The notes below the pieces were generated by a model, which was given only the letters and a program-made list of their open reading frames with translations, searched no databases and was not told where the DNA came from. A DNA stretch of 64,000 nt from Acidobacteriota bacterium (GTDB lineage Bacteria; Acidobacteriota; Thermoanaerobaculia; UBA5066; Gp7-AA6): positions 61,069 through 125,068 of the forward strand of contig JAIVJS010000001.1 in NCBI GenBank assembly GCA_020199905.1. Direction: 5' to 3'. A program made the position numbers and the translations under genes. Below are positions 1 to 64,000 of the stretch, piece by piece; within the stretch, counting starts at the first letter, position 1, and each line of letters starts with the position of its first letter.

Positions 1-165
1 TATTGAGTTATCCGTCCTCAGTGAGAGTTCTCAGGCCGTGGCCGAAGATGGATTTTCGGCCGCGAAGGCCCTGCCGGCGAAGCAAAAACTGACCACTGAA
101 CACTGAGAACGGAGCACTCTTTCCCCCTTGCCTTTTTGCCTCGGATTTCGTAGAATTCACGTTCC

Positions 166-1029
166 TTGCCCAACCGATTCCGAATCGCCATTTCGGCGGC
201 GCTTTTCTTCATTCTTCTCGGACGCCTCGCCGGAACGCCCTCTGGATTTGCGCCGCTTTCGACGCTGATCGGCACGTCGGGAAAGCTGCGCGCCGTCTTC
301 ACTCTGCCGGGCGAGGTGCCCGTTTCCGAGATTCCCGCGGAGCCCCGCGCGCCCGGCGTGTATGCCATGGACGCGGTCGGAGCGGCAGGAGCGGCGCTGC
401 GGTGGATCGTGATGACCCCCTTCTCCGCCAAGGTCAACGGGCGGATCGGGCCCTACCGGATGGGCCACTGGCCTTTCGAAAACCGCGCCCCCGGCGACCC
501 CGCCTACGCCAGCCCGAGAGGGTTTGTGCAGGTCACACCGGACAACTTCGGCCTGAAGGTTTCGGAGCATTTCGCGCTCGGCCAGTTCGTCACCAAGAAC
601 CAGCCGAACGTGTGGCCCAAGTATGTGGCCCTCCAGCCGCGTCTCCTCGACAAGCTGGAGCTGACGATCGCGGAGTTGAACCGCGAAGGCTATCGGGTGA
701 AGGGTCTCTCCGTGATGAGCGGTTTCCGCACCCCCGATTACAACGAAGAGGGTGTCGGCGCCGGCGGCCGGTCCGCGGTCTCGCGGCACCAGTACGGCGA
801 CGCCGCGGACGTGTATCCGGACGATCTCGGCCGGGGGCGCATGAGCGACCTGAATCGCGACGGCCGCGTGGATCTCAAGGACGCGCACGTTCTCGCCCAC
901 GCCGCCGAGATGGTCGAGCTCTCCCACCCGGAGCTCACCGGTGGAATTGGCATCTACCCGGCGACGTCGGCGCACGGCCCCTTCGTGCACATCGACGCGA
1001 GAGGCAAGCGCGCCCGCTGGGGTGCTTAA
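166..1029 (+). CDS. Peptidase M15 family (D-Ala-D-Ala carboxypeptidase / YcbK-DUF882-like), membrane-anchored or secreted
   Basis: Track ORF with a TTG start; an in-frame TAG at 151 blocks further upstream extension. The N-terminus has a hydrophobic anchor (AISAALFFILLGRLAG). Zn-peptidase motifs SRHQYGDAADV and VHID are present. GC3 is high. Confidence 0.7.
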   Translation: MPNRFRIAISAALFFILLGRLAGTPSGFAPLSTLIGTSGKLRAVFTLPGEVPVSEIPAEPRAPGVYAMDAVGAAGAALRWIVMTPFSAKVNGRIGPYRMGHWPFENRAPGDPAYASPRGFVQVTPDNFGLKVSEHFALGQFVTKNQPNVWPKYVALQPRLLDKLELTIAELNREGYRVKGLSVMSGFRTPDYNEEGVGAGGRSAVSRHQYGDAADVYPDDLGRGRMSDLNRDGRVDLKDAHVLAHAAEMVELSHPELTGGIGIYPATSAHGPFVHIDARGKRARWGA

Positions 1030-1062
1030 GCCGCTTCTCTCGTTTCCCGAACCGGGTCGCTT

Positions 1063-1935
1063 CTAACCCGGCTTCTCCCACACCGACAGATCCTGGTAAC
1101 CGGCAAGGCCTTGCTCCTCGAATAAGCGCGGCGTCAGCTTTTTTCCCCAGACGCGCTCGACGCGGGATCGGGCCTCGAAGGCGGCGTCGTCGTTGAAGGT
1201 TCCTCCCCCGGGCGCAAAGAGAAAGCCGCGCTGGTTCATCTCGCGGTGCTGTTCGAAGGTCAGGTCCGGCCGGGTGAAGGTGAGCACCGTCGAAAGGGTG
1301 GACGCGATCAGGAGGCCGCCAGGGCAGAGCAGGCGGTCGAGCTCCTCGAGCCACGCCGATTCCATCGTCTCGTCGAAATGCGTGAAAACCGAGACGGCGT
1401 AGACGACGTCGAAGGAAGACGCGGGAACATTCGCCGGGGGAAGGCGGCCGCAGGCCACGAACCGGCCGGGCGGATGGGACGCGGCCAGCCAGCGGATCGC
1501 GTCCGCGTCGACGTCCACACCGTGGAGCTCGACCGCGGATCCCGAGCGCGCGACGTGTCGGGTGACCCTTCCGACGCCGCATCCGAAGTCGAGCCACCGC
1601 GCATACGGACGGCCGGGACGGCGGCAGATCTCGAAGGCCCGCAGCACGTCGGCGGCGGCCAGGGCTCCCGCGCGCTCGAACTCCCGCCGGCTGCTCGAGA
1701 GCGAGACGCGCGCCCGCAGCCGCGGGGGAGGAAGCCGGTTCGCCGTGCCCCGCAGGAGGTCGAAGGCGTCGGGAATCGCGTCCGTGAGACGCACCGGGCC
1801 CTCTCTCGCCCAGCGCCGCAGCCGGCGCCGCCACACGGCGGGGATGGCGTCCCGGACGCGGCGGCGAATGACCGCGAGAGAGCCCGTTTCGCGCGGCGGG
1901 TCGGCGGCGTCCGGGGTGGTGGAGGTCGTCGTCAT
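1063..1935 (-). CDS. Class I SAM-dependent methyltransferase
   Basis: Motif I LDFGCGVGR is present. I take the internal ATG at 1935 (MTTTSTTPD...) as the start; the Arg-rich N-terminal extension in the track ORF (to 2232) overlaps the neighbouring gene and reads as frame noise. The ATG overlaps the upstream gene's stop (ATGA on the minus strand, 1932-1935). Confidence 0.7.
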   Translation of the reverse strand: MTTTSTTPDAADPPRETGSLAVIRRRVRDAIPAVWRRRLRRWAREGPVRLTDAIPDAFDLLRGTANRLPPPRLRARVSLSSSRREFERAGALAAADVLRAFEICRRPGRPYARWLDFGCGVGRVTRHVARSGSAVELHGVDVDADAIRWLAASHPPGRFVACGRLPPANVPASSFDVVYAVSVFTHFDETMESAWLEELDRLLCPGGLLIASTLSTVLTFTRPDLTFEQHREMNQRGFLFAPGGGTFNDDAAFEARSRVERVWGKKLTPRLFEEQGLAGYQDLSVWEKPG

Positions 1936-2261
1936 CGAACGGTGGAGCGCTCCAGCGCACCCTCGCGGCGGTAGAGGAAGAGCGGCAGACCACAGGAAAC
2001 GCCGACCAGGCAGACCGCGGCGACCGGGATCCAGAGATGCGTCATTCCTAGCCGCCGTCCCTCGGCGAGGATGAAGCCGCAGACCACGACCGCCGAGACG
2101 AGGACGTCGAGGGCGAACGAGGCGGCGATCCGGTTGGCGAAGAGCTCCCGGACGAAGAGCGGCACGTCGATGCCGTGAGCCGCCAGCCACGGCAGGAACT
2201 GCGAGTACGGCAGGACGGATCCGAGGAGGCACAGGGCGAGATAGAAGTGGCGGCGCGTCAT
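1932..2261 (-). CDS. Small integral membrane protein (DUF2834-like)
   Basis: Starts MTRRHFYLALCLLG; an AGGAGGG Shine-Dalgarno sits 7 nt upstream of the ATG at 2261. Three hydrophobic helices. The track start at 2279 is a TTG 6 codons upstream. Confidence 0.6.
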   Translation of the reverse strand: MTRRHFYLALCLLGSVLPYSQFLPWLAAHGIDVPLFVRELFANRIAASFALDVLVSAVVVCGFILAEGRRLGMTHLWIPVAAVCLVGVSCGLPLFLYRREGALERSTVR

Positions 2262-2344
2262 CGATCCCTCCTGCGGCAAATCTTGCCGAGGAGTCTATGC
2301 GTCACGGCGTCCGCCCGCTTCCTGACCTCTGCTCTCTCGCCTCT

Positions 2345-2401
2345 GCTCCCTCGCCCCGGGCACGGGGAGCGGGGTTCGAACCCTCGTGTGCAACCGCCGA
2401 T
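2345..2401 (+). other. tRNA 3'-half-like fragment (variable arm + T-arm GGGGTTCGAACCC + acceptor-like 3' strand), not a complete tRNA
   Basis: The sequence CCCCGGGCACGGGG-AG-CGGGG-TTCGAAC-CCTCG-TGTGCAA-CC fits a variable arm, T stem-loop and acceptor 3' strand. No matching 5' acceptor, D-arm or anticodon arm lies upstream; instead there is a 14-nt tandem repeat (CCTCTGCTCTCTCG / CCTCTGCTCCCTCG). Confidence 0.3.
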
Positions 2402-2973
2402 CAGCCGCATACAATCTCGGTATCGCGGAGGTGCCCGCCATCGTCGCAGCCGGGGAAATCCCGCCGAACGCCGCATGGAGATCCGCCCTCTGGCAGCAGT
2501 CCGGCGCGGCGATCGACATGCTCGACAACGCCGTCGCCGCCTGTCCGGAGGCGCTGTGGAGCGACCGCTCGCAGACTCCCGCGTTCTGGTACGTCGCGTT
2601 CCACACGATCTTCTTTCTGGACTTCTATGTCAGTGAGTCGCCGGACGGATTCGCGCCTCCGTCCCCGTTCACTCTCTCGGAGTTCAACCCGGAGGGCGAG
2701 CTACCCGAGCGGCCTTACACGAAGCAGGAGCTCCGCGGCTATCTCCGCCACAGCCGGGAGAAGTGCCGGCGATCGATCGAAACGCTATCGGACGAACGCG
2801 CGAGAGAGCGAACCGGCTTTCTCGACGGTTCCCTCGGCAGGCTCGAGCTGCTGTTCTACAACCTCCGGCACGTTCAGCATCATGCCGGGCAGCTGAACCT
2901 CATCCTGCGGCAGAAGACACAGTCCGCTCCCAGGTGGGTGCTCCAAGCCAGGGAAGAGGCGGAGTCACCATGA
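2386..2973 (+). CDS. DinB/YfiT-like metal-dependent hydrolase family protein
   Basis: C-terminal motif LRHVQHHAGQL (HxxxHH) with an earlier His (AFHTIF). The start is uncertain: GTG 2386 (track) or ATG 2518. The stop overlaps the next gene's ATG (ATGA at 2970-2973). Confidence 0.6.
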   Translation: MCNRRSAAYNLGIAEVPAIVAAGEIPPNAAWRSALWQQSGAAIDMLDNAVAACPEALWSDRSQTPAFWYVAFHTIFFLDFYVSESPDGFAPPSPFTLSEFNPEGELPERPYTKQELRGYLRHSREKCRRSIETLSDERARERTGFLDGSLGRLELLFYNLRHVQHHAGQLNLILRQKTQSAPRWVLQAREEAESP

Positions 2974-3311
2974 CCGAAGACGACTTCCGCAAGATCGCTC
3001 TCTCGCTTCCCGAGGCGACCGAAAGCGCCCACATGCGCCATCCCGACTTCCGCGTCGGCGGAAAAATCTTCGCGACTCTGATGCCGGAGAAAGGCTGGGC
3101 GATGGTGAAGCTGACGCCCGAGGACCAGGAAGCCTTCATGCAGATCGCGCCGAAGGTCTTCTCGCCGGTCAACGGCGCCTGGGGCCGCCAGGGCGCGACG
3201 CGCGTTCACCTGAAGAGCGCGACGAAGACGGTCGCTCGCGACGGCCTCACGGCAGCCTGGCGTTTTCGCGCCCCGAAGTCTCTCGTCGCGCGCACCGACG
3301 CGGGGAAGTAA
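2970..3311 (+). CDS. MmcQ/YjbR family DNA-binding protein
   Basis: Starts MTEDDFRKIALSLPEATE...HPDFRVGGKIFATL, typical of YjbR/MmcQ (DUF419). SD-like GAGGCGGAG lies upstream. Confidence 0.65.
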   Translation: MTEDDFRKIALSLPEATESAHMRHPDFRVGGKIFATLMPEKGWAMVKLTPEDQEAFMQIAPKVFSPVNGAWGRQGATRVHLKSATKTVARDGLTAAWRFRAPKSLVARTDAGK

Positions 3312-3374
3312 GCGATCAGACCCGCGGAAGAGGACAACTCCGAGCGAGGCGCGCGGATAGAATCACCGGCGTCT

Positions 3375-3451
3375 GGGGCCGTAGCTCAGGTGGATAGAGC
3401 AAAAGTTTCCTAAACTTTAGGTCGGCGGTTCGAGTCCGCCCGGCCCCACCA
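3375..3451 (+). tRNA. tRNA-Arg (anticodon CCT)
   Basis: Hand-folded cloverleaf: acceptor GGGGCCG/CGGCCCC; D-arm GCTC...GAGC; anticodon stem AAAGT/ACTTT with loop TTCCTAA (anticodon CCT); T-arm GGCGG-TTCGAGT-CCGCC; discriminator A; encoded CCA. Confidence 0.9.
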
Positions 3452-3573
3452 TTTTCATCGCTTTCGCGCTAATTCGTGTGACACATATGTTCCATCGCTC
3501 CGCGGGGGCGGTCACAGACGCCAGTCTCTCCGACTCTTAACTCACAACTGAAGACTGCCAACTGAAAACTCTT

Positions 3574-4024
3574 TCAGAAGAGCGGCTCCGAGATCAGCTG
3601 CTGGCGGGTCACGGAAATGCACGAGCCCGTCATCTGGCCCACCTGGCAGCGGAGCTGGATCGCGACGAAAGTCCCGGACGTGTTGACGAGTCGCAGGCTC
3701 GCCCCCTGATAAGCGTTGACCGCCTGGATCCCGGTGGGCGCGGAGACGATCGTCCACTGCGCCGCCGACAGCTCGTTGTTGCAGACGGGCGTCCCGTTGC
3801 CACACGCTCGCCGCCATCGAGGCCGGCGTCGCCGTCACGGTGCTCACCACCGGGATGACGCCCATGACCTCGAAAATGCGGTTCGCCGCGATATTGAAAT
3901 CGACTCCGGTCGTCGCCGGGTTGGGAGACCCCGTGACCGCCGACGAGAGGGCGAACGTCGTGGCGGACGCCGTCGCCGAAACCAGGATCACGAGCGTCGC
4001 AAGACCGATAAGACGCAATTTCAT
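3574..4024 (-). pseudogene. Frameshifted paralog of the small secreted Cys-containing protein at 60925-61407
   Basis: The N-terminal part (signal peptide MKLRLIGLATLVILVSATASA...EVMGVIPVVSTVTATPASMAAS) is in the frame of track ORF 3542..4024. The homologous C-terminal part (ACGNGTPVCNNELSAAQWTIVSAPTGIQAVNAYQGASLRLVNTSGTFVAIQLRCQVGQMTGSCISVTRQQLISEPLF*) is in the next frame and ends at 3574-3576. The switch lies near 3795-3800. About 8 codons present in the paralog are also missing here. Confidence 0.55.
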
Positions 4025-4115
4025 CGCCTGTTCTCCTTATGAGCTCGAATCGGGAAGTCTGAGGCGTTACCGGTGGGTGGAGTCTAGCCGGGCCGCGTAA
4101 ACCGCGCCGCGCGAG

Positions 4116-4517
4116 TCAGCGGCGGCGGTGATCGACGAAGCGGATGCTGTTGCGGTCCGCGTCCTTCACGTACAGCTCGCGGGCCCCCCAGGTCTGGTCC
4201 ATCGGCCCGCTGTCGATCGGGACTCCCCGGGCGACGAGCTCGGCGTGTACCGCGTCCACGTCGTCGACTTCCAGATGCACGACGCCGCCCGAGACGCCAT
4301 CCCCCGAAAAGGACGACAGGTGCAGCCAGACGCCGTCGCGCGATACGCCGAAATAGCACGGGTCGGGTTTCGCCTCGTCGAGACGGTGCGCGAATCCCTT
4401 TCGAAAGCCGAGCCGGCCGCAATAGAACTCCGCCGCCGCCGCGGAGCTCTCGACGTGCAGGACCGGGATCGCGGCCAGCACCGACGCGCGTTTCGGCGGG
4501 TCTGTCCGGCCGGTCAC
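4116..4517 (-). CDS. VOC family protein (glyoxalase / bleomycin-resistance fold)
   Basis: 133 aa with the typical VOC pattern: HVESSAAAAEFYCGRLGF...VHLEVDDVDAVHAELVARGV. Confidence 0.7.
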   Translation of the reverse strand: MTGRTDPPKRASVLAAIPVLHVESSAAAAEFYCGRLGFRKGFAHRLDEAKPDPCYFGVSRDGVWLHLSSFSGDGVSGGVVHLEVDDVDAVHAELVARGVPIDSGPMDQTWGARELYVKDADRNSIRFVDHRRR

Positions 4518-4520
4518 CGG

Positions 4521-4994
4521 TCAATCGCCATCGGGTTCGGGAGGCGGTTCCAGCTTCTCGAGCTTCAGAAAGACGATCGACGGCTGGAGTCCCCTCGACC
4601 GCGATGAGCACTGGGAGACGGTGCTCACGGCGCGCCGAACCAGGTCGGAAAGGTCCAGCGTCGTTTTCAGGCTGGCGTTTCCGGGCCGGGAGTGGGCGGT
4701 CTTGTCGCGCACGCAGTCGAGCGTGTTGAAAGATTCGGGCCCGAGAGGGACGATCGCGGTCCGATAGCCGGGCATTGCCACGACGATCTCCATCTCCGTG
4801 ACGCCCGACGGGACGACGATCGCCCCGGGCGTGGTGATCTGCTGCCGCCCGGCCGTTGCCGTCGCGCCGGAAGGGTTCGTGATGACGGGGACTCTCTGCG
4901 CGGAGTCGGAGGACCGCGTCGAGGCACACCCGAGGAAGAGGAGAGCGCCGAGCGCGCCGAACGGAGAGCCTGCCCGCGACCCGCGGATGAGCAC
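4521..4994 (-). CDS. Putative lipoprotein with a PEGA-like domain
   Basis: Signal peptide with Cys (ALLFLGCAS); PEGA-like segment PSGATATAGRQQITTPGAIVVPSGVTEMEIVVAMPGYRTAIV. Confidence 0.5.
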   Translation of the reverse strand: MLIRGSRAGSPFGALGALLFLGCASTRSSDSAQRVPVITNPSGATATAGRQQITTPGAIVVPSGVTEMEIVVAMPGYRTAIVPLGPESFNTLDCVRDKTAHSRPGNASLKTTLDLSDLVRRAVSTVSQCSSRSRGLQPSIVFLKLEKLEPPPEPDGD

Positions 4995-5058
4995 GCCGGG
5001 ATTTTACGCCTCCGGCACGTTTCGGGCGCGGAGATCCGTCCCGAATGGCCGCCGAGCG

Positions 5059-5892
5059 TCAGCGCATCTTGAGAGCACGCCGCATCGCGCGATCGAAGGC
5101 GCGGTCCGTCAGCACCCGCTTCAGCGCAAACAGCACCCTGGGCATCCGGCCCACCGCGTACCGGGACTTCGGGCGCGGCGATTCGATCGCGTTCACGATG
5201 ACCCTCGCGACCGCTTCGGGCGGGAGAACGCCGGCCTGAAACTCCTTGCGCATCGCGCTCTCCGCGTTCCGATACACGTCCGAATACGGGCCCGGCCGGC
5301 CGAGGAGCGCCGACACGCCCTGCCGCGCCCGGTCGGAGAACCGGCTCTCGATCGGGCCCGGCTCGACGACGACGACCCGCACGCCGAACGCGCCCGCCTC
5401 GACCCGCAGCGCGTCCGAGACGGCTTCGAGGGCGTGCTTGGAGGCGCAGTACGGAGAGGCGAACGGGATCGGGATGCGGCCGGCCACGGAGGAGACGTTC
5501 ACGATCGTGCCCGAGCGGGCCTCACGCATCGCCGGAAGCACCGCGGAGATCATCGCGACCGCTCCGAAGACGTTGACCTCGAACTGCTCGCGCCAGTCGG
5601 CGACAGTCACCTCCTCGACCGCGCCGTAGCGGCCGAAACCCGCGTTGTTGACCAGCGCGTCGATGCGTCCTTCCCCCGAAAGCGCCGCGGAGACGGCGGC
5701 GGCGATGGACGCGGCGTCCGTCACGTCCAAGGGGAGCGTCCTGATTCCGGGACGGCCCTCGAGGTCTGAGAGGGAGCCGATATCCCGGGCGGTCGCGCAG
5801 ACGCGGTGGCCGCGCGCCGCCGCTTCGAGGGCCGCCGCGCGGCCGATCCCGGACGAGCAGCCTGTCACCAGAACGACCTGTCGGCGCGGCAC
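5059..5892 (-). CDS. SDR family NAD(P)-dependent oxidoreductase
   Basis: TGCSSGIGRAAAL (TGxxxGIG), NNAG, and the YxxxK catalytic motif (YCASK). Confidence 0.85.
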   Translation of the reverse strand: MPRRQVVLVTGCSSGIGRAAALEAAARGHRVCATARDIGSLSDLEGRPGIRTLPLDVTDAASIAAAVSAALSGEGRIDALVNNAGFGRYGAVEEVTVADWREQFEVNVFGAVAMISAVLPAMREARSGTIVNVSSVAGRIPIPFASPYCASKHALEAVSDALRVEAGAFGVRVVVVEPGPIESRFSDRARQGVSALLGRPGPYSDVYRNAESAMRKEFQAGVLPPEAVARVIVNAIESPRPKSRYAVGRMPRVLFALKRVLTDRAFDRAMRRALKMR

Positions 5893-5921
5893 GGCGCGAT
5901 GTTACCCTTCGGTTCGAAGCC

Positions 5922-6587
5922 ATGGGTTACGCCGACAAGAGCCTCGCGCCCGGCGAAACGATCCTCTACCGCGCCCGCTACCACTGGATCTTCTACAGGT
6001 CCGGTCTTCTCGTTCTCTTTCTCGCGGCGCTCCTCGGCGCGGCCTCGCTCTATGCCTCCCGCACGGCGCCCGGCAGCGAGATCGCGGCGCCGGTCGGATA
6101 TCTCGCCCTCGGTTTCGCGGTGCTCGCGCTGATGCTGCTCGGCGCCCGCTGGGTGCGCGCGCAGCAGGACGAGTTCGTCGTGACGGACCGCCGCGTGCTC
6201 CGCGCTGTGGGACTGATCACCCGCGAGCACGAGCAGGCGCCGATCGAGAAGATCCAGGACATCACCGTCACGCAGAGCGGTCTCGGCCGGCTTCTCGGGT
6301 ACGGGGATGTCGCGCTCGAGACCGCCTCCGAGCGGGGCACGCTCCTTTTCCCCGCGATCGCCACCCCCGAAGCCTTTCGCACCGCGATCTGGGGCCGGCC
6401 CAGAGGCGAAGCGGCAATCGGCCTTGCGATGCCGGCGGTGGCCGCCGGGCACGCCTCGGCCCCCGCGGCGGCTCCGGCCCCGACGGCTTCGAGCCGCCTC
6501 GAGCAGCTCGAGACTCTGCGGCGGAAGGGTATGGTTTCCGAGGCCGAGTATGCCGAGAAACGCCGCGAAATCCTGGCGCACCTGTGA
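5922..6587 (+). CDS. Membrane protein with a bacterial PH (bPH_2/YdbT-like) domain and a C-terminal SHOCT domain
   Basis: Two TM helices followed by a PH-like segment (DEFVVTDRRVLRAVGLITREHEQAPIEKIQDITV). The C-terminus LEQLETLRRKGMVSEAEYAEKRREIL matches the SHOCT signature. Confidence 0.6.
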   Translation: MGYADKSLAPGETILYRARYHWIFYRSGLLVLFLAALLGAASLYASRTAPGSEIAAPVGYLALGFAVLALMLLGARWVRAQQDEFVVTDRRVLRAVGLITREHEQAPIEKIQDITVTQSGLGRLLGYGDVALETASERGTLLFPAIATPEAFRTAIWGRPRGEAAIGLAMPAVAAGHASAPAAAPAPTASSRLEQLETLRRKGMVSEAEYAEKRREILAHL

Positions 6588-6652
6588 GACAGCGCGCCTG
6601 AGCCGTCCGGAACCGATGTAAACCGAACCGGATCCATCCTCGTCCAACCCAT

Positions 6653-7267
6653 GTGCCAGCGCTCGAAATGATCCCTCGCCAGACGGATCCCGGCGTCGAC
6701 GAAGCCCTCCTCATCCGGGAGGTCCGGGCAGGCAAGGTCGAGTCGTTCGAGTATTTCGTCCGGAAGTACCAGCGCCGCATCACGCGGCTGGCGTACCGGC
6801 TCCTCCGGGACGCCGGCGAAGCCGACTGCGCGGCCCAGGAGAGCTTCCTCCGCGCGTACCAGAACTTGAACGACTTCCGCGAGGGCTCGACGTTCGAGAC
6901 GTGGGTCACGCGGATTTGCATCAACTGGTGCAAGGACCGCCTGAAGCGGCGGCGGCTGGTCTTCTACTTTCATCAGGGCCCGGCGGAGAACGACGACGAC
7001 GAGTCGGGCCCGCGTGACGCGGCCGCCGGAGACGAGCCCTCTCCCGAGCGGCGCGCGATTTCCCGTGAGATCCGCGAGCGCCTCCGGCAGGCGATCGAGT
7101 CTCTCTCCCCGCGGCAGAAGAGCGTGTTCGTTCTGAAGCATTTCGAAGAGCTTTCGATCCCGGAGATCGCGGAGCTGACGGGCCTCGATTCGGGGACCGT
7201 CAAATCGCACCTCTTCCGAGCGGCCCACAAGATCCGTGAGCGGCTCGGCGAATTTCGGAAGGCATGA
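6653..7267 (+). CDS. ECF (sigma-70 family) RNA polymerase sigma factor
   Basis: Region 2 (FEYFVRKYQRRITRLAYRLLRD...AQESFLRAYQNLNDF) and region 4 (LSPRQKSVFVLKHFEELSIPEIAELTGLDSGTVKSHLFRA). Start is GTG 6653 or ATG 6668. Confidence 0.85.
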   Translation: MPALEMIPRQTDPGVDEALLIREVRAGKVESFEYFVRKYQRRITRLAYRLLRDAGEADCAAQESFLRAYQNLNDFREGSTFETWVTRICINWCKDRLKRRRLVFYFHQGPAENDDDESGPRDAAAGDEPSPERRAISREIRERLRQAIESLSPRQKSVFVLKHFEELSIPEIAELTGLDSGTVKSHLFRAAHKIRERLGEFRKA

Positions 7268-7268
7268 C

Positions 7269-7781
7269 ATGCACGAAGCCAGATCGACGATGCACCTGAC
7301 GGACGCTCAGCTGTTCGGGCTCGCCATCCCGGCGGCCGGCGTTCCCGAGGCGCTCCCGCCGCACCTCTCAGAATGCATCGCCTGCAGCCGCGCGCTCCAG
7401 ACGTGGAAAGGCGCCGTGGGGGAGATCGCCGGAGAGATGGGCCCGATCGGCGCGCGCACCCCGGAGGCGTGGGCCGACGCCGAAGACCTCACCATGCGCT
7501 CGATCCGGCGTGCCGGTTCCATTCGCCGCGGGACGCCGCTGCGCTGGGGCGTCGGAATCGCCGCCTCGCTCCTGCTGCTCGCGCTCGCGGTTCCGATGCG
7601 GCGCTCCGGCTCCGGCGCGCCTGCCGCGGCCACGCCGTCCGACCTTTCTCCTCAGGACCAGGCAGACGACGCTCTCCTGAGAGACGTCGCGCGGCTCGCC
7701 CGCGCCGAGGAGACGGGCGGATCCTGGGACGCTCTGGTCCCCCAGCCCGGGACCCAGACCCGCGACGAGGAGCGGCTGTGA
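7269..7781 (+). CDS. Anti-sigma factor, zinc-finger (HxxxCxxC) type with one TM helix
   Basis: Starts 1 nt after the sigma gene's stop. HLSECIACS motif. TM segment WGVGIAASLLLLALAV followed by a periplasmic tail. Confidence 0.7.
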   Translation: MHEARSTMHLTDAQLFGLAIPAAGVPEALPPHLSECIACSRALQTWKGAVGEIAGEMGPIGARTPEAWADAEDLTMRSIRRAGSIRRGTPLRWGVGIAASLLLLALAVPMRRSGSGAPAAATPSDLSPQDQADDALLRDVARLARAEETGGSWDALVPQPGTQTRDEERL

Positions 7782-8290
7782 GCTCGAACGGGAAGTCGAC
7801 GGCCCGCGTCCTCATTCTCGCCGCGGCCTTCGCCGGATTCGCCCTGCCCGCGGTGTCTCAGCAGGGATTTCCGGACGGCAAATGGTGGAAGCGGCCGAGG
7901 TTGATGGCCGAGATCAACCTCTCGTCCGAGCAGTCGCGCGAGATCGAGAAAATTTTCGTTCACTCCCGCACCCGCTTGATCGACCTGAAGGCGGACCTCG
8001 AGAAGAAGCAGCTCGCGCTCCAGTCGTCGATGGAGGACCGGGGGGCCGACCGCCGCGCCGTCGAGAAGGAGATCGAGCAGGTCGAGAACGCGCGGGCGGA
8101 GCTCCAGAAGGCGCGCGCCGTCATGGTTCTCGACATCAAGCAGGTCTTGAAGCCCGACCAGTGGGACCATCTCCTCCAGATGCAGCAGGAGATGAAGGAG
8201 CGCCGGATGATGGCGAAAGAAGGGCGGCAGAACGGGTACCGACAGGGGCCGGGGGGACAGAACCGCCCGCGCGCGCCGAGGGGCGAGTAG
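7778..8290 (+). CDS. Periplasmic Spy/CpxP/ZraP-family (LTXXQ) stress protein
   Basis: GTG start overlapping the anti-sigma stop (GTGA). Signal peptide ARVLILAAAFAGFALPAVSQQ. LTXXQ-like motifs (NLSSEQSREIEKIF; QVLKPDQWDHLLQMQQEM). Confidence 0.65.
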   Translation: MSSNGKSTARVLILAAAFAGFALPAVSQQGFPDGKWWKRPRLMAEINLSSEQSREIEKIFVHSRTRLIDLKADLEKKQLALQSSMEDRGADRRAVEKEIEQVENARAELQKARAVMVLDIKQVLKPDQWDHLLQMQQEMKERRMMAKEGRQNGYRQGPGGQNRPRAPRGE

Positions 8291-8335
8291 CCGTCAGCTC
8301 CGCTGTCAGCTCTCAGCCGTCAGCCAGAGGCCTCT
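8291..8335 (+). repeat. Heptamer array (GTCAGCT/CTCAGCC type) immediately after the stop of the Spy-like gene, followed by palindrome CCAGAGGCCTCTGG
   Basis: ccgtcag ctccgct gtcagct ctcagcc gtcagcc agaggcc, read directly. Confidence 0.6.
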
Positions 8336-8897
8336 GGTCCAACGGCGTCTCGAACTCTTCGTACTCGACCCGCAGCCGGGAGGCGAACTCGAGCATCGTG
8401 CGGCGGCGGTCCTCCGCGATCTCGCGCGCCTTCGGGGTTCGCAGCTCGACTCGCGCGGCCTCCTCGATCTCCGACGCCATCTCCAGGAAGTCGAGCCGCT
8501 CGCGGTATCCCTCGACGAGGCTTCTCGCGACTCCGTACGCGCCGAGGCGGTCGAGCCTCACGGCGTCGTGCACGATCGTTTCCTCCGGGGTGCGCGGGTC
8601 GGTGTCGAACCGCGTCAGGGAACGAAAGAGGGTCGAGATCGTCTTGTGGGGTACCCCCTCGGAGGCCAGGAACAGCTCGGTGCGGCTCCGGTGCCCCATC
8701 CGGGACACCCATTTCTCCTGCCCTGAAAAGACGGCGAGCAGAAAGAGCAGGTCCGGGTCGACGTCCGGTCGGTCGCCGGCGACCAGGACCGCGGCGGAAA
8801 CGGCGCGCCGGACGTCCCCGTAGTTCGTGACGCCGTCGAGCCCGACGGCCATGGGCCTGACGTACTCCTCGACGCGCTTTCGCCCGATGGGATCCAC
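8313..8897 (-). CDS. Hypothetical protein, possibly HD-domain-like
   Basis: Coding-like GC3. Segment ETIVHDAVRLDRLGAYGVARS resembles an HD-domain HD...D region. The assignment is weak. Confidence 0.4.
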   Translation of the reverse strand: MDPIGRKRVEEYVRPMAVGLDGVTNYGDVRRAVSAAVLVAGDRPDVDPDLLFLLAVFSGQEKWVSRMGHRSRTELFLASEGVPHKTISTLFRSLTRFDTDPRTPEETIVHDAVRLDRLGAYGVARSLVEGYRERLDFLEMASEIEEAARVELRTPKAREIAEDRRRTMLEFASRLRVEYEEFETPLDQRPLADG

Positions 8898-8975
8898 GCC
8901 GCGGATGCTACGTCAGCCGAACCGTTCTTCGGTCTCGCCGCGTTCCACCTGTCGACTGCCGCCTCGCGTCCTCCG

Positions 8976-9713
8976 TTAAATCACCCTTCCGCCGTCCACG
9001 CGGAGGATCTGCCCCGTGATGAAGGCCGGGCCCGAGCAGAGAAAGACGACCGCCTGCGCCACATCCTCCGGCGTCCCGTTCCGGCGCGCCGGAACCGACT
9101 TCGCCAGGCTCGCCTCGTCTTCCGGGAACGTCCCGTCCGGGGGAAGCACGACACCGGGAGCGACGCCGTTGACGGAAACTTCCGGCGCCAGCTCGATCGC
9201 GAGCGCGCGGACGAGCCCTTCGACCGCCGCCTTCGAGACGGAGTGCGCGAGGTAGTTGCGCACGGGCCGCGCGGCGAGAAAGTCGGAGATGAGGACGATC
9301 CGTCCCGCCCGCCGGCGCAGCATGGCAGCGGCGGCCCGCGACAGCAGGAACCCGGACCGGGCATTCACGTTCAGGGCGGAATCCCAAAGCGCCGGAGTGG
9401 TCTCCTCGATGGACGCGCGGTGGAAGTTCGAGGCCGAGTGGACGAGGAGGTCGAGTCCGCCGAGCACGCGCTCCGTTTCCGCCACGACGCGCTCGCACTC
9501 GGCGGGCTCCGCCAGGTCTCCCGCGATCCCCGCGGCGCGGCGGCCGAGCGCCCGGATGGTGGCGCACACCTCTTCCGCTCCCGAGGCCGAGGACCGGTAG
9601 TGCACCGCAACGTCGGCGCCCTCCACGGCCAGCGCGAGCGCGATGGCCCGGCCCACCCGGATTCCGGCGCCGGTCACGAGCGCGCCGCGGCCGGAAAGCG
9701 GCAGATCGGCCAT
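8976..9713 (-). CDS. SDR family oxidoreductase
   Basis: LVTGAGIRVGRAIALAL glycine-rich motif; YxxxK-like catalytic region (NYLAHSVSKAAVEGL); 245 aa. Confidence 0.85.
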   Translation of the reverse strand: MADLPLSGRGALVTGAGIRVGRAIALALAVEGADVAVHYRSSASGAEEVCATIRALGRRAAGIAGDLAEPAECERVVAETERVLGGLDLLVHSASNFHRASIEETTPALWDSALNVNARSGFLLSRAAAAMLRRRAGRIVLISDFLAARPVRNYLAHSVSKAAVEGLVRALAIELAPEVSVNGVAPGVVLPPDGTFPEDEASLAKSVPARRNGTPEDVAQAVVFLCSGPAFITGQILRVDGGRVI

Positions 9714-9776
9714 GCCGGATCGTAACCTTTCGGACGAAAAACCCGTATTCTGGGCAGGTTACGCGGAGGACCCGCC

Positions 9777-12700
9777 ATGAAGAGACTCGTCGCCCTTCTC
9801 GCCGCCTGTGCGGCTCTCGGCGCGGCGCCCGCGCGAGCCGGCTCCGTCTCCGGACGCCTGCTCGACGCCTCCGGGAAGCCCGCCCCGGGCGCCCGCGTCC
9901 AGTGGGTGGCGTATCGCACCGAGGACCAGGCCATCGTCGAAATGTCGGCTGCCTCCGAGCCGGCCGCGCTCGGCGAGACGAAGACCGGACCGGACGGCGC
10001 CTTCCGCGTGGCGGTCGACAAGCCGGACCTCGTGATCGGGCTGCGGGTTTTTCCGCCCGGCTCGCCCTCCGTGCGCTTCCGGGGACCGTTCGATTCGACC
10101 GAAGACGTCTCGCTCGAGGATATTCACGCCCTGGCCGGTGCCCGGCTCACCGGACGGATCGTCGACGACGAAGGCAAACCGGTCGCCGGCGCGCGCGTGC
10201 GGGCGGCAGGAACGGAGATTTTTTCGGACCAGGATTCCTCCACGCTCTCGGAGGCGAAGACAGGGGCGGACGGCACGTTCGCGATGGAGGCGGCGCCCGC
10301 CGGAGCCCGGACCATCGTGGCGCGCGCCCCCGGGCTCGTCCAGGTGTCGCTCTTCCAGATGGACCCGAAGCCGGACGTGAAGCTGACGCTCAAACAGGGA
10401 GGAACGATCCGCGGTGTCGTCCTCGACCCAACGGGAAAGGCCGCCGCGGGCGCGATCGTCATTTCCGAAGATCAGGGAGCGGAATCCGGTCCCGACGGGA
10501 CCTTCCGCCTCGCGGGCGTCGAGCCCGGAGTGCGGAACATCCAGGCGGTCTGGAAAGAGGACTTCGCCGTCCGGCGGGACAACCTCCGCGTCAAGCGCGG
10601 CCAGGAGGTCGAAGTGCCGCTGAAGCTCGCGCGCGCCGCGGCGATCGCCGGAACGGTGATCGACGAAGCGACGAGGAAGCCGCTGGCCGGCGCGCGGCTT
10701 GCCGCCTCTTCCGCCGGACCCGCGTTCGGCCTCCGCCGGGCCGAGAGGAGGGTGCGCGCGGATGCGAAGGGGAAGTTCCGGTTGAACGGCCTCGCGCCGC
10801 GTCCGTATGCGGTCACGGGGTCGCGAGAGGGATATCTCGCCTCGGTGATCAACGGCGTCTCCGCCGGGACGGCGGCTCCAGGAACCGTCGCCCTGGCGCT
10901 CGCGAAGGCCGCGAGTGTCGCCGGGAAAGTCGTCGACGAAAAGGGCCAGCCGGTGGCCGGCGCGAACGTTCACTTCGCCCTCGAGGGGGGAATGCGCGGC
11001 TTCCTGCGCCGCGGGCCGTCAACCCTGATGGGCGCGCGGGGCGCCTTCACTGCGGCTGATGGAACCTTCCGGCTGCGCAATCTCGCGGCGGGGCGGAACA
11101 TGATTCTCGAAGCGGGGAAGCCGGGCTACACCGACGCGCGGCGCACCGGCCTCACGTTGAAGACGGGAGACGCGCTGGCCAATGTCTCTCTCACGCTGAA
11201 GAAGGGCCTCGAGGCGCGCGGCAAGGTGGTCGACGGCGAAGGAAAGCCAATACCGGAGGCGGAGGTCCGGGTCGCCGTGCGCGAAGGACGGGGCGGAGGC
11301 ATGGGCAACGTGCGCCAGCAGATCCGGATGGTGGGCATGGACGACAGCAAACCCGACGCCGTCTCGGGACCGGACGGCACCTTCGTCGTGCGAGGTCTCG
11401 AACCGGGCGAGTACAGCGCGGTCGTCGCGCGGGACGGGTACGCGAGGAAGAGCGCGTCGAATCTGGCCGTCGCGCCTGCCGCGGACAATGTGTGGCCTCC
11501 GATCACGCTCGTCAACGGCGCCGCGATCTCGGGATTCGTGCGCGACTCCCAGGGGCAGCCGATCGCCGGCGCGCAGATCTTCGGGTTCTCGATGGCGGAT
11601 GGAATGCGGCCGCAGAGCGTGGCGTCCGACGTGGACGGGCGCTTCCGGCTCGACGGCCTGACGGCGGACAGGTCCCTCTTCGTGAGCCTGACGGCGGCGG
11701 GCTTCGCCCAGACGCAGAAGAGCCTGACGCCCCCGGTGCAGGACGTCGTGATCGTCCTGAAGACGGCGGGGACGATCCGCGGCCACGTGGAGGACGGGGA
11801 CACGAAGAGGCCGATCATCGATTTTTCCGTCGGGCGCAGCGGCCCGCGGGGAGGCGGATTCAATTTCCAGGCGGGCGGGCAGGGGGGCGACAAGGCGTTC
11901 CAGTCCGAGGACGGCTCCTTCGACCTGCCGGACGTCCCCGCGGGAAAGTGGACCGTCCGGGCGACCGCGTCCGGATACCGCAACGGCGAGACGTCGGGCG
12001 TCGAGCTCGGCGAGGGGGAGACGAAAGAAGGCGTCGTCGTCTCCCTGCGCAAAGGCGGCTCGCTTTCCGGGCGTGTCCTCGACCCGAAGAAAGGCACGGG
12101 CGTGCCGAACGCGTCCGTGAGCTGGCAGGCCGCGGGCTCCTCCGGCGGCGGTCCCGGCGCGATGTTTGCCCGGATGGCGGGCGGCGCCGCGAATACCGCG
12201 ACGAATACGGACGCCGACGGGCGATTTCGGTTCGACGGCCTTCCCGAGGGACGGGTCACACTGGTCGCGGACCACCCGGATTACCTCGAGACCAGCCGCG
12301 ACGTGGATCCCGAAAAAGACACGAACGTCGACATCGCGCTCGGAACGGGTGGCGCGATCTCGGGGACCGTCGTCGATCGCGACGGCCGCACTCCGATGGC
12401 CGGGGCTCTCGTCGCGTTGAACGAAGAAGGGGATGCGGGAATGTTCGGCGGAGGAGACTCCACGCGGACGGACGGCTCGGGAGTGTTTTCCTTCGAGCAC
12501 CTGAAGGCGGGGCGATTCAAAGTGTCGGCGCAGTCCGCGGCCGGCAAGTCGGCGCCGAAGGAAGTGATCCTCGCCGAAAATCAGCGGCAGGACGGCGTCC
12601 TGATCGGGATGGTCGCCGCGGGTTCGACGGTCCGGGGTACGGTGTCGGGATTGCCCCGGGGCAAGCTCGGGGGGCTTCGCGTTTTCGCCAACGGAAAGGA

Positions 12701-13877
12701 TTACTCGGACAGCACGCAGACGGACGACACGGGCGCCTTCACGCTCAAGGACGTGCCGCCCGGAATCGTGCAGTTCAACGTCAACACGGGCATGCCCGCC
12801 GGACGGGCGGCGTCGAAGTCCGCCGAGATCCCGGACGAAGGGGGGGAGTTTCCCGTGCAGATCGTTTTCGAGGGATCCTCGCGCCTGGCCGGTCGGGTCA
12901 CGCGCGCCGACCGTCCGCTCGAAGGCCTCTTCATTTCCGCCAACGCGGATCCTCCCTCCCCGGGCGCGGCCCGCGCGACGTCGCAGACCGACGAGGACGG
13001 ACGCTTCGCGCTCGAGGGGCTCTCCGACGGCACGTACCAGATCTCCGTCGGCGGCCGGGGCGTCTCGTACCGCAAAGCCGTTTCGATTACGGGAGACACC
13101 ACCGCGGATGTCGTCATCCCGGCCTCGACGGTCTCGGGAACGGTGACCGAAGAAGGCTCCGGAGCGCCGCTCGAGGGGGCCATGATCCAGGCGGAGAGCG
13201 GGAAGGAGACGGCGGCGGTTTCCATGAAGACGGCGGTCTCCGACTCGTTGGGCCATTACGAGATCGACAGCGTCGATCCGGGCTCGTATCAGATCAGCGC
13301 GCGGAAGGCGGGATACCAGCAGAAGACCTCGACCGCGACCGTGGGCGCGGATTCCTCCACCGCGAATTTCTCTCTCGCGAAGGGGTCCGGGATCTCGATC
13401 CGCATCTCGGACGGCGTCATGGGATTTCCCCTGCACGGCGTCACGGTGCTCGCGTTCGGCGGCAGCGGCGGGGTCGCCTTCCAGGGCTCGGTCAGCCTGG
13501 ACTCATCCGGCAAGGGAGAGATCTCTTCTCTGGGACCGGGCCGGTACTCGATTTACTTCTTCTCCGACGGCTACGCTCCGAGAGCGCTGGCCGCCGTCGA
13601 TGCTCCCTCGCCGGAGGTCGCGATCGCGATGACTCCGGGCGGCCGCGTCGAGGTCCACACGGGAGTGCCCGGCACGGGGCGCCTCACCGACGGTTCCGGC
13701 GCGGTCTACCTCCTGTCGCCCTTCCGGCTCGACGGCCGCGTCACGGCCGTTCCTCCCGCCTCCACCTGGGAGCACCTCGCGCCGGGCCGGTACACCCTCC
13801 AGATGACGGGCGGAGGACAGGGCGTCTATCCCTTCACGATCGCGGAAGGGCAGACGACGCGGCTGGATTTGAAGTAG
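9777..13877 (+). CDS. Large secreted protein of about 14 tandem carboxypeptidase-regulatory-like (CarbopepD_reg / Cna-B-like) domains
   Basis: Signal peptide MKRLVALLAACAALGAAPARA. A module G-x-V-x-D-x-x-G-x-P-x-A-G-A-x-V recurs about 14 times at roughly 90-100 aa spacing (GRLLDASGKPAPGARV, GRIVDDEGKPVAGARV, GKVVDEKGQPVAGANV, GFVRDSQGQPIAGAQI, and so on). Confidence 0.85.
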   Translation: MKRLVALLAACAALGAAPARAGSVSGRLLDASGKPAPGARVQWVAYRTEDQAIVEMSAASEPAALGETKTGPDGAFRVAVDKPDLVIGLRVFPPGSPSVRFRGPFDSTEDVSLEDIHALAGARLTGRIVDDEGKPVAGARVRAAGTEIFSDQDSSTLSEAKTGADGTFAMEAAPAGARTIVARAPGLVQVSLFQMDPKPDVKLTLKQGGTIRGVVLDPTGKAAAGAIVISEDQGAESGPDGTFRLAGVEPGVRNIQAVWKEDFAVRRDNLRVKRGQEVEVPLKLARAAAIAGTVIDEATRKPLAGARLAASSAGPAFGLRRAERRVRADAKGKFRLNGLAPRPYAVTGSREGYLASVINGVSAGTAAPGTVALALAKAASVAGKVVDEKGQPVAGANVHFALEGGMRGFLRRGPSTLMGARGAFTAADGTFRLRNLAAGRNMILEAGKPGYTDARRTGLTLKTGDALANVSLTLKKGLEARGKVVDGEGKPIPEAEVRVAVREGRGGGMGNVRQQIRMVGMDDSKPDAVSGPDGTFVVRGLEPGEYSAVVARDGYARKSASNLAVAPAADNVWPPITLVNGAAISGFVRDSQGQPIAGAQIFGFSMADGMRPQSVASDVDGRFRLDGLTADRSLFVSLTAAGFAQTQKSLTPPVQDVVIVLKTAGTIRGHVEDGDTKRPIIDFSVGRSGPRGGGFNFQAGGQGGDKAFQSEDGSFDLPDVPAGKWTVRATASGYRNGETSGVELGEGETKEGVVVSLRKGGSLSGRVLDPKKGTGVPNASVSWQAAGSSGGGPGAMFARMAGGAANTATNTDADGRFRFDGLPEGRVTLVADHPDYLETSRDVDPEKDTNVDIALGTGGAISGTVVDRDGRTPMAGALVALNEEGDAGMFGGGDSTRTDGSGVFSFEHLKAGRFKVSAQSAAGKSAPKEVILAENQRQDGVLIGMVAAGSTVRGTVSGLPRGKLGGLRVFANGKDYSDSTQTDDTGAFTLKDVPPGIVQFNVNTGMPAGRAASKSAEIPDEGGEFPVQIVFEGSSRLAGRVTRADRPLEGLFISANADPPSPGAARATSQTDEDGRFALEGLSDGTYQISVGGRGVSYRKAVSITGDTTADVVIPASTVSGTVTEEGSGAPLEGAMIQAESGKETAAVSMKTAVSDSLGHYEIDSVDPGSYQISARKAGYQQKTSTATVGADSSTANFSLAKGSGISIRISDGVMGFPLHGVTVLAFGGSGGVAFQGSVSLDSSGKGEISSLGPGRYSIYFFSDGYAPRALAAVDAPSPEVAIAMTPGGRVEVHTGVPGTGRLTDGSGAVYLLSPFRLDGRVTAVPPASTWEHLAPGRYTLQMTGGGQGVYPFTIAEGQTTRLDLK
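9840..13450 (+). repeat. Intragenic tandem domain repeats (about 14 x 270-300 nt, diverged) within the giant CarbopepD_reg gene
   Basis: Periodic recurrence of the G.V.D..G.P.AGA.V module at protein level; the nucleotide copies are diverged rather than identical. Confidence 0.5.
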
Positions 13878-13998
13878 AGGGGTGAGAGGGTCGGGAATCG
13901 AGAGCCGAGCGACCAACGGGAGCAAGACGGCCGCGGTACTCCGCGGTCAACGCGCTCGGGAATAAGAGAGGAGCGGTCTTCTCCGGCCCCTGGGGCTC

Positions 13999-14040
13999 GG
14001 TATTGAAGACTCAACGCTGAACGCTCAACGCTCAACCAGC
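13999..14040 (+). repeat. Heptamer array (GCTCAAC x4) in the spacer after the giant CarbopepD_reg gene
   Basis: actcaac gctgaac gctcaac gctcaac cagctcc. Confidence 0.6.
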
Positions 14041-14543
14041 TCCCGTACCCAGGCAATCGGATCGTCCATCAAACGGTTGTTTTCGGTAAACGCGCGCCAC
14101 TCGGCGAAGAAGGCCCAGAGGTGGAGGGCGACCGCGAAGACCGACGCCGCGAGATGGACCCAGGAGGGAAGCGTCCGCGTGTGCACCGCCGCTCCGAGGA
14201 CGAAGACCGCGATCGCGGCGGCAAGCGCGAAGGTTGCGGGCGGCGAGGTCTGCGCCTTGAACCTCCGAAGGGCCGCCAGGATGGGCTTCTGGTCCACCTC
14301 CGCAAGGCTCGCCACCTCGTCCTTGACCAGGCGCCCCGTCCCGACGAAATAGAAGATCACCATCGACTGCGAGAAGAGCGAGAAGAGCACAGTCGGAATC
14401 GCCCAACCGACGTGACGGCGGACGAGGACCCGCGCGATCGCGGAGCCGGCGCCGATGCCGGTGGCGACGGAGAATCCCTGGATGGAGGTCGCGAGGAAGC
14501 CGGCGAGCGCCAGTGCCGTCGTCAGAAGGAGCGCGAACGACAT
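14025..14543 (-). CDS. Hypothetical membrane protein (4 predicted TM helices)
   Basis: I use the internal ATG at 14543 (MSFALLLTTALALAGFLATS...). The upstream part of track ORF (to 14726) overlaps the fadD promoter region and is not coding-like. Confidence 0.5.
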   Translation of the reverse strand: MSFALLLTTALALAGFLATSIQGFSVATGIGAGSAIARVLVRRHVGWAIPTVLFSLFSQSMVIFYFVGTGRLVKDEVASLAEVDQKPILAALRRFKAQTSPPATFALAAAIAVFVLGAAVHTRTLPSWVHLAASVFAVALHLWAFFAEWRAFTENNRLMDDPIAWVRELVER

Positions 14544-14599
14544 GCGCCGCAGAATAGCGCGTTCCTCGAGATCCGGACGCGGCGAACGCACCGGCAACC

Positions 14600-14628
14600 T
14601 TGACCCCCGCGGAAGCGCGAGACAGAAT
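14600..14628 (+). promoter_or_regulatory. Candidate sigma-70-type promoter for the fad operon (TTGACC-N17-CAGAAT)
   Basis: TTGACC at 14600-14605 and CAGAAT at 14623-14628, about 40 nt upstream of the fadD ATG. Sequence pattern only. Confidence 0.25.
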
Positions 14629-14667
14629 CGTTTCGCCAGACCAGAGACGCACGATCGGAGGACGAGA

Positions 14668-16473
14668 ATGGCCAGCGAGATCCGCACGCTCTGCGACATC
14701 TTTCGGAACGCGGCCGCCTCGGGCAAGCCCGACCTCCTTCTGTCGAAAGTGGGGGGTCAGTGGCGTCCGATCCCGGCGTCGGATTTCGCCTTCACGGTGC
14801 GGGCTCTCTCGCTCGGATTGAACGCGCTCGGGATCCAGCCGGGCGACCGGGTGGCGATCCTCTCGGAGAACCGGCCCGAGTGGGCGATGGCGGACTACGC
14901 GATCCTGTGCGCGGGCGCGTGGTCGGTGCCGATCTATCCCACGCTGCCGGCCAGCCAGGTCGCTCCGCTCTTGAACGACTCCGGATCGCGGGCGATCTTC
15001 GTCTCGACGCCCGAGCAGCTTACGAAGGTGTCCCGGATCCATGAGCAGTGTCCTTCACTCGAATACGTCATCTGCATCGAGGCGACTGCCCCCGCCGCCG
15101 AGGGATACATGAGCTTCGGCACCGCGGTGGACAAGGGACGCGCGACCCTGGAGATGACGCCCGCCCTCTTCGACCAGCGCGCCGACCGCGTCAAGCCCGA
15201 CGACATCGCCACGATCATCTATACGTCCGGGACCACCGGGGAGCCGAAGGGCGCGATGCTGACCCACGGCAATTTCGTCGAGAACGTCAAGGGATCGCTG
15301 AAGAACATCCCGATCACCGGAGACTCGGTGGCCCTCTCGTTCCTCCCGCTCTCCCACGTGTTCGAGAGGATGCTCGACTACGCATACCTCTACCAATCCT
15401 CGTCGATCGCGTACGCCGAGTCGATCGAGAAGCTCAAGGACAACTTCCTGGAAGTGAACCCCCACTGCTTCGGAGCGGTGCCGCGCGTTTACGAGAAGGT
15501 TCAGGCCCGGATCCTCGACAAGGTCGCGACGGCGCCGGCAATCCGCCAGAAGCTGTTTCACTGGGCGGTCGGCGTCGGGCGCGAGAACCTCGAACGCCAG
15601 GAGCGCGGCGAGGCCCCCTCTTCCTCCTTCAAGCTCAAGCTCGCGGACAAGCTCGTGCTCCACAAGATCCGGGCTCTGCTCGGAAACCGGTTCCGCTTCG
15701 CCGTCTCGGGAGGCGCCCCTCTTTCGAGGGAGCTCGCGCAATTCTTCCTCGGCGCGGGAGTCACGATCTACGAAGGATACGGATTGACAGAGACCTCCCC
15801 GGTAATCGCGGTCAACGGGCCCGGAGCCTGGAAGCTCGGGACGGTCGGCCATCCGCTCTCGAATGTCGAGGTCCGGATCGCGGAGGACGGCGAGATCCTC
15901 ACCCGGGGACCCCACGTCATGAAGGGGTACTTCCACAAACCGGAGGCGACGGCGGAGGCGATCGACAAGGAAAACTGGTTTCACACGGGCGACATCGGAC
16001 TCCTGGACCAGAAGGGCTTCCTCGTGATCACCGATCGGAAGAAGGACCTCATCGTCCTCACGAGCGGGAAGAAGGCCGCTCCGCAGCCGATCGAGAACGA
16101 CCTGAAAAAGTCGCCCTACATCGACATGCCGATCGTGCTGGGAGATCGCCACAAGTTTCTCGCGGCCCTGATCGTTCCGAAGTTCGATCGTCTGAAGGAG
16201 CTCGCGAAAGAGAAGCAGTTCGAGTTCGTGCCCGAATCGATCGACGCCAATCCGCGGATTCGCGCGCTTTTCCAGGAGGAGATCGACAAGTACAACCACG
16301 ACCGTCCGCACCACGAACAGATCCGCGCGTTCGCGCTGCTCCCCGCCGACCTGACGGTCGAAGACGGCTCGATCACGCCGACGCTCAAGGTGAAGCGGCG
16401 GATCCTCGAGAAGAGGTATCAGGACCTGATCCAGGCGATGTACCAGGCGGCGGAGAGAACGCATGTCGCCTGA
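14668..16473 (+). CDS. fadD: Long-chain-fatty-acid--CoA ligase (AMP-dependent synthetase/ligase)
   Basis: ATG at 14668 with GGAGG 8 nt upstream. AMP-binding motif YTSGTTGEPKGAML. 601 aa. Confidence 0.85.
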   Translation: MASEIRTLCDIFRNAAASGKPDLLLSKVGGQWRPIPASDFAFTVRALSLGLNALGIQPGDRVAILSENRPEWAMADYAILCAGAWSVPIYPTLPASQVAPLLNDSGSRAIFVSTPEQLTKVSRIHEQCPSLEYVICIEATAPAAEGYMSFGTAVDKGRATLEMTPALFDQRADRVKPDDIATIIYTSGTTGEPKGAMLTHGNFVENVKGSLKNIPITGDSVALSFLPLSHVFERMLDYAYLYQSSSIAYAESIEKLKDNFLEVNPHCFGAVPRVYEKVQARILDKVATAPAIRQKLFHWAVGVGRENLERQERGEAPSSSFKLKLADKLVLHKIRALLGNRFRFAVSGGAPLSRELAQFFLGAGVTIYEGYGLTETSPVIAVNGPGAWKLGTVGHPLSNVEVRIAEDGEILTRGPHVMKGYFHKPEATAEAIDKENWFHTGDIGLLDQKGFLVITDRKKDLIVLTSGKKAAPQPIENDLKKSPYIDMPIVLGDRHKFLAALIVPKFDRLKELAKEKQFEFVPESIDANPRIRALFQEEIDKYNHDRPHHEQIRAFALLPADLTVEDGSITPTLKVKRRILEKRYQDLIQAMYQAAERTHVA

Positions 16474-18631
16474 AGGACCCGGCGCCTTGTCGCTCGTCCT
16501 CGAGGACGACGGGCTGGCGGTCGTCACGTTCGATCTCCCCGGCGAAAAGGTCAACAAATTCTCCCGCGAGGTGATCCGGGAACTGGGCGAATTGCTGCTC
16601 CGTCTGTCCCGGGAGCCGCGCATCCGCGCGCTGCTCATCCGGTCCGGAAAGCCGGGAGTGTTCATCGCGGGAGCCGACATCCAGGAGTTCGTCTCGACTC
16701 CCGCGGCGGAAGCCGGCGACGCGGTGCGCGCCGTCCAGTCGCTCTTCGAGCAGCTCGCGCACCTGCCCTATGCGACCGTCGCGGCGATCGACGGCGTGTG
16801 TCTCGGCGGCGGGACGGAGCTCGCGCTCGCCTGCGACTACCGGCTCATGTCGGATTCGAAGAAGTCGCAGATCGGGCTGCCGGAAGTGAAGCTCGGGATC
16901 TTCCCCGCGTGGGGCGGCTGCACGAGGCTGCCGCGGGTGGTCGGCCTCCAGAAGGCGCTCGACCTGATCCTGACGGGCAGGACGCTCGACGCTCGACGCG
17001 CCAGGAAGATCGGTCTCGTGGACGCGGCGGTCCCGGCTCCAATTTTCGAGCAGACGGCGCGGGACTTCGCGCGCGCACGCATGGGGGAGGGCAAGCCGAA
17101 AGACCGTCGCGGCGAGCGCGGGCTCTCCGACCGCGCCCTGGAAGGCAACCCGCTCGGCCGGCGGCTCGTCTTTTCCCGGGCGCGGCAGACCGTGATGAAG
17201 CAGACGGGCGGGCACTATCCAGCGCCCCTCGAGGCGCTCGCGGTCATCGAGGAGGGATACGGAAAGCCCGTCGCGGAGGGGCTCGAGATCGAGGCGCGCC
17301 GGATCGGCCACGTCTTCGGGGGCCCGGTCCAGAAGAACCTTCTCCGGCTGTTCTTCCTGACCGAGGAGATCAAGAAGGAGACGGGGGTGGCGGACCCGGC
17401 GGTGCATCCCATCCCGGTGACGCGCGCCGCCGTTCTCGGCGCGGGCCTCATGGGAGGCGGGATCGCGCAGCTGCTCGCGGACAAGGGCGTTCCCGCCCGC
17501 ATGAAGGACATCGAGCCGAAGGCGCTCGCGCACGGGTATGCCGCGGCCGCCGCGGTCTGGAAAGATAAGTCGAAAAAGCGCCCGCTGTCTCCCCGCGAGA
17601 TGCGGTCGAAGATGGCGCTGCTCTCGGGCACCCTCGAGTACACCGGATTCCGCCGCTGCGAAGCCACCGTCGAGGCGGTCGTCGAGAAGCTCGGAGTCAA
17701 GCGATCGGTGCTGAAGGAGTGGGAAGCGGTGGTCCCCGACACCGCGATCTTCGCGTCCAACACCTCGACGCTTCCCATCGGGGAGATCGCCGCCGGCGCG
17801 CGCGTCCCCGCACGGGTCGCCGGCATGCACTTCTTCAACCCGGTGCACCGGATGCCGCTGGTGGAGGTCATCCGGGGACGGGAGACGTCCGACCTGACGG
17901 TTGCCACGGTGTTCGCGCTCGCGAAGACCCTCGGCAAGACGCCCGTCGTGGTCAAAGACTCGCCGGGCTTTCTCGTGAACCGCATCCTCGCGCCGTACCT
18001 CGCGGAGGCCGTGCGTCTGCTCCAGGAGGGATGCCGGATCGAGGACGTGGATTCCGCCATGACGTCTTTCGGGATGCCCGTCGGGCCGATCGCGCTCCTC
18101 GACGACGTGGGGCTCGACGTCGCGGTGAAGGCGGGCGAGGTTCTGGCCGCCGCCTTCCCCGACCGGATGAAGCCGGCAGGGCAGGAGTCGCTCGTCGCGC
18201 AGGGAAGACTCGGCCGGAAGTCCGGAAAGGGATTCTACGAATATCCCGACGGCAAGCGCGGCGCGCCCGCGAGAGAAGCGTACGAAGCGCTGCACGTCGC
18301 CCCGTCCGAAAAGCCTCCGCTCTCCCCGCAGGAGATCGAAGCGCGCCTCGTGCTGCTCATGATCAACGAGGCGGCCTGCTGCCTCGAGGAGGGCGTCGTC
18401 GCGCGACCGGAGAAGCTCGATCTCGCCATGATCTTCGGAACGGGCTTCCCGCCGTTCCGGGGCGGCCTGCTCCGCTACGCCGACGAGGTCGGAGTCCCGC
18501 GGGTGGCCGAGATGCTTCGGGAGCTCGCGGCGCGCCACGGCTCGCGGTTCACCCCCGCGGGATACCTGGACGAGCTCGCCCGCACGCGCGGCCGCTTCTA
18601 CCCCGAGAAGGCCGCGGGAGCCGCGGCATGA
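16463..18631 (+). CDS. Fatty-acid oxidation complex alpha subunit (enoyl-CoA hydratase + 3-hydroxyacyl-CoA dehydrogenase; FadJ/FadB-type)
   Basis: N-terminal crotonase fold (GKPGVFIAGADIQEF) plus a 3-HADH Rossmann motif (AAVLGAGLMGGGIAQ). The start overlaps the fadD stop (ATGTCGCCTGA). Confidence 0.85.
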   Translation: MSPEGPGALSLVLEDDGLAVVTFDLPGEKVNKFSREVIRELGELLLRLSREPRIRALLIRSGKPGVFIAGADIQEFVSTPAAEAGDAVRAVQSLFEQLAHLPYATVAAIDGVCLGGGTELALACDYRLMSDSKKSQIGLPEVKLGIFPAWGGCTRLPRVVGLQKALDLILTGRTLDARRARKIGLVDAAVPAPIFEQTARDFARARMGEGKPKDRRGERGLSDRALEGNPLGRRLVFSRARQTVMKQTGGHYPAPLEALAVIEEGYGKPVAEGLEIEARRIGHVFGGPVQKNLLRLFFLTEEIKKETGVADPAVHPIPVTRAAVLGAGLMGGGIAQLLADKGVPARMKDIEPKALAHGYAAAAAVWKDKSKKRPLSPREMRSKMALLSGTLEYTGFRRCEATVEAVVEKLGVKRSVLKEWEAVVPDTAIFASNTSTLPIGEIAAGARVPARVAGMHFFNPVHRMPLVEVIRGRETSDLTVATVFALAKTLGKTPVVVKDSPGFLVNRILAPYLAEAVRLLQEGCRIEDVDSAMTSFGMPVGPIALLDDVGLDVAVKAGEVLAAAFPDRMKPAGQESLVAQGRLGRKSGKGFYEYPDGKRGAPAREAYEALHVAPSEKPPLSPQEIEARLVLLMINEAACCLEEGVVARPEKLDLAMIFGTGFPPFRGGLLRYADEVGVPRVAEMLRELAARHGSRFTPAGYLDELARTRGRFYPEKAAGAAA

Positions 18632-20385
18632 GCCAGCCCGCGCCGGCGCCCGTGGATCCGCTTCTCACTTCGCCGGTCAAGACGCTCCTCTCCGGGGACG
18701 TTCCCGAGGACCTCGTCTTCCCATACCCCGCGATTCCGGCGGATGAGAAGGAGACGGTTTCCGCCTTCCTGGGGTCGTTCCGCGATTTCGCGAAGGACCA
18801 CGTCGATCCGGCCCGCTTCGACCGGGAGCACGGGATCGACGCGAAGGTCGTCCGCGGTCTCGCGGATCTCGGCGCCTTTGGAATGATCATCCCGGAGGCC
18901 TACGGCGGCTACGGCTTTTCTTCGAGCGCCTATTGCCGGGTGACCGAGGAGATCGGCCGGACGGACGCATCGCTCGGCATCCTGATCGGCGGGCACCAGT
19001 CGATCGGCCTGAAGGGCCTCATCCTCTTCGGGACCGAGGAGCAGAAAAAACGGTGGCTGCCGAAGCTCGCCGCGGGCGAGATGATCGCCGCCTTCGCCCT
19101 GACGGAGCCGGAGGCAGGCTCGGATGCGGCCTCGATCCGGACGACCGCGGAGTACGACGCGGCCACGGACACGTTCGTCTTGAATGGCAGCAAGCACTGG
19201 ATCTCCAACGGCGGTTTCGCGGAGTTCTTTACCGTGTTCGCGAAAGACGTGAAGCTCGACGCGAAGGACGAGCACCGCCGCATTACGGCGTTCGTCGTCA
19301 CGAAAGACCTCGGGGGGGTCGAGCCGGGGCCCGAGGAGAAGAAGCTCGGCCTCAAGGGCTCATCCACGGTGCCGCTCGAGCTGAAGAACGTGCGCGTTCC
19401 GGGGTCCCACCTGCTCGGGGAGCGGGGACAGGGCTTCCGCATCGCCGTCGAGATCCTCAACACCGGCCGGACGTCGCTCGGCGCCGGCTGCGTCGGCGGC
19501 TCCAAGCGAATGATCGAGCTCGCGGCGCGGCAGGCGACCTCGCGCCGGCAGTTTCAGACCCGTATCGCGGATTTCGAGATCATCCGGGCGAAGTTCGCGC
19601 GCATGGTCGTCAACACGTACGCGCTCGAGTCGATGGTGTACCTGACGGCGGGTCTCGTGGACCGCGGCCTCGCGGACTACTCGGTCGAGGGCGCGTGCTG
19701 CAAGATTTTCGGCACCGAGAGCGTCTGGCAGACGATCAACGACGCCCTGCAGATCGCGGGCGGCAACGGCTTCATGGAGGAGTATCCGTACGAGCGCGCC
19801 CTGCGGGACTCGCGCATCAACATGATCTTCGAAGGAACCAACGAGATCCTGCGAGTCCTGGTCGCCCTCTCCGGAATGAAGGAGATCGGCGAGGGGCTCC
19901 AGGAGGTCGGCCGCGCGTTGAAGGCCCCGCTCTCGTCGTTCGGGATCCTTTCCGACTACGCGGTGCGGCGCGTGCTGCGGACTCTCCCGGCGGGCCGCAT
20001 CAGCCGGGTGGCGCCTGCCCTGGCCCCGGAGGGCGAGGCCGTCGCGAGATACGCCATGGCGTGCGGGAGAGCCGTCGAGACGATCCTTCGCAAGTACGGC
20101 AAGGGCGTCCTGACGAAGGAGTACCACCACGAACGGCTGGCGAACGTGGGGATCGACCTCTACGCTTCGGTCGCGGTCCTCTCCCGCGCGACGTCGTCGA
20201 TCGAGGCGAAAGGCGAGGAGAAGTCGGCGGAAGAAATCCGGCTCGCCAGGATCTTCATCCGCGGAGCGCGCCACCGCGTCGTCGGGCAGTTGAAGGACAT
20301 AGATCGGAACCTCGACCCGGACGTCACCGCCGTTTCCGAGACGGCGTACGGCGCGCTCGGGTACGCCTTCCCGTACTGGGAGTGA
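18628..20385 (+). CDS. Acyl-CoA dehydrogenase family protein (about 586 aa, with C-terminal extension)
   Basis: The ATG overlaps the upstream stop (ATGA at 18628-18631). ACAD motifs present (LTEPEAGSDAASIRTTA...; QIAGGNGFMEEYPYERALRDSRI). Confidence 0.85.
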   Translation: MSQPAPAPVDPLLTSPVKTLLSGDVPEDLVFPYPAIPADEKETVSAFLGSFRDFAKDHVDPARFDREHGIDAKVVRGLADLGAFGMIIPEAYGGYGFSSSAYCRVTEEIGRTDASLGILIGGHQSIGLKGLILFGTEEQKKRWLPKLAAGEMIAAFALTEPEAGSDAASIRTTAEYDAATDTFVLNGSKHWISNGGFAEFFTVFAKDVKLDAKDEHRRITAFVVTKDLGGVEPGPEEKKLGLKGSSTVPLELKNVRVPGSHLLGERGQGFRIAVEILNTGRTSLGAGCVGGSKRMIELAARQATSRRQFQTRIADFEIIRAKFARMVVNTYALESMVYLTAGLVDRGLADYSVEGACCKIFGTESVWQTINDALQIAGGNGFMEEYPYERALRDSRINMIFEGTNEILRVLVALSGMKEIGEGLQEVGRALKAPLSSFGILSDYAVRRVLRTLPAGRISRVAPALAPEGEAVARYAMACGRAVETILRKYGKGVLTKEYHHERLANVGIDLYASVAVLSRATSSIEAKGEEKSAEEIRLARIFIRGARHRVVGQLKDIDRNLDPDVTAVSETAYGALGYAFPYWE

Positions 20386-21217
20386 GGCGTCCGGCGGGAA
20401 CCGAGGCGAACCGGTCGGGAACACCCCAGCCCCTGCCGGGAAAGACGCCCGCTTCGATAGCGCGCTCCACGTAATCGATCGCCTCGCGCACCGACGACTC
20501 GAGTCCCTTTCCGAGCGCGAGGTTCGCGGCGATCGCGGCGGAAAGCGTGCAGCCGGTCCCGTGGCGCGCCCGGCTCGTCGACCGCGGATGCTCGAAATCG
20601 ATGAAGCGCCGCCCGTCGAAGAGCAGGTCCCGGACGACGGCCCCGCGGCGGTGCCCGCCCTTGATGAGGACCGCGCGGGGACCCGCGTCGGCCAGGATCC
20701 CCGCGGCGAGCCGCAGGTCGCTCTGGTTGCGGATCGGAATCCCGGCGAGGGCCTCGGCCTCCGGGAGGTTCGGTGTGACGAGGTCGCAGAGCGGAAGCAG
20801 CGTCCGCCGGAGGAGCGGAATCGCGGCGGGGTCGAAGAGAGGAGAACGGTCCTTCGCGGCGAGGACCGGATCGAGCACGACGTTAGCCGGCGCGTGGAGG
20901 CGCAGGCCGGCCGCGACCGCCCGCAGGCGACGCGCGTCGTGCAGTGCCCCGATCTTCACCCCCGAGGGGCGGAAATCGGGGAAGACGGCGTCCATCTGCC
21001 GCCGGATGAACTGCGGAGAGAATGGCTCTACCGCGGAAATCCCTCGCGTGTTCTGCGCCGTGCCCGCCGTCAGCACGGACACTCCGTACACGCCGTGCGC
21101 CGCGAACGTGGCGAGGTCGGCCTGGATGCCCGCACCTCCGCCCGAATCCGAGGCGGCAATGGTCAGGGCGACGGGCGGGCGCGGCCGGCGGGAGTCGGTC
21201 GCCATTACAATCGTCAT
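20324..21217 (-). CDS. thiD: Hydroxymethylpyrimidine/phosphomethylpyrimidine kinase
   Basis: Begins MTIVMATDS...VALTIAASDSGGGAGIQADL (ThiD N-terminus). The first 93 codons of the track ORF (to 21496) have poor GC3 and lie antisense to a well-supported IscA-like gene, so I exclude them. The start could be off by up to 12 nt (MATDS). Confidence 0.8.
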   Translation of the reverse strand: MTIVMATDSRRPRPPVALTIAASDSGGGAGIQADLATFAAHGVYGVSVLTAGTAQNTRGISAVEPFSPQFIRRQMDAVFPDFRPSGVKIGALHDARRLRAVAAGLRLHAPANVVLDPVLAAKDRSPLFDPAAIPLLRRTLLPLCDLVTPNLPEAEALAGIPIRNQSDLRLAAGILADAGPRAVLIKGGHRRGAVVRDLLFDGRRFIDFEHPRSTSRARHGTGCTLSAAIAANLALGKGLESSVREAIDYVERAIEAGVFPGRGWGVPDRFASVPAGRLTPSTGRRTRARRTPSRKRR

Positions 21218-21220
21218 CCT

Positions 21221-21526
21221 ATGCCCGAGCCGCCCCTGACGATCACGCGCGACGCCGCCCGGAAACTGCGCACGGAGGCGGACTTTACCCGCGCGGTCCT
21301 CGCGGTCCGGCAGGTCCTCGGATGCGGGGGCAACGGCTACCGGATCTCGGTCGAGGAGAACGAGCCCGACGAGGGTCATCGCTTCGTCGCGGAAGGCATC
21401 CCGGTGGTGATGGACGACGTCTCGTTCACGCGCCTGCGCGGAGCGATCCTCGAGCTCGATCCGGATCCGGCGGGGGAGGGATACCGCCTCGACCATCCGG
21501 AAGCCGTGATGACGACATTCTGCTGA
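21221..21526 (+). CDS. IscA/HesB-family (Fe-S cluster insertion-like) protein lacking the C-terminal CGCG
   Basis: MPEPPLTITRDAARKL...LGCGGNGYRISVEENEPDEGHRFVAEGIPVVMDDVSFTRLRGAILELDPDPAGEGYRLDHPEA aligns along the length of E. coli IscA (ITLSDSAAARV...GCSGMAYVLEF...[28 protein letters not shown]...GFKFTNPN), up to the C-terminal CGCG which this protein lacks. High GC3. My hand indexing and the ORF track differ by 1 nt near 21230, so the start is +/-1. Confidence 0.5.
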   Translation: MPEPPLTITRDAARKLRTEADFTRAVLAVRQVLGCGGNGYRISVEENEPDEGHRFVAEGIPVVMDDVSFTRLRGAILELDPDPAGEGYRLDHPEAVMTTFC

Positions 21527-21630
21527 GAAGAAGTCGAGAGTCAGGAGATCAGAGTCGAGAGTAGAAGACCCGCCGGCGCGCCTGCGGATCCCTCCGGACT
21601 CTGAGCTCTCGACTCTCGACTGCCCCGTGC
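21527..21630 (+). repeat. Inverted pair of heptamer arrays (..GAGTCGAGAG.. / ..CTCTCGACTC..) around a GC-rich core, followed by a T-tract; candidate large terminator hairpin
   Basis: gagtcgagagtagaag ... ggactctgagctctcgactctcgactg ... cctcttttttcc; a 10-bp perfect inverted repeat flanked by further heptamers. Confidence 0.45.
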
Positions 21631-21639
21631 CTCTTTTTT

Positions 21640-22100
21640 CCTCGCTCTGGCTGTTCGTCGTGGCGTTTCTCGGGCTCGTCTCACGCCCGGGCCGGCCGTG
21701 CTCTACATCACAACCCGCTCGCTGAGCCAGGGCCGCGCCCGGCCGGCTTTTTCTCGGCGCTCGGCGTCGCGGTCGGATCCGTTGTCCACGTCGCGGCGGC
21801 GACGCTCGGTCTCTCCGCTCTTCTCGTCTTCTCCGCGCTCGCCTTCGAGCTCGTCCGATTCCTCGCAGCGGGTTACCTCATCTGGCTCGGCGTCCGGCGG
21901 ATCCTCTCGAAGGACGGCGACGAGAGCGCCGCCTCGCTGCCGAAGCGCCCGCTTGCCGCCGTGTTCCGCCAGGGGGCCGTCGTGAATCTGCTGAACCCGA
22001 AGACGACGCTCTTCTACACGATCGCGGCGGGTTCGCTCGGCGGCCGGCTGCTTGACCGGCCAGGGATTCTTTCCCGCGGCCGCTGCGTTTCAGACAGTGT
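21640..22100 (+). pseudogene. LysE/RhtB-family translocator remnant: frameshifted, no start codon, C-terminally truncated
   Basis: Across three frames the translation reads LFVVAFLGLVS / PGPAVLYITTRSLSQGR / ALGVAVGSVVHVAAATLGLSALLVFSALAFELVRFLAAGYLIWLGVRRILS...FRQGAVVNLLNPKTTLFY. This matches RhtB (LSPGSG...LKWAGAAYLIWLGIQQWR...FQRAVFVNLTNPKSIVF). After the NPK motif similarity decays, and the convergent ABC gene ends at 22183. Confidence 0.55.
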
Positions 22101-22182
22101 GTCTATCCGGCTCGGCCCGGCCACGGCCTTCGGAGCGAGCGGGACGCTAAGAGTCAAGAGTTGAGGATCGAACTCTCGCCTC

Positions 22183-22950
22183 TCAACTCCTGACGCTCAA
22201 CTTCTCCTCCAGCAGCTCCTTCGTCGCCGCGTGCTGCGGGTTCGTCAGCACGGACGACGGATCGCCTTCCTCCGCGACCCGGCCCGCCGCGAGGACGACC
22301 ACGCGGTCGGCGAATCGGCGCGCGAACTCCGCGTCGTGGGTCGTGACGAGAAGGCCGCGGCCCTCCCCGGCCAGCGAGCGGAGGACTTCTCCGAGGGCTC
22401 CGCGGCGCGCCGGATCCAGGGAGGCGGTGGGCTCATCCATCAGGAGAAGCGGCGGGTCGACGGCGAGAGCGCGGGCGATCGCGACCCGCTGCGCTTCACC
22501 GCCGGAAAGCTCGCGGGGGTACGCCGAGGCCCGGTGCCCGACGCCGAGAGACTCGAGGAGATCGACGCTCCGGGCGCGGGCTTCCTCGGCCGTGCGCCCA
22601 TGCGCGTAGACAGGAGCGAGTGTGGTATTGGCGAGGGCGGTCAGATGCTCGAACAGGGCATGCGCCTGAAAGACCATGCCGGCGCGCCGGCGCAGCTCCT
22701 TGAGGCGCGACTCCGGCGGCACGGGCCCGGGACGAAGCTCGAAGCCCTCCACGCCGATCCTCCCTCCGTCGAAGGCCTCGAGAGCGACGGCGGCCCGGAG
22801 CACGGTCGTTTTGCCGGAGCCCGAGAGCCCCATCAGGACGCAGACCTCGCCGCGGTCCACCGTCAGGTCGACCCCGTCGAGCACGCGACGGTCTCCGCGC
22901 ACGAGGCGCAGGTTGCGGACTTCGAGCAGGGCGTTTCGGCCTGCGCTCAC
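22183..22950 (-). CDS. Amino-acid ABC transporter ATP-binding protein
   Basis: Walker A GLSGSGKTT; ABC signature LSGGEAQRVAIARAL; Walker B LLLMDEPT. The GTG start overlaps the permease stop (GTGA). Confidence 0.8.
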   Translation of the reverse strand: MSAGRNALLEVRNLRLVRGDRRVLDGVDLTVDRGEVCVLMGLSGSGKTTVLRAAVALEAFDGGRIGVEGFELRPGPVPPESRLKELRRRAGMVFQAHALFEHLTALANTTLAPVYAHGRTAEEARARSVDLLESLGVGHRASAYPRELSGGEAQRVAIARALAVDPPLLLMDEPTASLDPARRGALGEVLRSLAGEGRGLLVTTHDAEFARRFADRVVVLAAGRVAEEGDPSSVLTNPQHAATKELLEEKLSVRS

Positions 22951-24467
22951 GAGGGTGCGCTCCAGCGCCGCTCGAGGGCGCGGGCCAGGCGCGACAGCGG
23001 GAGAGACAGCAGCAGATAGAGGGCGGCGCACAGCGCGCCCGGCACGACCCAGCTCCCGATGTTCGCCGCGAAGATCGAGGTCTCTTTTGTCAGCTCGACG
23101 ACGGTGATGACGGAAACGAGCGAGGAGTCCTTCAGGAGGGCGACGAAGTCGTTGGTCATCGGCGCGAGCGCGAGGCGAAAGGCCTGCGGGCCGCGGACGA
23201 GTCTCAGGATCAGCCATTCGGTGAGTCCCAGGGTCCGGGCCGCCTCGAGCTGGGAACGGGAGACGGCCTCGAGGGCGCCCCGGTAGATCTCGCTCTCATA
23301 CGCCGCGTAATTCAAGCCGAGGCCGAGCAGCGCCGCCGCGAACGCCGGAAGGCGCACGACCGCCGAGAGGCCGTAGTAGAGAACGAAGAGCTGCAGAAGC
23401 ACGGGAGTCCCGCGGACCACCTCGACATACACGGTGAAGAGGGCCTTGACGACCGGGCCTCCGTAGATGCGGCCGCTCGCCAGCACGACACCCGCGGCGA
23501 CTGCGAGGGCCATGGCGAGGCACGAGAGGAGAAGCGTGACGAGCGCCGCCCGCAGGAGCGCCGGAAGATAGGCCGCGACGCGGGCGCCGGCCGACCCCGG
23601 AAGACGCGCGGCGGACGCCGTGGACGGAGTCGGCCCTGGAGTCGATGCGGGCGCGGCGCTCTCCGCGAGGACGCGCTCGAAAAGCACGGGCTGCGCCTCG
23701 TCCCAGACGTTCCAGCGGCGGAGGATCTGCTCGAGAGCTCCGTCCCGCATCGCCCCTTTGAGCATTCCGTCGATACGGTCGCGCAAAGCGGTGTTTCTCT
23801 TCGCCAGCACGCCGACGTAGCGGCCCGTCGCGACGGCGTCGGGCTGCATCGTGAGGCCCGAGACGTGGCGCAGCGCGCGCTGCGCGATGATGTGGTCGAG
23901 CAGGACGGCATCGACGCGGCCTTCCGCCAGGTCTCCGTAGGGATGCACGTCGTCGTCGTAGCTGACGAGCTCGAGAGCGCCCGCCGCCCGCCGCGCGGAC
24001 AGAAGATCGTAGGCGAGGGTGCCGGAGAGCGTTCCGACCCGGCGGCCTCGCAGGTCGGCGAGACTGCGAAACCGCGTCCGGTCGGCCGTCCTGACCGTCA
24101 GGACCTCGCGGAACTCGAAGTAAGGAACCGTCAGCGCGTGCGCCGCGCGCCGGGCGGGAAGGTCCTCGACGCCGGACAGCCCGAGAACGAAGTCGCCTCT
24201 CTCGACGGACGCGTCGATCGAAGTGAAGGCCACCTGGACGAAATGCGGAGGCCTGCCGAGCGCGCGGGCAATCATCGCGGCGATCTCGACGTCCATTCCC
24301 CGGACGACGGAGGGGTCTCGCGGGTCGGCCTCCACGAAAGGGGCTCCTCCCTCGGCGTCCCCGCCCCAGCGAAACGTCTCCGCCGGAGAGGCGGGCAGCG
24401 CGGCGGCGGCGCTTCCGAGCAGGAAGGCGGCGATCAGCGCGGCGGCGGCCGGCGCTTTCCGAACGAT
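22947..24467 (-). CDS. Fused periplasmic solute-binding domain + permease of a polar amino-acid ABC transporter
   Basis: Signal peptide (KAPAAAALIAAFLLGSAAAALPA), a family-3 binding-protein domain, then the permease domain with the EAA-like loop (LEAARTLGLTEWLILRLV). No canonical start codon lies between the rhomboid stop and the signal peptide. The nearest in-frame GTG is at 24581, which overlaps the rhomboid 3' end. Confidence 0.65.
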   Translation of the reverse strand: MVRKAPAAAALIAAFLLGSAAAALPASPAETFRWGGDAEGGAPFVEADPRDPSVVRGMDVEIAAMIARALGRPPHFVQVAFTSIDASVERGDFVLGLSGVEDLPARRAAHALTVPYFEFREVLTVRTADRTRFRSLADLRGRRVGTLSGTLAYDLLSARRAAGALELVSYDDDVHPYGDLAEGRVDAVLLDHIIAQRALRHVSGLTMQPDAVATGRYVGVLAKRNTALRDRIDGMLKGAMRDGALEQILRRWNVWDEAQPVLFERVLAESAAPASTPGPTPSTASAARLPGSAGARVAAYLPALLRAALVTLLLSCLAMALAVAAGVVLASGRIYGGPVVKALFTVYVEVVRGTPVLLQLFVLYYGLSAVVRLPAFAAALLGLGLNYAAYESEIYRGALEAVSRSQLEAARTLGLTEWLILRLVRGPQAFRLALAPMTNDFVALLKDSSLVSVITVVELTKETSIFAANIGSWVVPGALCAALYLLLSLPLSRLARALERRWSAPS

Positions 24468-24487
24468 CGGGGAACGAGGCGCGCCGG

Positions 24488-25183
24488 CTACGGCAACACC
24501 GTCCGCGGCAGACTGCGCTCCCGACGCAGGAAGGCCCAGAACGTCAGGATCCCGGCGGCGAACCCCCCGATGTGCGCCCACCAGGCGATCCCCGAAGCCT
24601 GGCTCGACGCGGCGAGCGTGCCGCTGAAGAACTGGATCAGGAACCAGAAGCCGAGATAGACCCACGCGGGGACTTCGAAGAACACGGGCCAGAAGACGAT
24701 CAGGAACAACGCATGGATCCTCGCGCGGGGATAGAGGACGAAATAAGCGCCCATGACTCCCGCGATCGCGCCGGAGGCCCCGACCGCCGGCACGCGGGAA
24801 CCCGGATTCGTCAGGACGTGGATCAGGCCGGCCGCGATTCCGCAACCCAGGTAGAAGACGACGAACTTCAGCGGGCCCATCCGATCTTCGACGTTGTCGC
24901 CGAAAATCCACAGCGCCCACATGTTTCCGATGACGTGCAGCCATCCGCCGTGAAGGAACATCGTCGTCAAAAACGGAACGTACGTGTGGGGAAACCCGAC
25001 GTCGGCGGCCCAGCCCGGGTCCGTGAACCGGGCCGGGATGATCCCGAAGAGGGCGATCATCTGGTCCGTCGCGCCGGCCGGCAGGGACAGCTCGCGGAAG
25101 AAAAAGAAGAAGTTGAGCGCGATGATCGCCCACGTCGCGATCGGAACGTGCCGGCTCGGAATGTTGTCGCGGATCGGAAACAT
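24488..25183 (-). CDS. Rhomboid family intramembrane serine protease
   Basis: ATG at 25183 (MFPIRDNIPSRHVPIATWAIIALNFFFFF). GxSG catalytic motif (VGASGAIAGVMGAYF) and the catalytic His (WAHIGGFAAGI). The Arg-rich N-terminal portion of the track ORF is rejected. Confidence 0.75.
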   Translation of the reverse strand: MFPIRDNIPSRHVPIATWAIIALNFFFFFRELSLPAGATDQMIALFGIIPARFTDPGWAADVGFPHTYVPFLTTMFLHGGWLHVIGNMWALWIFGDNVEDRMGPLKFVVFYLGCGIAAGLIHVLTNPGSRVPAVGASGAIAGVMGAYFVLYPRARIHALFLIVFWPVFFEVPAWVYLGFWFLIQFFSGTLAASSQASGIAWWAHIGGFAAGILTFWAFLRRERSLPRTVLP

Positions 25184-25230
25184 CTTCGGTGTTCGCCGGC
25201 CGGGAAGGCCGGCCCCGGCGGTCTGGCGGG

Positions 25231-25686
25231 CTATTTCTCCGCTGCCCGAGCGGCGAGCGGCGGCCGCACGCGGAGAAGCTCGTTGACCAGGAAGAGCGGA
25301 CCGATCAGCAGGTGGACGAGATTCCGAAGAAACGCCGGCGCCTTCTTCTCGTAGCGCGCGTGGCCGATCCCCTGAAAGATCCAGCCCACCACGAATGCGG
25401 CGAGCCCGACCTTCCAGCTGTCCGTCGCATGAGCGGCGAGATCGAGCAGGGCTTCGGGCACGAGCAACGCCACGGCGAGCGGAAGGTCCAGGGCGGCGTA
25501 GAACACGAAGGCCGCAGCAATGAGCGCCTCGGCCGCCGTCCATCCGGCGAGGGGGAGCGGGGCCAGGCGGAGGAACGAAAGGATCCCGAAGACGATCAGG
25601 GGAACCCCGACGGCGTGGCACGCGAAGTTGCCCCGCGTCCGGTGATATGACCCGTACTCCGCCAGCAGAGCGTCGACGCGTTTCAT
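25231..25686 (-). CDS. DUF962 (Mpo1/YGL010w-like) membrane protein
   Basis: Starts MKRVDALLAEYGSYHRTRGNFACHAVGVPLIVFGI; four hydrophobic segments. Confidence 0.6.
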   Translation of the reverse strand: MKRVDALLAEYGSYHRTRGNFACHAVGVPLIVFGILSFLRLAPLPLAGWTAAEALIAAAFVFYAALDLPLAVALLVPEALLDLAAHATDSWKVGLAAFVVGWIFQGIGHARYEKKAPAFLRNLVHLLIGPLFLVNELLRVRPPLAARAAEK

Positions 25687-25710
25687 GCGACGGCGCGGAT
25701 TATAGAGCCG

Positions 25711-26865
25711 TCACTCGACGCGCAGCAGGAGCCGCCGCTGCCGGTCTCCCGGCGTGAACCGCAGCGAAAGCAGGGAGGGAATCTCCTCCTTCCGGGCGTC
25801 CGCCGCGGCTTCCTGAGCCGCCGCCGGTTTCTCGGAAGCGACCTGGCGGACGCGTCCCGCCGCGTCGACGACGAGTATGAAGCTGCGTCCGCGGAGCGAC
25901 GCGGGCACGTCGACGTCGCGCGGTGCCAGGAGATCGGGCGGCGACCCGGCGCCGTCCGCCTGCGCGACGACCAGCCGCACCGGCCGGGAGGCTCCATCCC
26001 CGAACCCGGCGGCGGCGCCCTCCCCGCCCGCCCGCTCGGACGCGCGCAACGAGGGCTTCGACGCGATCGCCTCCGTCGGCGCCTGCGCGGCGGCGGCCGA
26101 TGGCATCGAAGGCGCGGCGTTCTTCGAGGCGAGGCGCGGCGGGCCGGCCGCGGCATCCTTCTCGGCCTCGGCCGCGATCTGCTTCTCGCGCATCGGCTCG
26201 GCGGCGAATTCGTCCCGGCGTTCCTTGTCCTTCTTGAGCTCCGATGGCGCGGCCGCCATCTTGCCCTGCGCCTCCTCGCGCTGCCGCACGGCGCCGGCGC
26301 CGCCAGACGCCGCCGCCGCTCGCCGGCTCGTCAGGCGGGGAGACCGCGCGGCCTCTTCCCGGAGCGGCTCGGGAGCGGAAGGAGCCTGCGGCGCCGCCGC
26401 GGAGGGTGCGGCCGGCTCCACAACTGAGGGAGTTCCCGGTGCCCCGGCGGCGGGCTTGCGCCCCGGGACCACCGAAATCGGGATCGCCTCGTCGCGCGAG
26501 AGGCGGCGCTCCGTCGCCTCGTTCTTCGCCACGATCGCCGAGCCGACGATCGTCGCGATGACCGCCGCCGCGAACGCGCCCGCCCATCGGAGGTCGATGC
26601 CGAAGGTCACCCCGAAGGGGGGTCTCCTCGCCGGGCGCGACTGCAGCTTTCTCAGGATGCGGGCGGCCAGGTCCGGAGACGCGGGGCTCGGATGGCTCGA
26701 GCGGTACAGCGCGAGCGCGGCCTCGAACTCCGCCGCCGCCCCGCGGCATTCGACGCAATGGGCGCGGTGCGACTCGAAGTGCGCCCGCTCGGCGGGGGAG
26801 AGCTCCCCGTCGTGGAGCCGAGACAGGAATTCGGCGGACCGGCCGGGATGCGAGCCGGCCGTCAT
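25711..26865 (-). CDS. Anti-sigma factor (zinc-finger HxxxCxxC type) with TM helix and a long Ala/Pro-rich periplasmic region
   Basis: HFESHRAHCVECR motif near the N-terminus; TM segment WAGAFAAAVIATIVGSAIVA. The start overlaps the sigma gene's stop (ATGA at 26862-26865). Confidence 0.7.
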   Translation of the reverse strand: MTAGSHPGRSAEFLSRLHDGELSPAERAHFESHRAHCVECRGAAAEFEAALALYRSSHPSPASPDLAARILRKLQSRPARRPPFGVTFGIDLRWAGAFAAAVIATIVGSAIVAKNEATERRLSRDEAIPISVVPGRKPAAGAPGTPSVVEPAAPSAAAPQAPSAPEPLREEAARSPRLTSRRAAAASGGAGAVRQREEAQGKMAAAPSELKKDKERRDEFAAEPMREKQIAAEAEKDAAAGPPRLASKNAAPSMPSAAAAQAPTEAIASKPSLRASERAGGEGAAAGFGDGASRPVRLVVAQADGAGSPPDLLAPRDVDVPASLRGRSFILVVDAAGRVRQVASEKPAAAQEAAADARKEEIPSLLSLRFTPGDRQRRLLLRVE

Positions 26866-27515
26866 GGCGAAAACCCCGGCGCGAGCCGCGGCGCGAGCAG
26901 CACCTTCAGCTGGGCACGGCCGCGCGCGATCCTGGATTTGACGGTTCCGAGAGGCAGGTCGAGTGACACGGCAATCTCCTCATAGCTCCACTCTTCGAGG
27001 TCCCTCAGGACGACCGGCATGCGGAAGTCCGCCGGCAGCCGGGAAAGAGCCTCCGTCACGAACGCGCGCGACTCGTTCGACCTCGCGTTCTCCTCCGGCC
27101 CCGCGGCGGTTTCCGTGGCCGCCGGCGCAGCCTCGTCGTCCGAGCTGCCGGCGAAGATGCGGCGGAAGCGCCCCCGCGCCCGATAGCGATTCTTGACGGC
27201 ATTGTCGGCGATCGAGGCCAGCCACGCCCGGGGCGGCGCCTCGTTGCGGAATCGGGAGACGCCCCGGTACGCTTTCAACAGAACTTCCTGGGTCATGTCG
27301 TCGGCCTCCTGTTCTCCGACGGCGCGCGCCATCCAGCGGTGCACCGTCGCGGTATGCCGCACGACGAACTCGGAAAAGGCATCCTCCTCGCCCGACTGAG
27401 CGAGGAGGATCAGACGCTCGTCCGAGAGACTCGGAAGGCTCTCAGCGGTCGCGGTGCGGGTCGGGAGCGTACTCCCGCTCGAAACCGCGTCCCCGATCTC
27501 GGGCATACAGCTCAT
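26862..27515 (-). CDS. ECF RNA polymerase sigma factor
   Basis: Region 2 (LSDERLILLAQSGEEDAFSEFVVRHTATVHRWMARAV...EVLLKAYRGVSRFRNE) and region 4 (VVLRDLEEWSYEEIAVSLDLPLGTVKSRIARGRAQL). Start is ATG 27515 or 27506. The first 65 codons of the track ORF are rejected as an overlap artefact. Confidence 0.8.
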   Translation of the reverse strand: MSCMPEIGDAVSSGSTLPTRTATAESLPSLSDERLILLAQSGEEDAFSEFVVRHTATVHRWMARAVGEQEADDMTQEVLLKAYRGVSRFRNEAPPRAWLASIADNAVKNRYRARGRFRRIFAGSSDDEAAPAATETAAGPEENARSNESRAFVTEALSRLPADFRMPVVLRDLEEWSYEEIAVSLDLPLGTVKSRIARGRAQLKVLLAPRLAPGFSP

Positions 27516-28380
27516 CCTCGCGTGGGAACACTCCGAGCCGAACGAGCTCGGCACGGAACTCGTACCTGACGGCGATGCGGGCCGCGGGAACCGGGTCCTC
27601 GTCGAAGGAGATCCACTGGACCGCGAACGGCGTGCGGTCCCCGATCCCGGTGGCCGCGAAGGAATCTGACTCGCGATCCTTCGCGGGCGGACGCGCGCCG
27701 GGCTTATCACGGCTCATCTTCGCGGAGCGGGAGTCGAGGACAGGCGCTTCGCCGCTGACCGTGCTCTCGGAACGGGAGCCGGCAGATTCGTTCGTGGCGG
27801 ACGGATCTGCCGGCATACCGCCTTCGATCCCCCCCTCGACCGCCCTTTCGTCGGATGGAAGATCCACACGATCCCGCTGCCGACGCCGCGGTGCAATCGG
27901 GACCGCGACAGCGGGACGCCGCTCTCGGAAGAACACGGCCTCGATCGTGCCGGCGTTGGAGGTGTCGCCGAGCCACTGCGCGTAGGACCGGCGGGTCTCG
28001 GTGAAGAAGAAACGGCGCGAGGTTTCACCCGAGATCTGCCAGCCCGGGATGTCGGCGGTCTGCCCCGGCATCAGGATCCATTTCGTGGCTTTGCCCGCGC
28101 TCGTCCGCTTCGCGTCGATGACGTTGCGTCCGTCCACGGAGAGGGCGACGGCGACGCGTTCGGACGTCGGGTTGGACAGCCGCACGGAGAACGTCCTCCC
28201 CTTGAGCGCCTCGATGTAGATGCGCCCGCGGGCGGAATACTCCGGAGCGGGGGACCCGTCGACGAGCACGGTGACGGACCAGGGGGCGTAGCCCGAGGCA
28301 GACGCGACCCGAGCGCCGCCCAGGGCAAGACCCAGTCCCAGACCCGCGAACAACAGCATCTTCTCCCGGTGCAGCTTCAT
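27442..28380 (-). CDS. Secreted hypothetical protein, first gene of the ECF sigma operon
   Basis: ATG at 28380 with GAGGAGG 6 nt upstream. Signal peptide MKLHREKMLLFAGLGLGLALGGARVASA. No recognizable domain. Its 3' end overlaps the sigma gene start by about 70 nt. Confidence 0.55.
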   Translation of the reverse strand: MKLHREKMLLFAGLGLGLALGGARVASASGYAPWSVTVLVDGSPAPEYSARGRIYIEALKGRTFSVRLSNPTSERVAVALSVDGRNVIDAKRTSAGKATKWILMPGQTADIPGWQISGETSRRFFFTETRRSYAQWLGDTSNAGTIEAVFFRERRPAVAVPIAPRRRQRDRVDLPSDERAVEGGIEGGMPADPSATNESAGSRSESTVSGEAPVLDSRSAKMSRDKPGARPPAKDRESDSFAATGIGDRTPFAVQWISFDEDPVPAARIAVRYEFRAELVRLGVFPREDELYARDRGRGFEREYAPDPHRDR

Positions 28381-28401
28381 GCTTTGAGCCTCCTCGGGGA
28401 A

Positions 28402-28431
28402 GTGGGACACCTCAATTCGCTCGAGGTTCCC
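28402..28431 (-). promoter_or_regulatory. Candidate ECF-type promoter (GGAACC-N17-GTC) upstream of the secreted-protein/sigma/anti-sigma operon
   Basis: On the minus strand, GGGAACC-tcgagcgaattgaggt-GTCCCAC ends about 20 nt upstream of the SD for the ATG at 28380. This matches the AAC / GTC pattern of autoregulated ECF promoters. Confidence 0.25.
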
Positions 28432-28500
28432 GCCATTCTGCGGCCTTTTCCCGGATTCCGGGGATTCGAGACGTTTCCGTGATCCCATCGGAACCGAAAA

Positions 28501-28532
28501 CTGACAGCCGACAGCTGACAGCTGAGAGCTAC
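28501..28532 (-). repeat. Heptamer array (CTCTCAG CTGTCAG CTGTCGG CTGTCAG on the minus strand) immediately after the NDH-2 stop
   Basis: Plus strand reads ctgacag ccgacag ctgacag ctgagag; its orientation matches the coding strand of the upstream (minus-strand) gene. Confidence 0.6.
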
Positions 28533-29788
28533 TTTCTCCGCGGCTCCTCGAGCCGCCCCGTGATCAGGCGGGCGCCGCGCTGGTCCGTCAGGTAGGCCCA
28601 GGCCCACTCGAACATGACGACGAAGCGGTTGCGAAAGCCGATCAGGAAGAAGATGTGGACGAAGCACCAGACGAGCCAGGCGGCGAGACCGGAGAGACGG
28701 ACCCCCGCGATCTCCGCGACCGCCTGGGCGCGTCCGATCACGGCCATGCTTCCCTTGTCGCGGAAGTGAAACGCCCGGAGAGGCTGGCCCGACCGGGCGA
28801 GCACGATGTTCTTCGCCGCGTGCCGGCCCTGCTGGATGGCGGCCGGGGACGTTCCCGGAAGCAGCGTTCCGCCCTGGTGAAGAAAGGCTGCCAGGTCGCC
28901 GATCACCGAAATCTCGGGGTGACCGGGGATCGTGAGATCGGGCTCCACGAGGACGCGCCCCGCCCGGTCGAGCGGGACTCCCAGCGACCGCGCGAGAGGG
29001 GACGCGGCGACGCCGGCGGCCCAGAGGACGGTCCCCGCCGCCAGCGACTCTCCCGCGACACGGACTTCGTTCTCGCGGATGTCCTCGACCGCGTGCCCCG
29101 TTCTGACCTCCACTCCTTTGCGGGTGAGGACGGCCTGGGCCTTCGTGGAGGTCTCGGGCGTGTAGGCGGGCAGGATGCGCGGACCCGCCTCGACCAGGAC
29201 GATCCGCGCCTCGCGCGGGTCGATCGCGCGAAAGTCCCGGACCAGCACTTCCCTCGAGATCTCGGCGATCGCCCCTGAGAGCTCGACGCCGGTCGGGCCC
29301 GCTCCGACGACCACGAAGGTCAAGAGCCGCTTCCGTTTTTCCGGGTCCGGCTCCCGCTCCGCGCGCTCAAAGGCGAGCAGAATTTCCCGGCGGATCTCGA
29401 GCGCGTCTTCCAGGCTCTTCAGGCCCGGCGCAAACGGCTCCCAGTCGTCACGCCCGAAATAGGAATGGCGCGCGCCCGTGGCGACGATCAGGTAGTCGTA
29501 GGGGAGCCGCCCGTCGGCGAGCACGACCTCCCGGCTGTCCGGTTCGATCGAGACCGCGTCCGCGAGGAGCACCTCCGCGTTGCGCTGGTGGCGGAGGATC
29601 GCGCGGATCGGATACGCGATGTCGCCGGGGGAGACCACCGCGGTGGCGACCTGGTAGAGGAGCGGCTGGAAGAGGTGATGGTTCCGGCGGTCCACGACGG
29701 TGACCCGGACCGGCGCGCCGTCGAGCGCGCGCGCCGCCGTGAGACCTCCGAAGCCCGCCCCGATCACGATGACGCGCGGATCCTCCAT
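28529..29788 (-). CDS. ndh: Type II NADH:quinone oxidoreductase (NDH-2), FAD-dependent pyridine nucleotide-disulfide oxidoreductase
   Basis: FAD-binding motif VIVIGAGFGGLTAARAL, a second NAD(P)-binding motif (VVVGAGPTGVELSGAIA), and C-terminal amphipathic membrane helices. Confidence 0.8.
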   Translation of the reverse strand: MEDPRVIVIGAGFGGLTAARALDGAPVRVTVVDRRNHHLFQPLLYQVATAVVSPGDIAYPIRAILRHQRNAEVLLADAVSIEPDSREVVLADGRLPYDYLIVATGARHSYFGRDDWEPFAPGLKSLEDALEIRREILLAFERAEREPDPEKRKRLLTFVVVGAGPTGVELSGAIAEISREVLVRDFRAIDPREARIVLVEAGPRILPAYTPETSTKAQAVLTRKGVEVRTGHAVEDIRENEVRVAGESLAAGTVLWAAGVAASPLARSLGVPLDRAGRVLVEPDLTIPGHPEISVIGDLAAFLHQGGTLLPGTSPAAIQQGRHAAKNIVLARSGQPLRAFHFRDKGSMAVIGRAQAVAEIAGVRLSGLAAWLVWCFVHIFFLIGFRNRFVVMFEWAWAYLTDQRGARLITGRLEEPRRK

Positions 29789-29793
29789 CGCGG

Positions 29794-32667
29794 TCAGCGC
29801 GCGAAGACGTCCTCCACCGGCGTGACGCGGACCGCTTCCGCCCGGACGGCCAGCTTCCGCGCCCCGATCGCCTTGTCCTCGTCGAGGAGCTCCTTCGGCT
29901 TGTCGGCGTCGTACTGGATCGGAGAGAACGCGTCGGCGACAAGCCTGTCCCGAAGGCCGGCCGCGTCCTTCGTCACGATCACGAAGGAGAGGTCTTTGAA
30001 CGAGAAGTGCCGGCGGATCGCGGCGTTGACGTCCTCGAGCTTCAGGGCGGCAAGCCTCTCGCGCATCGTCGCGGCAAACTCGCCCGTCCCGTAGAACTTC
30101 GAGTCGAGGGCGTAACCGAGCTGCTGGTTCTGCGTGGCGGTCATCACGAACACGTTCTTGCGCAGGTAGCCGCGCGTCTTCTCGAAGTCCTCGGCGGACA
30201 TGCCGTTCTCCACGAGCTTCTGCAACTCGTGCAGAGCCAGGCGAATCGCCATGTGAGCGTTGACCGGTACGACGGGACGGATCCAGACCTCGAAGAGCTG
30301 CGCGCGCCGAGCGACATTGGGATTGGGAAGCATCGCGAACATGCCGCCCGGGAACGCCTCGATGTACGCGTAGTCGCCGTAGTTCATCCCCCGCGCCTCG
30401 CGCAGCCGCTGGTAGAGGTGCGAGGTGGAGGAGCGGTGCTCGCCGAGCCAGGCGCGGGCGATCGACAACGCGGCAAAATCCGGGTGCGACCGGGTGACCT
30501 CAATCGGCCGTCCGAAGGAGATCGCCGTGGCGCGCGTGTCCTTCTCGATGATCTGGAACTCGAGGCCGCTCGGCTTGCGCCCCGCGATCTCGATCCGGGG
30601 AGCCGCCGTTCCTTCGGGCAGCTTCGAGAGCTCGGAGTTCAACCGCGCCAGAAGCTCGTCCGGGACGGCTCCGTTTGCGCCGATCGTCAGGTTGCCTCGC
30701 GTGTAGAACGATTTCCAGAACGCGCGGACGTCGTCGGGGGTCAGAGCGCCGATCCCCGCGAGCGTGCCCAGTACGGGATGCCCGTACGGGGTTCCGGCGA
30801 AGAGGTCGTTCTGAAGGGCCTCCTTGGCGAGCTCCTCCTCGTTGTCCGAGCGGAGGTCCTGCCTCAGGGCGTTGCGCTGTCCGTCCCGCACGCGCTGGAA
30901 GTCGTCGTCGCGCATTCCGGGATCGAGCAGCATCGGCAGGACGATGTCGAGAAAGGGCTTCCAGTTGTCCCGGTGGATGCGCAGCGTGAAGGTCGCCAAT
31001 TCCTTGTCCGTCTGCGCGGAGAAGCCCCCGGCGATCGGATAGAAGGCCTTCCGGATCTCGTCGATCCGCATCGCCTTCGACCCCGCGTCGGACACCATTG
31101 AGGCGGCAAGGGCGGCCAGGCCTTCCTTGCCCTTGGGATCGCGCGCCGAACCGGCCTGGAACTGGAGCTTGACCATCAGCTGCGGCAGCTCCGACTTCTG
31201 CAGGATCACCGGGACATCGGAGGCGGCCGCGGCTGCGCCTCGCGAATCGGCCGGCGCGAAAGATGCGAGCGACGGAGTGGTCGAAATGGCCGCCGGCATT
31301 GCCTCCTGGGACAGGGTGGTCACGACGAGGCGCGGGTCGGTGAAGTACCTGTTCGCGGCCGACTGAAGATCGGCGGGCGTCAGGGTGGAGAGCCGCCGGT
31401 AGAACGCGTTCAACGTCGAATACGAGCGGCGATATCGCACGAAGCGGGCGAGAGTCGAAGCGATCGTGTCGGTATTGTCGAGAGTGCGGGCGAAGGAATA
31501 CCGCACGTTGGACTTGGCCTCGCGCAGGCGGTCCTCCGACACCGGCGTCGCCCGGGCCGCCGCCATCGTCTTCAGGATCGCGTCCCGGACGGCGGCTGCG
31601 TCTCCGATCTTCTTCACCCGCGCCGAGATGACCGGCAGCTCCGGGTCGATGTTGGTCGGCTTGAACGCCGCGAGCTGGTCGACGATCTGCTCCTGCTGCA
31701 CGAGGCGCCTGTACAGGTCGGAAGTCGGGCCGAAATACAGGTCGAAGAGCATGTGGATCGAGGCGAAGTCGGGCTCCGTCTCCGAGAACGCGGGACCGTG
31801 GAAGCCGACCCAGACGATGGGAAGCGTCGGGCTCGTCCAGGGAACGTGGGCATAGACGGGGCCGCGAGGGGCCGGCTCAGCGGGGATGGGGACGTCGTTG
31901 GGGCCGCCCTTCCAGCCGCCCCAGTATTTCTCGACCAGCCTCAGGACCTCGGGAGGATTCACGTCTCCGGCGACGATGACGGTCGTGTAGGCCGGCCGGT
32001 ACCAGCGCCTGAAGAATGTCTTCGAGTAGTCGAACTGGTTCGGCATGTCCTCGATGTCCTTGATGTAGCCCATCGTGGTGTGCCGGTAGGTGTGCGTCGA
32101 GAAGGCGCTCTCCCGCTGCACTTCCTCCATCTTCGAAAAGGGGTTGGCGCTGTTCTTGTTGTACTCGCCGAGAATGGCGCGCGCCTCCGTCTTGAATCCT
32201 TCGACGGAGTAGTCGAGGTTCTGGAAACGGTCCGCCTCGACCTCGAGCATCGTCTCCAGGTCTTCCTTGGAAAACGTCGTGTAGTAGTTGGTGAAGTCGT
32301 CGGACGTGGAGGCGTTCTGGCGGGCCCCGACGCGCGTCAAAATCGCCTGGTACTTCTCCGCCGGGTACGCCTTCGTTCCGCGAAACATCATGTGCTCGAA
32401 GAAGTGCGCGAACCCCGACTTGCCGGGCTCGACTTCGTTCCGGGAGCCCGTCTGCACCGGGATCTGCAGGGACACGATGTTCGGAAATCCGGTGGGAACG
32501 ACGATGACCTTCAGGCCGTTCGGCAGGGTCTTCTCGACGGCGGCGAAAGGGAGCACGTCGCTCGAGGGCGTCTTGCCCGCCGTCGTGCCTCGGGTCCTGG
32601 GAGCCGGAGACGCATTGGCCGCCATCACGGCCAGCAGAATAAAGGCAAGCGCGCGGAATCGCCGCAT
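29794..32667 (-). CDS. M16 family (pitrilysin/insulinase-like) zinc peptidase, tandem double-domain, secreted
   Basis: Signal peptide MRRFRALAFILLAVMAANA. Inverted zinc motif HFFEHMMF (HxxEH). 957 aa, consistent with two M16 active/inactive domain pairs. Confidence 0.85.
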   Translation of the reverse strand: MRRFRALAFILLAVMAANASPAPRTRGTTAGKTPSSDVLPFAAVEKTLPNGLKVIVVPTGFPNIVSLQIPVQTGSRNEVEPGKSGFAHFFEHMMFRGTKAYPAEKYQAILTRVGARQNASTSDDFTNYYTTFSKEDLETMLEVEADRFQNLDYSVEGFKTEARAILGEYNKNSANPFSKMEEVQRESAFSTHTYRHTTMGYIKDIEDMPNQFDYSKTFFRRWYRPAYTTVIVAGDVNPPEVLRLVEKYWGGWKGGPNDVPIPAEPAPRGPVYAHVPWTSPTLPIVWVGFHGPAFSETEPDFASIHMLFDLYFGPTSDLYRRLVQQEQIVDQLAAFKPTNIDPELPVISARVKKIGDAAAVRDAILKTMAAARATPVSEDRLREAKSNVRYSFARTLDNTDTIASTLARFVRYRRSYSTLNAFYRRLSTLTPADLQSAANRYFTDPRLVVTTLSQEAMPAAISTTPSLASFAPADSRGAAAAASDVPVILQKSELPQLMVKLQFQAGSARDPKGKEGLAALAASMVSDAGSKAMRIDEIRKAFYPIAGGFSAQTDKELATFTLRIHRDNWKPFLDIVLPMLLDPGMRDDDFQRVRDGQRNALRQDLRSDNEEELAKEALQNDLFAGTPYGHPVLGTLAGIGALTPDDVRAFWKSFYTRGNLTIGANGAVPDELLARLNSELSKLPEGTAAPRIEIAGRKPSGLEFQIIEKDTRATAISFGRPIEVTRSHPDFAALSIARAWLGEHRSSTSHLYQRLREARGMNYGDYAYIEAFPGGMFAMLPNPNVARRAQLFEVWIRPVVPVNAHMAIRLALHELQKLVENGMSAEDFEKTRGYLRKNVFVMTATQNQQLGYALDSKFYGTGEFAATMRERLAALKLEDVNAAIRRHFSFKDLSFVIVTKDAAGLRDRLVADAFSPIQYDADKPKELLDEDKAIGARKLAVRAEAVRVTPVEDVFAR

Positions 32668-33308
32668 GGAAGCTCCTGTAAGAAGGGGAGAAGCTATCAG
32701 CTCTCAACCGCCGGCTTTCCGCGGTTCCGGACGGTCAGGTGGTCCGTTCCTGTCTTCGCGATCGACCGCCTGCGCCAGCTGGCGTCCGGGGGCGTGATCG
32801 GCGGAACGACCGCTTTCATTTCTCGATGGCGTTCAGGCGGCAGGTCGCAGAGATTCGGAAGACGACGATTCCGGCGCTCGTTCGCGCGGGTCGACAAGGT
32901 TCGGCCGGAGGCTGTCATCCTGACCCGTGGCTGACGGTTCTGCCACCGCACGGTCGTGCCGGTGCAGCGCGCGATAAAATGATGCATCCCGACCGGGGTG
33001 ATCACCGTCGAGCCGGAAAAAAGCCGTCAGGCGCGACCACCGCGGGCGCTCCAAAAGACAGGTTGTCCGGGTCTCGGTCGGCCCGGACGTCCCAACGATC
33101 AAGAGAGCTCCCCAACGATCGAGAGCCCACCGGGCGATCCTGCGGGACGCCCGGCCGGTGCTCACCTCTCCCGGGGGAACCCGGGGAAATTGAGCTCCGG
33201 AGTACGAAAAGGCCATCCTGGACGGTGGTTTCACGCCTGTGATCCAATATTCCCTGTTTCGAGTTAACCGGGTAACCCCCGGGTCTTTGGCGAAACAGGA
33301 GATCCATC

Positions 33309-33447
33309 ATGTCGTCGAACCCCACTCCCGTACGTGTTCCGGAGCGTCAGCCCGCGTCGAATCTGCCCGGTACGTCAAATTCGTCTTCAAAAGAGAACGA
33401 GAAGGCCTGGCGGCCGATTCGCATCGTCAGCAGCGTCCCGACCTAGG
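33309..33447 (+). CDS. Small hydrophilic ORF (46 aa) with a strong Shine-Dalgarno
   Basis: AGGAG 7 nt upstream of the ATG (aaacAGGAGatccatcATG). Encodes MSSNPTPVRVPERQPASNLPGTSNSSSKENEKAWRPIRIVSSVPT. Below the track's length cutoff. Lies at the edge of the lower-GC islet. Confidence 0.25.
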
Positions 33448-33518
33448 TTTTCCCGAGCGCCGCGTTGACGGGGCAAGTGCCCCCGTGTAACCTGCCGCTT
33501 CGGCAAAGGTCCGAATCG

Positions 33519-33857
33519 ATGACGGAACTGCCCGACAGCGTGAAATCGATGTTCGAAACGACGCAGCCGGTGGTGCGTTCTTTGTTCCGTTTTTATTTCG
33601 GATTGACTGACGTCGAAAGCGAGACCGGGGAGATCGAATTGCAGAACTGGCTTGGCCGGTTTACGAGACGGCGCTCTTGCGGAGAGACCCCGACGAGAGT
33701 GATTCGCCGCGCTCTTCTCGCCGCTGCCTGCCGCTATGGACTCTCCCGGACAGGTCTATCTCATCCGGTCATCGCGGAAGGCACGCACCCGCGACAGCCT
33801 TTCGCCGGAACGAACGACCTCGCTTTCGAACTGGATCAGGAGCGCGCCACGTGGTAG
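33519..33857 (+). CDS. Hypothetical protein (112 aa), lower-GC islet
   Basis: ATG at 33519 (MTELPDSVKSMFETTQPVVRSLFRFYFGLTDVESETGEIELQNWLGRF...). Codon usage is atypical for this window (TTT, TAT, TTG, ACT present). Confidence 0.45.
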   Translation: MTELPDSVKSMFETTQPVVRSLFRFYFGLTDVESETGEIELQNWLGRFTRRRSCGETPTRVIRRALLAAACRYGLSRTGLSHPVIAEGTHPRQPFAGTNDLAFELDQERATW

Positions 33858-34963
33858 CGGGAAGGGTTCTCGCCTTTCGTCTTCGACGCGATCCCGCGCC
33901 CGATCAATTCGCGGCCGCACAGGGGATTTTCGCGCTGTCGTTCGAGGATCGGATCTCGAGAGCTGCGGAGCTGAAACTGGACGATCCCGAAATTCTTTTG
34001 GCCGTCTCCGGGGCGCTTCGCGAGGGGATCGAGGGCTCCCCCTCGCCGACCCTTACCGAGGCGGACTTCTTTTATCGGTATCTCGAAAAGCCGCGGCGCC
34101 CGATCGGCCTCTTCGACGAACGTGAGTATTTCCTCGGCGAGATCGCTCTTCTGGCGGGCTCCGCGGCGCGTATTCTTGGAAGACACGAGGAAGCGCGCCG
34201 CTGGTTGGATCGAGCCGATTCAAATTTCCGGCTGACGGTCAACGCCGTCGCTGAAACGGCGCGAGTGTCCTATCAGCGCCTGACCCTTTCGATTCAGGAG
34301 AGGCAATTCGCCGTCGTACTGGAGCTTGTCCCTTCCCTCGCCGAGTGCTTCACGCGTCAGGAAATGCATCAGGACGCCCTGAAGTGCTTTTTCCTGGAGG
34401 CGATCGCGTACAAAGAGACGGGGGAGTGGTCAGAGGCTCTTTCGAGATTCGAGGCCCTCGCAGAAAAATGCGAAGTGGCGGGAAACGACAAGATGCGCGC
34501 TTCCGCGTATGTCAATCTGATCCAACTCCATTCGGAGAACGGCAACGAGGCCGAGGCGCTCGAACTGTCGAAGGGAACGCTCTCGCTTCTGAGGCAGTTG
34601 GGAAACCGTGTCGATGAAGCGAAGGTTCATTGGGGCATCTCGATGTTGCTGCGGCAGAAAGGCCGCTACGAAGAGGCTCTCGAAAGCTTCCGTTCCTGTG
34701 ATGAGAAATACCTGGCTCTCGAGATGTTCCCCGACTCGGCTGCCACCCGGCTGGTGATGGCCGACCTCCTTTTAGAGCGGGGACGGGATGCGGAGGCCAC
34801 TGCGGCAATCCTCTCGGCTCTCCCGATCATCGAGAAGTACGAGATGATTCCAGAAGGAACGGCGGCCCTGGTGCTTTTGCGCGAATCCGCTCGCGTGAAC
34901 CAGGTGAACCGGGGAGCTCTTCGAGAAGTGCACGGCTACTTCGACCAGCTTTCCGAGCGATAG
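33851..34963 (+). CDS. Tetratricopeptide-repeat protein
   Basis: Multiple TPR-like helical pairs (EEALESFRSCDEKYLALEMF..., EATAAILSALPIIEKY...). A GTG at 33851 overlaps the upstream stop. The track's Arg-rich N-terminal 58 codons are an overlap artefact. GC is about 57-60%, against about 70% elsewhere. Confidence 0.6.
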   Translation: MVAGRVLAFRLRRDPAPDQFAAAQGIFALSFEDRISRAAELKLDDPEILLAVSGALREGIEGSPSPTLTEADFFYRYLEKPRRPIGLFDEREYFLGEIALLAGSAARILGRHEEARRWLDRADSNFRLTVNAVAETARVSYQRLTLSIQERQFAVVLELVPSLAECFTRQEMHQDALKCFFLEAIAYKETGEWSEALSRFEALAEKCEVAGNDKMRASAYVNLIQLHSENGNEAEALELSKGTLSLLRQLGNRVDEAKVHWGISMLLRQKGRYEEALESFRSCDEKYLALEMFPDSAATRLVMADLLLERGRDAEATAAILSALPIIEKYEMIPEGTAALVLLRESARVNQVNRGALREVHGYFDQLSER

Positions 34964-35027
34964 CACCCGGGCGCGGTACCGACGACACGAATCGTCCGCC
35001 ACAGCGTGAGCGGGGGTTTCGCTCCCT

Positions 35028-36408
35028 TCACCGTGACGCGTCGGAAGCCAGCGCCGCAGTCTTGATCCCAGCCGGCGGAGTCGTGGCGGCGATCCGCCCC
35101 GCCTGACGGACGATCCCCCGGAGCATTCCGGCGAACATGCGGCGGTGGATCGGGTAGAGCGCCCACCAGTAAGCCAGGCCCGGCAGGCCGAAAGGGTCGA
35201 AGATCGCCGTCTGCCGGATCTCCGTGCCGCCCGCCGCCGGGCTGGTTTCAAACTGGAGCCAGGCGCGGCCCGGCAGCTTCATCTCCGCGGCGAGGCGCAG
35301 CAGCCGGCCGGGCTCGACCGCCTCGACCCGCCAGAAATCCAGCGGGTCGCCCGGGTAGAGCGCGTCGGGGTCTCGGCGTCCGCGGCGCAGGCCGACGCCA
35401 CCGGCCAGAAGATCGAGGAAGCCGCGGATTTTCCAGAGCGAGTCTGCGTAGTACCACCCGGTGTCGCCGCCGATCCGGCGCAGGGCGGAAAACGCGGTGT
35501 CGGGGTCCACGGGAGCGAGGGCCGCCCGGCTGTCGACGAGCCGCGAGCCGACGCGCCGGTTGCCGCCGCGCCCCTCGGCGAGCCCCGACGCCGAAAAGGC
35601 GTCGCTCCACCTCGTCTCCGCGAGATCCTTTTCCTCCCGGACGAGGGCGCGCGCGATCGCCTCCCGGACGCCGCGCGGCCGGATCGGAAAGGCCGCCGCG
35701 GCCGCTTCCGGGTGCTCGACGACGGTGCGATTGCGAAGGCTGTCGATCAGCGCGCGCCCGACGCGCGCGTACAGAGGCGTCACGAGGCCGAGCCAGAGAC
35801 TCGACAGCCGCGGGGTGAGGAGAGGAACGGGGATCAGACGCCGGCGCAGCCCTCTCTGCCGCGAGTACTCCCGCATGAGCTCCCCGTAGTTCACGCGATC
35901 CGGGCCGCCGATCTCGTAGATTCCCTCCGTGCCGGGGGGGAGATCGAGTGCGTCGAGGAGATAGGCGATCACGTCCTCGACCGCTATGGGCTGGGTCAAG
36001 ACGGACACCCAGCGCGGGCAGATCATCACAGGAAGCCGCTCGACGAGCGCGCGGATCATCTCGAAGGACAGGCTGCCCGAGCCGATCACGACGGAGGCGC
36101 GGAACTCGACGACAGGAACCCCGGAACCCCGAAGCGTGTCGCCCGTCGCCTGGCGGCTCCGGAGATGCTCCGAGAGATCCGCCGCCGGCTCGCCCAGGCC
36201 GCCGAGATAAACGATCCGGCGGACGCGGGCCGCCTTCGCCGCCGCGCCGAAATTCGCCGCGGCATCCCGGTCGCGGCGGGCGAAGTCTTCGCCCGAGCCC
36301 ATCGAGTGTACGAGGTAGTACGCCGCCGCGCGCCTCGAGCGCCGGACGCAGCCGCCCGCCCACATACCCCGTCGCGCCGGTCAGAAGCACGTGCTGCACA
36401 GGCCGCAT
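35028..36408 (-). pseudogene. NAD(P)-binding epimerase/SDR-like protein with C-terminal DUF2867, disrupted by an internal deletion plus frameshift
   Basis: The N-terminus MRPVQHVLLTGATGYVGGRLRPALEARG (GxxGxxG) is in the frame of ORF 35248..37338. It is fused with a +1 shift directly onto AAAYYLVHSMGSGEDFARRDRDAAANFGAAAKAARVRRIVYLGGLG... in the frame of ORF 35028..36365. Homologs carry about 40-45 residues between these two segments. Confidence 0.55.
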
Positions 36409-36522
36409 CGTATGGCCCGGCGGCGACATCCCGAACATCCGTCCATGTCCCGGGGGCTTGACGCTCGACGCGGGACGCGCCACGCTCAACCCCCGTCCCT
36501 TCCGGGCGCATATCCTCACGCC

Positions 36523-37791
36523 GTGCGTCGCCTCCTCCTCCTGCTTCCCACGTCGAGCTATCGCGCCCGGGACTTCCTCGAGGCGGCCGCGCGCGCCGGC
36601 GCGGACGTCGTCGTGGCGACGGAGGAGACGAGCGCCCTCGCCGCGGTCGACCCGGACGGTCTCTGGACGCTCGATTTCCGCGATCCCGGAGGCGCCGCCC
36701 GACGGGTCCTCGAGCTTTCGGCCGGCGGACCTCCACTCGACGCGGTGCTCGGCGTGGACGACGACACGGCGGTCGCCGCGGCGGCGATCGCGCAGGCACT
36801 GGGACTCCGCCACGTCCCGCTCGCGGCCGCGGTTGCGGCTCGCCGCAAGGGACAGATGCGGGACCTGCTCGCCGCGGCCGGCGTGCCAGTCCCGGCCCAT
36901 CGGGTGTTTCCGCGGAGCGCCGACCCGGCCGAGACGGCGCGCGCCGCCGCCTATCCCTGCGTCCTGAAGCCGACGTTCCTCGCGGCGAGCCGCGGTGTCA
37001 TCCTCGCCAGAGACGCGGAGGAATTCCGCCGGGCTTGGGACCGGATCGGGAGAATTCTGGATGACCCGGAGGTTCGGGCGCGTGGGGGCGACGCCGCGGG
37101 AGAGATCCTCGTCGAGGAGTTCATCCGGGGACCGGAGGTCGCCGTCGAAGGGCTGGTGACGGCTGGCGCGCTCCGCGTCCTCGCTTTCTTCGACAAGCCG
37201 GATCCTCTGGACGGCCCGTTCTTCGAGGAAACGCTCTACGTCACTCCCTCGCGGCTTTCTCGCGGGACTCAGAACGCAGTCGGCGACGTCGTCGCGCGAG
37301 CGGCGCGGGCGCTCGGGCTGAGCCACGGCCCCGTGCACGCCGAGGCGCGGCTGGGTCCGCGCGGTCCCGTGCTGATCGAAGCGGCGGCGCGCTCGATCGG
37401 CGGGCTCTGCTCACGGACACTCCGCTTCGGGACGGGTCTGTCCCTCGAGGAGTTGATCGTGCGGCAAGCGCTGGGACTGCCGGCGACGGCCTCACGAGAA
37501 GCGGCCGCGGCCGGAGTCATGATGATTCCGATTCCCCGAGCCGGTGTTCTCGAGCGGGTGACGGGCCTCGACGAGGCGCGCGCGGTCGAAGGAATCGTCG
37601 AAGCCACGATCACTCTGCGGCCCGGCCAGAGACTCGTGCCCCTTCCGGAGGGCTGGCGCTACCTCGGTTTCCTCTTCAGCCGCGCCGGCACACCGGAGGA
37701 GGCGGAACAGGCGCTGCGCCGGGCGCACGCGAAGCTCAGAATCGAAACGCGGGGGGATTCGGACGGCTCGGAGCCGAAAGGTGAGAGCTGA
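36523..37791 (+). CDS. ATP-grasp domain protein (carboxylate-amine ligase-like)
   Basis: GTG at 36523 (VRRLLLLLPTSSYRARDFLEAAARAGADVVV). ATP-grasp features (VLKPTFLAASRGVILARD...EILVEEFIRGPEVAVEGLV). An alternative start is ATG 36445. Confidence 0.65.
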   Translation: MRRLLLLLPTSSYRARDFLEAAARAGADVVVATEETSALAAVDPDGLWTLDFRDPGGAARRVLELSAGGPPLDAVLGVDDDTAVAAAAIAQALGLRHVPLAAAVAARRKGQMRDLLAAAGVPVPAHRVFPRSADPAETARAAAYPCVLKPTFLAASRGVILARDAEEFRRAWDRIGRILDDPEVRARGGDAAGEILVEEFIRGPEVAVEGLVTAGALRVLAFFDKPDPLDGPFFEETLYVTPSRLSRGTQNAVGDVVARAARALGLSHGPVHAEARLGPRGPVLIEAAARSIGGLCSRTLRFGTGLSLEELIVRQALGLPATASREAAAAGVMMIPIPRAGVLERVTGLDEARAVEGIVEATITLRPGQRLVPLPEGWRYLGFLFSRAGTPEEAEQALRRAHAKLRIETRGDSDGSEPKGES

Positions 37792-37802
37792 GAGCCGACG
37801 GC

Positions 37803-38393
37803 TTACTTCCCGGGCGAGTAGTACGGATTCCGTCCCGCGCCATGGTCCGTCGTGTCCAGGATCTCCCCGACGCGGGGCACCAGCTCGCGGATCGCCTTCT
37901 CGATGCCCTGCTTCAACGTCACGTCGGCAGCGCCGCAGCCCTGGCACCCGCCGCCCAGCCGCAGGTAAACGTTGTTCTTCTTCACGTCGATCAGCTCGAC
38001 GAATCCGCCGTGGGACGCGACGGCCGGATTGATCTGCCGGGCGAGAAGATCGCCGATCGCCCATTTGAGATCGCCCTCGGAGGGGAGGTCCTGAAAGTAG
38101 CGGTCGGCCACGATCGGGCCTCCGGCGCGGAGGTGCTTTCGGATCACGTTTCCGAGCGCCAGCGCGGGCCAGTCGACCGCGTGGGCGGCGGCCACCGTCA
38201 TGACGTTTTCCGCCAGAAGCACCGATTCGACGCTCTCGATTGCCAGGATCTCCTCCGCGAGCGCGGAGACACCGGGCTCGGCCGGGGACGCGAAAAACGC
38301 CGATTCTCCAGGGACCAGGGGTTGGTCGACTGTGTATTTACAGCGGTCTCCCCGCTCGGAAGGCTCGCCCGTGATCTTGATCTCGTCCTGCAC
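37803..38393 (-). CDS. NifU/Nfu-type Fe-S cluster scaffold protein (Nfu N-terminal + NifU C-terminal domains)
   Basis: C-terminal GGGCQGCGAADVTLKQGIE (CxxC) and an Nfu_N-like KITGEPSERGDRCKYTVDQPLVPGESAFF. GTG start at 38393; the upstream 118 codons of the track ORF are rejected. Confidence 0.7.
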   Translation of the reverse strand: MQDEIKITGEPSERGDRCKYTVDQPLVPGESAFFASPAEPGVSALAEEILAIESVESVLLAENVMTVAAAHAVDWPALALGNVIRKHLRAGGPIVADRYFQDLPSEGDLKWAIGDLLARQINPAVASHGGFVELIDVKKNNVYLRLGGGCQGCGAADVTLKQGIEKAIRELVPRVGEILDTTDHGAGRNPYYSPGK

Positions 38394-38511
38394 GGACTCA
38401 GTATACGTTCGGACTTTTGCGGCGGCACCGCCCCGTCCGGCTTTCCGCGGGTAACCGGGAAAGGACCGAAAATGAGATAAAATGGACAAAATTTCATCTT
38501 CGGGAGACCTG

Positions 38512-39303
38512 ATGTCCGGGCACGCCCTGCATCGCTCGATTTCTCCGGTCCCCGCTCGGGGAAGAGGCCATCGGCGGTCCTGGGGATTCACCATGGCCGA
38601 AATGCTGATCGTTCTCGCGATCATGGCAATGGTCATCGCGATCGGCATCCCGTTTTTCATGCGATTCGTGAGGCGGGAAAACCTCCGCGCGCCCGTCCGC
38701 GAGGTCCACTCGATCGTCCTCGCCGCGCGCATGCAGGCAGCCAAACGCAACCAGCAGGTGATCGTCCTGTTCGATCTCCCGAGTCATCGCGTCACGTCCT
38801 GGGCCGACAATCTGCCGTACAACTACATCCACGACGTGGCCGAACCTCTTCTCGCCGACTTTCACGTTCCCGACAACGTCGTCTTCCGCGCCGCCCCGAA
38901 CGGCGGGGCGGTCAACGACGCCGACGCCGTCGCGTTCGACACCTATCTCGGGAACAACACGCGCGTCGACATGATCGTCTTTCGCCCGGACGGAACGAGC
39001 CTGCCCCCTCAGGCGGCCAATTCGGTCCGCCCGGTCCTGCCCGGAAGCCCGCCCGGCTCGGGATACACGGCGACGGTGCCCGCCGGCTCGGTCAACTGCG
39101 CCGCCGGCTGCCGGGGGATCTACATGGCCGACAACAACTCCACGGGCGACTCTCCAAATCGCAACGTGTTCCGGATCAGCGTGGATGATTCGGGATCGAC
39201 CGGGCGCGTGACGCTTCTGAAGTGGCTCCCCAGCTCCGAAGGGGGAAACCCCGGAGAGGTCAACTTCGTCCCGAGCCCCTGGCGCTGGAACAACGGCAGC
39301 TGA
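38512..39303 (+). CDS. Type IV pilin-like / pseudopilin (GspH/FimT-like) with prepilin N-terminal cleavage/methylation motif
   Basis: Leader ...GHRRSWG followed by FTMAEMLIVLAIMAMVIAIGIPFF (a G|FTxxE prepilin motif plus hydrophobic helix). No other pilus-system genes occur in the window. Confidence 0.65.
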   Translation: MSGHALHRSISPVPARGRGHRRSWGFTMAEMLIVLAIMAMVIAIGIPFFMRFVRRENLRAPVREVHSIVLAARMQAAKRNQQVIVLFDLPSHRVTSWADNLPYNYIHDVAEPLLADFHVPDNVVFRAAPNGGAVNDADAVAFDTYLGNNTRVDMIVFRPDGTSLPPQAANSVRPVLPGSPPGSGYTATVPAGSVNCAAGCRGIYMADNNSTGDSPNRNVFRISVDDSGSTGRVTLLKWLPSSEGGNPGEVNFVPSPWRWNNGS

Positions 39304-39370
39304 TCCCGGCGCGTCCGCGCCGCCTTGAACCCCCCGATCCGGTCGGACATAATCGCCGGCTGGAGATTTC

Positions 39371-40060
39371 ATGACCCAGAAGATCAGCCGCAGGGCCCTG
39401 AAGCGCAACGACCTCGCCGACACGATGGGCAAGACGGTCGACTACGTCTCGCACCACCGGCGGGGCGTCGTCGAGGGGGCCGTGATCTTCGGGGGCGTGG
39501 TCCTGCTGGCCGCCGCGTTCGTGACCTACCGCAGCTACCGCGAGAACGAAGCCGGCCGCGAGCTGTCGGCGGGGCTGGCGGCCCTCGCGGCCCCGATCGC
39601 CGGTCAGCCCGCGGCAACCGGAACCGCCCGCACTTTCCCGACCGCCGTCGAGCGGGACCGCGAGGCGGACGACCACCTGAAGAGAGCGGCGAAGAGCGCC
39701 GGAACTTCGGCGGGACGCGCAGCGGGCGTCATTCTCGCGGCTCGCGACTCGAAGTCGCCCGACGCGATCGACCGTCTCGCCCGGGCAGCGCGCTCCGGCA
39801 AGGGTGAGGTGGCGGCGGCGGCGGAGCTCGACCAGGCGCGCCTCCTTGCCGCGGCCGGCAAGACGACGGAAGCCATCGACCGCCTGAAGCGGGCGATCGA
39901 GTCCTCCGACTCCGCCGCGCCCAAAGACGCGATGATGTTCACGCTGGCCGAGATCTACGAGAAGGCCGGATCCGCCGCCGATGCGCGGGCGACGTACCAG
40001 CGTCTCGTCAGCGACTACCCGAACTCGCCGTATCGCGCCGACGCCCGGCAAAAGCTCTGA
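39371..40060 (+). CDS. Membrane-anchored TPR-like protein (YfgM/YbgF-like)
   Basis: N-terminal TM segment (VIFGGVVLLAAAFVTY), then an Ala-rich helical repeat region ending in a TPR-like motif (ATYQRLVSDYPNSPYRADARQKL). Confidence 0.55.
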   Translation: MTQKISRRALKRNDLADTMGKTVDYVSHHRRGVVEGAVIFGGVVLLAAAFVTYRSYRENEAGRELSAGLAALAAPIAGQPAATGTARTFPTAVERDREADDHLKRAAKSAGTSAGRAAGVILAARDSKSPDAIDRLARAARSGKGEVAAAAELDQARLLAAAGKTTEAIDRLKRAIESSDSAAPKDAMMFTLAEIYEKAGSAADARATYQRLVSDYPNSPYRADARQKL

Positions 40061-40100
40061 GGAGGCGGGGAACCCCGCCCCGCGTTCCCGGAAGATTCTG

Positions 40101-41255
40101 ATGCCCGCCCGCCGCCGCGTCGTCGTCCTCGTCTGCGACGGGCTCGGAGTCGGAGCCGCTCCCGACGCCGCCGCCTACGGCGACACGGACAGCAACACGC
40201 TCGGGCACGCGCTCGCCGCGCACCCGGCGCCGCTGCCGAACCTCGAGCGCCTGGGATTGCTCGCGCTCATCGGGAAGGGCGCGCCGAGCGGAGCGCGCGG
40301 GCGCCTCCGGGAGCTCTCCGCCGGCAAGGACACCACCACCGGGCACTGGGAAATGATGGGCCTCGTCACGGAACGGCCCTTTCCGCTGTATCCCGACGGT
40401 TTTCCCGACGAGATCGTCCGCCCCTTCGAAGCCTATGCGGGCAAGCGCGTTCTCGGCAACAAAGCCGCTTCCGGCACGGAGATCCTGAAGGAGCTCGGCC
40501 CCGAGCACCAGGCCACGGGCCGTCCCATCCTCTACACGTCGGGGGACTCGGTATTCCAGGTGGCGTGTCACGAGGACGTCTGGCCACCCGAGCGGCTCTG
40601 GGAGCTCTGCCGCCACGCGCGCGGGCTCCTGACCGGCGCCCACAACGTGGGCCGCGTCATCGCGCGCCCCTTCACGGGCGGACCCGGCGCGTACGCCCGG
40701 ACGGCCAACCGCCGCGACTTCACCGTCGCTCCCACCGGGCAGACCTGGCTCGACCGGCTGGTCGCGGCCGGGCGCCACGTGTACGGGATCGGGAAGATCG
40801 TGGACATCTTCTCGGGCCGCGGGATCTCCGACTCGGTCCATACCGGATCGGACGCGGAGGGCGTTTCGAAGACCGTCTCGGCCCTCGCCGAAGGGCGGGC
40901 CGACTGCGTGTTCACGAACCTCGTGGACTTCGACAGCAAGTATGGGCATCGCAACGATCCGGCGGGATTCGTGCGGAACCTGGCTTCGCTGGACGCGCTC
41001 GTTCCAGAAATTCTGGCGGCGCTCGGAGCCGGCGATCTCTTCCTGCTGACCGCGGACCACGGCTGCGAGACGACCGACGCGTCGACCGATCACACGCGCG
41101 AGCTCGTCCCGCTTCTCGCCGCCGGACCCGCCGTGCGGGTAGAGGCCGATCTCGGCGTCCGCGAGGGCTTCTGCGATCTCGCCGCGACGGCGGGCGAGTG
41201 GCTCGGGGTCGGCGCGCCTCGAGGCGCCAGCGTGCTCGGCCTTCTCCTGCGCTGA
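40101..41255 (+). CDS. deoB: Phosphopentomutase
   Basis: ATG at 40101. Metal-binding motifs VLVCDGLGVG; TTGHWEMMG; LLTADHGCE. Confidence 0.85.
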   Translation: MPARRRVVVLVCDGLGVGAAPDAAAYGDTDSNTLGHALAAHPAPLPNLERLGLLALIGKGAPSGARGRLRELSAGKDTTTGHWEMMGLVTERPFPLYPDGFPDEIVRPFEAYAGKRVLGNKAASGTEILKELGPEHQATGRPILYTSGDSVFQVACHEDVWPPERLWELCRHARGLLTGAHNVGRVIARPFTGGPGAYARTANRRDFTVAPTGQTWLDRLVAAGRHVYGIGKIVDIFSGRGISDSVHTGSDAEGVSKTVSALAEGRADCVFTNLVDFDSKYGHRNDPAGFVRNLASLDALVPEILAALGAGDLFLLTADHGCETTDASTDHTRELVPLLAAGPAVRVEADLGVREGFCDLAATAGEWLGVGAPRGASVLGLLLR

Positions 41256-41262
41256 GCTGACC

Positions 41263-42420
41263 GTGCTCCACGCGCTTCTCGCCGGCTGCGCGGCGTGCTC
41301 GGTCTTCTGGCTCGTCGCGCTGCTCGTGAATCTGGCGGCGCTCCCGCGGCTTTCCCGCCAGGCGCCCGCGTCCGGCAACCTGCCTTTTGTCTCGATCGTC
41401 GTCCCGGCGCGCAACGAGGAGCGCGCGATCGGCTCGGCCCTGCGATCCCTTCTCGCACAGGACTATCCGGAATCCAGGCGGGAGGTGATCGTCGTTGACG
41501 ACCGCTCGACGGACGGCACCCGGCGGGTTCTCGCCGGCCTCGAGAACGATCCCGGCCTGAAAATCATCGACGGGGCCGAACCGCCTCCCGGCTGGCTCGG
41601 CAAACCCCACGCTCTCTTTCAGGGCTCCCGCGCCGCGCGCGGCGAGTGGCTCCTCTTCGTCGACGCCGACGTCCGGTACCGTCCCGATGCGGTTTCGCGC
41701 GCGATGGGGTACGCCCTTCGAGAGCGAACGGACTTCGCGGCGCTCCTGCCGCACCTGGAGACCTCCGGTTTCTGGGAGAGCGTGTTGATGCCCAATCTCC
41801 TGTGCGCCGTCTTCTTCGGCCCGGCCGTCCTCGCCAACCGCCGGTGGCCCCGATGGCTCGCCGCCGGCGGGGGAGCGGGCAACCTCATTCGCCGGGCGGC
41901 CTACGACGCGATCGGAGGGCACGAATCGCTGCGCGCGTCGGTCATCGACGACGTCCGCCTCGCCGTCATGTCCAAGCAGGCGGGATTTGCGACGCGCACT
42001 GTGCTCGCGCACGAGCTCGTCGCGGTGCGGATGTACCACGGCTTTCGGGAGGTCTGGGACGGGTTCACCAAGAACATCGCCTACGCCCTGGGGGGCGTCA
42101 CCGGCTTCGCGTTTGCGGGAATGTCGCTGGTGTGGACCGCGGTGGCGCTGTCTCCGCCCGCGGTCCTCATGGCGGCAGCCTTCGGGGCCTCCCTTCCCGC
42201 GGCCGACGTGGCCCTGGCCGGAGCCTCCTTCGGCGTGCTCGTCTTCGCGCGCGCGCTTCTCTCGAAAGCGTTGCATGACCCGGTCTGGCCGTCGCTGACC
42301 CATCCCCTGATGGCGGCGGTGTGGGCCGGCCTTCTCGTGCGCTCCGTCTACCAGCGCCTCGTCCGCCGCTCGGTCCCGTGGCGGGGGCGGCACTTCGACG
42401 CGAGGAAGGCGGGGTTTTAG
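41263..42420 (+). CDS. Family 2 glycosyltransferase, membrane-bound
   Basis: GTG start 8 nt after the deoB stop. GT-A fold motifs (VSIVVPARNEE; DDRSTDGT; FVDADV) and C-terminal TM helices. Confidence 0.7.
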   Translation: MLHALLAGCAACSVFWLVALLVNLAALPRLSRQAPASGNLPFVSIVVPARNEERAIGSALRSLLAQDYPESRREVIVVDDRSTDGTRRVLAGLENDPGLKIIDGAEPPPGWLGKPHALFQGSRAARGEWLLFVDADVRYRPDAVSRAMGYALRERTDFAALLPHLETSGFWESVLMPNLLCAVFFGPAVLANRRWPRWLAAGGGAGNLIRRAAYDAIGGHESLRASVIDDVRLAVMSKQAGFATRTVLAHELVAVRMYHGFREVWDGFTKNIAYALGGVTGFAFAGMSLVWTAVALSPPAVLMAAAFGASLPAADVALAGASFGVLVFARALLSKALHDPVWPSLTHPLMAAVWAGLLVRSVYQRLVRRSVPWRGRHFDARKAGF

Positions 42421-42424
42421 CGAG

Positions 42425-42490
42425 TTTTCCATCTTCAGTTTTCAGTTTTCACTGTTGGCTCAGAGGTGACGACTGATAACTGACAACGGA
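42425..42490 (+). repeat. Heptamer array (TTTTCAG / TGACAAC types) after the GT2 stop
   Basis: ttttcca tcttcag ttttcag ttttcac tgttggc tcagagg tgacgac tgataac tgacaac. Confidence 0.55.
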
Positions 42491-42574
42491 TTACTCCTTC
42501 TGCGCTAACATCCCGCCCGCCATCAACGTCCCTCTGCCCCCTCGCCCGCGAAAAACGCGTCGGAGGAGGAAATC

Positions 42575-43665
42575 ATGCGCTGGATAGGCCTCGTCGGCAT
42601 GGCGGTTGTGCTCGGGATGCCTTTCTCTTCAGCTGGCTCGCCGGCCCGATGAACGACCTGGGCAGCAAGACCGGGCTCCCGATCGGCGGATTCATTTTTG
42701 CCTTCAAGGTCCTGCCGATCATCATCTTCATCTGCTCCTTCTTCTCGCTTCTGTACTACTTCGGCATCATCCAGATCATCGTCAAGGGCATGGCGTGGGT
42801 GATGCAGAAAACGATGAAGGTGTCGGGCGCCGAGGCGCTCTGCGTCGCAGCGAACGTCTTCATCGGCCAGACGGAGGCGCCGGTCCTGATTGCCCCGTAC
42901 ATCCCGGCCATGACGCACTCCGAGCTTCTGACGATGATGACGGGCGGCATGGCGCACGTCTCCGGCGCCGTGATGCTCGCGTACGTGACCATGGGCGCCC
43001 CATTGAAATACCTGATTACCGCTTCGGTCATGGCCGCACCGGGAACGTTCCTGATCGCCAAGATCCTCTGGCCCGAGACCGAGACGCCGGTGACGATGGG
43101 CACCGTGAAGATGCACGTCGAGAAGACCAGCGCCAACTTCATCGACGCGGCCGCGTCCGGCGCCACCCAGGGGATGTCCCTCGTGCTGAACATCTCCGCG
43201 ATGCTGATCGCGTTCGTGGCCCTGATCGCGATGCTGAACGGGTTCCTGGGGTGGATCGGCAGCTTCTGGGGCCAGCCCACGTTCGCGCTGCAGACGATCT
43301 TCGGCTGGGTCCTCGGGCCGCTGGCATTCATCCTCGGCACGCCACCCCAGGACATCGACAAGGTCGGCAACCTGATCGCCAACAAGACGGTGATCAACGA
43401 GTTCTTCGCGTTTTCGATGATGAAGGACATGGTGGGTCAGCTCTCCGAGAAGGGAAAGCTGATCGCCACGTTCGCGCTGTGCGGGTTCGCCAATTTCTCG
43501 TCGATTGGAATCCAGATCGGCGGCATCGGAGGGCTCGCTCCGACTCGCAAGTCCGACATCGCCCGGCTCGGATTTCGCGCCCTCCTCGCCGGCTCGCTCG
43601 TGAGCTTCATGACGGCGTCCATCGCCGGCCTGATCTGGGAAGTCGCGGGCGCGCCCGTCAAATGA
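42575..43665 (+). pseudogene. nupC: NupC/CNT-family nucleoside transporter with N-terminal lesion (frameshift and about 50-residue internal deletion)
   Basis: AGGAGGAAATC-ATG at 42575 encodes MRWIGLVGMAVVLGMPFSSAGSPAR*, a NupC-like N-terminus. A 1-nt shift gives ...DAFLFSWLAGP and continues into track ORF 42649..43665 (MNDLGSKTGLPIGGFIF...), which aligns from about residue 75 of E. coli NupC. The segment equivalent to NupC residues 24-72 is absent. Confidence 0.6.
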
Positions 43666-44507
43666 AGGCGCCTGCCCTCATGGCGTCCCTGGACGCCGCC
43701 GCCGCCCGCATCCGCAGGACCGCGGCGGCCGAGCCTCTCATCGGCCTCGTCCTCGGCTCGGGCCTCGGGGCGTTTGCCGAGCGCCTGACGGACCGGACGG
43801 CGATTCCGTACACGGAGATTCCGCGGTTCCCCGCTTCGACCGGGGTGGTCGGCCATGCCGGCGAGCTCGTACTCGGAAGGGTCGGTAAGACGCCCGTCGC
43901 GGTGCTGTCGGGGCGTGTCCACTTCTACGAGGGCCACTCCATGGCGGACGTGGTCTTTCCGGCGCGCGTCCTCGCGCGCCTGGGCGTGAAGGCCGTCGTC
44001 CTGACAAACGCGGCCGGCGGCGTGCGCCTGACTTTCAAACCCGGCGACCTCATGGTCATCACCGATCACATCAACTTTTTCGGCCACCACCCGCTGATCG
44101 GACGCAACGAGGAGAAGCTCGGGCCGCGCTTTCCCGACATGAGCTTCATCTACGACCCCGAGCTGCGCCGGATCCTGAAGGCCACGGGACGCGCGGAGAA
44201 AATCCCGCTGCGCGAGGGCGTCTACCTCGGCACCTCGGGGCCCTCGTATGAAACCCCGGCGGAGATCCGGGCGTTCCGCCGGATGGGCGCCGACGCCGTC
44301 GGCATGTCCACCGTTCCGGAGGCGATCGCCCTGCGCCACGCCGGCGTGCGCGTCGCCGGCATCTCGACCATCACCAACATGGCGGCCGGGATCCTCGAGC
44401 AGCCGCTCGAGCATGGCGAGGTCCTCGAGACGACGCGCCGCGTGGGCGATCGGTTCGTGCGCCTCCTGACGAAAGCGATTCCCCGCCTCGCGAAGGCGCT
44501 GAAATGA
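43662..44507 (+). CDS. Purine nucleoside phosphorylase (PNP/MTAP family, trimeric type)
   Basis: The ATG overlaps the nupC stop (ATGA). PNP motifs (LVLGSGLG; GSTGVVGHAGELVLG; MSTVPEAIAL). Confidence 0.85.
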   Translation: MKAPALMASLDAAAARIRRTAAAEPLIGLVLGSGLGAFAERLTDRTAIPYTEIPRFPASTGVVGHAGELVLGRVGKTPVAVLSGRVHFYEGHSMADVVFPARVLARLGVKAVVLTNAAGGVRLTFKPGDLMVITDHINFFGHHPLIGRNEEKLGPRFPDMSFIYDPELRRILKATGRAEKIPLREGVYLGTSGPSYETPAEIRAFRRMGADAVGMSTVPEAIALRHAGVRVAGISTITNMAAGILEQPLEHGEVLETTRRVGDRFVRLLTKAIPRLAKALK

Positions 44508-44902
44508 GCGGCGCTCCGGGAAACCAGGAGGACCGGCTCGTCGAAGCCGCCGCGGCCTATCGCCGCAACGCGGTCTCGAACCGGAGCGGGTTCTCCGTCG
44601 GCGCGGCCATCGAGGACGGGAACGGCCGGATCTGGGGCGGCTGCAACGTCGAGAACAGCACGTACGGGCTGACGGTCTGTGCCGAACGCGTGGCGATCTG
44701 GAAGGCGCTCTCGGAGGGCATCCGCTCCTTTCGCGCCGTCGCGGTCGTGACGGGAGCCGACGAGCCCACGCCGCCTTGCGGTGCGTGCCGGCAGATACTG
44801 TGGGAGTTCGCCGGAGACGTTCCCGTCGTGATGGCCACGGAGGGCGGCAAGCGCAAGCGGCTCCAGCTCGCGGCCCTCTTTCCGGAGCCCTTCGACTTCT
44901 GA
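44504..44902 (+). CDS. cdd: Cytidine deaminase
   Basis: CAERVAI and PCGACRQ zinc-binding motifs. 132 aa. The start overlaps the PNP stop. Confidence 0.85.
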   Translation: MSGAPGNQEDRLVEAAAAYRRNAVSNRSGFSVGAAIEDGNGRIWGGCNVENSTYGLTVCAERVAIWKALSEGIRSFRAVAVVTGADEPTPPCGACRQILWEFAGDVPVVMATEGGKRKRLQLAALFPEPFDF

Positions 44903-46404
44903 TGCACCCGACCGGCCCGGGACGGCACCCTCTCTTTGTCACCGCGATCCTCTGCGCCTGCGCGCTGGTTCTTGGGGGGGCCGCGCCCCGCCGCAAACCG
45001 AAGCCGGCCGCGAGCGAGCGCTCCGCGTCCGCGGGCGCCGCCGCGGACCTTCTCGTGGTCGGGGGCCGGGTCGTGACGATGGACGCGTCTTTTTCGGTGA
45101 TCGAAGACGGCGGGCTTTTCCTCTCGGGCGGAAAGATCGTCGCCGTCGGGCGGTCGGCGGACCTGAAATCTCAATACCAGGGCAAGCCCGTCTGGGACGC
45201 GCAGGGCCGCATCCTCATGCCCGGCCTCGTCAACACGCACGGCCACGCCGCGATGACCCTCCTTCGCGGCCTCGCCGACGATCTGACGCTCGATAAGTGG
45301 CTCACGGAGCACATCTTTCCCGCCGAAGCGAAGAACGTCTCGCCGGAGTTCGTGTACGACGGAACGCTCCTCGCGTGTCTCGAGATGATCGAGGGCGGGA
45401 CGACTACGTTCGCCGACATGTATTACTTCGAGTCGGAGGCGGCGCGCGCGGTGGATCGAGCCGGGCTGCGGGGGGTCCTGGGAGAGACCTTCATCGACTT
45501 TCCGGTGCCCGACCACAAGGACCTTCCCGCCACGCTGGCCGTGATGAAGGCCTTCGCGGCGAAATGGAAATCGCATCCGCGGATCGTGCCGGCGGCGGCT
45601 CCGCACGCGCCGTACACCTGCTCGAAGGAGACGCTCGTCGCGGCGCGCGATTTCGCCCTCGCGGAAAACATCCCGCTGCTGATTCACGTCGCCGAGACCC
45701 GCAAGGAGGTCGACGACGCGCGCAAGGCCTGGCAGCAGACGCCGTTCATGCGGCTGGCGTCCGTCGGTTTCTTCGATCCCGGTGCCGGCGGCCGGCGCGT
45801 CCCGATCCTCGCCGCTCACGGCGTCTGGATGGACGAGGGGGATATCGCGATCGCGCGCCAGTACGGGATCGCCCTGTCGCACAACCCGGAGTCGAACATG
45901 AAGCTCGCGTCCGGGACGGCGGACGTTCCCGGATGGCAGAAGGCCGGGCTCGTCTGGGGGCTCGGAACCGACGGGCCGGCCGGGTCGAACAACGATCTCT
46001 CGATGTTCGAGGCGATGGACTTCGCCGGGAAGCTCGCGAAGGTCTCGAAGATGGATCCGACAGTCCTTCCGGCGCGCGACCTCGTCGCCGCAGCCACGAG
46101 AGGCGGCGCGAAGGCGCTCGGCCTTGAAGCGAAGATCGGGTCTCTGGAGCCCGGAAAGCAGGCCGACTTCATCGCGGTGCGCACGAAGACGGCTCACGAG
46201 CAGCCCTTCGACGACCCGTATTCCGCCCTCGTGTACTCGATCAAGACCTCGGACGTCTCGGACGTCTGGGTGGACGGCCGGCGCCTGCTCGCCGACGGGC
46301 GGTCCACGACTCTGGACGCCGCCGCGATCCTGGAGAAGGCCGCCTCGTGGCGCCGCCGGGTCGATGCGTCGCTCGCCTCGCCGAAAGGAGAGACACCGAA
46401 GTGA
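44902..46404 (+). CDS. Amidohydrolase-family protein (nucleobase/nucleoside deaminase-like) with N-terminal signal/anchor
   Basis: ATG at 44902 (TGATG overlap with cdd). Metal-binding motifs (VNTHGHAAMT; HVAE; HGVWMDE). Hydrophobic N-terminus FVTAILCACALVLGGAA. Confidence 0.75.
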   Translation: MHPTGPGRHPLFVTAILCACALVLGGAAPRRKPKPAASERSASAGAAADLLVVGGRVVTMDASFSVIEDGGLFLSGGKIVAVGRSADLKSQYQGKPVWDAQGRILMPGLVNTHGHAAMTLLRGLADDLTLDKWLTEHIFPAEAKNVSPEFVYDGTLLACLEMIEGGTTTFADMYYFESEAARAVDRAGLRGVLGETFIDFPVPDHKDLPATLAVMKAFAAKWKSHPRIVPAAAPHAPYTCSKETLVAARDFALAENIPLLIHVAETRKEVDDARKAWQQTPFMRLASVGFFDPGAGGRRVPILAAHGVWMDEGDIAIARQYGIALSHNPESNMKLASGTADVPGWQKAGLVWGLGTDGPAGSNNDLSMFEAMDFAGKLAKVSKMDPTVLPARDLVAAATRGGAKALGLEAKIGSLEPGKQADFIAVRTKTAHEQPFDDPYSALVYSIKTSDVSDVWVDGRRLLADGRSTTLDAAAILEKAASWRRRVDASLASPKGETPK

Positions 46405-47705
46405 AGAGCGTTTACGAGATCCTGCGCGCCAAGCGCGACGGGAAGGAGCTTTCCCGGGAGGAGATCGCCTTTCTCGTCGCCGGGGTCGTCTCGGGAGAGG
46501 TACCGGACTACCAGGCCGCCGCGTTCCTCATGGCGGCCGTCATCCGAGGGCTCTCGACGCCGGAGATGGCTGCGCTCACCGAGGCCATGCGCGACTCCGG
46601 CGACTCGTGGGACCTCTCCGATCTCGCGCCCGTCGTCGACAAGCACTCGACCGGTGGAGTCGGGGACAAGGCGACGCTCGTTCTCGCCCCGCTCGTGGCC
46701 GCCGCGGGAGGACGCGTGGGGATGATGTCCGGACGCGGGCTCGGGCACACCGGCGGAACGCTCGACAAGCTCGCCGCGATCCCTGGATTTCGGACCGATC
46801 TCGACCTGCCGCGAGTCCGCCGGGCGCTCACCGAGGTCGGAGCGGCGCTCTTCGCGCAGACGGACACGGTCGCCCCCGCGGACCGCAAGCTCTACGCGCT
46901 GCGCGACGTCACGGGGACGGTCGAGTCGCTCGGCCTCATCGTTGCCTCGATCCTGTCGAAGAAGCTCGCATCCGGGACGACCGGCATCGTCTTCGACGTA
47001 AAAACCGGCAACGGGGCGTTTCTGAAGACCGTGCCCGAATCGCGGGCGCTCGGCCGGGCGCTCGTCGACACCTCGCGCGCCGCGGGGCGCGAGGCCAGCG
47101 GATGGATCACCGACATGTCGCGGCCTCTCGGACGCGCCGTCGGCAACGCGCTCGAGGCCGAGGAGTCGATCCTCGTCCTGCGCAACGAGGGTCCGCCGGC
47201 GGTCCGCGAGCTCTGCCTCGTGCTCGGCGCGGACATGCTGCGCTTCGCCGAGCCCGCGCTCTCCGAGCCGGACGCCCGCCGGCGGCTCGAAGAGGCGTTC
47301 ACGTCCGGGAAGGCCGCCGAGCGTTTCGCGAAGCTGGTCGAGTTCCAGGGGGGCGACCCCCGCGTCGTCGAAGACCCGTCGATCCTGCCTCAGCCGAAAT
47401 CCAGGATCCCCGCGGCCGCGCCCCGGTCGGGATTCGTCCGGTCGATCCAGACCGAGAAGATGGGATTCCTGTCGATCGACATCGGCTGCGGACGGCGCAA
47501 GCGGGAGGACGACATCGACTTCGCCGCGGGGTTCCTGGTCGAGAAGACGGTGGGGGACCGCGTCGAAAAAGGAGAGCCGCTCGCCATCCTCTGCCTCGGG
47601 GAGCGCCCCGCGCCGAGACCGTCCTTCGAGCGGGAGCTCGCGGACCTCTTCGAGATCGGCGACGAACCCGCCGCGCCGCCGGCTCTCGCCATAGAGAAGC
47701 TGTAG
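46401..47705 (+). CDS. Thymidine / pyrimidine-nucleoside phosphorylase
   Basis: GTG at 46401 overlapping the upstream stop (GTGA). Motifs (VDKHSTGGVGDK; GHTGGTLDKL). Confidence 0.85.
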   Translation: MKSVYEILRAKRDGKELSREEIAFLVAGVVSGEVPDYQAAAFLMAAVIRGLSTPEMAALTEAMRDSGDSWDLSDLAPVVDKHSTGGVGDKATLVLAPLVAAAGGRVGMMSGRGLGHTGGTLDKLAAIPGFRTDLDLPRVRRALTEVGAALFAQTDTVAPADRKLYALRDVTGTVESLGLIVASILSKKLASGTTGIVFDVKTGNGAFLKTVPESRALGRALVDTSRAAGREASGWITDMSRPLGRAVGNALEAEESILVLRNEGPPAVRELCLVLGADMLRFAEPALSEPDARRRLEEAFTSGKAAERFAKLVEFQGGDPRVVEDPSILPQPKSRIPAAAPRSGFVRSIQTEKMGFLSIDIGCGRRKREDDIDFAAGFLVEKTVGDRVEKGEPLAILCLGERPAPRPSFERELADLFEIGDEPAAPPALAIEKL

Positions 47706-47826
47706 GAGCATGCGCTGCAGCTGTCAGCTCTCAGCTCTCAGTTCAGAGCTCTCGAACCCGAGCTCTCCACTTTCCACTCGCAACCCTTGACTCTCAGCGC
47801 TTAACTCTCAACTCTCCACTTCCCCC
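47706..47826 (+). repeat. Phased array of 15 degenerate heptamers (CAGCTGT CAGCTCT CAGCTCT CAGTTCA GAGCTCT ... CAACTCT CCACTTC)
   Basis: Read directly: 12 nt + 15 x 7 nt + 4 nt fills the whole spacer between the pdp stop and the GDPD ATG. The array is C/T-rich and G-poor on the coding strand. Confidence 0.75.
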
Positions 47827-48852
47827 ATGACCATGCTCGGAAGGGCAAACCCGCTCGAACGGATTTTTCGCGGCGTGCGAGGGAAGCTCTGGCCGGGGCG
47901 CGGCGTGTCCGCTGCGGCGCCGCGCACCGTGCGGGTGATCGCCCACCGCGGCGCGGCTCGGGTGAGAGCGGAGAACACGATCGAGGCGTACGCGGCCGCG
48001 GTCGACCTCGGGGCCGACGGCGTCGAGGCGGACGTCTGCGTCACGCGCGATGGGCGGTTCGTGATCTGGCACGACGCCGACCCGGGCGAGAAGATCGCCC
48101 TCGCGCGGCAGTCGGGACGGGAGGGGCTGCTGTGCACTCCGGACGTTCCGACCCTCGTCTCGAAATGGCGCCGGCGCGTCAAAGACCTCGACTACGAAGA
48201 CTTCCGCACCCACTACGGATACCGCCTGCGGGAGGGGGGCATCGCGGACCTGATCGGCAACGACGACCCGCCGAAGATCCCCGCCGCCACATTCGATGAC
48301 CTGATCGCGTGGGCGGACCGGGAGCCGCGGCTCGCCACGATCTGCCTCGACATCAAGCTGGCGCCCGACCAGACTGATTCGGCCGCGCGGCTCTTCGACC
48401 TTCTGCGGGATCTCTTCGCCGAACGGCGGGACGCGGCCTTTCCGGCCGTCGCGCTCCTGACCCCGCAGCGCGAGATCTTCGAGGCGTTTCAAAGGGAGTC
48501 GGCACGGCATCCCCACGACGACCGGCTCACCGTTCACGCCGACTTCGAGCTCCCTGGCGTGCTGGCCGCAGCGCGGCGCCTGCGATTCCGCCGCGTGAGC
48601 ATGGGAGTCGGACAGCGGTTCTGGCCGGGCTTCCGCGACGAGGTGGCGGACGTCGTGCGGGCGCGGGAGCGCGGAGAGCTCGACGCCGTGATCGTCTGGA
48701 CGCTAAACGAGCCGGACCGGCTGGCCAGACTGGTCGCGTTCGGCGTGGACGGAATCCTCACCGACGAGCCGGCGGCGCTTCGAAAGATGATCTCCGAAGG
48801 CCGCTCCGAGTCGCTGCGCTCTCGCCATTCGGAGGCGCGGGCGCGCAGTTAG
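47827..48852 (+). CDS. Glycerophosphodiester phosphodiesterase family protein
   Basis: GDPD motifs (RVIAHRGAARVRAENTIEAYAAAVDLGADGVEADVCVTRDGRFVIWHD). Confidence 0.8.
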   Translation: MTMLGRANPLERIFRGVRGKLWPGRGVSAAAPRTVRVIAHRGAARVRAENTIEAYAAAVDLGADGVEADVCVTRDGRFVIWHDADPGEKIALARQSGREGLLCTPDVPTLVSKWRRRVKDLDYEDFRTHYGYRLREGGIADLIGNDDPPKIPAATFDDLIAWADREPRLATICLDIKLAPDQTDSAARLFDLLRDLFAERRDAAFPAVALLTPQREIFEAFQRESARHPHDDRLTVHADFELPGVLAAARRLRFRRVSMGVGQRFWPGFRDEVADVVRARERGELDAVIVWTLNEPDRLARLVAFGVDGILTDEPAALRKMISEGRSESLRSRHSEARARS

Positions 48853-48861
48853 AATCCCGCA

Positions 48862-50847
48862 GTGCTCTATCGATTCGATCACGTCCGCAAGGCCTACGGC
48901 TCGAAGGACGTGCTGCGCGACGTCACGTGGCAGCACAACCCGGGTCAGAAGGTCGGTCTCGTCGGCCGCAACGGCGCGGGAAAGACCACTCTTCTTCGAA
49001 TCGCCCTCGGACGCGAGGAGCCGGACTCGGGGCAGTTCGTGCGGGCTAATGCCCTCCGGGTCCAGACCGTCGACCAGGCCTTGAACGCCGACGCGCTCTC
49101 GGAGTCGCTGCACGACTACACTGCCGGCGCGTTCGCCGACCTCCACCGGATCGAATCGGAGATGCGCCGCCTCGAGCACGCGATGGCCGACGGCGACAAT
49201 TCGGCCCCCGTCCACGACCGCTACGACGCCCTGTCGCATCGATTCGAAAACGAGGGCGGCTACGAGATGGTCGCCGAGGTCGAAAAGGCGCTGTCCGGCC
49301 TCGGCTTCGACAAGGCGGACTTCGAGAGGCCGCTCGCCGAGCTCTCCGGGGGCCAGAAGAACCGGGCGATGCTGGCGCGGTCCATCCTGTCCAATCCCGA
49401 CGTCCTGCTGCTCGACGAGCCCACGAACCATCTCGACTTCAACGCCGTGGAGTTCCTGGAGGACTACCTCGCGCGCTCACGCCGCGCGTACCTCGTGGTG
49501 ACGCACGACCGAAGGTTCCTCGACCAGGTCGCCGAGGAGATCATCGATCTCGAGAACGGGCGGCTCTCCGATTACAGCGGCGGGTACAGCTCCTACCGGC
49601 GGCAGAAAGCCGAGCGGATTCTGACCGCGACGCGAGCGTTCGACAAGCAGCAGGAGTTCGTCGAGAAGGAGAAGGAGTACATCCGCCGCAACATCGCGGG
49701 GCAGAACTCCCGTCAGGCGAAGGGGAGGCGGACGAAGCTCGAGCGGGTCGACCTCCTCGAGAGACCGATGGACGACACGACGACGGTCGCGTTCCGTTTC
49801 GACGCGGCGCGGATCGGCGGGAGGAGCTTTCTCCGCACGAAGCACCTGAACGCCGGGTACGAGGCGGGTTTGCCGATCGTCGGGGACGTCAGCTTCGAGC
49901 TTCTTCGAGGCGAGCGGCTCGCGATTCTCGGCGAGAACGGCACCGGCAAGACGACTCTCCTGAAAACGCTCGCGGGACGTCTGCCCGCGCTTTCGGGCTC
50001 CGTAGCCACCGGCCACGACGTCACGATCGGGTACTACGATCAGGAGCTCAGGGACCTCGACCCGAAGGGCCGCGCGATCGACGCGGTGTGGAACCTCAAC
50101 CCGAACGCCACGGAGCAGGCGATGCGGTCCTACCTCGCGCGCTTCGCGTTCCGGGGAGACGAAGTCTTTGCGCAGATCTCGGGCCTGTCGGGCGGCGAGA
50201 AGGGGAGGCTGACCCTCGCCGTCGTGATGATGCAGAGGCACAACCTGCTCCTTCTGGACGAGCCCACGAACCATCTCGACCTCGATTCCCGGGAGGCGCT
50301 GGAAGAGTCGCTCGACGGGTTTCCCGGCTCGATCGTCTTCGTCTCGCACGACCGCGCGTTCATCGACCGGCTCGCGACCCGGGTCCTGGATCTGCGGGCC
50401 GGGCGCGCCGCCGCGATGGACGGCAACTACTCCGAGACGGCCGCCGCCCGCGCCGAGCGGCGGCGCCGTCCCGAGCCCGGGCGCGGCTCTGGCGTCCCCG
50501 CCCCGGCGTTCCCGTCCCCGCGCGGGGCCGCGGCCGCCGCTTCCTCCCGGACCGGGAGCGCCTCGCGTCCCGCGCCGGCCCCCGCCACACACCGGGAGGC
50601 GCCGGATCGGGATAACGGCAGGCGCCGCCGCCGCATCCGGACGCTCGAGGAGAAGATCGCGTCGCTCGAGGCGGCCGTCGATGAGCTGGAGAGCCGACTG
50701 TGGCAGGAGGCCCTGACGCTCGGTCCGGTCGCCTCCCGCGACCTCGCCGCTCAGAAGGCGGCGCGGCAGAAGGAGCTCGATGCGCTGGTCGAGGACTGGG
50801 CGAAGCTGTCGGAGGAAGAGGCGCAGGAGGCGGGCCGCCCGTCGTGA
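48862..50847 (+). CDS. ABC-F family ATPase (tandem ABC domains with C-terminal coiled-coil; Uup/EttA-like)
   Basis: GTG start. Two Walker A sites (GRNGAGKTT; GENGTGKTT), two LSGG signature motifs, and a C-terminal Ala/Arg-rich coiled-coil. Confidence 0.85.
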   Translation: MLYRFDHVRKAYGSKDVLRDVTWQHNPGQKVGLVGRNGAGKTTLLRIALGREEPDSGQFVRANALRVQTVDQALNADALSESLHDYTAGAFADLHRIESEMRRLEHAMADGDNSAPVHDRYDALSHRFENEGGYEMVAEVEKALSGLGFDKADFERPLAELSGGQKNRAMLARSILSNPDVLLLDEPTNHLDFNAVEFLEDYLARSRRAYLVVTHDRRFLDQVAEEIIDLENGRLSDYSGGYSSYRRQKAERILTATRAFDKQQEFVEKEKEYIRRNIAGQNSRQAKGRRTKLERVDLLERPMDDTTTVAFRFDAARIGGRSFLRTKHLNAGYEAGLPIVGDVSFELLRGERLAILGENGTGKTTLLKTLAGRLPALSGSVATGHDVTIGYYDQELRDLDPKGRAIDAVWNLNPNATEQAMRSYLARFAFRGDEVFAQISGLSGGEKGRLTLAVVMMQRHNLLLLDEPTNHLDLDSREALEESLDGFPGSIVFVSHDRAFIDRLATRVLDLRAGRAAAMDGNYSETAAARAERRRRPEPGRGSGVPAPAFPSPRGAAAAASSRTGSASRPAPAPATHREAPDRDNGRRRRRIRTLEEKIASLEAAVDELESRLWQEALTLGPVASRDLAAQKAARQKELDALVEDWAKLSEEEAQEAGRPS

Positions 50848-52115
50848 GCGACGTCCCCGAAACCCGCGCCGCCATCCTCGCGGTCGGCAGCGAGATGCTT
50901 GGCCCCCTCCGGCAGGACACGAACTCCCTCTGGCTGACGGCTCGCCTCGAGGAGATCGGTATCCGGGTCGTCCGCAAGTCGATCATCGGCGACGACCCGG
51001 CCGTCATCGTGCGGGAGCTCGAGACCGCCTCGAGCGAGGCCTCGCTGCTGATCTCGACCGGCGGGCTCGGTCCGACGGCGGACGACGTGACGGCGGCCGC
51101 GGTGGCTCGATGGCTCGGCGCCCCCCTCATCCGAAACGCGGAGTTCGTCGCGCGCATGCGGGCGAGGTTCGAGGCGCGCGGTGTCCGGATGGCGGCGGTG
51201 AACGAGAAGCAGGCCGACTTCATCGAAGGAGCGCGCGTCCTGGAGAATCCGCGCGGCACCGCGCCCGGTTTCTGGGCGAAGAAGGGAGAGTGCGAGATCG
51301 TCGTTCTCCCCGGCGTGCCTTCGGAGATGCGCGAGATCATGGAACAGAGCGTCCTGCCCGAGCTCGTCCGGCGTTCGGGCGGAGTCGTCTCTCGCCGCAG
51401 GATCCTGCGGATCGCCGGCATGGGAGAGTCCGCCGTGGAAGAGCTCGTCGAGCCTGTCTACGCCCGGTGGAAACAGCATCCGGTCACGATCCTCGCCTCT
51501 CCTGGAGAGGTTCAGCTGCACCTGTACGTACGCGGCGAGCCCGACTTCGCCGAGACGACGGTGCGGGCGATGGAGGAAGATTTCCGATCGGTCCTCAAGG
51601 AACGCATCTTCGGCGGCGACGGGGAGGACCTGCCCTCGGCCGTCGGGCGCCTCCTGCGCGACGCGGGCAAGACGCTGGCGCTCGCGGAGTCCTGCACCGG
51701 CGGCATGGCCGCCTCGCTCATCACCGACGTCCCTGGCTCGAGCGACTACTTCCTCGGCGGCGTCGTCTCCTACGGTAACGGCGCCAAGGAATCGCTTCTC
51801 GGAGTGGCGCCGGAGACGCTGTCCTCCCGAGGCGCGGTGTCGGAAGAAAGCGTCCTCGAGATGGCGCGGGGCGCGAGGGAGCGTTTCGACTCCGACGTCG
51901 CCGGCGCGATCACCGGCATCGCGGGCCCGGGCGGAGGCACGCCCGAGAAGCCCGTCGGCCTCGTGTGGTTCGGCATCGCTGATCGCGACGGCGCGGCGAC
52001 GGCGAAGCGCAGGTACTTCGTCGGAGACCGCACCCACGTCCGTCGGTCGGCCTCGGTTCACGCCCTGGAGCTGATCCGTCGGCACCTGGTCGGCTGGAAG
52101 TCGCCCGATGCCTGA
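50844..52115 (+). CDS. cinA: CinA-family protein (MoCF-biosynthesis-like N-domain + nicotinamide-nucleotide amidohydrolase PncC-like C-domain)
   Basis: GTG overlapping the upstream stop (GTGA). AAILAVGSEML...ISTGGLGPTADD; C-terminal LALAESCTGGMAA. Confidence 0.8.
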   Translation: MSDVPETRAAILAVGSEMLGPLRQDTNSLWLTARLEEIGIRVVRKSIIGDDPAVIVRELETASSEASLLISTGGLGPTADDVTAAAVARWLGAPLIRNAEFVARMRARFEARGVRMAAVNEKQADFIEGARVLENPRGTAPGFWAKKGECEIVVLPGVPSEMREIMEQSVLPELVRRSGGVVSRRRILRIAGMGESAVEELVEPVYARWKQHPVTILASPGEVQLHLYVRGEPDFAETTVRAMEEDFRSVLKERIFGGDGEDLPSAVGRLLRDAGKTLALAESCTGGMAASLITDVPGSSDYFLGGVVSYGNGAKESLLGVAPETLSSRGAVSEESVLEMARGARERFDSDVAGAITGIAGPGGGTPEKPVGLVWFGIADRDGAATAKRRYFVGDRTHVRRSASVHALELIRRHLVGWKSPDA

Positions 52116-52743
52116 GGCGCGTTCCGCGCAGCCGCGAGCCGCGGACGGGCCGGCGGTGCGGGCGTTCCTCGCGATTCCCCGGGACCCCGCGTGGGGAGAG
52201 AGCGCCGCGCGGCTCGTCGAAGCGCTCCGGCCGACATCTCCCGACGCCGCGTGGACGCGGCCGGAATCCTGGCACGTGACGATCAAGTTCCTGGGAGACG
52301 GCACTCCCGAGGCCCTCGAGGACTTTTCGCGCGCCCTTGCCCCCGCGGCTTCCGCCGTGCGCTCGGGCGCTCTCTTTCCCGGCGGCGCGACCGTATTTCC
52401 CTCCCGCGGGCCGGCGCGGGTGCTCGGCCTGGGGTTCGCGCGTTCCGCTTCGCTCGAGGACCTGGAGGGGCTGGCTTCCGCCGCCGAGAGGGAAGCGCGG
52501 CGCCTCGGCCTGAAGCAGGAGGATCGCCCCTTTCATCCGCACGTCACGCTGGCGCGCCTCCCATCCCGATGGCCGCGCGACGCCGTCGAGCGCTTCCGGC
52601 GCGTCGCCGGGGAGTGGAAGGTTCCCGCATTCCGCGCCGCCGCCTGCGTCTTGTTCGGGAGCCGCCTCGGGCCTCGCGGCGCGGTCCACATCCCGCTGGC
52701 GGAGTGGGCCTTTCGAGCGGACGGCGCCGGGGCGACCGCGTGA
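52108..52743 (+). CDS. thpR: RNA 2',3'-cyclic phosphodiesterase (2H phosphoesterase, LigT/ThpR)
   Basis: Two HxT/S motifs (HVTIKFLG and HPHVTLAR). The start overlaps the cinA stop. Confidence 0.75.
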   Translation: MPEARSAQPRAADGPAVRAFLAIPRDPAWGESAARLVEALRPTSPDAAWTRPESWHVTIKFLGDGTPEALEDFSRALAPAASAVRSGALFPGGATVFPSRGPARVLGLGFARSASLEDLEGLASAAEREARRLGLKQEDRPFHPHVTLARLPSRWPRDAVERFRRVAGEWKVPAFRAAACVLFGSRLGPRGAVHIPLAEWAFRADGAGATA

Positions 52744-53330
52744 GCGCGCGCTCTCTCGGGTTCGTCGCCCTGTCCTATCTTCTCGGCTCGATCTCCTTCG
52801 CGGTCCTGCTCGTCCGGTGGAAGACCGGCACCGACATCCGATCGGAGGGGTCGGGAAACGCGGGCGCGACGAACGTGCTCCGCGCGCACGGAAAGAAGCT
52901 CGGCCTTCTGGTCGCCCTCTTCGACGTGGCGAAGGGCGGGGCCGCCGTGCTCCTGATGCGGCTCGTTTCTTCCGACCCCCGCGCCGCCGCGGCCGCCGCG
53001 CTCGCGGCGATCCTGGGGCACGTCTTCCCGGTTTTCTACGACTTCCGGGGGGGCAAGGGCGTCGCGACCGCCGTGGGAGCGTTTCTCGCGCTGATCCCCA
53101 TCCCCACCCTGGTCTGTGTGGGGGGGTTCGTCGTCCTCGTCGCGCTCACGCGGTACGTGTCGCTGGGGTCGATCCTCGGGATGGCGATCCTTCCGGCGGT
53201 CGCGGGCCTCTTTCACGCTCCGCTGCCGGCCGTCGGGGCGGCCGCCCTGGCAGCGGTGCTCATCGTGTTCAAGCACCTCGAGAACCTGAAGCGTCTGGTG
53301 GCCGGAACGGAACGCAAGATCGGCCGCTGA
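52740..53330 (+). CDS. plsY: Glycerol-3-phosphate acyltransferase PlsY
   Basis: GTG overlapping the upstream stop. Motifs SGNAGATN and FKGGKGVAT-like (FRGGKGVATAVG). 196 aa, multi-TM. Confidence 0.85.
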   Translation: MSARSLGFVALSYLLGSISFAVLLVRWKTGTDIRSEGSGNAGATNVLRAHGKKLGLLVALFDVAKGGAAVLLMRLVSSDPRAAAAAALAAILGHVFPVFYDFRGGKGVATAVGAFLALIPIPTLVCVGGFVVLVALTRYVSLGSILGMAILPAVAGLFHAPLPAVGAAALAAVLIVFKHLENLKRLVAGTERKIGR

Positions 53331-54313
53331 TGCGCGTCACCGTTCTCGGCGCCGGATCCTGGGGCACCGCGCTCGCCCTGCACCTCGGCCGCGGGGGGCA
53401 CGACGTCGTTCTCTGGAGCCGGGACCCGGCGGTCGCGGAGCACATCCAGTCCACGCGCCGACATCTTCGCCGTTTCGCGAATTCCGCGCTCCCGGCGAGC
53501 GTTCGCGCGACGGCGAACCTCCCCGAGGCGCTCGACTACGCCGACACGGCGCTCGTGGCCGTGCCGTGCGCCTCCTTCCGGCCGCTCTTCGAATCGATGC
53601 CGAGGGAAATGGCGGCTCGCCGTTTCGTGTCTGTCGCCAAGGGGATCGAGCCCGACACGCTGTCCCGCATGACGTCGATCATTCTCGAGTACCGCCCCGG
53701 CGCCGACGTCGCCGCCCTCTCGGGCCCGACCTTTGCGGAGGGGGTCGCGAGGGGAGATCCGAGCGCCGCCGTCATCGCGGACGCCGGCGGAGGGCTCGCG
53801 CAGGAGCTCCAGGGGCAGTTCTCTGACGGCCGTCTCCGCCTCTACAGCTCGCGCGACCTCGTCGGCGTCGAGCTCGCGGGGGCGCTGAAGAACGTCGTGG
53901 CGATCGCGGCGGGCGTCGTCTCCGGACTCGGGTTCGGGCCGAACACCGTCGCGGCGCTCGTCACCCGGGGCCTGGCGGAGCTCGGCCGGATCGTGCGGGC
54001 ACGCGGCGGAGAGGCGCGCACCGTTGCGGGGCTCGCGGGCGTCGGCGACCTCATGCTGACGTGCACGGGCCGCGAGTCGCGCAACCGGCGGGTCGGCGAG
54101 GAAATCGGGCGGGGAGGGCGGCTGTCGGAGATCCTCCTCCGGATGCCCGAAGTCGCCGAAGGGGCCCGGACCTGTCTCGCCGTTCCCCGGATGGCGGCCG
54201 AGGCCGGAATGGAGTCGCCCATCGCGGACGCCGTGGTGCAGGTGCTCTACCAGGACGTACCGCCCGGGGAGGCCGTCGAAAGACTGATGACGAGAACGCT
54301 GAGAAGCGAATGA
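53330..54313 (+). CDS. gpsA: NAD(P)H-dependent glycerol-3-phosphate dehydrogenase
   Basis: MRVTVLGAGSWGTALA Rossmann motif. GpsA catalytic region (LKNVVAIAAGVVSGLGFGPN). TGATG overlap with plsY. Confidence 0.9.
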   Translation: MRVTVLGAGSWGTALALHLGRGGHDVVLWSRDPAVAEHIQSTRRHLRRFANSALPASVRATANLPEALDYADTALVAVPCASFRPLFESMPREMAARRFVSVAKGIEPDTLSRMTSIILEYRPGADVAALSGPTFAEGVARGDPSAAVIADAGGGLAQELQGQFSDGRLRLYSSRDLVGVELAGALKNVVAIAAGVVSGLGFGPNTVAALVTRGLAELGRIVRARGGEARTVAGLAGVGDLMLTCTGRESRNRRVGEEIGRGGRLSEILLRMPEVAEGARTCLAVPRMAAEAGMESPIADAVVQVLYQDVPPGEAVERLMTRTLRSE

Positions 54314-54314
54314 G

Positions 54315-54356
54315 TTGTCAGTTCTCAGTTCTCAGTTCTCAGTTCTCAGTTCTTGG
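54315..54356 (+). repeat. (GTTCTCA)n tandem heptamer array, 4 perfect + 2 degenerate copies, starting 2 nt after the gpsA stop
   Basis: Sequence gttgtca gttctca gttctca gttctca gttctca gttcttg, read directly. Confidence 0.85.
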
Positions 54357-54391
54357 TTTCCGGACGTGAGCGGACTGCCGACCCGAACTGA

Positions 54392-56365
54392 TTACTCTTT
54401 CTTTTCCAGCACCCGGATCGGGAGCACGATCGCCTGGAGCCCCGCAAACTGGAGCCGGCGCTGGATCCCGAACGCCGTTTCGTTGTGAAGGATTCGATAG
54501 TAGAACCGGTCGTTCTGGAAGACGAGCTGGCCGAGGTAGAAAACGGCGCGCGGAAACTCTTCCCGGATCTTTTCGCAGAGGTCGACCACGGCGCTGACGG
54601 CCTCGGTGCCGATTCCGTAGCGCCCGACCGCGCGAAACCCGCCGAGCCCCCGTGCGAAGTCCACGTACTTGTCGACGTCCTCGACCGTCTGGGCCTTCAG
54701 GGCTTCGAGCTCATCCGCCCCCTTGAAGTGCGACGAGTCGATGACCCCGACGGAGGCGAAGACGTAGTTCTTGTACAGCCGCGGAAAGAGATTCTGGATC
54801 GAGAGGAGCGTGTGGACGCCCAGGCCCGAGAAGCCGTTCACCAGCATCACCGCGACCGGTTCCTCGCGGGGGATGGTCTCCGGCACGGCTTCGTGATGCA
54901 GGGGCAGGTTCAGCAGCTGATCGTCCAGACGGCGCAGCTGCTCCCGTACGCGCAGGTAGTGACGCTTCACGGAAAAGGCGACCGCGATGACGCTCGCTGT
55001 CACGACCACGGTCACCCAGCCGCCCTCTCCGAACTTTTCATAAATCGTGACGACGAGGATCGAGCCGCAGAGGACCAGTCCGGTGAACTGGAGGGCGAAG
55101 CTCCGCATCCAGCCCGGCGTCCCACGCTGGAGCCACCAGTGGCGCGTCATGCCGAGCAGCGTCAGGCTGAAGGTCAGGAAGACGTTGATGGCGTACATGA
55201 CGAGCAGCAGGGAAACGGAGCCGTGCGTATAGACGAGGGTGGCGAACGCGGCGAGCCCCATGAGCCAGATTCCGTTGTTGGTCACGAGGCGGTCGGAGAG
55301 CTGCGCGAAGCGCCGGGGAGCCCACGAATCCGTGGCCATGTTCGCCAGGATCCGCGGCCCGTCGAGGAACCCCGTCTGGGCGGCGACGAAGAGCAGGCAT
55401 CCCGCGGAGATCAGCGTCACCACGACGAGAGTCGGCCCGATCGAGAGTCCGCCGACGGTCCACCCGTCGAAGACACGATCGGCCAGAACGGCGTTCATCA
55501 CCTTCGTCGGGTGAGGGCGGGAGCCGGTCAGGAGATACGCCAGGATGATGCCGCTCGCCGTGAAGGCCAGGGAGACGGCCATGTAGAGCATCGTCTTTTT
55601 CGCGTTGGGCACCTTGGGCTCGCGGAGAATCTGCACGCCGTTCGATACCGCTTCGATTCCCGTGTACGCGCCGCCGCCGAGCGAATACGCCCGCAGGATG
55701 ATCAGGAACATCGGAAGAAACCCGATCGAAAGAGAGGTGTTCTTCGCCTCGCGGACCGCGCCGGAGAAGACGGCGGGGAGCGCGAAGAAGTGCTGCGCGA
55801 GCGCGGCCGTGATCATGAGGAAATGGGTCGCGATGAAGAGGAGAAAGATCGGAACCAGGATCGTGACGCTCTCCTTGATCCCTCGCAGGTTCAGGAGGAC
55901 GAGGAGCGCCAGGATCACGAGCTTGGAGCCGAACTGGAAGGAGTGGAGGCGCTCGGGCAGAAAACTGAAGATCTGATCCACACCGGAGGCCGCGGAGGTC
56001 GAGATCGTCAGCACGTAGTCCACGATCAGGGCGCAACCGGAGACGACCCCGAAGCGCGGGCCCAGGAGCTTTGTTGCCACCAGGTACCCGCCGCCGCCCC
56101 CGGGAAACAGCTCGATGACTTTGCTGTAGCAGGCGGAGATGATGAGGACCGTTCCGGCGATCATGGCGGCGAGCAGCACCGCGAGATAGGCATGGGAGCC
56201 CAGGGCTTTGAAGGCCTCCTCGGGTCCGTAGGCGGAGGAGGAGAGGCCGTCGGCGCCGAGACCCACCCAGGCGAGGAAGGCGACGAGAGTGACGTGATGG
56301 AAGATCTGCGGATCAAGAGGATCGCGGGCCTTCCCGACGAGTATCGTTTTGAGGGTGCTGGGCAA
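54392..56365 (-). CDS. APC-superfamily amino-acid permease with a large C-terminal cytoplasmic domain
   Basis: Twelve TM-like segments. The N-terminal consensus LKTILVGKARDPLDPQIFHHVTLVAFLAWVGLGADGLSSSAYGPEE is typical of this family. The true start is probably TTG 56365 (MPSTLKT...). The track ORF extends to 56575 through a low-complexity Gly/Ala/Arg stretch. About 240 aa follow the last TM helix. Confidence 0.7.
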   Translation of the reverse strand: MPSTLKTILVGKARDPLDPQIFHHVTLVAFLAWVGLGADGLSSSAYGPEEAFKALGSHAYLAVLLAAMIAGTVLIISACYSKVIELFPGGGGGYLVATKLLGPRFGVVSGCALIVDYVLTISTSAASGVDQIFSFLPERLHSFQFGSKLVILALLVLLNLRGIKESVTILVPIFLLFIATHFLMITAALAQHFFALPAVFSGAVREAKNTSLSIGFLPMFLIILRAYSLGGGAYTGIEAVSNGVQILREPKVPNAKKTMLYMAVSLAFTASGIILAYLLTGSRPHPTKVMNAVLADRVFDGWTVGGLSIGPTLVVVTLISAGCLLFVAAQTGFLDGPRILANMATDSWAPRRFAQLSDRLVTNNGIWLMGLAAFATLVYTHGSVSLLLVMYAINVFLTFSLTLLGMTRHWWLQRGTPGWMRSFALQFTGLVLCGSILVVTIYEKFGEGGWVTVVVTASVIAVAFSVKRHYLRVREQLRRLDDQLLNLPLHHEAVPETIPREEPVAVMLVNGFSGLGVHTLLSIQNLFPRLYKNYVFASVGVIDSSHFKGADELEALKAQTVEDVDKYVDFARGLGGFRAVGRYGIGTEAVSAVVDLCEKIREEFPRAVFYLGQLVFQNDRFYYRILHNETAFGIQRRLQFAGLQAIVLPIRVLEKKE

Positions 56366-56724
56366 AGCGTGACCGGCGGCGATTATTGAGGCGGCCGGCT
56401 CGGGTGTCAAACCCGCGCCGGCGGAGGCCTCCCGGATCTCCGTTCTTCCGGTCGAACGTGCATTTTGGGTGCCCTCCGGCGGCTCGAGAGCATATGATCC
56501 CCGTAGGCCAGCGGGTTGCCGGGCGTCCGAAGCTCTCGAGAGACCGGCGCCGACGGTTCCCGATGAAGGACCCACCCGGACTGGTCAATGGTGGCAAGGT
56601 CCGCAGAAAACGCCCGAAATCAATCCGAGCACGGGTCGAGTTTCGTAATTTCGAGGTGGGATCGATTGACGAAGGTTTTTGACGTCCGCGGCGCAATTTC
56701 GCGCCTCGAGGCTGAGGAGGATGA

Positions 56725-57042
56725 ATGAAGAAGGTATTTGCTCTCTCGCTGGTGGCTGTGCTGTGTCTGGCGGTCGTCGCGGTGGCCGGGGACGACAAGA
56801 TGATGGGCAAGGGAAAGATGGGCGGCGCCAGCGAAGGCACCGTCTCGAAGCTCGACATGGCCGGGAAGATGATGATGGTCAAGGACAGCGCCGGCAAGGA
56901 ATCCACGATCTATTGGAACGATTCCACGAAGGTCGAGGGCGGGGAGCTCAAGGAAGGCGCCCTCGTTAACTACAAGGGCGCGGAGAAGGACGGCAAGATG
57001 TGGGCGACCTGGGTCCACGTCGGCGAAATGAAAAAGATGTGA
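56725..57042 (+). CDS. Small periplasmic Met/Lys-rich protein (possible CusF-like OB-fold metal-binding protein)
   Basis: GAGGAGG 6 nt upstream of the ATG. Signal peptide MKKVFALSLVAVLCLAVVAVAG. Met-rich motifs (KMMGKGKMGG, GKMMMVKD) and conserved Trp (WATWVHV). GC is lower than the surroundings. Confidence 0.6.
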   Translation: MKKVFALSLVAVLCLAVVAVAGDDKMMGKGKMGGASEGTVSKLDMAGKMMMVKDSAGKESTIYWNDSTKVEGGELKEGALVNYKGAEKDGKMWATWVHVGEMKKM

Positions 57043-57056
57043 ATCCGGAGAAAAAA

Positions 57057-57080
57057 GGGCGGCACGGACCGCCCTTTTTT
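57057..57080 (+). terminator. Rho-independent terminator (GGGCGG-cacgga-CCGCCC-TTTTTT)
   Basis: A perfect 6-bp GC stem with a 6-nt loop followed by T6, 15 nt after the stop of the Met-rich protein gene. Confidence 0.75.
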
Positions 57081-57537
57081 CTGTTCTGAGTTCTCAGTCG
57101 TTCCCCCGCATCCGAGGAGCACGGGGTTGAAATCTCACCGTTTCCCCGCGCCGCCCTTCCCCTTTCGCCTCCAGGGGCCATTTGAGTGAAAAATGACCAG
57201 AATTGACGCGCATTCCGACTAGAATTCGCCAACGGCCTCACGACGATTCCTCCCGCGGCGCCTCGTCGCCCTCCTGTTCCTGCTCCTCTCCGGCGGGCCG
57301 CTCTCGCTTCGCGCGGAGCGCAAGACGCCGCCCGGCGCCGCGGCGGCGCAGCGCGAGCCGGAAGCGGAAAGCGAGAAGGAGGACGGCCCCGGGCAGATTC
57401 GCGAACGCGTTCGCCTCTATCTGAAGAGACATTCCGAGAACGGCCGGATCGATCCGGAGCGCCGCCTCGAAAAGGTCGCCGCCGAATACACGCGGTTTCG
57501 GGACGAGGAACGGCGCGGCGGCCGCGCGAGGCTGTCC

Positions 57538-60500
57538 GTGGGAGGCTCGACGTGGGTGTCTCTCGGTCCGACGAACGGCGCGGGCCGCATGACGGGGATC
57601 TCTCCTCACCCGACCGACGTCGGAACCGTGCTCGCCGGAGCGGCGGGCGGGGGAGTCTGGAAGACGACGGACGGCGGGGCGAGCTGGGTTTCGCTGACGG
57701 ATGGTTTGAACGACCTGTCGGTGGGAGCGGTCGCCTACGCGCCGTCCTCACCCAACGTCGTCTACCTCGGAACCGGGGAGGGGAGCTACGCGGTCGACTT
57801 CATCCCCGGGATCGGGCTTCTGAAGTCCACGGACGGGGGCGCCACCTGGACCTTGCCCTCCTCGGTCCTGGCGTCACGCTTCCATCGGATCAACGTGCAC
57901 CCGACGAACCCGAACGAGCTGCTGGTGGGGACGAGCCGCGGAGCGCTGCGATCCACCGACGGCGGGGCGAGCTGGGAGACGGTGATCTCGCCGACCGCTT
58001 ACGGGGACGTTCCGGAGATCCTGCGGGACCCGACCGATCCCCGGAACCTCTTCGCCACCACGTGGTGCATCTCGGGAGGGTGCACGTTCAAGACGGCGCA
58101 CGTCCTGAAGTCGACGGACGGAGGCGCCACCTGGACGGACCGCAGCTTCGGTCTGCCGACCGCGAACCCGTCGGACTTCGCCTACGAGCGCACCGCCCTC
58201 GCGCTCTCTCCTTCGAACACGTCGGTCCTCTACGCCGCGCGATCGGTCCGGCCGGCGGCGGGCACGATCATTTCCCACGTCTACAGGACCGTGGACGGCG
58301 GCGCTACATGGACGGACCTGCCCTCGGTGAGCGCACGGAACAGCCGGTATCTCGCCGACCAGTCCTGGTACAACAACACGATCATCGTCTCTCCAACCGA
58401 CTCCAACACGGTAATCGCCGGCGGGACGAGATACCTGCGCTCGACCGACGGCGGAGCCAACTTCACCCCCGTGCTCGACGGGGAGGTCCACGTGGACGCG
58501 CACGACCTGCGGTACCAGGGATCGACGCTCTGGTTCGCCAATGACGGGGGCGTGTGGACGAGCGTCGACGACGGGATCTCCTCGACCGACCGGAACAACG
58601 GGCTCGTGACGCGCCAGTACTACGCGCTCGCGATCGACCCCATCAACCGCAACCGGATTCTCGCCGGCGCGCAGGACAACGGCACCAATCAGCGGATGGA
58701 CGGGGGAGGGACGGTCTGGCGCCCGGTCATCGGCTCCGACGGCTTCGAGTGCGTCGTGAATCCCTTCTCGCCGGCGATCGCCTGGGGGAGCACGCAGCAG
58801 GGACAGATCTTCCGGAGCCGGAACGTCGGCGCCTCGACGGATCCCTCGTTCCAGTCCGTGACCCCGCCCTACGACGCCAACGAGGAGACACCGTTCCTGA
58901 CGGTCCTCCGCAACGACCCGCGCGCCCCTCAGACGATCTATACCGGCTCTTACCGTCTCTGGCGCTCGCGCGACGGCGGCACCGTGTGGGTCCCCCTCCC
59001 CACGACGACCACAGACGGCTCGGCCTGGCCCAGGTCCACGACCGTGACGTCGCTGGCGCTCTCGCGCACGGATCCTCTTCTGATCCTGGTCGGCAAGGAA
59101 AACGGCATCTACCGGTCCGGTGACGGAGGCCAGACCTGGACACCGGCGACCGGAGTTCCGGATCGGGTGCTGACCAATCTCGAGATCGACCCGACCAACT
59201 CCGGCATCGCCTACGCCACCTTCTCCGCGATCACCTTGCCGAGCGTGTACCGGAGCGTCGACGGCGGGTTGACCTGGGCGCCGAGCGCGTCCGGCCTTCC
59301 GGCATTTCCCTCGCAGGTGATCCGCGTCGATCCGACCGATTCCAACGTCGTGTTCGTCGGCACCGACGTCGGCGTCTTCCGTTCGCCGGACCGGGGGGCG
59401 ACGTGGAGCCGTTTCGGCACAGGCCTTCCGAGCTCCTCGGTCCACGACCTGCAGGTGCTGGACGACGGTTCCATGCTCCGTGTCGCGACGCACGGGCGCG
59501 GAATCTGGGAGCTGCAGGTGCCGGCGACCGGAAACAATCCGCCCGTCCCGACCGTCGTCGCTCCCGCGTCGTCGATCGCCGTCCCGCTCGGAACGACGGT
59601 GTCCTTCTCCGGGACGGTGACGGATCCGGATCCTGGAGACACCGCCTCCGGAACCTGGTTCTTCCCGGACACGTCCGAGAACATCCCGCTGCCGGGCGGG
59701 GCGGGCACGGTGGCACACACGTTCCGGCGTGCGGGCTCCTTCCCGGTCGCGCTCTCGGCTCGCGATTCCCGCGGCGCTCTCGGCACCGCCGTCGTTCAGG
59801 TGTCCGTGACGGACAGCGGAGACGCGTGCGCGACGCCGGTCGTGATCCCATCCAACGGTCCCTTCCCGTACGCCGTCCTCGCCAGCAGCGAGTCCGCGAC
59901 GACGGAGGCAACGGATCCTTCGCCCTCGTGCTGGGTGAGCGCCAAGGCGGCGTCGCTCTGGTTCGAGTACACGCCCCCGGCCGACGGCCAGTATGAGATC
60001 TCGACGTGCGGGAGCGCACCCGACACCGTTCTCTCCGTTTTCACCGGCGCCGCGTGCGGTCCGTACACGCCCGTTTCCGGCGGGTGCAATGACGACGCCC
60101 CCGCGTCCTCCGGATGCGGAACACAGGCTTCCCTCGTGACCGTGACCGGCAGGGCGGGACAGACGTTCCGGATCCAGGCCACCGGTTTCGATGAGTCCAG
60201 TCTCGGCTCGTTCGCCCTGAACGTGAGGCCGATTTCCGTGCCGGCGTCTTCGCCCCGGGTCGGCGGAGTGAACGCCGGCGAGGGTCCGGCGCCCGGCGGG
60301 ACCACGGTGCTGATCACGGGCAGCGGATTCCAGAACGATGCCACGGTCTCTTTCGGCGGCGTCGCGGGCACCGACGTCGTCGTCCTCGCGCCGACGCTTC
60401 TCTCCGTGCGAACGCCGGCGCACGCGCCCGGAGACGTGGACGTCTCGGTGACCTCGGGCGGCGGGACCGGGACGCTCTCCCGCGCGTTCGCGTTCACCCC

Positions 60501-60852
60501 GTACACCCCGGTGGCCTGCGCGCCGGGCGATTCGACGCTCTGCATGAACGGCGGCCGCTTTCGCGCTCAGGTCGTCTGGCGTGTTCCGACGCAGAACGCG
60601 GCCGGCCTCGCCTCGGCGGTCGCCCTGACCGGCGATACGGGCTATTTCTGGTTCTTCTCGTCGAACAACATCGAGCTCGTCGTGAAAGTCGTCGACGGCC
60701 GAGGCTTCAATGGCAAATTCTGGGTGTTCTACGGCGCTCTCTCGAACGTGGAGTACACCCTGACCGTCACGGACATCGTGACGGGAGCGGTCCGCGTCTA
60801 CACGAATCCCAGCGGGTTACTGTCGAGCGTCGCGGACACCTCCGCGTTCTAG
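57538..60852 (+). CDS. Large extracellular multidomain protein: about 10 BNR/Asp-box (SxDxGxTW) repeats, PKD domain, PPC-like domain, IPT/TIG domain, and a conserved C-terminal domain of unknown function
   Basis: Repeated TTDGGASW / STDGGATW / TVDGGATW motifs. PKD-like VTDPDPGDTASGTWFFPD...GSFPVALSARDSRGALG. IPT-like TTVLITGSGFQNDATVSFGGVAGTDVVVLAPTLLSVRTPAHAPGDVDVSV. The track start is GTG 57538. An in-frame ATG (57193) and a Tat-like signal peptide lie upstream, separated from the ORF by a TAG at 57220-57222 (see findings). Confidence 0.8.
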   Translation: MGGSTWVSLGPTNGAGRMTGISPHPTDVGTVLAGAAGGGVWKTTDGGASWVSLTDGLNDLSVGAVAYAPSSPNVVYLGTGEGSYAVDFIPGIGLLKSTDGGATWTLPSSVLASRFHRINVHPTNPNELLVGTSRGALRSTDGGASWETVISPTAYGDVPEILRDPTDPRNLFATTWCISGGCTFKTAHVLKSTDGGATWTDRSFGLPTANPSDFAYERTALALSPSNTSVLYAARSVRPAAGTIISHVYRTVDGGATWTDLPSVSARNSRYLADQSWYNNTIIVSPTDSNTVIAGGTRYLRSTDGGANFTPVLDGEVHVDAHDLRYQGSTLWFANDGGVWTSVDDGISSTDRNNGLVTRQYYALAIDPINRNRILAGAQDNGTNQRMDGGGTVWRPVIGSDGFECVVNPFSPAIAWGSTQQGQIFRSRNVGASTDPSFQSVTPPYDANEETPFLTVLRNDPRAPQTIYTGSYRLWRSRDGGTVWVPLPTTTTDGSAWPRSTTVTSLALSRTDPLLILVGKENGIYRSGDGGQTWTPATGVPDRVLTNLEIDPTNSGIAYATFSAITLPSVYRSVDGGLTWAPSASGLPAFPSQVIRVDPTDSNVVFVGTDVGVFRSPDRGATWSRFGTGLPSSSVHDLQVLDDGSMLRVATHGRGIWELQVPATGNNPPVPTVVAPASSIAVPLGTTVSFSGTVTDPDPGDTASGTWFFPDTSENIPLPGGAGTVAHTFRRAGSFPVALSARDSRGALGTAVVQVSVTDSGDACATPVVIPSNGPFPYAVLASSESATTEATDPSPSCWVSAKAASLWFEYTPPADGQYEISTCGSAPDTVLSVFTGAACGPYTPVSGGCNDDAPASSGCGTQASLVTVTGRAGQTFRIQATGFDESSLGSFALNVRPISVPASSPRVGGVNAGEGPAPGGTTVLITGSGFQNDATVSFGGVAGTDVVVLAPTLLSVRTPAHAPGDVDVSVTSGGGTGTLSRAFAFTPYTPVACAPGDSTLCMNGGRFRAQVVWRVPTQNAAGLASAVALTGDTGYFWFFSSNNIELVVKVVDGRGFNGKFWVFYGALSNVEYTLTVTDIVTGAVRVYTNPSGLLSSVADTSAF

Positions 60853-60924
60853 ATCCTCCAGCGGGAACCGGGCCCTCCCATCGCCGGCGCGTCTGTGAAA
60901 GGATCTCTTCAAAAGGAGATCCCC

Positions 60925-61407
60925 ATGAAATTCCGTTCCGGCGCCCCGGCGGTCCTGGTCCTCCTCGCGCTCCTCGTCTCGTCAACGACCCTCGCCAGCA
61001 CGGGCGTCATCTCCGTCACGATCACGGGGACCACGACTCCGCCGCCGAACCCGCTGACTCTCAGTTTTTTCAATAACACCACGCTGGAGGTGATGGCGGC
61101 GCTCCCGGTCGTCAGCACGGTGACGGGCAGCCCTGCTTCGATCGCGGCTTCCCTGAACATGGGAACGACCCTTTTCAACACCTGCGGCAGCACGGCGTGC
61201 AGCGGCGATCTCTGGGCGGGGCAGTGGACGATCGTTTCTGCTCCGACGGGGATACAGGCGGTGGCCGCGTATCAGGGATCTTCGATCAGGCTCGTCAACA
61301 ATTCGGGCTCGAGCGTCAACCTCACCCTGCGTTGTCAGGTGGGGAACATGACCGGCTCCTGCATCTTTCTCATCCGCATCACGCCGATCAGCGACCCCCT
61401 GTTCTGA
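60925..61407 (+). CDS. Small secreted Thr/Ser-rich protein with four conserved Cys; intact member of a paralog family
   Basis: ATG at 60925 with AAGGAG 7 nt upstream (the track's earlier start at 60895 lies inside a hairpin). Signal peptide MKFRSGAPAVLVLLALLVSSTTLAS. Cys pairs at NTCGSTAC and RCQVGNMTGSC. Paralogous to 3574-4024 and to the remnant at 61521. Confidence 0.65.
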   Translation: MKFRSGAPAVLVLLALLVSSTTLASTGVISVTITGTTTPPPNPLTLSFFNNTTLEVMAALPVVSTVTGSPASIAASLNMGTTLFNTCGSTACSGDLWAGQWTIVSAPTGIQAVAAYQGSSIRLVNNSGSSVNLTLRCQVGNMTGSCIFLIRITPISDPLF

Positions 61408-61520
61408 GAGGCCCGTCCCTTCGCGCGTTTCGGAACGAGGAACGCGACGAGCGCGACGTCCCTGGATGCGGTTCCGATCCCTCCGTGACAGGATCCACGG
61501 AAAGGGAGGAGCTCACGAAA

Positions 61521-61580
61521 ATGCGTCCCGGCGTCCTCGCTGTCGTTGCACTCTTCGCCTCCACGACCGCCCCTGGCTGA
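61521..61580 (+). pseudogene. Signal-peptide-only remnant (19 codons) of the small secreted protein family
   Basis: AAGGGAGGAG 8 nt upstream of the ATG. Encodes MRPGVLAVVALFASTTAPG then TGA, resembling the signal peptide of the neighbouring paralog. Nothing homologous follows. Confidence 0.35.
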
Positions 61581-61962
61581 GACCGAGGCGTTGTTGTCTA
61601 CGGGGGTGCGGGTTCCGCGACCCCCGCTTCCACGGCCGTCAGATACGCCCCGCCCTCTGCAGAAGGAACTGGAGCCCGACGGTCGTTTTCCCGACGCCCG
61701 GGTCGCCCTGGAGAGGTAGAGGCGATGGCGGGGGAGCCCCCCCGCCGAGGACCTCGTCAGACCGGGGATTCCGCTGGGGGCCGGAGACCGGAGGCTGTCG
61801 GGCATCAGGTCTTCCTCAAAACCATCGTAAAGGTCGCGATCGTCATATCTTTCAACGCGTGCGTTGCCGCTGCATTGAAGAACCGTGCCTCCCGGCGGGG
61901 AGTCCCCAAAGCGCCGCGATTCTCTACCGGGATCGCCTCCTCGGGAAGATGGGCCCGCGGGG

Positions 61963-62727
61963 ATGATCAGTCCCGAAACCCCTCCCGACGAGAGGCCGGC
62001 CGACGTTTACTACTACGGGACCTGCCTCGTCGATCTCTTCTACCCGGAGGCAGGGCTCTCCGGGATCCGGCTGCTCGAAAGGGAGGGCGTCCGGGTCGTC
62101 TACCCCCAGGGCCAGACGTGCTGCGGCCAGCCGGCCTACAACTCCGGATATTCCTCGGAGGCGCGAGCGGTGGCGAGAAGCCAGATCGAGCGTTTCTCCC
62201 GGCCCTGGCCCGTCGTGGTTCCCTCGGGCTCGTGCGCGGGGATGATGAAGCACTACTACCCGTCGCTGTTCGACGGGGATCCTTTCCTGGAGCGGGCGCT
62301 GGAGTTCGCCGGTCGCATTCACGAGTTGACGTCGTTCCTCGTCCGCGTGCTTCGGGTGCGGCTGGTCGACCGGGGAGAGCCGGCCCGGGTCACGTGGCAT
62401 ACGTCCTGTCATGCGTTGCGGGAAATGGGGATCCGCGACGAGCCGGCGTCCCTCCTGGCGCAGCTCGAGCGCGTCGAGGTGATCCCGCTCGCCCGCGAAA
62501 GCGAGTGCTGCGGGTTCGGCGGCACGTTCGCGGTGAGGCACCCGGAGATCTCCGCGGCGATGGTCGAGGACAAGGCGGCGGCCGTCGCCGCGACCGGAGC
62601 GCCGACCCTTCTCTCCGGGGACGGAGGCTGTCTCCTGAACATCGCCGGCCGGCTCGAGGCGACCGGGCAGCGCGTGCGGCCGGTGCACATCGCCCAATTT
62701 CTGTGGGAGCGCACGCGTGCCCGTTGA
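61963..62727 (+). CDS. lutA: L-lactate utilization protein LutA-like (Fe-S) oxidoreductase (CCG domain)
   Basis: ATG at 61963 (MISPETP...VYYYGTCLVDLFYPEAG). Cys-rich CCG motifs (GQTCCGQPAYNSGY; ESECCGFGGTFAV). Confidence 0.8.
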   Translation: MISPETPPDERPADVYYYGTCLVDLFYPEAGLSGIRLLEREGVRVVYPQGQTCCGQPAYNSGYSSEARAVARSQIERFSRPWPVVVPSGSCAGMMKHYYPSLFDGDPFLERALEFAGRIHELTSFLVRVLRVRLVDRGEPARVTWHTSCHALREMGIRDEPASLLAQLERVEVIPLARESECCGFGGTFAVRHPEISAAMVEDKAAAVAATGAPTLLSGDGGCLLNIAGRLEATGQRVRPVHIAQFLWERTRAR

Positions 62728-64000
62728 GCCCGGGTCTCACCGTTTCCGCGACGCGGCGTCGTCGGCGCTGAAGGACCCGGGTCTGCGCGCCAACTTCCGG
62801 CGCGCGATGGACGGCCTGATCTCCAAGCGCGCCGCACAGTTCGCGGACCCGGTGGAGTGGCGGGATCTGAAACGCCTGGGATCGGCGATCCGGGCTCGAT
62901 CGCTCGCCAGGCTCCCGGAGCTGCTCGAGAGGCTGGAAGGCCGATGTCTGGGAAACGGAATCCAGGTTCGCTGGGCGGAGACCACCGAAGACGCGAACCG
63001 GATCGTGCTCGAGATCCTGCGGTCCCACGGCGCCACGCGCGTCGTCAAGGGAAAGTCCATGGTCTCGGAAGAGATGCACCTGAACGAATTTCTGGAAGAG
63101 CACGGCGTCGAGTCGCTCGAGTCGGATCTCGGCGAATACATCATTCAGCTCGACGGCGAGACCCCGTCGCACATCATCATGCCGGCGATCCACAAGAACC
63201 GGCAGCAGATCGCAAGACTGCTCGGGGAGAAGATCCGGGGCGCCCGCTACACGGAGGACATCGACGAGCTGACCGGAATCGCGCGGCGGGTGCTGCGGAA
63301 GAAGTTCTTCGAGGCGGACGCCGGGATCTCCGGTGTCAACTTCGCGGTCGCGGAGACCGGGACGCTCTGCCTCGTCGAGAATGAAGGGAACGGGCGCATG
63401 TCCACGCACGTTCCGCCGGTGCACATCGCGCTGATGGGGCTCGAGAAAGTGGTCGAGAACCTCGAGGACGTGCCGCCTCTCTACAGCCTGCTGACCCGGT
63501 CGGCGACGGGTCAGAGCATCACCACGTACTTCAACATGATCACGCGGCCGCGTACGGAGGCTGAAAAGGACGGACCGCTCGCCGTGTACCTCGTGATCCT
63601 CGACAACGGCCGCTCCCGGATCTTCGAAGACCCGGAGCTCGCCGCCACCCTGCGGTGCATCCGCTGCGGGGCTTGCATGAACCACTGCCCCGTGTACACC
63701 CGCGTCGGAGGCCATGCCTACGAATCGACGTACCCCGGGCCGATCGGAAAGATTCTGGCTCCGCAGACGGACGGCGTCGGCGCGCGGCACGACCTGGTCG
63801 AGGCGTCCAGCCTCTGCGGCGCGTGCGGCGAAGTCTGTCCCGTCGGAATTCCCATCCCCGAGTTGATCGTGCGCCTGAGGCAGGAAGCCGCACAGCCGGA
63901 GCCGGGGTCGACCGTCCGGGGCGCCGGGACGGGGGGGAGCCGGGGCGAATCTCTCGCCTGGCGGCTGTGGGCGAAGTCGCACCGCCATCCCGTCCTCTAC
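62717..64000 (+). CDS. lutB: L-lactate utilization protein LutB-like (4Fe-4S ferredoxin + LUD/DUF162 domain); 3' end beyond the window
   Basis: Not in the ORF track because no stop is reached. Hand translation from GTG 62717 is open to the window end and contains LCLVENEGNGRMSTHVPPVHIALMGLEK and two Cys clusters (CIRCGACMNHCPVY; CGACGEVCPVG). Confidence 0.8.
   Translation, partial: MPVEPGSHRFRDAASSALKDPGLRANFRRAMDGLISKRAAQFADPVEWRDLKRLGSAIRARSLARLPELLERLEGRCLGNGIQVRWAETTEDANRIVLEILRSHGATRVVKGKSMVSEEMHLNEFLEEHGVESLESDLGEYIIQLDGETPSHIIMPAIHKNRQQIARLLGEKIRGARYTEDIDELTGIARRVLRKKFFEADAGISGVNFAVAETGTLCLVENEGNGRMSTHVPPVHIALMGLEKVVENLEDVPPLYSLLTRSATGQSITTYFNMITRPRTEAEKDGPLAVYLVILDNGRSRIFEDPELAATLRCIRCGACMNHCPVYTRVGGHAYESTYPGPIGKILAPQTDGVGARHDLVEASSLCGACGEVCPVGIPIPELIVRLRQEAAQPEPGSTVRGAGTGGSRGESLAWRLWAKSHRHPVLY

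Follow-up and report, generated by a model that had tools for sequence, protein, structure and literature searches.

What fills the unusually long spacer between the pyrimidine-nucleoside phosphorylase gene pdp and the GDPD gene of this acidobacterial genome, and does it influence the expression of the downstream gene? The locus lies in a 64,000-nt stretch of a Thermoanaerobaculia contig, here called the window. Both genes are on the + strand, pdp at 46401..47705 (Pfam PF02885/PF00591/PF07831, Glycos_transf_3 plus PYNP_C; near-identical NCBI contigs likewise have a 434-aa gene annotated here) and GDPD at 47827..48852 (PF03009, with a 100% identical protein, P0001). A sequence-only reading had described the spacer as made entirely of 15 in-phase degenerate heptamers, the longest such array of its family. 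Most of this description stands. With the pdp TAG at 47703-47705 and the GDPD ATG at 47827 the spacer is 121 nt long (47706-47826), its 15 heptamers are exactly those listed, they share a single phase, and the array is the longest of its family within the window. The word entirely is overstated, since the units account for 15 x 7 = 105 nt (47718-47822) while the first 12 and the last 4 nt are not units.

At period 7 the array carries 0.87 bit of information per column compared to 0.14 +/- 0.05 in Markov shuffles, a value that none of 20,000 shuffles equalled (z = 13.9), and 7 alone stands out among periods 3-13. Taken column by column, the consensus reads C(11/15) A(10) R(15) C(13) T(12) C(12) T(11), hence CARCTCT. 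The units have diverged by about 27% from it, and never more than two adjacent units are identical. Tandem Repeats Finder reports two arrays, 47718-47753 (75% matches) and 47763-47820 (64% matches), and the periodicity of the two halves is significant for each separately. Sub-array A (47718..47766, + strand, z 6.6) consists of the seven units CAGCTGT, CAGCTCT, CAGCTCT, CAGTTCA, GAGCTCT, CGAACCC and GAGCTCT; read on the minus strand these are NAGCTGA units, and the palindromes CAGCTG and AGAGCTCT lie inside it. Sub-array B (47767..47822, + strand, z 8.3) holds the eight units CCACTTT, CCACTCG, CAACCCT, TGACTCT, CAGCGCT, TAACTCT, CAACTCT and CCACTTC. It is poor in G, points forward to the GDPD start with its NAACT core and ends 4 nt before the SD-less ATG. 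The two sub-arrays are direct copies, in phase and 6/7 identical, and are not complementary to each other. C makes up 41% of the array and G 13%, and the GC skew over 47750-47849 is -0.49.

The array is preceded by the 12-nt non-repeat linker GAGCATGCGCTG (47706..47717, + strand, read from the sequence), in which AGGAG is followed after 1 nt by an ATG (47710) that opens a 26-codon ORF. We rejected this ORF as a small gene, because it is absent or different in the relatives L001, L002 and L036 and because the 1-nt SD spacing is wrong. A role of the array as a translational stop in all three frames was also discarded, as it contains only two stop triplets (TGA 47788, TAA 47802); one reading frame is open through the whole array (ORF 46124..47830). 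Units of many relatives' arrays do carry stop triplets.

The focal array is the CARCTCT member of a heptamer family. At least 12 intergenic heptamer arrays are found in the window, most with the consensus NAACTGA or NARCTCT, and period 7 is the sole enriched repeat period in the window and in close relatives. Matches to AACTGANAACTGA with at most two mismatches occur 24 times in the window, compared to 0.99 expected, with NAACTGA as the family core. Mismatches are distributed unevenly over the seven columns (chi-square p = 0.004, with a phase choice partly guided by the core motif), which hints at constraint. Of 21 arrays 20 are intergenic, in sequence that is about 92% coding (about 8% non-coding) and in which co-directional genes are separated by a median of 4 nt. 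No enrichment in co-directional junctions was detected, which make up 84% of all junctions. Most window arrays stand after stop codons or in convergent junctions rather than before starts, arrays in divergent junctions are rare, and no further arrays were found in 13.6 kb flanking the window beyond its ends.

Several of these arrays illustrate the family. A near-perfect (GAACTGA)n array on the minus strand (54311..54358; (CAGTTCT)n on the + strand) begins at the gpsA stop codon in a convergent junction, and an NAGCTGA-type array (8289..8325, minus strand) lies in another convergent junction. At 28492..28531 (+ strand) a (CAGCTGA)n array directly adjoins the stop codon of gene 28529..29788 on the minus strand, in whose sense it reads TAGCTCT CAGCTGT CAGCTGT. 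The stop codon of ORF 14025..14543, predicted on the minus strand, is reached in phase (7/7) by the (GCGTTGA)n array at 14003..14037 (minus strand). Six NNNRACT units with an invariant ACT core and three other free positions are located downstream of tRNA-Arg(CCT) (3529..3577, + strand), the units AAACTGA, CCACTGA, ACACTGA and GAACGGA upstream of the gene 166..1029 (84..113, + strand), and three GAACTGA-like units right after a canonical intrinsic terminator, GGGCGGCACGGACCGCCC plus T6 (57078..57101, minus strand). Two further loci are inverted pairs. Directly after a stop codon at 42423..42491, (CAGTTTT)n (42423-42454) is combined with (NAACTGA)n (42464-42491) in a strong hairpin, with a predicted fold of -30.8 kcal/mol (z -5.3) over 42418-42500. 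At 21532..21621 an AGTCGAG-type array (21532-21562) and a GACTCTC-type array (21597-21621) follow a stop codon and are themselves followed by a T6 run; the pair resembles a terminator in its layout and has a predicted fold of -54.3 kcal/mol (z -2.5) over 21524-21650.

Arrays have a tendency to set in at the stop codon of the gene upstream, and in two clear cases they repeat the heptamer with which that gene ends. In the window there is a gene overlap at the cdd-amidohydrolase junction, while at least nine relatives have arrays there, beginning with the stop codon; L007 has three copies of the unit CTTCTGA, which combines the last 4 nt of the gene with TGA. At the focal site the terminal bases of pdp, AAGCTGT (47697-47703), are in phase with the array and match its first unit CAGCTGT at 6/7 positions. 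Compared with the heptamer that closes with the pdp stop codon, the array consensus agrees weakly (4/7 in phase, the best of 7 phases), so that the likeness between the pdp 3' end and the array is suggestive only. After a stop codon the arrays have the TCAGYTN orientation in 6-7 of 7 unambiguous cases, and inverted pairs are ordered reverse then forward in 5/5. A general C over G (rut-like) skew of the post-stop arrays does not hold across the family.

Near-identical contigs, reached via P0001, pdp, CinA and two other genes, allowed a comparison of strains; exact-protein look-ups of the window GDPD (by coordinates) and of the ABC-F protein gave no match. The perfect array at 54313 has exactly one 7-nt unit fewer in GCA_046262695.1 (-7 nt, 54318-54324), the strains being 99.8% identical. 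This is the only indel in about 31 kb, compared to about 37 substitutions. The degenerate focal spacer is identical at 121/121 positions in three strains. Length changes by whole units, as expected of simple sequence repeats (SSRs), are thus seen for the family across strains and for the focal site across species. The orthologous pdp-GDPD spacer measures 63 nt in L001, 78 nt in L002, 121 nt here and about 135 nt in L036, with differing units that are all heptameric, and the spacers of L004 and L008 are without heptamers. The codons flanking the spacer are conserved. Divergence at four-fold sites is 0.30-0.51. In a four-species alignment of the spacer AACT cores at 7-nt spacing are invariant. 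In L002 (C/T)AACTGA occurs four times and ends 8 nt before the GDPD ATG.

Beyond this junction, 15 heptamer arrays were found in 290 kb of close relatives and none in 348 kb of more distant Thermoanaerobaculia/Holophagales. The arrays are a clade-specific feature of one Thermoanaerobaculia branch. They stand at the same junctions across species with near-saturated synonymous sites, and arrays of close relatives also use unrelated units such as TAGGTGG, TGAGACG and CGCCTCC. The period-6 and period-12 arrays of the distant relatives are coding low-complexity sequence (Glu/Asp-rich and similar) and are unrelated to the heptamers. A metagenome scan with the GDPD protein returned only relatives of at most 56% identity, which are uninformative for the spacer.

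How GDPD is expressed was addressed by looking for signals around the spacer. The sequence-only reading had proposed that the array, apart from its last few bases, leaves no room for a conventional promoter or SD upstream of the GDPD ATG, and motif evidence supports this. No sigma-70-like promoter (-35/-10 with 16-19 nt spacing) was detected in 47400-48000, and no -10-like hexamer (at least 4/6 with A2 and T6) on the + strand in 47400-47830, while the same scan finds TAGAAT boxes at other starts in the genome. One of these, TAGAAT at 48850..48855 (+ strand), lies 6 nt 5' of the GTG start (48862) of the ABC-F gene that follows GDPD; relatives have an equivalent TAAAAT/TAGAAT followed by 6-7 nt and GTG, and this suggests that the ABC-F gene may have its own leaderless-type promoter. 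Immediately 5' of the GDPD start codon stands CCCC (47823..47826, + strand). It is not a Shine-Dalgarno motif (GGAGG-like, 4-13 nt before the start), and GGAG, GAGG and AGGA are absent from the 25 nt before the ATG. For the start itself, ATG 47827 (or 47833), the evidence is the N-terminus MTMLGRANPLER, which orthologues conserve with synonymous changes. No intrinsic terminator (GC-rich hairpin plus T run) was predicted in 47400-48000. The Rfam gathering-threshold scan of the window returned tRNA-Arg only, leaving the spacer without a match, and an E-value scan of 47500-48000 gave a single chance-level match (E 0.99). The RNA of the focal spacer has no significant predicted fold (z -1.2), and a hairpin or terminator at this site was rejected on these grounds. 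The initiation region of GDPD (-40..+20) is predicted to fold with -7.3 kcal/mol; among 53 genes, whose median is -18.6, only one is less structured. In orthologues the corresponding values are -2.4 to -3.9 kcal/mol with arrays and -13.6 to -21.6 without.

Since promoter, SD, terminator and fold were all undetected and the genes around pdp and GDPD form a co-directional, operon-like row, read-through from pdp is the most economical explanation. The earlier proposal that GDPD depends on read-through therefore fits the motif evidence, which leaves room for promoters of a non-sigma-70 type. Its alternative, that the array itself carries signals, finds no direct support: the array sequence differs between sister species, and the array-less relatives L004, L005 and L008 also have no good SD. 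For GDPD the message is modest. Going by sequence features, it is probably co-transcribed with pdp and the nucleoside-catabolism genes and translated from an SD-independent start.

The focal array is a further case of the already described intergenic heptanucleotide SSRs and is closest to the TAACTGA repeats of Beggiatoaceae. That it belongs to a clade-wide, previously described repeat class had been missed in the sequence-only reading. Our literature searches for such repeats in this lineage returned no paper. REP/BIME palindromes are also intergenic, often just after stops, and their inverted copies form hairpins. However, REPs are palindromic units of 20-40 nt, while the arrays here are tandem 7-mers and the focal array does not fold. 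Cyanobacterial STRR sequences are families of tandem heptamers scattered in the non-coding regions of particular lineages. They are mentioned in PMC4692102 and differ from the arrays here in unit sequence and phylum.

PMC4692102 and PMC4679880 describe heptameric SSRs as over-represented in many bacteria, mostly intergenic and nearer to the upstream ORF, kept between the same genes with variable length, and without an assigned function. Known examples cited there are GGGAATC in Xanthomonas and GGGGAYT in Nostoc/Anabaena, next to an overall excess of long heptanucleotide SSRs in prokaryotes (Mrazek et al. 2007). The present arrays share with them 7-nt units in tandem, of which a single family dominates in each genome, a location that is about 90% intergenic and nearer to the upstream than to the downstream ORF, mostly co-directional or convergent junctions with some inverted pairs, retention at the same junctions in sister species with highly variable length and sequence, and slippage as the proposed origin with no assigned function. 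In contrast to the Xanthomonas and Nostoc repeats, the unit here is not G-rich and hence G-quadruplexes are not possible, the lineage is Thermoanaerobaculia within the Acidobacteriota, and the focal array is far more degenerate.

TAACTGA direct repeats occur in marine Beggiatoaceae, some Cyanobacteria and Bacteroidetes (MacGregor 2015, PMC4679880). They share with our family the core, NAACTGA in most window arrays, and the intergenic location, with forward copies just upstream of SD-less starts, reverse copies directly after stops and 7-nt-step indels between strains. However, here the first unit position is free and the variants NAGCTGA and NARCTCT are common, whereas in 'Maribeggiatoa' one-mismatch variants of TAACTGA are almost never repeated (PMC4679880). 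Moreover, most of our arrays adjoin stops and not starts, in a genome of 68% GC. The focal units have 2-3 mismatches to TAACTGA in either orientation and so do not match that unit, while sub-array B has the expected position, forward and a few nt before an SD-less start. Since NAACTGA is present in other window arrays and in L002, the family appears to be related to the TAACTGA repeats, with the focal array as a diverged variant; a likeness over 6-7 nt could stem from homology as well as from convergence. In Haemophilus influenzae a 7-bp SSR upstream of hmw1A/hmw2A changes its copy number by slippage and causes phase variation (PMC12721329, PMC8262952). The focal array is likewise a heptamer tract upstream of a start codon. 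The hmw tracts, however, are perfect, hypervariable and linked to surface adhesins, while the focal tract is interrupted, 27% diverged, invariant in three strains and linked to a housekeeping gene, and hence does not fit a contingency SSR of the hmw type.

We consider it fairly probable that the focal array is an old heptanucleotide SSR, born by slippage and decaying through point mutations, that serves passively as an unstructured intercistronic leader. Such arrays would arise by tandem duplication of a 7-nt segment, in many cases the one that includes or adjoins the stop codon of the upstream gene at an otherwise very tight junction, and would then lengthen and shorten in 7-nt steps by replication slippage. 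Because 7 is not a multiple of 3, they survive only outside of ORFs, and for this reason they come to form most of the spacers that host them. In the focal array, whose units are interrupted, slipping would have ended. Most likely this array forms the intercistronic stretch of an mRNA shared by pdp and GDPD, and its sole effect on GDPD might be passive, by providing a G-poor, structure-free leader before an SD-less start codon. In this reading the focal array would have no dedicated function, and none of the observations identifies it as a dedicated control element.

However, some observations are not easily reconciled with slippage. Many arrays in one genome share NAACTGA or NARCTCT, which is not predicted by local nucleation from arbitrary heptamers. 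The uneven mismatch columns, the non-random orientation and the persistence of arrays at the same junctions despite near-saturated synonymous sites likewise speak against it, and the frame argument does not explain why the unit has 7 nt and not 5, 8 or 10. It is possible, though we think it unlikely, that the arrays are under selection as post-transcriptional cis-elements of the TAACTGA type. In that case a trans-acting factor, which might be ribosomal protein S1, a protein of the cold-shock type or some other RNA-binding protein, would recognise NAACTGA-like heptamers in the leader and thereby set how translation of SD-less genes like GDPD is initiated or coupled. The excess of the NAACTGA core, the column conservation and orientation, the forward half of the focal array close to the SD-less ATG and the four (C/T)AACTGA units before GDPD in L002 would agree with such elements, and 'Maribeggiatoa' TAACTGA sets are mostly forward and directly upstream of starts without a ribosome-binding site (PMC4679880). 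Yet the focal CARCTCT units are 2-3 mismatches away from TAACTGA, sister species use other units at the same place and close relatives unrelated ones, array-less orthologues are SD-less too, most window arrays are not before starts, and the original system, too, has no known binding factor. The wider version would have NAACTGA-like arrays as selected intercistronic elements read by a conserved factor, reverse after stops, forward before SD-less starts and sometimes as hairpins, with a core recruited independently or transferred among Beggiatoaceae, Cyanobacteria, Bacteroidetes and this high-GC acidobacterial clade, and with a focal spacer that works though degenerate and controls GDPD translation or coupling. 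We regard this as quite unlikely. That the focal array is instead a Rho loading (rut-like) site and an intra-operon attenuator of GDPD appears improbable. GDPD expression would then depend on how fast ribosomes engage at its start. A rut site is expected to comprise at least 70-80 nt of RNA that is rich in C, poor in G, and neither translated nor structured. By this yardstick the spacer does have the composition and skew, more than 100 nt untranslated after the stop codon, no significant structure and no intrinsic terminator, and several other post-stop window arrays are pyrimidine-rich in the sense of the upstream gene. Composition is the only basis, however. Other post-stop arrays are purine-rich or balanced (14003 and 21532 in the window; TAGGTGG and TGAGACG in relatives), rut sites are not known to have a 7-nt spacing of C residues, and with a terminator in the pdp-GDPD spacer no detectable promoter would be left for GDPD.

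The strong post-stop hairpins of the window pairs at 42418-42500 and 21524-21650 (the latter with its T run) and of the orthologous L002 spacer, where an inverted pair after the stop codon is predicted to fold with -33.8 kcal/mol (z -4.8), raise the question of whether the focal spacer is a decayed inverted pair whose original role was a post-stop RNA hairpin, either a terminator or a REP-like stabiliser of the mRNA 3' end. Its first half is a reverse NAGCTGA array and its second half a forward NAACTNN array. Nevertheless we hold this to be distinctly improbable, given the insignificant fold and the direct, in-phase likeness of the halves. Moreover, the CT-type second half is common to the focal spacer, L001 and L036, the most divergent relative compared, so that the complementary GA-type of L002 looks derived. 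It is highly improbable that the arrays act at the DNA level as iterons, bound by a nucleoid protein or by one recognising 7-bp heptads. Direct and inverted 7-bp heptads are read by the omega repressor of pSM19035, and the arrays, in both arrangements and with a core common to the family within one genome, recall this. However, the units are not the same from array to array or among close relatives, a candidate protein did not emerge, and the arrays are not concentrated at promoters, with divergent junctions rare. We give almost no credence to a phase-variable contingency locus in which heptamer copy number switches or tunes GDPD. The tract lies between the upstream gene or promoter and the start codon, another family array changed by 7 nt between strains, and there is the hmw1A/hmw2A precedent (PMC12721329, PMC8262952). 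Against this, slippage is suppressed in the focal tract by its heavy interruption, with at most two identical adjacent units, the tract is identical in three strains, the associated genes belong to housekeeping metabolism, and arrays are equally common in convergent junctions without a downstream gene.

Among the long SSRs of bacteria, heptanucleotide repeats show the strongest over-representation. The present arrays extend the phenomenon and the TAACTGA-like core to a fourth phylum and to a genome of 68% GC, which weakens the idea of motif transfer among AT-rich aquatic bacteria. For annotation, growth of repeats can account for long and seemingly empty spacers in these genomes, and hidden promoters or small genes do not have to be assumed there. 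The orthologous junctions provide unusually clear snapshots of array birth, such as the duplication of the stop-codon heptamer at overlapping junctions, and of later change, with a 7-nt step between strains and a concerted change of units between species.

The pyrimidine-nucleoside phosphorylase gene (pdp; Pfam Glycos_transf_3 with PYNP_C) ends with a TAG at 47703-47705 and the next gene, which Pfam identifies as GDPD, opens with an ATG at 47827, leaving a spacer of 121 nt (47706-47826). Fifteen heptamers occupy 105 nt of it (47718-47822), and the units listed in the sequence-only reading are exactly what the sequence reads there. The statement that the spacer is made entirely of heptamers was too strong, since 12 nt after the stop (GAGCATGCGCTG) and 4 nt before the ATG (CCCC) lie outside the units. 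The heptamers keep a single phase from end to end, as had been claimed, and their consensus is C-A-R-C-T-C-T. At period 7 the array carries 0.87 bit per column, compared with 0.14 ± 0.05 in 20,000 first-order Markov shuffles (z 13.9), and none but this period is prominent between 3 and 13. Each half is significant separately (z 6.6 and 8.3), and Tandem Repeats Finder splits the array into two adjoining period-7 arrays with 75% and 64% matches. The periodicity is not a product of chance.

The array in this spacer (the focal array) belongs, in decayed form, to a family of intergenic heptanucleotide simple-sequence repeats (SSRs) that extends across the clade. A self-match scan of the window finds repeats at period 7 and its harmonic 14 only, with essentially nothing at other periods from 4 to 13. 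In pattern searches of the window, three CARYTCT units with at most three mismatches were matched 10 times (0.01 expected), and AACTGANAACTGA with at most two mismatches 24 times, at eight loci (0.99 expected). Once oriented on the AACT strand, the window arrays group under the consensus NAACTGA (84-113, 3529-3577, 8289-8325, 28492-28531, 42423-42454, 42464-42491, 54311-54358 and 57078-57101) or NARCTCT (both halves of the focal array, 47718-47766 and 47767-47822, and the pair 21532/21597). Mismatches are most frequent at position 1 (30%) and rarest at the C in position 4 (6%), a heterogeneity between columns (chi-square p = 0.004) in which the choice of phase was partly guided by the core motif. 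About 78 nt beyond a tRNA-Arg(CCT) gene (3375-3451) stand six NNNRACT heptamers (3529-3577); their ACT core is invariant and the three other positions differ in every unit, a pattern that seems to fit constraint on a core better than even decay. Elsewhere, the gene at 56725-57042 is followed by a canonical intrinsic terminator (GGGCGGCACGGACCGCCC and T6) and then directly by three CAGTTCT-like units (57050-57101).

The window comes from a Thermoanaerobaculia (Acidobacteriota) bacterium whose pdp protein is 95% identical to those of the MAGs JALYUA01 and JBBRDK01; the NCBI assemblies GCA_020200255.1 and GCA_046262695.1 match the window at 99.76-99.96% identity. In a comparison of 80 orthologous pdp loci, 15 strong period-7 arrays occur in the 290 kb from relatives whose pdp identity is about 78% or more, and none in the 348 kb from more distant Thermoanaerobaculia and Holophagales loci. 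Matches at periods 6 and 12 in the distant set were rejected as kin of the heptamers, being low-complexity coding stretches. The array family is clade-specific, and 20 of 21 arrays are intergenic even though crude gene calls assign about 92% of the sequence to genes. The crude caller placed no gene in 20386-21220 (835 nt, 72% GC), which probably holds a minus-strand gene, or in 32668-33997 (1330 nt).

Only the window and the relatives' loci L001 (and L091), L002, L004, L005, L008 and L036 have a GDPD gene separating pdp from the ABC-F gene; at the remaining loci ABC-F directly follows pdp. The codons flanking the spacer are conserved across orthologous loci, and the GDPD N-terminus MTMLGRANPLER is kept through synonymous changes, which places the start at 47827 or 47833. 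The spacer itself has turned over. That of L001 (63 nt) consists of two CTGTCAG and then four AACTCTC-type units, that of L002 (78 nt) of five CAGTTNT units, an A run and then four (C/T)AACTGA units, and that of L036 (about 135 nt) of CTCAACG-type and then CAACTCT-type units; those of L004 and L008 (about 95-110 nt) have no heptamers. Divergence from the window at four-fold sites is 0.30 for L002, 0.37 for L001 and 0.51 for L036. The focal units differ by about 27% from their own consensus, roughly the divergence expected if homogenisation had ceased before the window, L002, L001 and L036 split. Among three near-identical strains the spacer is identical at 121 of 121 positions.

Direct evidence for slippage comes from the junction where gpsA and an amino-acid permease gene converge, which carries a near-perfect (CAGTTCT)n array (54313-54353). 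GCA_046262695.1, 99.8% identical, has one unit fewer (window 54318-54324; L095 2340-2440 and L099), the sole indel in an alignment of about 31 kb with about 37 substitutions. Arrays are also born repeatedly and independently where cdd meets the amidohydrolase gene. In the window (44902) and several relatives these genes overlap, and at least nine other relatives have heptamer arrays beginning at the cdd stop codon (loci at this junction: L007, L011-L015, L017, L020, L025 and L027). Units there comprise the stop codon and a further 4 nt (TAGGTGG, TGAGGCG, TGAGACG); those of L014, L015 and L020 resemble a stop plus Shine-Dalgarno (SD) string, TGAGGAG, and in L007 the gene's final four bases and TGA form CTTCTGA, present three times. 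The array at 14003-14037 continues in phase, with 7 of 7 matches, into the stop of an ORF predicted on the minus strand, and the in-phase match to the stop-ending heptamer beats every other phase in 7 of 20 arrays (about 3 expected). For the focal array, AAGCTGT (47697-47703) lies in phase and matches the first unit at six of seven positions, which is only suggestive of a birth at the pdp stop. The median spacer between co-directional genes is 4 nt. In so tightly packed a genome a 7-nt duplication would be harmless only when spanning a gene junction; this would be why units often contain stop triplets, why arrays adjoin the upstream stop and why they can fill most of a spacer.

Many bacterial genomes show an excess of heptameric SSRs, for which an origin by slippage, tied to the footprint of the polymerase, has been proposed (PMC4692102). 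Those of Xanthomonas and Nostoc/Anabaena are about 90% intergenic, lie nearer the upstream ORF (28 nt vs 160 nt), chiefly at co-directional or convergent junctions and sometimes as inverted pairs, and recur at the same gene pairs in sister species with extensively varying length and sequence; they have no established function (PMC4692102). We lean towards reading the focal array as a spacer that arose by slippage and is functionally passive. Our literature search found no paper on intergenic repeats in Thermoanaerobaculia or heptamer repeats in Acidobacteria, and a 2025 short-tandem-repeat survey mentions neither heptamers nor Acidobacteria. New for heptanucleotide SSRs are the phylum and the GC-shifted unit; the repeat class itself is already known.

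An unlikely alternative is a post-transcriptional element of the TAACTGA type. Several features that a passive SSR does not explain leave room for a functional reading. One core turns up at many loci within a single genome, and arrays persist at the same junctions across species despite near-saturated synonymous sites, their units changing in concert. Orientation follows rules: arrays after a stop codon are in the reverse orientation (TCAGYTN) in 6-7 of 7 unambiguous cases, and inverted pairs run reverse and then forward (NAACTGA) in 5 of 5. Directly after stop codons, the pairs at 42418-42500 of the window and 5350-5450 of L002 form strong hairpins (z -5.3 and -4.8). The post-stop pair at 21524-21650 also makes a strong hairpin (z -2.5) and, with a T6 run behind it, looks like a terminator built from repeats; further post-stop pairs lie at 5305-5392 of L025 and about 3141-3200 of L020. 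Recurrence, orientation, hairpins and persistence are also typical of heptamer families already described. In 'Maribeggiatoa' most TAACTGA sets are forward, end a few nucleotides before an SD-less start and almost never repeat one-mismatch variants; in other species sets lie between stop codons or, reversed, directly after one, and 7-nt indels separate strains (PMC4679880). The window family shares the AACTGA core but has a free first position and G/C-shifted variants, and the focal array is a diverged CARCTCT variant. Smaller shares of probability fall to a rut-like attenuator, a decayed hairpin, phase variation or protein-binding iterons.

The absence of a conventional promoter or SD before the GDPD ATG, noted earlier, holds at motif level. 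Scans found no sigma-70-like promoter or intrinsic terminator in 47400-48000, no -10-like hexamer on the plus strand of 47400-47830, where the same scan picks up TAGAAT boxes at other starts, and no SD core upstream of the ATG; SD cores precede about 38% of predicted starts in the clade and 17% in a control. The spacer RNA has no significant structure (-30.6 kcal/mol, z -1.2). For the GDPD start (-40 to +20) the fold energy is -7.3 kcal/mol, and among 53 genes (median -18.6) only one has a less structured start. In orthologues the values run from -2.4 to -3.9 kcal/mol where an array is present and from -13.6 to -21.6 where there is none. NCBI gene calls on near-identical contigs show one co-directional row: nucleoside transporter, PNP/UDP phosphorylase, cdd, amidohydrolase, pdp, GDPD, ABC-F, cinA, ligT, plsY and gpsA. 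The most economical account would be co-transcription of GDPD with pdp and SD-independent initiation on an unstructured, G-poor leader, and the read-through inferred earlier appears reasonable.

At the ABC-F start (GTG 48862) a TAGAAT box lies 6 nt upstream, within the GDPD 3' end (48850-48862), and relatives without GDPD keep TAAAAT or TAGAAT, 6-7 nt and GTG at the equivalent position (L011, L013, L015, L016, L019, L020, L025, L026 and L032-L034), a geometry that suggests a leaderless mRNA. TAnAAT boxes are similarly close to starts at 151-156 and, on the minus strand, near 4994 and 25686. Before the pdp starts of L014 (3943-4001) and L016 (988-1042) stand C-rich CGCCTCC arrays whose CCCC-ATG ending resembles the focal site; their unit includes CCTCC, the string of the 16S rRNA anti-SD end, so SD pairing is impossible there.

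Two strain differences concern GCA_020200255.1. It has 39 extra in-frame bases at 42618/42619 (L090 4754-4792), near the 5' end of an ORF from ATG 42575 with a strong SD (GGAGGAGGAAATC), an indel unconnected with the heptamers. It also lacks 259 nt of a large BNR/PKD/TIG-repeat protein gene (window 59711-59971; L096 8008/8009), which splits the gene into 780 and 236 aa, compared with 1104 aa in GCA_046262695.1; the loss could be genuine or could come from collapse of a repetitive gene during assembly.

Follow-up and report, generated by a model that had tools for sequence, protein, structure and literature searches.

The start of a large secreted-protein gene in the 64,000-nucleotide stretch of DNA that we analysed (the window) is best explained by an mRNA that is leaderless, or nearly so, which would begin at about A57232, just after a TAGAAT -10 box, and be translated from an ACG codon; we give this reading a probability of roughly 55%. 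The in-frame TAG at 57220-57222, taken in the first-pass annotation for an amber codon separating a start codon from a signal peptide, would then be the first half of the -10 hexamer and not a codon. Transcription would run from the TAGAAT promoter, with the mRNA 5' end placed from the spacing, and translation would begin at that end on the conserved ACG, presumably read by the initiator tRNA as a weak near-cognate start, to give MASRRFLPRR… and a Sec-type signal peptide. The unusual point is that a conserved ACG, and not ATG, GTG or TTG, stands at the start position right after the box. The locus is made up of the following parts:

57057 to 57080, forward strand: intrinsic terminator of the 105-aa gene (56725-57042), with stem GGGCGG/CCGCCC, loop CACGGA and TTTTTT.
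57193 to 57219, forward strand: ATG and eight codons (MTRIDAHSD), read here as promoter-proximal DNA outside the gene, its coding sequence not conserved.
57220 to 57225, forward strand: TAGAAT, proposed -10 promoter hexamer, whose first three bases are the "amber codon".
57232 to 57234, forward strand: invariant in-frame ACG, proposed non-canonical initiation codon; A57232 is the seventh nucleotide after the box and the predicted transcription start.
57232 to 57315, forward strand: signal-peptide coding part, (M/T)ASRRFLPRRLVALLFLLLSGGPLSLRA, then ERK; layout kept in 12 orthologs and in the wider family.
57316 to 57537, forward strand: conserved N-terminal region (…IRERVRLYLKRHSENGRIDPERRLEKVAAEY…), absent from the public gene call.
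57538 to 57540, forward strand: GTG, the publicly annotated start (P0001, 1104 aa), read here as an internal Val codon; GTC in relatives.
57232 to 60852, forward strand: proposed full CDS of 1206 codons plus TAG stop, encoding a secreted BNR/Sortilin-Vps10-like propeller, PKD and IPT/TIG protein (Pfam).

Direct reading of the sequence bore out the first-pass description of the frame. The ATG at 57193-57195 opens the peptide MTRIDAHSD and runs into TAG 57220-57222; positions 57193 and 57538 are both position 1 modulo 3, the frame of the large ORF, which from 57223 stays open for 1209 codons until TAG 60850-60852 closes it, and GTG 57538 is the first in-frame ATG, GTG or TTG after TAG 57220-57222. 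The stretch that follows this TAG, NSPTASRRFLPRRLVALLFLLLSGGPLSLRAERK, has the layout of a signal peptide. Four orthologs from independent assemblies (L001, L002, L003 and L165) have the same succession of in-frame TAG, N-x-x-T and signal peptide at this position, and the arrangement is not due to chance. A recent nonsense mutation leaving a pseudogene, or a sequencing or assembly error, had been offered as possible sources of the TAG. Such origins would account for a stop between the ATG and the signal peptide, and for nothing more; the same TAG is found in five independent assemblies, whose orthologs share 63-82% protein identity, and the start is likewise missing from at least 16 of the listed calls of the window's clade and its near relatives. 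Over the whole ORF, moreover, divergence per site is about 0.45 at third codon positions and 0.09-0.16 at the first and second, the pattern that purifying selection would give. We give almost no credence to either origin.

The comparison with orthologs, which the first-pass annotation had proposed as a search for a sense codon in place of the TAG, returned a conserved DNA motif. The sequence C-TA(G/C)AAT is kept in all 12 syntenic orthologous loci examined, and its distance to the codon that follows is 6 nt in five loci, where the TAG is in frame, and 7 nt in the other seven, where it is out of frame, indicating that the constraint acts on the motif TAGAAT/TACAAT and not on a codon. The 6-nt spacing (TAG AAT NNN NNN ACG) is all that brings the TAG into frame. 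Sequence 5' of the hexamer is not conserved between clades. In the window the first T of TAGAAT lies 12 nt before the codon at 57232, which is the TANNNT geometry of leaderless genes. A TANNNT -10 box some 12 nt ahead of the start codon marks leaderless genes known in Actinobacteria and Deinococcus-Thermus (PMC3160421, PMC4007540, PMC4633059), and in Acidobacteria such genes have been predicted to make up 10-19% of all genes (PMC3160421). From its consensus and position, the hexamer at 57220-57225 is probably a functional -10 box, with transcription predicted to start near 57232; this promoter part of the proposed reading is well supported.

The present gene shares with known leaderless bacterial genes the 12-nt distance, an A at the predicted +1 position and the lack of a Shine-Dalgarno sequence: there is no GGAGG-like run within the 30 nt 5' of the ACG, and the 12 nt preceding it, TAGAATTCGCCA, leave no space for one. 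It also shares its geometry with several other genes in the window, all with GTG starts:

TAGAAT at 48850, 6 nt, GTG 48862: ABC-F ATPase; GTG is the first canonical start after the box, Pfam domain from residue 18.
TAACAT, 6 nt, GTG 5892, reverse strand: short-chain dehydrogenase; first canonical start, Pfam domain from residue 5.
TAAAAT at 5006, 6 nt, GTG 4994, reverse strand: further ORF; first canonical start after the box.
TAGCAT, 7 nt, GTG 8897, reverse strand: further ORF; first canonical start after the box.
TAGAAT at 3358: same type of box, upstream of tRNA-Arg at 3375.

A box 6-7 nt 5' of the first start was found for 4 of the 38 ORFs in the window, against a background of 0.5% (P about 4e-5), and four of the five copies of TAGAAT in the window lie 6-11 nt ahead of a gene or tRNA start.

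It is conceivable that TAGAAT has been kept for another reason, for example as a regulator site, and that the mRNA comes from further upstream, with Shine-Dalgarno-independent initiation at or near the ACG. Its source would be either read-through of the terminator from the small gene or another promoter. Several observations point in this direction: no convincing conserved -35 element was seen among the orthologous loci, inverted repeats (ATTC-N6-GAAT) lie around the box in the window's clade, and in two loci (L171 and L172) an in-frame ATG lies upstream of the box, 10 codons 5' of the ACG, and could be the real start of those two genes. Against a regulator site, unrelated genes and a tRNA in the window have the same type of box equally far from their starts, the upstream sequence is not conserved between clades, and in one locus (L167) the box stands only 5 nt past the T-run of the upstream terminator. 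We regard this explanation as rather unlikely. ATG 57193 or its surroundings were considered as a candidate -35 element; the spacing to the box is inconsistent (21, 19 and 19 nt in the window's clade, and 11 nt in L171). A sigma-70 consensus scan that demands both hexamers found no promoter at the locus; the same scan also missed the terminator at 57057-57080.

That terminator separates the 105-aa gene from the proposed promoter of the large gene, and 11 of the 12 loci have an equivalent GC hairpin with its T-run; in the other, L003, the sequence begins just 31 nt upstream of the box. An Rfam search of 56900-57700 gave sub-threshold matches on the terminator only (PrrB/RsmZ, 25 bits against a gathering score of 44).

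The DNA between the terminator and the box bears on stop-codon readthrough, a further explanation put forward in the first-pass annotation. ATG 57193 would then be the start codon, and ribosomes would pass the TAG by readthrough or recoding, with amber suppression or decoding of the pyrrolysine type as the mechanism. The window sequence taken alone does resemble programmed readthrough or recoding, with both ATG and TAG in the frame of the ORF and the TAG lying between the ATG and a functional reading frame. This resemblance does not extend to the orthologs. The counterpart of ATG 57193 is out of frame in L001, is CTG in L002 and is absent in L165, a 2-nt indel having shifted the frame of the site in L001/L002 relative to the window, so that the ATG does not hold as the gene start; L001, L002 and L165 contain no start codon at all from the preceding in-frame stop to the TAG. 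In contrast to known cases of recoding, the peptide upstream of the TAG (MTRIDAHSD in the window) shows no conservation, 7 of the 12 loci have the motif out of frame, and TAG is an ordinary stop here, ending the large gene at its conserved C-terminus as well as several neighbouring genes. Readthrough from ATG 57193 is extremely improbable. Two related candidates were rejected. Reassignment of TAG was ruled out by its use to close the large gene and its neighbours, and a frameshift from an upstream start in another frame was ruled out by the indel that shifts the ATG frame in L001 and L002, with further evidence from a TGA in the window's alternative frame and from TTG 57203, which is not conserved.

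Where leaderless genes are expected to carry a 5'-terminal AUG or GUG, an in-frame ACG stands 6-7 nt after the box in 8 of the 12 orthologous loci and a TTG in the remaining 4, and the Thr and Leu codons share column 1 of a MAFFT protein alignment. The TTG was picked as the start by two independent gene callers. In the eight ACG loci there is no ATG, GTG or TTG from the box to the hydrophobic core, and in the window none occurs in any frame within the first 60 nt from 57232. Among 38 columns of invariant Thr, this is the sole one with an identical codon in all eight loci. Of the 2973 ACG triplets in the window, none but ACG 57232 has a TAnnnT box 6-7 nt 5' of it; that the 64-kb window offers a single ACG case also counts against initiation on this codon. 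A neighbour-joining tree, built without bootstrapping, places ACG in three lineages and TTG in two, a distribution that suggests ACG is ancestral and has long been retained. Folding of the first 50 nt of the proposed mRNA was the same as that of shuffled sequences (z = 0.2). From these comparisons we infer that ACG may be the initiation codon.

Initiation on ACG contradicts reporter data from model systems, and known leaderless mRNAs begin with AUG or GUG, rarely UUG. In mycobacteria a +1 ATG or GTG is "necessary and sufficient" on leaderless mRNA (PMC4633059), in Caulobacter and E. coli AUG is strongly preferred (PMC8459731), and work on leaderless mRNAs in reconstituted systems from E. coli and mitochondria took ACG as the negative control (PMC11775629). 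All of this counts against ACG, a codon that is regarded as unable to support leaderless initiation in E. coli, mycobacteria or mitochondria. ACG nevertheless differs from AUG by one base, as near-cognate starts do, and E. coli reporters showed weak initiation with Met from ACG, giving protein with N-terminal Met and some Thr (bioRxiv 10.1101/063800). Those reporters and infC are led by a Shine-Dalgarno sequence, and the present gene is not. The AUU of infC is a near-cognate, non-canonical bacterial start codon; to our knowledge, no natural bacterial gene has been documented to start at ACG.

If ACG does initiate translation here, the 5' AUG/GUG rule for leaderless mRNAs would have a natural exception that is stable in evolution, reflecting either a relaxed leaderless start-codon requirement in the phylum or a deliberate design for very low expression, and the start-codon stringency of leaderless (70S-type) initiation would become testable in a little-studied phylum. 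The broader proposal, that this Acidobacteriota lineage (Thermoanaerobaculia) has retained a 5'-terminal ACG leaderless start down to about 60% protein identity, is tentative and in our view falls a little short of even odds.

Another possibility is that C-to-U editing of the transcript turns the genomic ACG into a normal leaderless AUG. A conserved ACG at the start position is the hallmark of C-to-U editing sites in plant organelles, where ACG starts are restored to AUG by editing that depends on PPR proteins, and the present case is like these in having a genomic ACG conserved at the start of an otherwise intact and conserved gene. This likeness is the sole support for editing. The plant sites are organellar and PPR-protein-dependent. 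We know of no C-to-U mRNA editing system in bacteria, and nothing noticed in the window hinted at one; editing is very unlikely, and less likely than initiation on the ACG itself.

The promoter and the short or absent leader could also be real and the start lie elsewhere, either at a non-canonical codon further downstream, for instance the conserved CTG 57280, or solely at GTG 57538, and the protein would be made without a signal peptide. CTG 57280 is, like the ACG, codon-invariant in the eight ACG-type loci, and the very poor performance of ACG as an initiator in model systems (PMC11775629, PMC4633059) lends this option some weight. A start at CTG 57280 would, however, cost the signal peptide its basic n-region and half of its hydrophobic core, parts of a layout that is conserved throughout; GTG 57538 is not a conserved codon, being GTC in orthologs, and the region before it evolves as coding sequence. 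Neither codon is preceded by a Shine-Dalgarno-like sequence, and the TTG-type orthologs begin in the ACG column. A downstream start is unlikely.

The view that the protein includes the signal peptide and about 100 codons ahead of GTG 57538 was supported by homolog alignment and by coding-type divergence. Homologs with canonical starts have N-termini that align with the region upstream of GTG 57538, and the IRERVRLYLKRHSENGRIDPERRLEKVAAEY motif is kept down to homologs of about 45% identity. Between close orthologs, third codon positions across 57316-57537 diverged by 0.53 per site, far more than first (0.19) and second (0.24) positions; this stretch evolves as coding sequence, and the annotated start is therefore too far downstream. 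In the first 28 codons third positions did not diverge faster than first and second positions, and translation between the ACG and the PRR motif is suggested by homology and constant length, not by the substitution pattern.

In close relatives whose DNA was compared, the site of GTG 57538 is GTC and gene callers picked other internal starts. The public calls (1104 and 1087 aa) are short of about 102-119 residues at the N-terminus, and in at least 16 of the calls listed for the window's clade and near relatives the starts are internal and varying and the signal peptide is missing. Counted from the conserved first column, orthologs are 1193-1209 aa long, so that the public calls for the ortholog group (1104, 1087, 1161 and 1174 aa) compare with about 1200 aa. 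Public annotations thus strip the signal peptide from a whole ortholog group of large secreted proteins; gene callers cannot take a non-canonical start, and localisation predictions for these proteins are consequently wrong. An in-frame stop just before a conserved N-terminus may be the normal footprint of a leaderless promoter, being the TAG or TAA of TAnnnT at 6-nt spacing. Metagenome and genome scans for close orthologs were swamped by common propeller peptides, and what they newly returned were distant homologs with ordinary ATG starts.

The first-pass annotation had called the signal peptide Tat-type, a label that did not survive comparison. The Tat motif is (S/T)-R-R-x-F-L-K, and SRRFLP lacks the x position; its first RR is not conserved (SLRS in L001, SPRP in L002), only PRR and the hydrophobic residues being kept among the orthologs, and no Tat match was found in Pfam or NCBIfam profiles even at E<=1. 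By eye the layout fits a Sec-type signal peptide and is conserved, with a basic n-region (RRFLPRR) containing the conserved PRR, a hydrophobic core (LVALLFLLLSGGPLSL) and L-R-A before the break, which falls between RA and E. With the signal peptide removed, the predicted mature N-terminus is ERKTPPGAAAAQR (ERKTPPG…).

ATG 57193 lies in frame with the large ORF, which encodes a BNR/PKD/IPT secreted protein, and gives MTRIDAHSD followed by TAG 57220-57222. The frame is then free of stops from 57223 until the TAG stop at 60850-60852, and its earliest ATG, GTG or TTG after the first TAG is GTG 57538, the start taken in the public protein call P0001 (1104 aa; 100% identical; labelled Acidobacteria/Thermoanaerobaculia MAG). 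Sequence 3' of TAG 57220-57222 is organized like a signal peptide. Direct reading thus confirmed this part of the first-pass annotation, which had offered a recent nonsense mutation, a sequencing error or stop-codon readthrough as explanations of the TAG.

To evaluate these explanations, we fetched the DNA of 11 further orthologous loci and compared it with the window. Loci with long enough flanks shared the order amino-acid permease (-), gene of approximately 104 aa (+) and large gene (+). A sense codon had been sought at the TAG site; instead, four orthologs (L001, L002, L003 and L165, with 63–82% protein identity) hold an in-frame TAG at the identical place, and the other seven hold the corresponding hexamer out of frame. 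The shared TAG excludes both a sequencing error and a recent nonsense mutation. Readthrough from ATG 57193 is excluded because L001, L002 and L165 offer no start codon in the interval from the previous in-frame stop to the TAG, the ATG is not kept (a 2-nt indel shifts its counterpart out of frame in L001, and L002 has CTG there), and TAG is an ordinary stop here, closing several neighboring genes as well as the large gene, at a C-terminus common to all orthologs.

The hexamer itself, TAGAAT at 57220-57225, was conserved. C-TAGAAT occurs at this site in 12 of 12 loci, as the variant TACAAT in L164, L171 and L172, while the sequence 5' of it varies between clades; in L167 only 5 nt separate it from the upstream terminator. 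A spacing of 6 nt to the next conserved codon puts the TAG in frame in five loci, and a spacing of 7 nt in the other seven causes the hexamer to be read as P-T-I or A-R-I. Because the motif is kept in two different frames, we regard it as a DNA signal. It fits the -10 consensus TAnAAT, and its role as promoter of the large gene is well supported (probability roughly 0.8), with no -35 element conserved across loci. As interpreted here, the TAG puzzle itself is ordinary, a -10 box mistaken for a codon. In the window clade only, inverted repeats flank and overlap the box (GAAT-N8-ATTC-N6-GAAT at 57200-57227 in the window; GGAAT-N5-ATTCC-N5-GAAT at about 1397-1424 in L001), and could represent an operator.

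The open frame directly 5' of GTG 57538 is part of the protein, as the first-pass annotation had proposed for the signal peptide. Distant homologs with normal ATG starts carry a signal peptide followed by the motif (I/V)RxRxxLYLxRHGxxGRIDPE, which in the window protein is encoded 5' of GTG 57538. Measured against the three nearest orthologs, per-site divergence in 57316-57537 was 0.19, 0.24 and 0.53 at the first, second and third codon positions, a pattern that the remainder of the gene shares (0.16, 0.09 and 0.45). This motif and codon-position pattern indicate that some 102 N-terminal residues are missing from the annotated protein. The first 28 codons (57232-57315) showed no excess of third-position change. 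These codons are unusually conserved in nucleotides, with a third-position divergence of 0.21 versus about 0.45 elsewhere, and the same codon in all eight ACG-type loci (see below) at 3/6 invariant-residue columns versus 8/311 in the remaining gene; RNA structure prediction over them revealed nothing remarkable.

The proposed Tat type of the signal peptide did not hold. The x position of the Tat consensus is missing from SRRFL, which is not kept among orthologs; these conserve only PRR followed by hydrophobic residues, and no Tat profile in Pfam or NCBIfam matched. A Sec-type signal peptide is more likely on these sequence features. The protein, a member of a very large secreted-protein family, combines a BNR/Sortilin-Vps10-like propeller with PKD and IPT/TIG domains; after the IPT/TIG domain comes a conserved C-terminal region (…GYFWFFSSNNIELVVKVVDGRGFNGKFWVFYGALSNVEYTLTVTD…; about 60500-60849, residues about 1090-1206) without a Pfam match.

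Eight loci (the window, L001-L003, L164, L165, L171 and L172) lack any ATG, GTG or TTG from the box to the hydrophobic core. All eight have an in-frame ACG whose first base is the 7th or 8th nt 3' of the box, the expected site of transcription initiation. The remaining four have TTG at the corresponding place (box+7+TTG in L170; box+7+ACC TTG in L167-L169), picked as the start independently by gene callers in two of them. ACG (T) and TTG (L) fall together in column 1 of a MAFFT alignment, from which the proteins measure 1193-1209 aa. Among 38 invariant-threonine columns, the ACG position alone has one codon in all eight loci, and of the window's 2973 ACG triplets, only that at 57232 has a TAnnnT box 6-7 nt upstream. 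A neighbor-joining tree (no bootstrap) distributed ACG over three lineages and TTG over two, making ACG the more parsimonious ancestral state. In L171 (1501-1533) and L172 (1169-1201), gene callers chose an in-frame ATG 10 codons 5' of the ACG, which also lies 5' of the TACAAT box, with no Shine-Dalgarno sequence or separate box ahead of it. Of the calls listed for the clade and near relatives, at least 16 have varying internal starts and lack the signal peptide, exposing a systematic annotation error across this ortholog group.

We postulate a leaderless mRNA with its 5' end at A57232, whose terminal ACG would be read as a weak near-cognate start codon; the product, MASRRFLPRRLVALLFLLLSGGPLSLRA followed by ERK…, would then be exported and cleaved at this predicted junction. 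Our follow-up uncovers an ACG that is conserved where a predicted leaderless gene should start. Initiation there has about even odds and conflicts with experiments in other systems. ATG or GTG at +1 is necessary and sufficient in mycobacteria (PMC4633059), Caulobacter and E. coli strongly prefer AUG (PMC8459731), and reconstituted systems used ACG on leaderless mRNAs as the negative control (PMC11775629). Weak Met-initiated translation from ACG has been observed in E. coli reporters (bioRxiv 10.1101/063800), although these were Shine-Dalgarno-led, unlike the proposed mRNA.

Directly 5' of the large gene, wherever the upstream flank of a locus is long enough, is a small gene with its own terminator:

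56725-57042, +, 105-aa ORF with a signal-peptide-like N-terminus and a Shine-Dalgarno sequence
57057-57080, terminator, a clear hairpin and T-run conserved in the other loci covering the region

The terminator scan did not list this hairpin. The 105-aa protein, which ends in the conserved sequence VHVGEMKKM and matches no family in Pfam or NCBIfam, may serve the large protein as a functional partner.

The same box type (TAnnAT) precedes other genes of the window:

151-168, +, TAGAAT 151, 9 nt before TTG 166
3358, +, TAGAAT, 11 nt before tRNA-Arg CCT (3375-3451), the window's only tRNA gene
5006-4992, -, TAAAAT 5006, 6 nt before GTG 4994, lipobox-like N-terminus
5904-5890, -, TAACAT, 6 nt before GTG 5892, short-chain dehydrogenase with its Pfam domain from residue 5
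8910-8895, -, TAGCAT, 7 nt before GTG 8897, no family match
48850-48864, +, TAGAAT 48850, 6 nt before GTG 48862, ABC-F ATPase with its Pfam domain from residue 18

TAGAAT 3358 likely serves as the -10 box of the tRNA-Arg promoter. At three of the protein-coding genes, as at the large gene, the TAG or TAA within the box is itself the in-frame stop bounding the ORF. Of the window's five TAGAAT copies, four are start-proximal, and a TAnnnT box lies 6-7 nt before the first start of 4/38 ORFs, compared to 0.5% of all start-like triplets (P about 4e-5). This arrangement agrees with published predictions for the three Acidobacteria genomes analyzed, in which 10-19% of genes would be leaderless and have TANNNT about 12 nt before the start (PMC3160421).

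What the first reader, a model, noticed from the sequence alone, without database searches (positions are those of the whole stretch)
60881..61580. Intact paralog preceded by an SD-sequestering hairpin and followed by a signal-peptide-only remnant of the same family
Directly upstream of the ATG at 60925, GGATCTC-ttcaaaag-GAGATCC forms a 7-bp inverted repeat whose 3' arm overlaps the AAGGAG Shine-Dalgarno. This is a potential translational on/off structure.

110 nt after the gene's stop there is a perfectly SD-led mini-ORF (61521-61580, MRPGVLAVVALFASTTAPG*) that looks like the first 19 codons of another family member. So this locus holds tandem copies, one of them truncated. Together with the frameshifted copy at 3574 this makes three copies, two damaged, in 64 kb.
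Basis: partly seen in the sequence, partly recalled or inferred. Interest (0 to 1): 0.5.

Follow-up and report, generated by a model that had tools for sequence, protein, structure and literature searches.

The report
Dead gene stub beside intact paralog
An intact gene for a small secreted protein of unknown function sits next to the broken-off front end of a sister gene that was destroyed by a 1.1-kb deletion; this is ordinary gene-family turnover, and the hairpin in front of the intact gene shows no sign of being a conserved switch.

Summary
All the described sequence features exist. Gene 60925-61407 encodes an intact 160-aa secreted protein. It belongs to a tiny, unannotated family found only in Thermoanaerobaculia/Acidobacteriota.

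The mini-ORF 61521-61580 really is the N-terminus of another family member. This only shows against the orthologous locus of a sister MAG (L003), not against the window's own paralogs. Window 61421-61647 matches the upstream region plus the first ~42 codons of L003's resident gene P0015 (84% nt; 29/42 aa, E 8e-13). That gene is dead here:
- its original ATG is now ACG;
- +1, +3 and -1 indels have accumulated, and the +1 creates the TGA;
- a 1148-bp deletion removed the rest.

The deletion joined the stub to the first ~50 codons of a convergent KaiC-like ATPase pseudogene (61805->61657, minus strand). The intact gene lies on a 531-bp segment that both syntenic relatives lack.

The copy at 3577-4023 (minus strand) is a true pseudogene, with a 32-bp deletion and two invariant residues lost.

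The hairpin (9 bp, -11 kcal/mol) is real and would mask the SD. However, it is not unusual for this 68% GC window and not conserved across 18 paralog leaders. It also overlaps a conserved -10-like box, so it may not be transcribed from the gene's own promoter.

Verdict: ordinary birth-and-death evolution, low interest.

The parts
57538..60852 (+). Context: 1104-aa secreted BNR/Sortilin-Vps10 + PKD + TIG protein. In the syntenic loci L003 and L017 a family gene follows it directly.
   Evidence: Pfam; synteny
60890..61420 (+). 531-bp segment carrying the leader and the intact paralog. It is absent from both syntenic relatives: L003 has 4 nt here, and L017 has only its own single copy. Imperfect direct repeats lie near its ends (GGCCCTCCCAT at 60871-60881, GGCCCGTCCCTT at 61410-61421).
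   Evidence: blastn; alignments; repeat read from the sequence
60895..60904 (+). GTGAAAGGAT, an extended -10-like box (TGn + nAnnAT). It is conserved at the same distance from the ATG in most paralog upstream regions. This is an inferred promoter element, which would place the transcription start around 60910-60913.
   Evidence: Alignment A3 columns 12-21; upstream sequences. The promoter role is an inference; the strict sigma-70 scan found nothing.
60901..60922 (+). Inverted repeat / RNA hairpin GGAUCUCUU-CAAA-AGGAGAUCC. It masks the SD AAGGAG (60913-60918).
   Evidence: -11.0 kcal/mol; not conserved; unique in the window
60925..61407 (+). Intact family gene (P0001, 160 aa). It has a Sec-type signal peptide, 4 Cys and a C-terminal DPLF, keeps every invariant family residue, and is predicted to be a jelly-roll beta-sandwich.
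61421..61520 (+). Upstream region of the dead resident gene. It contains a -10-like box GTGACAGGAT (61485-61494), SD GGGAGGAG (61504-61511), and the original start codon mutated ATG->ACG (61515-61517).
   Evidence: 93% identical to L003 3052-3141
61521..61580 (+). Mini-ORF MRPGVLAVVALFASTTAPG*. It starts at the former Met3 of the resident gene and ends at a TGA created by a +1 insertion in the C-run 61570-61573.
61521..61647 (+). Full coding remnant (~42 codons) of the resident family gene, the ortholog of P0015. It carries +1, +3 and -1 indels relative to L003.
61648..61656 (.). Deletion junction, with 9 nt of unclear origin. Relative to L003, 1148 bp (L003 3266-4413) are missing.
61657..61805 (-). 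Remnant (~50 codons) of a KaiC-like ATPase gene. It has its own ATG (61805) and a GAGGA SD, and the Walker A motif GDPGVGKT. It shows three indels relative to L003.
   Evidence: Pfam PF06745: 3e-14 on the stitched translation and 9e-6 on a single frame; alignment
61960..62727 (+). Context: lutA-like CCG-domain gene, the first gene of a lutABC-like operon, divergent from the KaiC-like remnant.
3577..4023 (-). Third family copy, a pseudogene. It has a 32-bp frameshifting deletion between 3805 and 3804 that removes the first conserved Cys. The invariant residues W97 and F148 are both replaced by Ser.
   Evidence: the same product occurs on 3 contigs

Best explanation
This locus is a snapshot of birth-and-death turnover in a small, lineage-restricted family. 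The family encodes ~160-aa secreted jelly-roll proteins of Thermoanaerobaculia (Acidobacteriota).

Shown:
- In the two available syntenic relatives, a single family gene follows the large BNR/Sortilin gene. In the window that resident gene survives only as its upstream region plus ~42 codons (61421-61647).
- It was inactivated by a 1148-bp deletion. The deletion also removed most of a convergent, already decaying KaiC-like/response-regulator gene, of which ~50 codons remain on the minus strand (61805->61657).
- The stub has since lost its first ATG and gained three small indels. One of these creates the stop that defines the 19-codon mini-ORF. The mini-ORF is therefore a by-product, not a gene.
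- A divergent but intact paralog (60925-61407, at most ~60% identical over full length to any known member) sits on a 531-bp segment that both relatives lack. It now occupies the slot behind the BNR gene.

Inferred:
- That segment was inserted in this lineage, so in effect the resident gene was replaced by a paralog.
- The family genes have their own extended -10-type promoter 20-26 nt upstream of the ATG.

Hairpin:
- The inverted repeat at 60901-60922 is real. As RNA it would occlude the SD in any transcript that contains both arms, for example read-through from the BNR gene.
- It is a private feature of this copy. It has no detectable conservation, is not exceptional for this GC-rich genome, and its 5' arm overlaps the -10-like box.
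- A dedicated regulatory role is therefore unproven and, on balance, unlikely.
For: Family and fold:
- 24 homologs were found, all from Acidobacteriota, with no Pfam domains.
- Only 16 cluster representatives exist among 1.84 billion proteins.
- There are no Pfam, NCBIfam or PDB sequence hits.

Remnant:
- P0015 begins MKMRPGVLAVVALFAST...GSATPASTAVGY.
- BLASTP gives 29/42 identity, E 8e-13.
- Synteny blocks: window 57845-60889 = L003 1-3047; 61421-61647 = L003 3052-3265; 61653-63076 = L003 4414-5837.
- The base-level alignment shows the indels and the ATG->ACG change.
- Indel density is 3 in 127 nt and 4 in 149 nt in the remnants, against 1 in 768 nt in lutA.

KaiC-like gene:
- The window remnant hits PF06745.
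- The L003 ORF covers KaiC positions 50-210 plus Response_reg positions 31-108.

The second relative, L017, also has a single copy and lacks the KaiC-like gene.

Copy 3 has a 32-bp deletion and has lost invariant W and F.

Family-wide decay and tandem arrays:
- Tandem arrays and further frameshifted copies occur in other MAGs.
- A fourth, intact copy lies elsewhere in the same genome.

Hairpin.

The structure is reproducible in independent assemblies.
Against: - The direction of the 531-bp indel (insertion here versus two losses elsewhere) rests on only two relatives and on nucleotide identity as a proxy for phylogeny.
- No donor locus for the intact paralog was found.
- The promoter assignment rests on motif conservation only. 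The strict sigma-70 scan found nothing, and no -35 element is evident.
- L004 and L012, among the closer relatives of the intact gene, also have SD/AUG-occluding hairpins at the same place, with one compensatory-looking G-C to A-U change. A subclade-specific structure is therefore not excluded.
- All data come from MAGs, and there are no expression data.
Confidence: 0.8

Rival explanations
1. The hairpin is a genuine translational control element. Under this view it is an SD-sequestering stem that keeps the gene silent until it is melted or opened by a trans-acting factor, or it silences read-through transcripts from the BNR gene while promoter-proximal transcripts are translated.
For: - The stem is stable at 9 bp and -11 kcal/mol, and it persists in longer contexts.
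- Its SD-opening cost is the highest among the 22 family leaders.
- L004 and L012 have analogous stems at the same position, with GGAUC:GAUCC changed to GAAUC:GAUUC.
- There is no terminator between the BNR gene and this gene, so read-through is plausible.
Against: - There is no consensus structure in 18 paralog leaders.
- The imposed structure pairs no better than shuffled or slid controls.
- It ranks 4th of 33 in the window's background, and 78 comparable inverted repeats exist in the window.
- The 5' arm overlaps the conserved -10-like box, so own-promoter transcripts would lack it.
- There is no Rfam match.
- From general knowledge, a perfect 9-bp stem is unlike known RNA thermometers, which rely on mismatches and weak pairs.
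Confidence: 0.15
2. The inverted repeat acts at the DNA level. It would be a 7-N8-7 palindromic operator for a dimeric repressor, sitting between the -10-like box and the start codon.
For: - The geometry (7-bp arms, 8-bp spacer, 22 bp in total) and its position over the predicted -10/TSS region fit a classical operator.
- The sequence is unique in the window.
Against: - There is no adjacent regulator gene.
- It is not conserved in paralog upstream regions.
- No second copy of the site exists in the window.
- This reading is pure inference.
Confidence: 0.07
3. The two copies arose by an old tandem duplication in situ, and the upstream copy was lost independently in the L003 and L017 lineages. 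This contrasts with a recent insertion in the window's lineage.
For: - Tandem arrays of this family are common elsewhere (L005 x2, L006 x3, L008 x3, L018 x5).
- The upstream regions of the two window copies share the GTGA-AGGATC box.
- L003's intergenic region could be read as a recombinant of the window's two intergenic regions.
Against: - It needs two independent clean losses, against one gain.
- No relic of the upstream copy remains in L003's 124-nt spacer.
- The intact copy is only ~55% identical to the P0015 type, and it has no ortholog in any relative.
Confidence: 0.25
4. The mini-ORF is a functional small gene, either a secreted or membrane micropeptide or a regulatory leader peptide.
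For: It has an intact strong SD (GGGAGGAG) at 9-nt spacing and an ATG. Its upstream region is 93% identical to L003.
Against: - It is the N-terminus of a gene whose remainder was deleted, and its stop comes from a +1 slip in a C-run.
- Homology to P0015 continues past the stop, in frame again after a compensating -1.
- There is no downstream gene on the same strand for it to regulate; the next feature is a convergent pseudogene.
- Its upstream conservation equals the neutral level of the neighbouring pseudogene.
Confidence: 0.03

Closest known systems
Bacterial pseudogene relics produced by deletional decay (gene remnants in intergenic DNA)
   Same: - A truncated 5' stub retains its promoter/SD region.
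- Frameshifting indels have accumulated, and a start codon has been lost.
- A large deletion joins two convergent genes.
- The same KaiC-like gene is at three different stages of erosion in three related genomes.
   Different: Nothing essential. The only unusual aspect is that an intact divergent paralog sits immediately upstream, so the locus still encodes one family member.
SD-sequestering stem-loops in 5' leaders (RNA thermometers such as ROSE/fourU, and translational repressor hairpins)
   Same: The 3' arm pairs with the AAGGAG SD a few nucleotides before the AUG. The predicted opening cost is ~12 kcal/mol.
   Different: - There is no Rfam match.
- There is no conservation or covariation.
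- The stem is a perfect 9 bp, without the mismatches or weak pairs typical of thermometers (general knowledge).
- The 5' arm overlaps a probable -10 element.
Small jelly-roll beta-sandwich proteins (nucleoplasmin-core/HDT1 fold, GOLD, cupin, viral capsid jelly rolls, Ena/DUF3992 spore-appendage subunits)
   Different: - The family is secreted and bacterial, with four conserved Cys and an invariant C-terminal DPLF.
- Its function is unknown. The fold is too generic to assign one.
KaiC-family (RecA-superfamily) ATPases, PF06745
   Same: The minus-strand remnant keeps the N-terminal GIPGLDEVLGGG motif and the Walker A motif GDPGVGKT.
   Different: Only profile positions ~2-48 of 231 remain, with frameshifts. 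It is a pseudogene, not a member with function.

Membership tests
Unnamed Thermoanaerobaculia ~160-aa secreted protein family (alignment A1) | Full-length match, including the invariant motifs PVV-TV-G-PAS, W..QW.I.S, C.VG.MTG..F and the C-terminal P.F | tested here: met
   Gene 60925-61407 scores 6.4e-70 against the family HMM over positions 1-160. All invariant columns are present.
Unnamed Thermoanaerobaculia ~160-aa secreted protein family (alignment A1) | The remnant 61521-61647 derives from a family member | tested here: met
   - The family HMM does not detect it, and it does not resemble the window's paralogs.
- It is orthologous to the 5' end of P0015: 84% nt over 229 nt in a syntenic position, and 29/42 aa, E 8e-13.
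Unnamed Thermoanaerobaculia ~160-aa secreted protein family (alignment A1) | Copy at 3577-4023 (minus strand) is an intact member | tested here: not met
   - HMM hits are split over two frames, covering positions 1-75 and 84-160.
- It has a 32-bp deletion relative to its ortholog L016, and the changes W97S and F148S.
SD-sequestering riboregulator / RNA thermometer | A stem that pairs with the SD | tested here: met
   MFE and centroid structures both pair 60914-60922 with 60901-60909.
SD-sequestering riboregulator / RNA thermometer | The structure is conserved, with covariation, in related leaders | tested here: not met
   - RNAalifold finds 0 pairs.
- 50.0% of cells pair, against 49.6% in shuffles, and slid controls are equal.
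- Caveat: only paralogs were available, not orthologs.
SD-sequestering riboregulator / RNA thermometer | Both arms are present in the mature transcript | not testable with these tools
   No TSS data exist. The conserved -10-like box at 60895-60904 predicts a start near 60910-60913, inside the loop (inference).
Any Rfam family | Covariance-model match | tested here: not met
   No match at E <= 1 across 60500-62300.
KaiC (PF06745) | N-terminal motif and Walker A | tested here: met
   E 3e-14 on the stitched translation. A single frame gives 25.7 bits, E 9e-6, against a gathering threshold of 26.6.
KaiC (PF06745) | Complete ATPase domain in one reading frame | tested here: not met
   Only profile positions 2-48 of 231 are present. 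There are three indels relative to L003, and the rest is deleted.
Intrinsic terminator | GC-rich stem followed by a U-run | tested here: not met
   No terminator-like site in 60700-62000. The hairpin is followed by CCAUGAAAUUCC.

The most novel reading that the evidence does not exclude
The family could be a contingency-type repertoire of secreted or surface jelly-roll proteins under diversifying pressure, for example from phage, predators or competitors. Under this reading resident copies would be repeatedly replaced by divergent paralog cassettes. The new cassette at this locus would carry a private SD-masking hairpin, so that read-through transcripts from the BNR gene stay silent and only the cassette's own promoter gives protein. 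The recurrent tandem arrays, the independent pseudogenes in at least four MAGs, and the orphan status of the intact copy are compatible with this reading but do not demonstrate it.
Probability: 0.08. Interest if true: 0.55.

Novelty: new member of a known kind. Interest (0 to 1): 0.22.

Why it matters
The significance is mostly practical.

- A plausible-looking, SD-led mini-ORF turns out to be the stump of a deleted gene. Similarity to the paralogs in the same genome would have missed this; only the orthologous locus reveals it.
- The locus documents an uncharacterised, very narrowly distributed family of secreted jelly-roll proteins in Thermoanaerobaculia. Only about 16 clusters at 50% identity exist among 1.84 billion proteins. 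Its copies are duplicated in tandem and inactivated unusually often.
- This gives a small lead for anyone studying cell-surface or secreted proteins of soil Acidobacteriota.
- It does not open a long-standing question, and nothing here would surprise a specialist in bacterial genome evolution.

Tried and rejected
1. tblastn and blastn of the mini-ORF and of 61481-61900 against the window's two paralogs gave only chance-level hits. BLASTP of the remnant against P0001 gave E 1.5. The family HMM run on the six-frame translation did not detect the remnant. Similarity within the window is therefore uninformative.

2. An Rfam scan of 60500-62300 at E <= 1 found nothing.

3. The sigma-70 promoter and intrinsic terminator scan of 60700-62000 found nothing.

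4. The metagenome-contig scans failed to find more loci. The family alignment recovered no confirmed relatives. A degenerate pattern across the hairpin and start codon gave no match.

5. The contig of the closest full-length homolog, P0002, has no DNA available. No true ortholog of the 60925 gene could therefore be examined for hairpin conservation.

6. The afdb50 fold library was not available.

7. A profile search of PDB sequences and an NCBIfam search gave no meaningful hit.

8. P0038, a 1396-aa hit in the representative search, is a spurious match from Thr/Ala/Ser-rich repeats, judged from its sequence.

9. One literature search was too unspecific to be informative: none of the listed papers mentions Thermoanaerobaculia.

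10. A programmed frameshift in the family was considered and rejected. Frameshifts in different copies and genomes lie at different positions and are accompanied by loss of invariant residues.

11. An assembly artefact was considered and rejected.

Full report
**Observation**

The window is 68% GC. The sequence reads as the first stage described.
- GGATCTC (60901-60907) and GAGATCC (60916-60922) are a perfect inverted repeat. As RNA it extends to a 9-bp stem (GGAUCUCUU/AGGAGAUCC) with loop CAAA.
- The stem is -11.0 kcal/mol alone and is kept in the MFE and centroid structures of longer contexts.
- Its 3' arm covers the AAGGAG Shine-Dalgarno upstream of the ATG at 60925.
- The ORF 60925-61407 encodes 160 aa.
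- 113 nt after its stop, GGGAGGAG (61504-61511) precedes an ATG at 61521. This opens a 19-codon ORF, MRPGVLAVVALFASTTAPG*, that ends at 61580.
- A third family copy lies on the minus strand at 4023->3577 and is split between two frames.

**The gene and its family**

The 160-aa protein has no Pfam, NCBIfam or PDB sequence match.
- A search of 5.8 billion proteins gave 24 relatives. All come from Acidobacteriota/Thermoanaerobaculia MAGs or metagenomes, and all are about 160 aa.
- A profile search of 1.84 billion cluster representatives gave only 16 hits. Several of these are truncated or frameshifted products.
- The alignment shows a Sec-type signal peptide, four conserved Cys, long invariant motifs and an invariant C-terminal DPLF. 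The window protein keeps all invariant residues.
- AlphaFold2 with this alignment gives an all-beta model with pLDDT 79.6.
- I read this as a secreted, probably disulfide-stabilised jelly-roll protein whose function cannot be assigned.
- The window protein is an orphan within the family. Its best full-length identity to any member is about 60%.

**The mini-ORF is a real remnant, but only the ortholog shows it**

Against the two paralogs in the window the mini-ORF has no similarity above chance, at either protein or DNA level. The family HMM does not see it either.

The family alignment revealed that P0015, from another MAG, begins MKMRPGVLAVVALFAST...GSATPASTAVGY. Read through its stop codon, the window sequence gives MRPGVLAVVALFASTTAPG*DRGVVVYGGAGSATPASTAVRY. 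This is 29/42 identical to P0015, E 8e-13.

P0015's contig (L003) is the orthologous locus. Its gene order is BNR/Sortilin gene, then P0015, then a convergent KaiC-like/response-regulator ORF, then lutA and lutB. blastn gives three collinear blocks:
- window 57845-60889 = L003 1-3047 (86%);
- window 61421-61647 = L003 3052-3265 (84%);
- window 61653-63076 = L003 4414-5837 (91%).

The base-level alignment shows the following.
- The original start codon is lost: L003 has ATGAAAATG and the window has ACGAAAATG, so the mini-ORF starts at the former Met3.
- A +1 insertion in the C-run 61570-61573 creates the TGA at 61578-61580.
- A +3 insertion lies near 61590, and a -1 deletion lies near 61608.
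- Homology ends at 61647.

The remnant is therefore about 42 codons plus the upstream region, not just a signal peptide. It is missing 1148 bp relative to L003.

**What lies on the other side of the deletion**

The minus strand of 61805->61657 reads MPDSLRSPAPSGIPGL/DEVLGGG.../LQGDPGVGKTTVGLQFLL across two frames.
- It hits Pfam KaiC (PF06745) at profile positions 2-48 of 231. The E-value is 3e-14 for a hand-stitched translation. For an unedited single frame it is 9e-6 at 25.7 bits, just under the gathering score of 26.6.
- It keeps its ATG (61805) and a GAGGA upstream, and it has three indels relative to L003.
- In L003 the rest of this gene is present but also damaged. There is one frameshift, and KaiC positions 50-210 run directly into response-regulator positions 31-108.
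- In a second syntenic relative, L017, a different deletion has removed the gene almost entirely.

A convergent gene that was already decaying was therefore eroded independently in three lineages. In the window's lineage the deletion also took the 3' two-thirds of the family gene. Indel density marks both remnants as unconstrained: 3 in 127 nt and 4 in 149 nt, against 1 in 768 nt in lutA.

**The intact copy sits on an extra 531-bp segment**

Both L003 and L017 have a single family gene, of the P0015/P0008 type, behind the BNR gene.
- The window's 60890-61420, which carries the leader, the hairpin and the intact gene, has no counterpart there. L003 has 4 nt in its place.
- Short imperfect direct repeats (GGCCCTCCCAT and GGCCCGTCCCTT) lie near the two ends of the segment.
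- By parsimony this is an insertion in the window's lineage, one gain against two clean losses. That is an inference from two relatives. An old tandem duplication followed by two losses is the main alternative.
- Either way the outcome is the same. A divergent paralog is now the only functional family gene at this site.

**The third copy and the rest of the genome**

Against its ortholog in L016 (87% nt), the copy at 4023->3577 has a 32-bp deletion between 3805 and 3804.
- The deletion removes the first conserved Cys and shifts the frame. The invariant W97 and F148 are both replaced by Ser.
- The frameshifted product is found on three contigs, so the deletion is not an assembly error.
- A fourth, intact member (P0006) lies elsewhere in the same genome.

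The count of three copies in the window with two damaged is correct. The genome has at least four copies.

**Family-wide pattern**

In species-representative genomes the family is multicopy. One MAG has 7 loci and another has 4.
- Tandem arrays are frequent, and they include a second, more divergent subfamily that also ends in DPLF.
- Other copies are independently broken. One ortholog group has three frameshifts plus W97R in L008, and one frameshift in L018. In L006 it appears to survive only as a signal-peptide-like stub lacking an ATG, a reading based on translation alone.
- The breaks are at different positions, which argues against programmed frameshifting and for ordinary decay.

**The hairpin**

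It is real and strong. Three lines of evidence argue against a dedicated switch.

1. Background. The window has 78 perfect 7-bp inverted repeats with loops of 3-10 nt. The predicted cost of freeing this SD (11.8 kcal/mol) ranks 4th of 33 gene starts. The z-score in context is only -1.74.

2. Conservation.
   - Across 18 paralogous leaders, RNAalifold predicts no pairs.
   - Imposing the window's stem on that alignment gives 50.0% paired cells, against 49.6% in shuffles, and the slid controls are no worse.
   - Many members have an essentially open SD, at 1-2 kcal/mol.
   - L004 and L012 do have analogous stems, so a subclade-specific structure cannot be excluded.
   - No diverged ortholog of this gene exists in the available data. 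The two other assemblies are identical here.

3. Position.
   - The same alignment shows a conserved GTGnnAnnAT box 20-26 nt upstream of the ATG. This is an extended -10 pattern, with the TG and the A2/T6 positions conserved.
   - In the window it is GTGAAAGGAT at 60895-60904.
   - If it is the promoter, which is an inference, transcription would start near 60910-60913 in the hairpin loop. The 5' arm would then be absent from the mRNA (one search shows that the stem disappears for such starts).
   - Only read-through transcripts from the BNR gene would carry the stem. No terminator separates the two genes.

The hairpin sequence is unique in the window and matches no Rfam family.

**Comparison with known things, and verdict**

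- The remnants are textbook deletional pseudogene relics.
- The hairpin resembles SD-sequestering leaders in geometry. It fails the conservation test and lacks the weak pairs of RNA thermometers (general knowledge).
- The protein family is new to the databases but has a generic fold.

I classify the finding as a new member of a known kind: lineage-specific multigene family turnover. Interest is low.

Noticed in passing
window 61657-61805 (minus); L003 3643-4575; L017 6410-6562: A KaiC-like ATPase/response-regulator gene divergent from lutA is at three different stages of erosion in three syntenic genomes. L003 has one frameshift plus a KaiC-to-RR fusion. The window keeps only the first ~50 codons. 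L017 appears to keep only sequence aligning to the last ~87 nt of the response-regulator ORF.
   Followed up: partly
window 59712-59970 (inside the 1104-aa BNR/Sortilin gene): Assembly GCA_020200255.1 (L002) lacks these 259 bp, which splits the gene into 780-aa and 236-aa products. The window and GCA_046262695.1 have the gene intact. This could be strain variation or an assembly collapse.
   Followed up: no
window 3375-3576: tRNA-Arg(CCT) lies at 3375-3451, directly beside the copy-3 pseudogene. The spacer looked relatively AT-rich by eye (not measured). The pseudogene's 3' flank (TGAAAGAGTTTTCAGTTGGCAGTCTTCAGTTGTGAG) is conserved with L016 and contains repeated TTCAGTTG motifs.
   Followed up: no
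alignment A3 columns 12-21; window 60895-60904 and 61485-61494: A conserved GTGnnAnnAT box lies 20-26 nt upstream of the ATG in most family members. It is probably an extended -10 promoter giving very short leaders, and it could help define promoter consensus in Thermoanaerobaculia.
   Followed up: partly
L006 ~3555-3640; L008 3633-4115; L018 5983-6465: The MKIRRGVF-type ortholog group of the family appears to be a pseudogene in three different MAGs. L008 has 3 frameshifts and W97R. L018 has 1 frameshift. L006 appears to keep only a signal-peptide-like stub, read from translation only. This parallels the window's remnant.
   Followed up: partly
L006 3785-4243 and 4600-5058; L008 4296-4751; L018 7790-8263 and 9395-9859: A second, more divergent subfamily (~30-39% identity; MRK..., ...GACLFNV.T.P.ADPLF) occurs in tandem with the main subfamily. 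No copy of it is present in the window.
   Followed up: partly
window 54318-54324: A 7-bp indel (TCAGTTC) and scattered SNPs distinguish the window from assembly GCA_046262695.1. This shows that the assemblies represent different strains or populations.
   Followed up: no
L017 5926: The syntenic family gene in L017 seems to start with TTG (LSLRPS..., where relatives have MSIRPG). L019's copy has CAT where relatives have ATG, so it may have lost its start codon.
   Followed up: no
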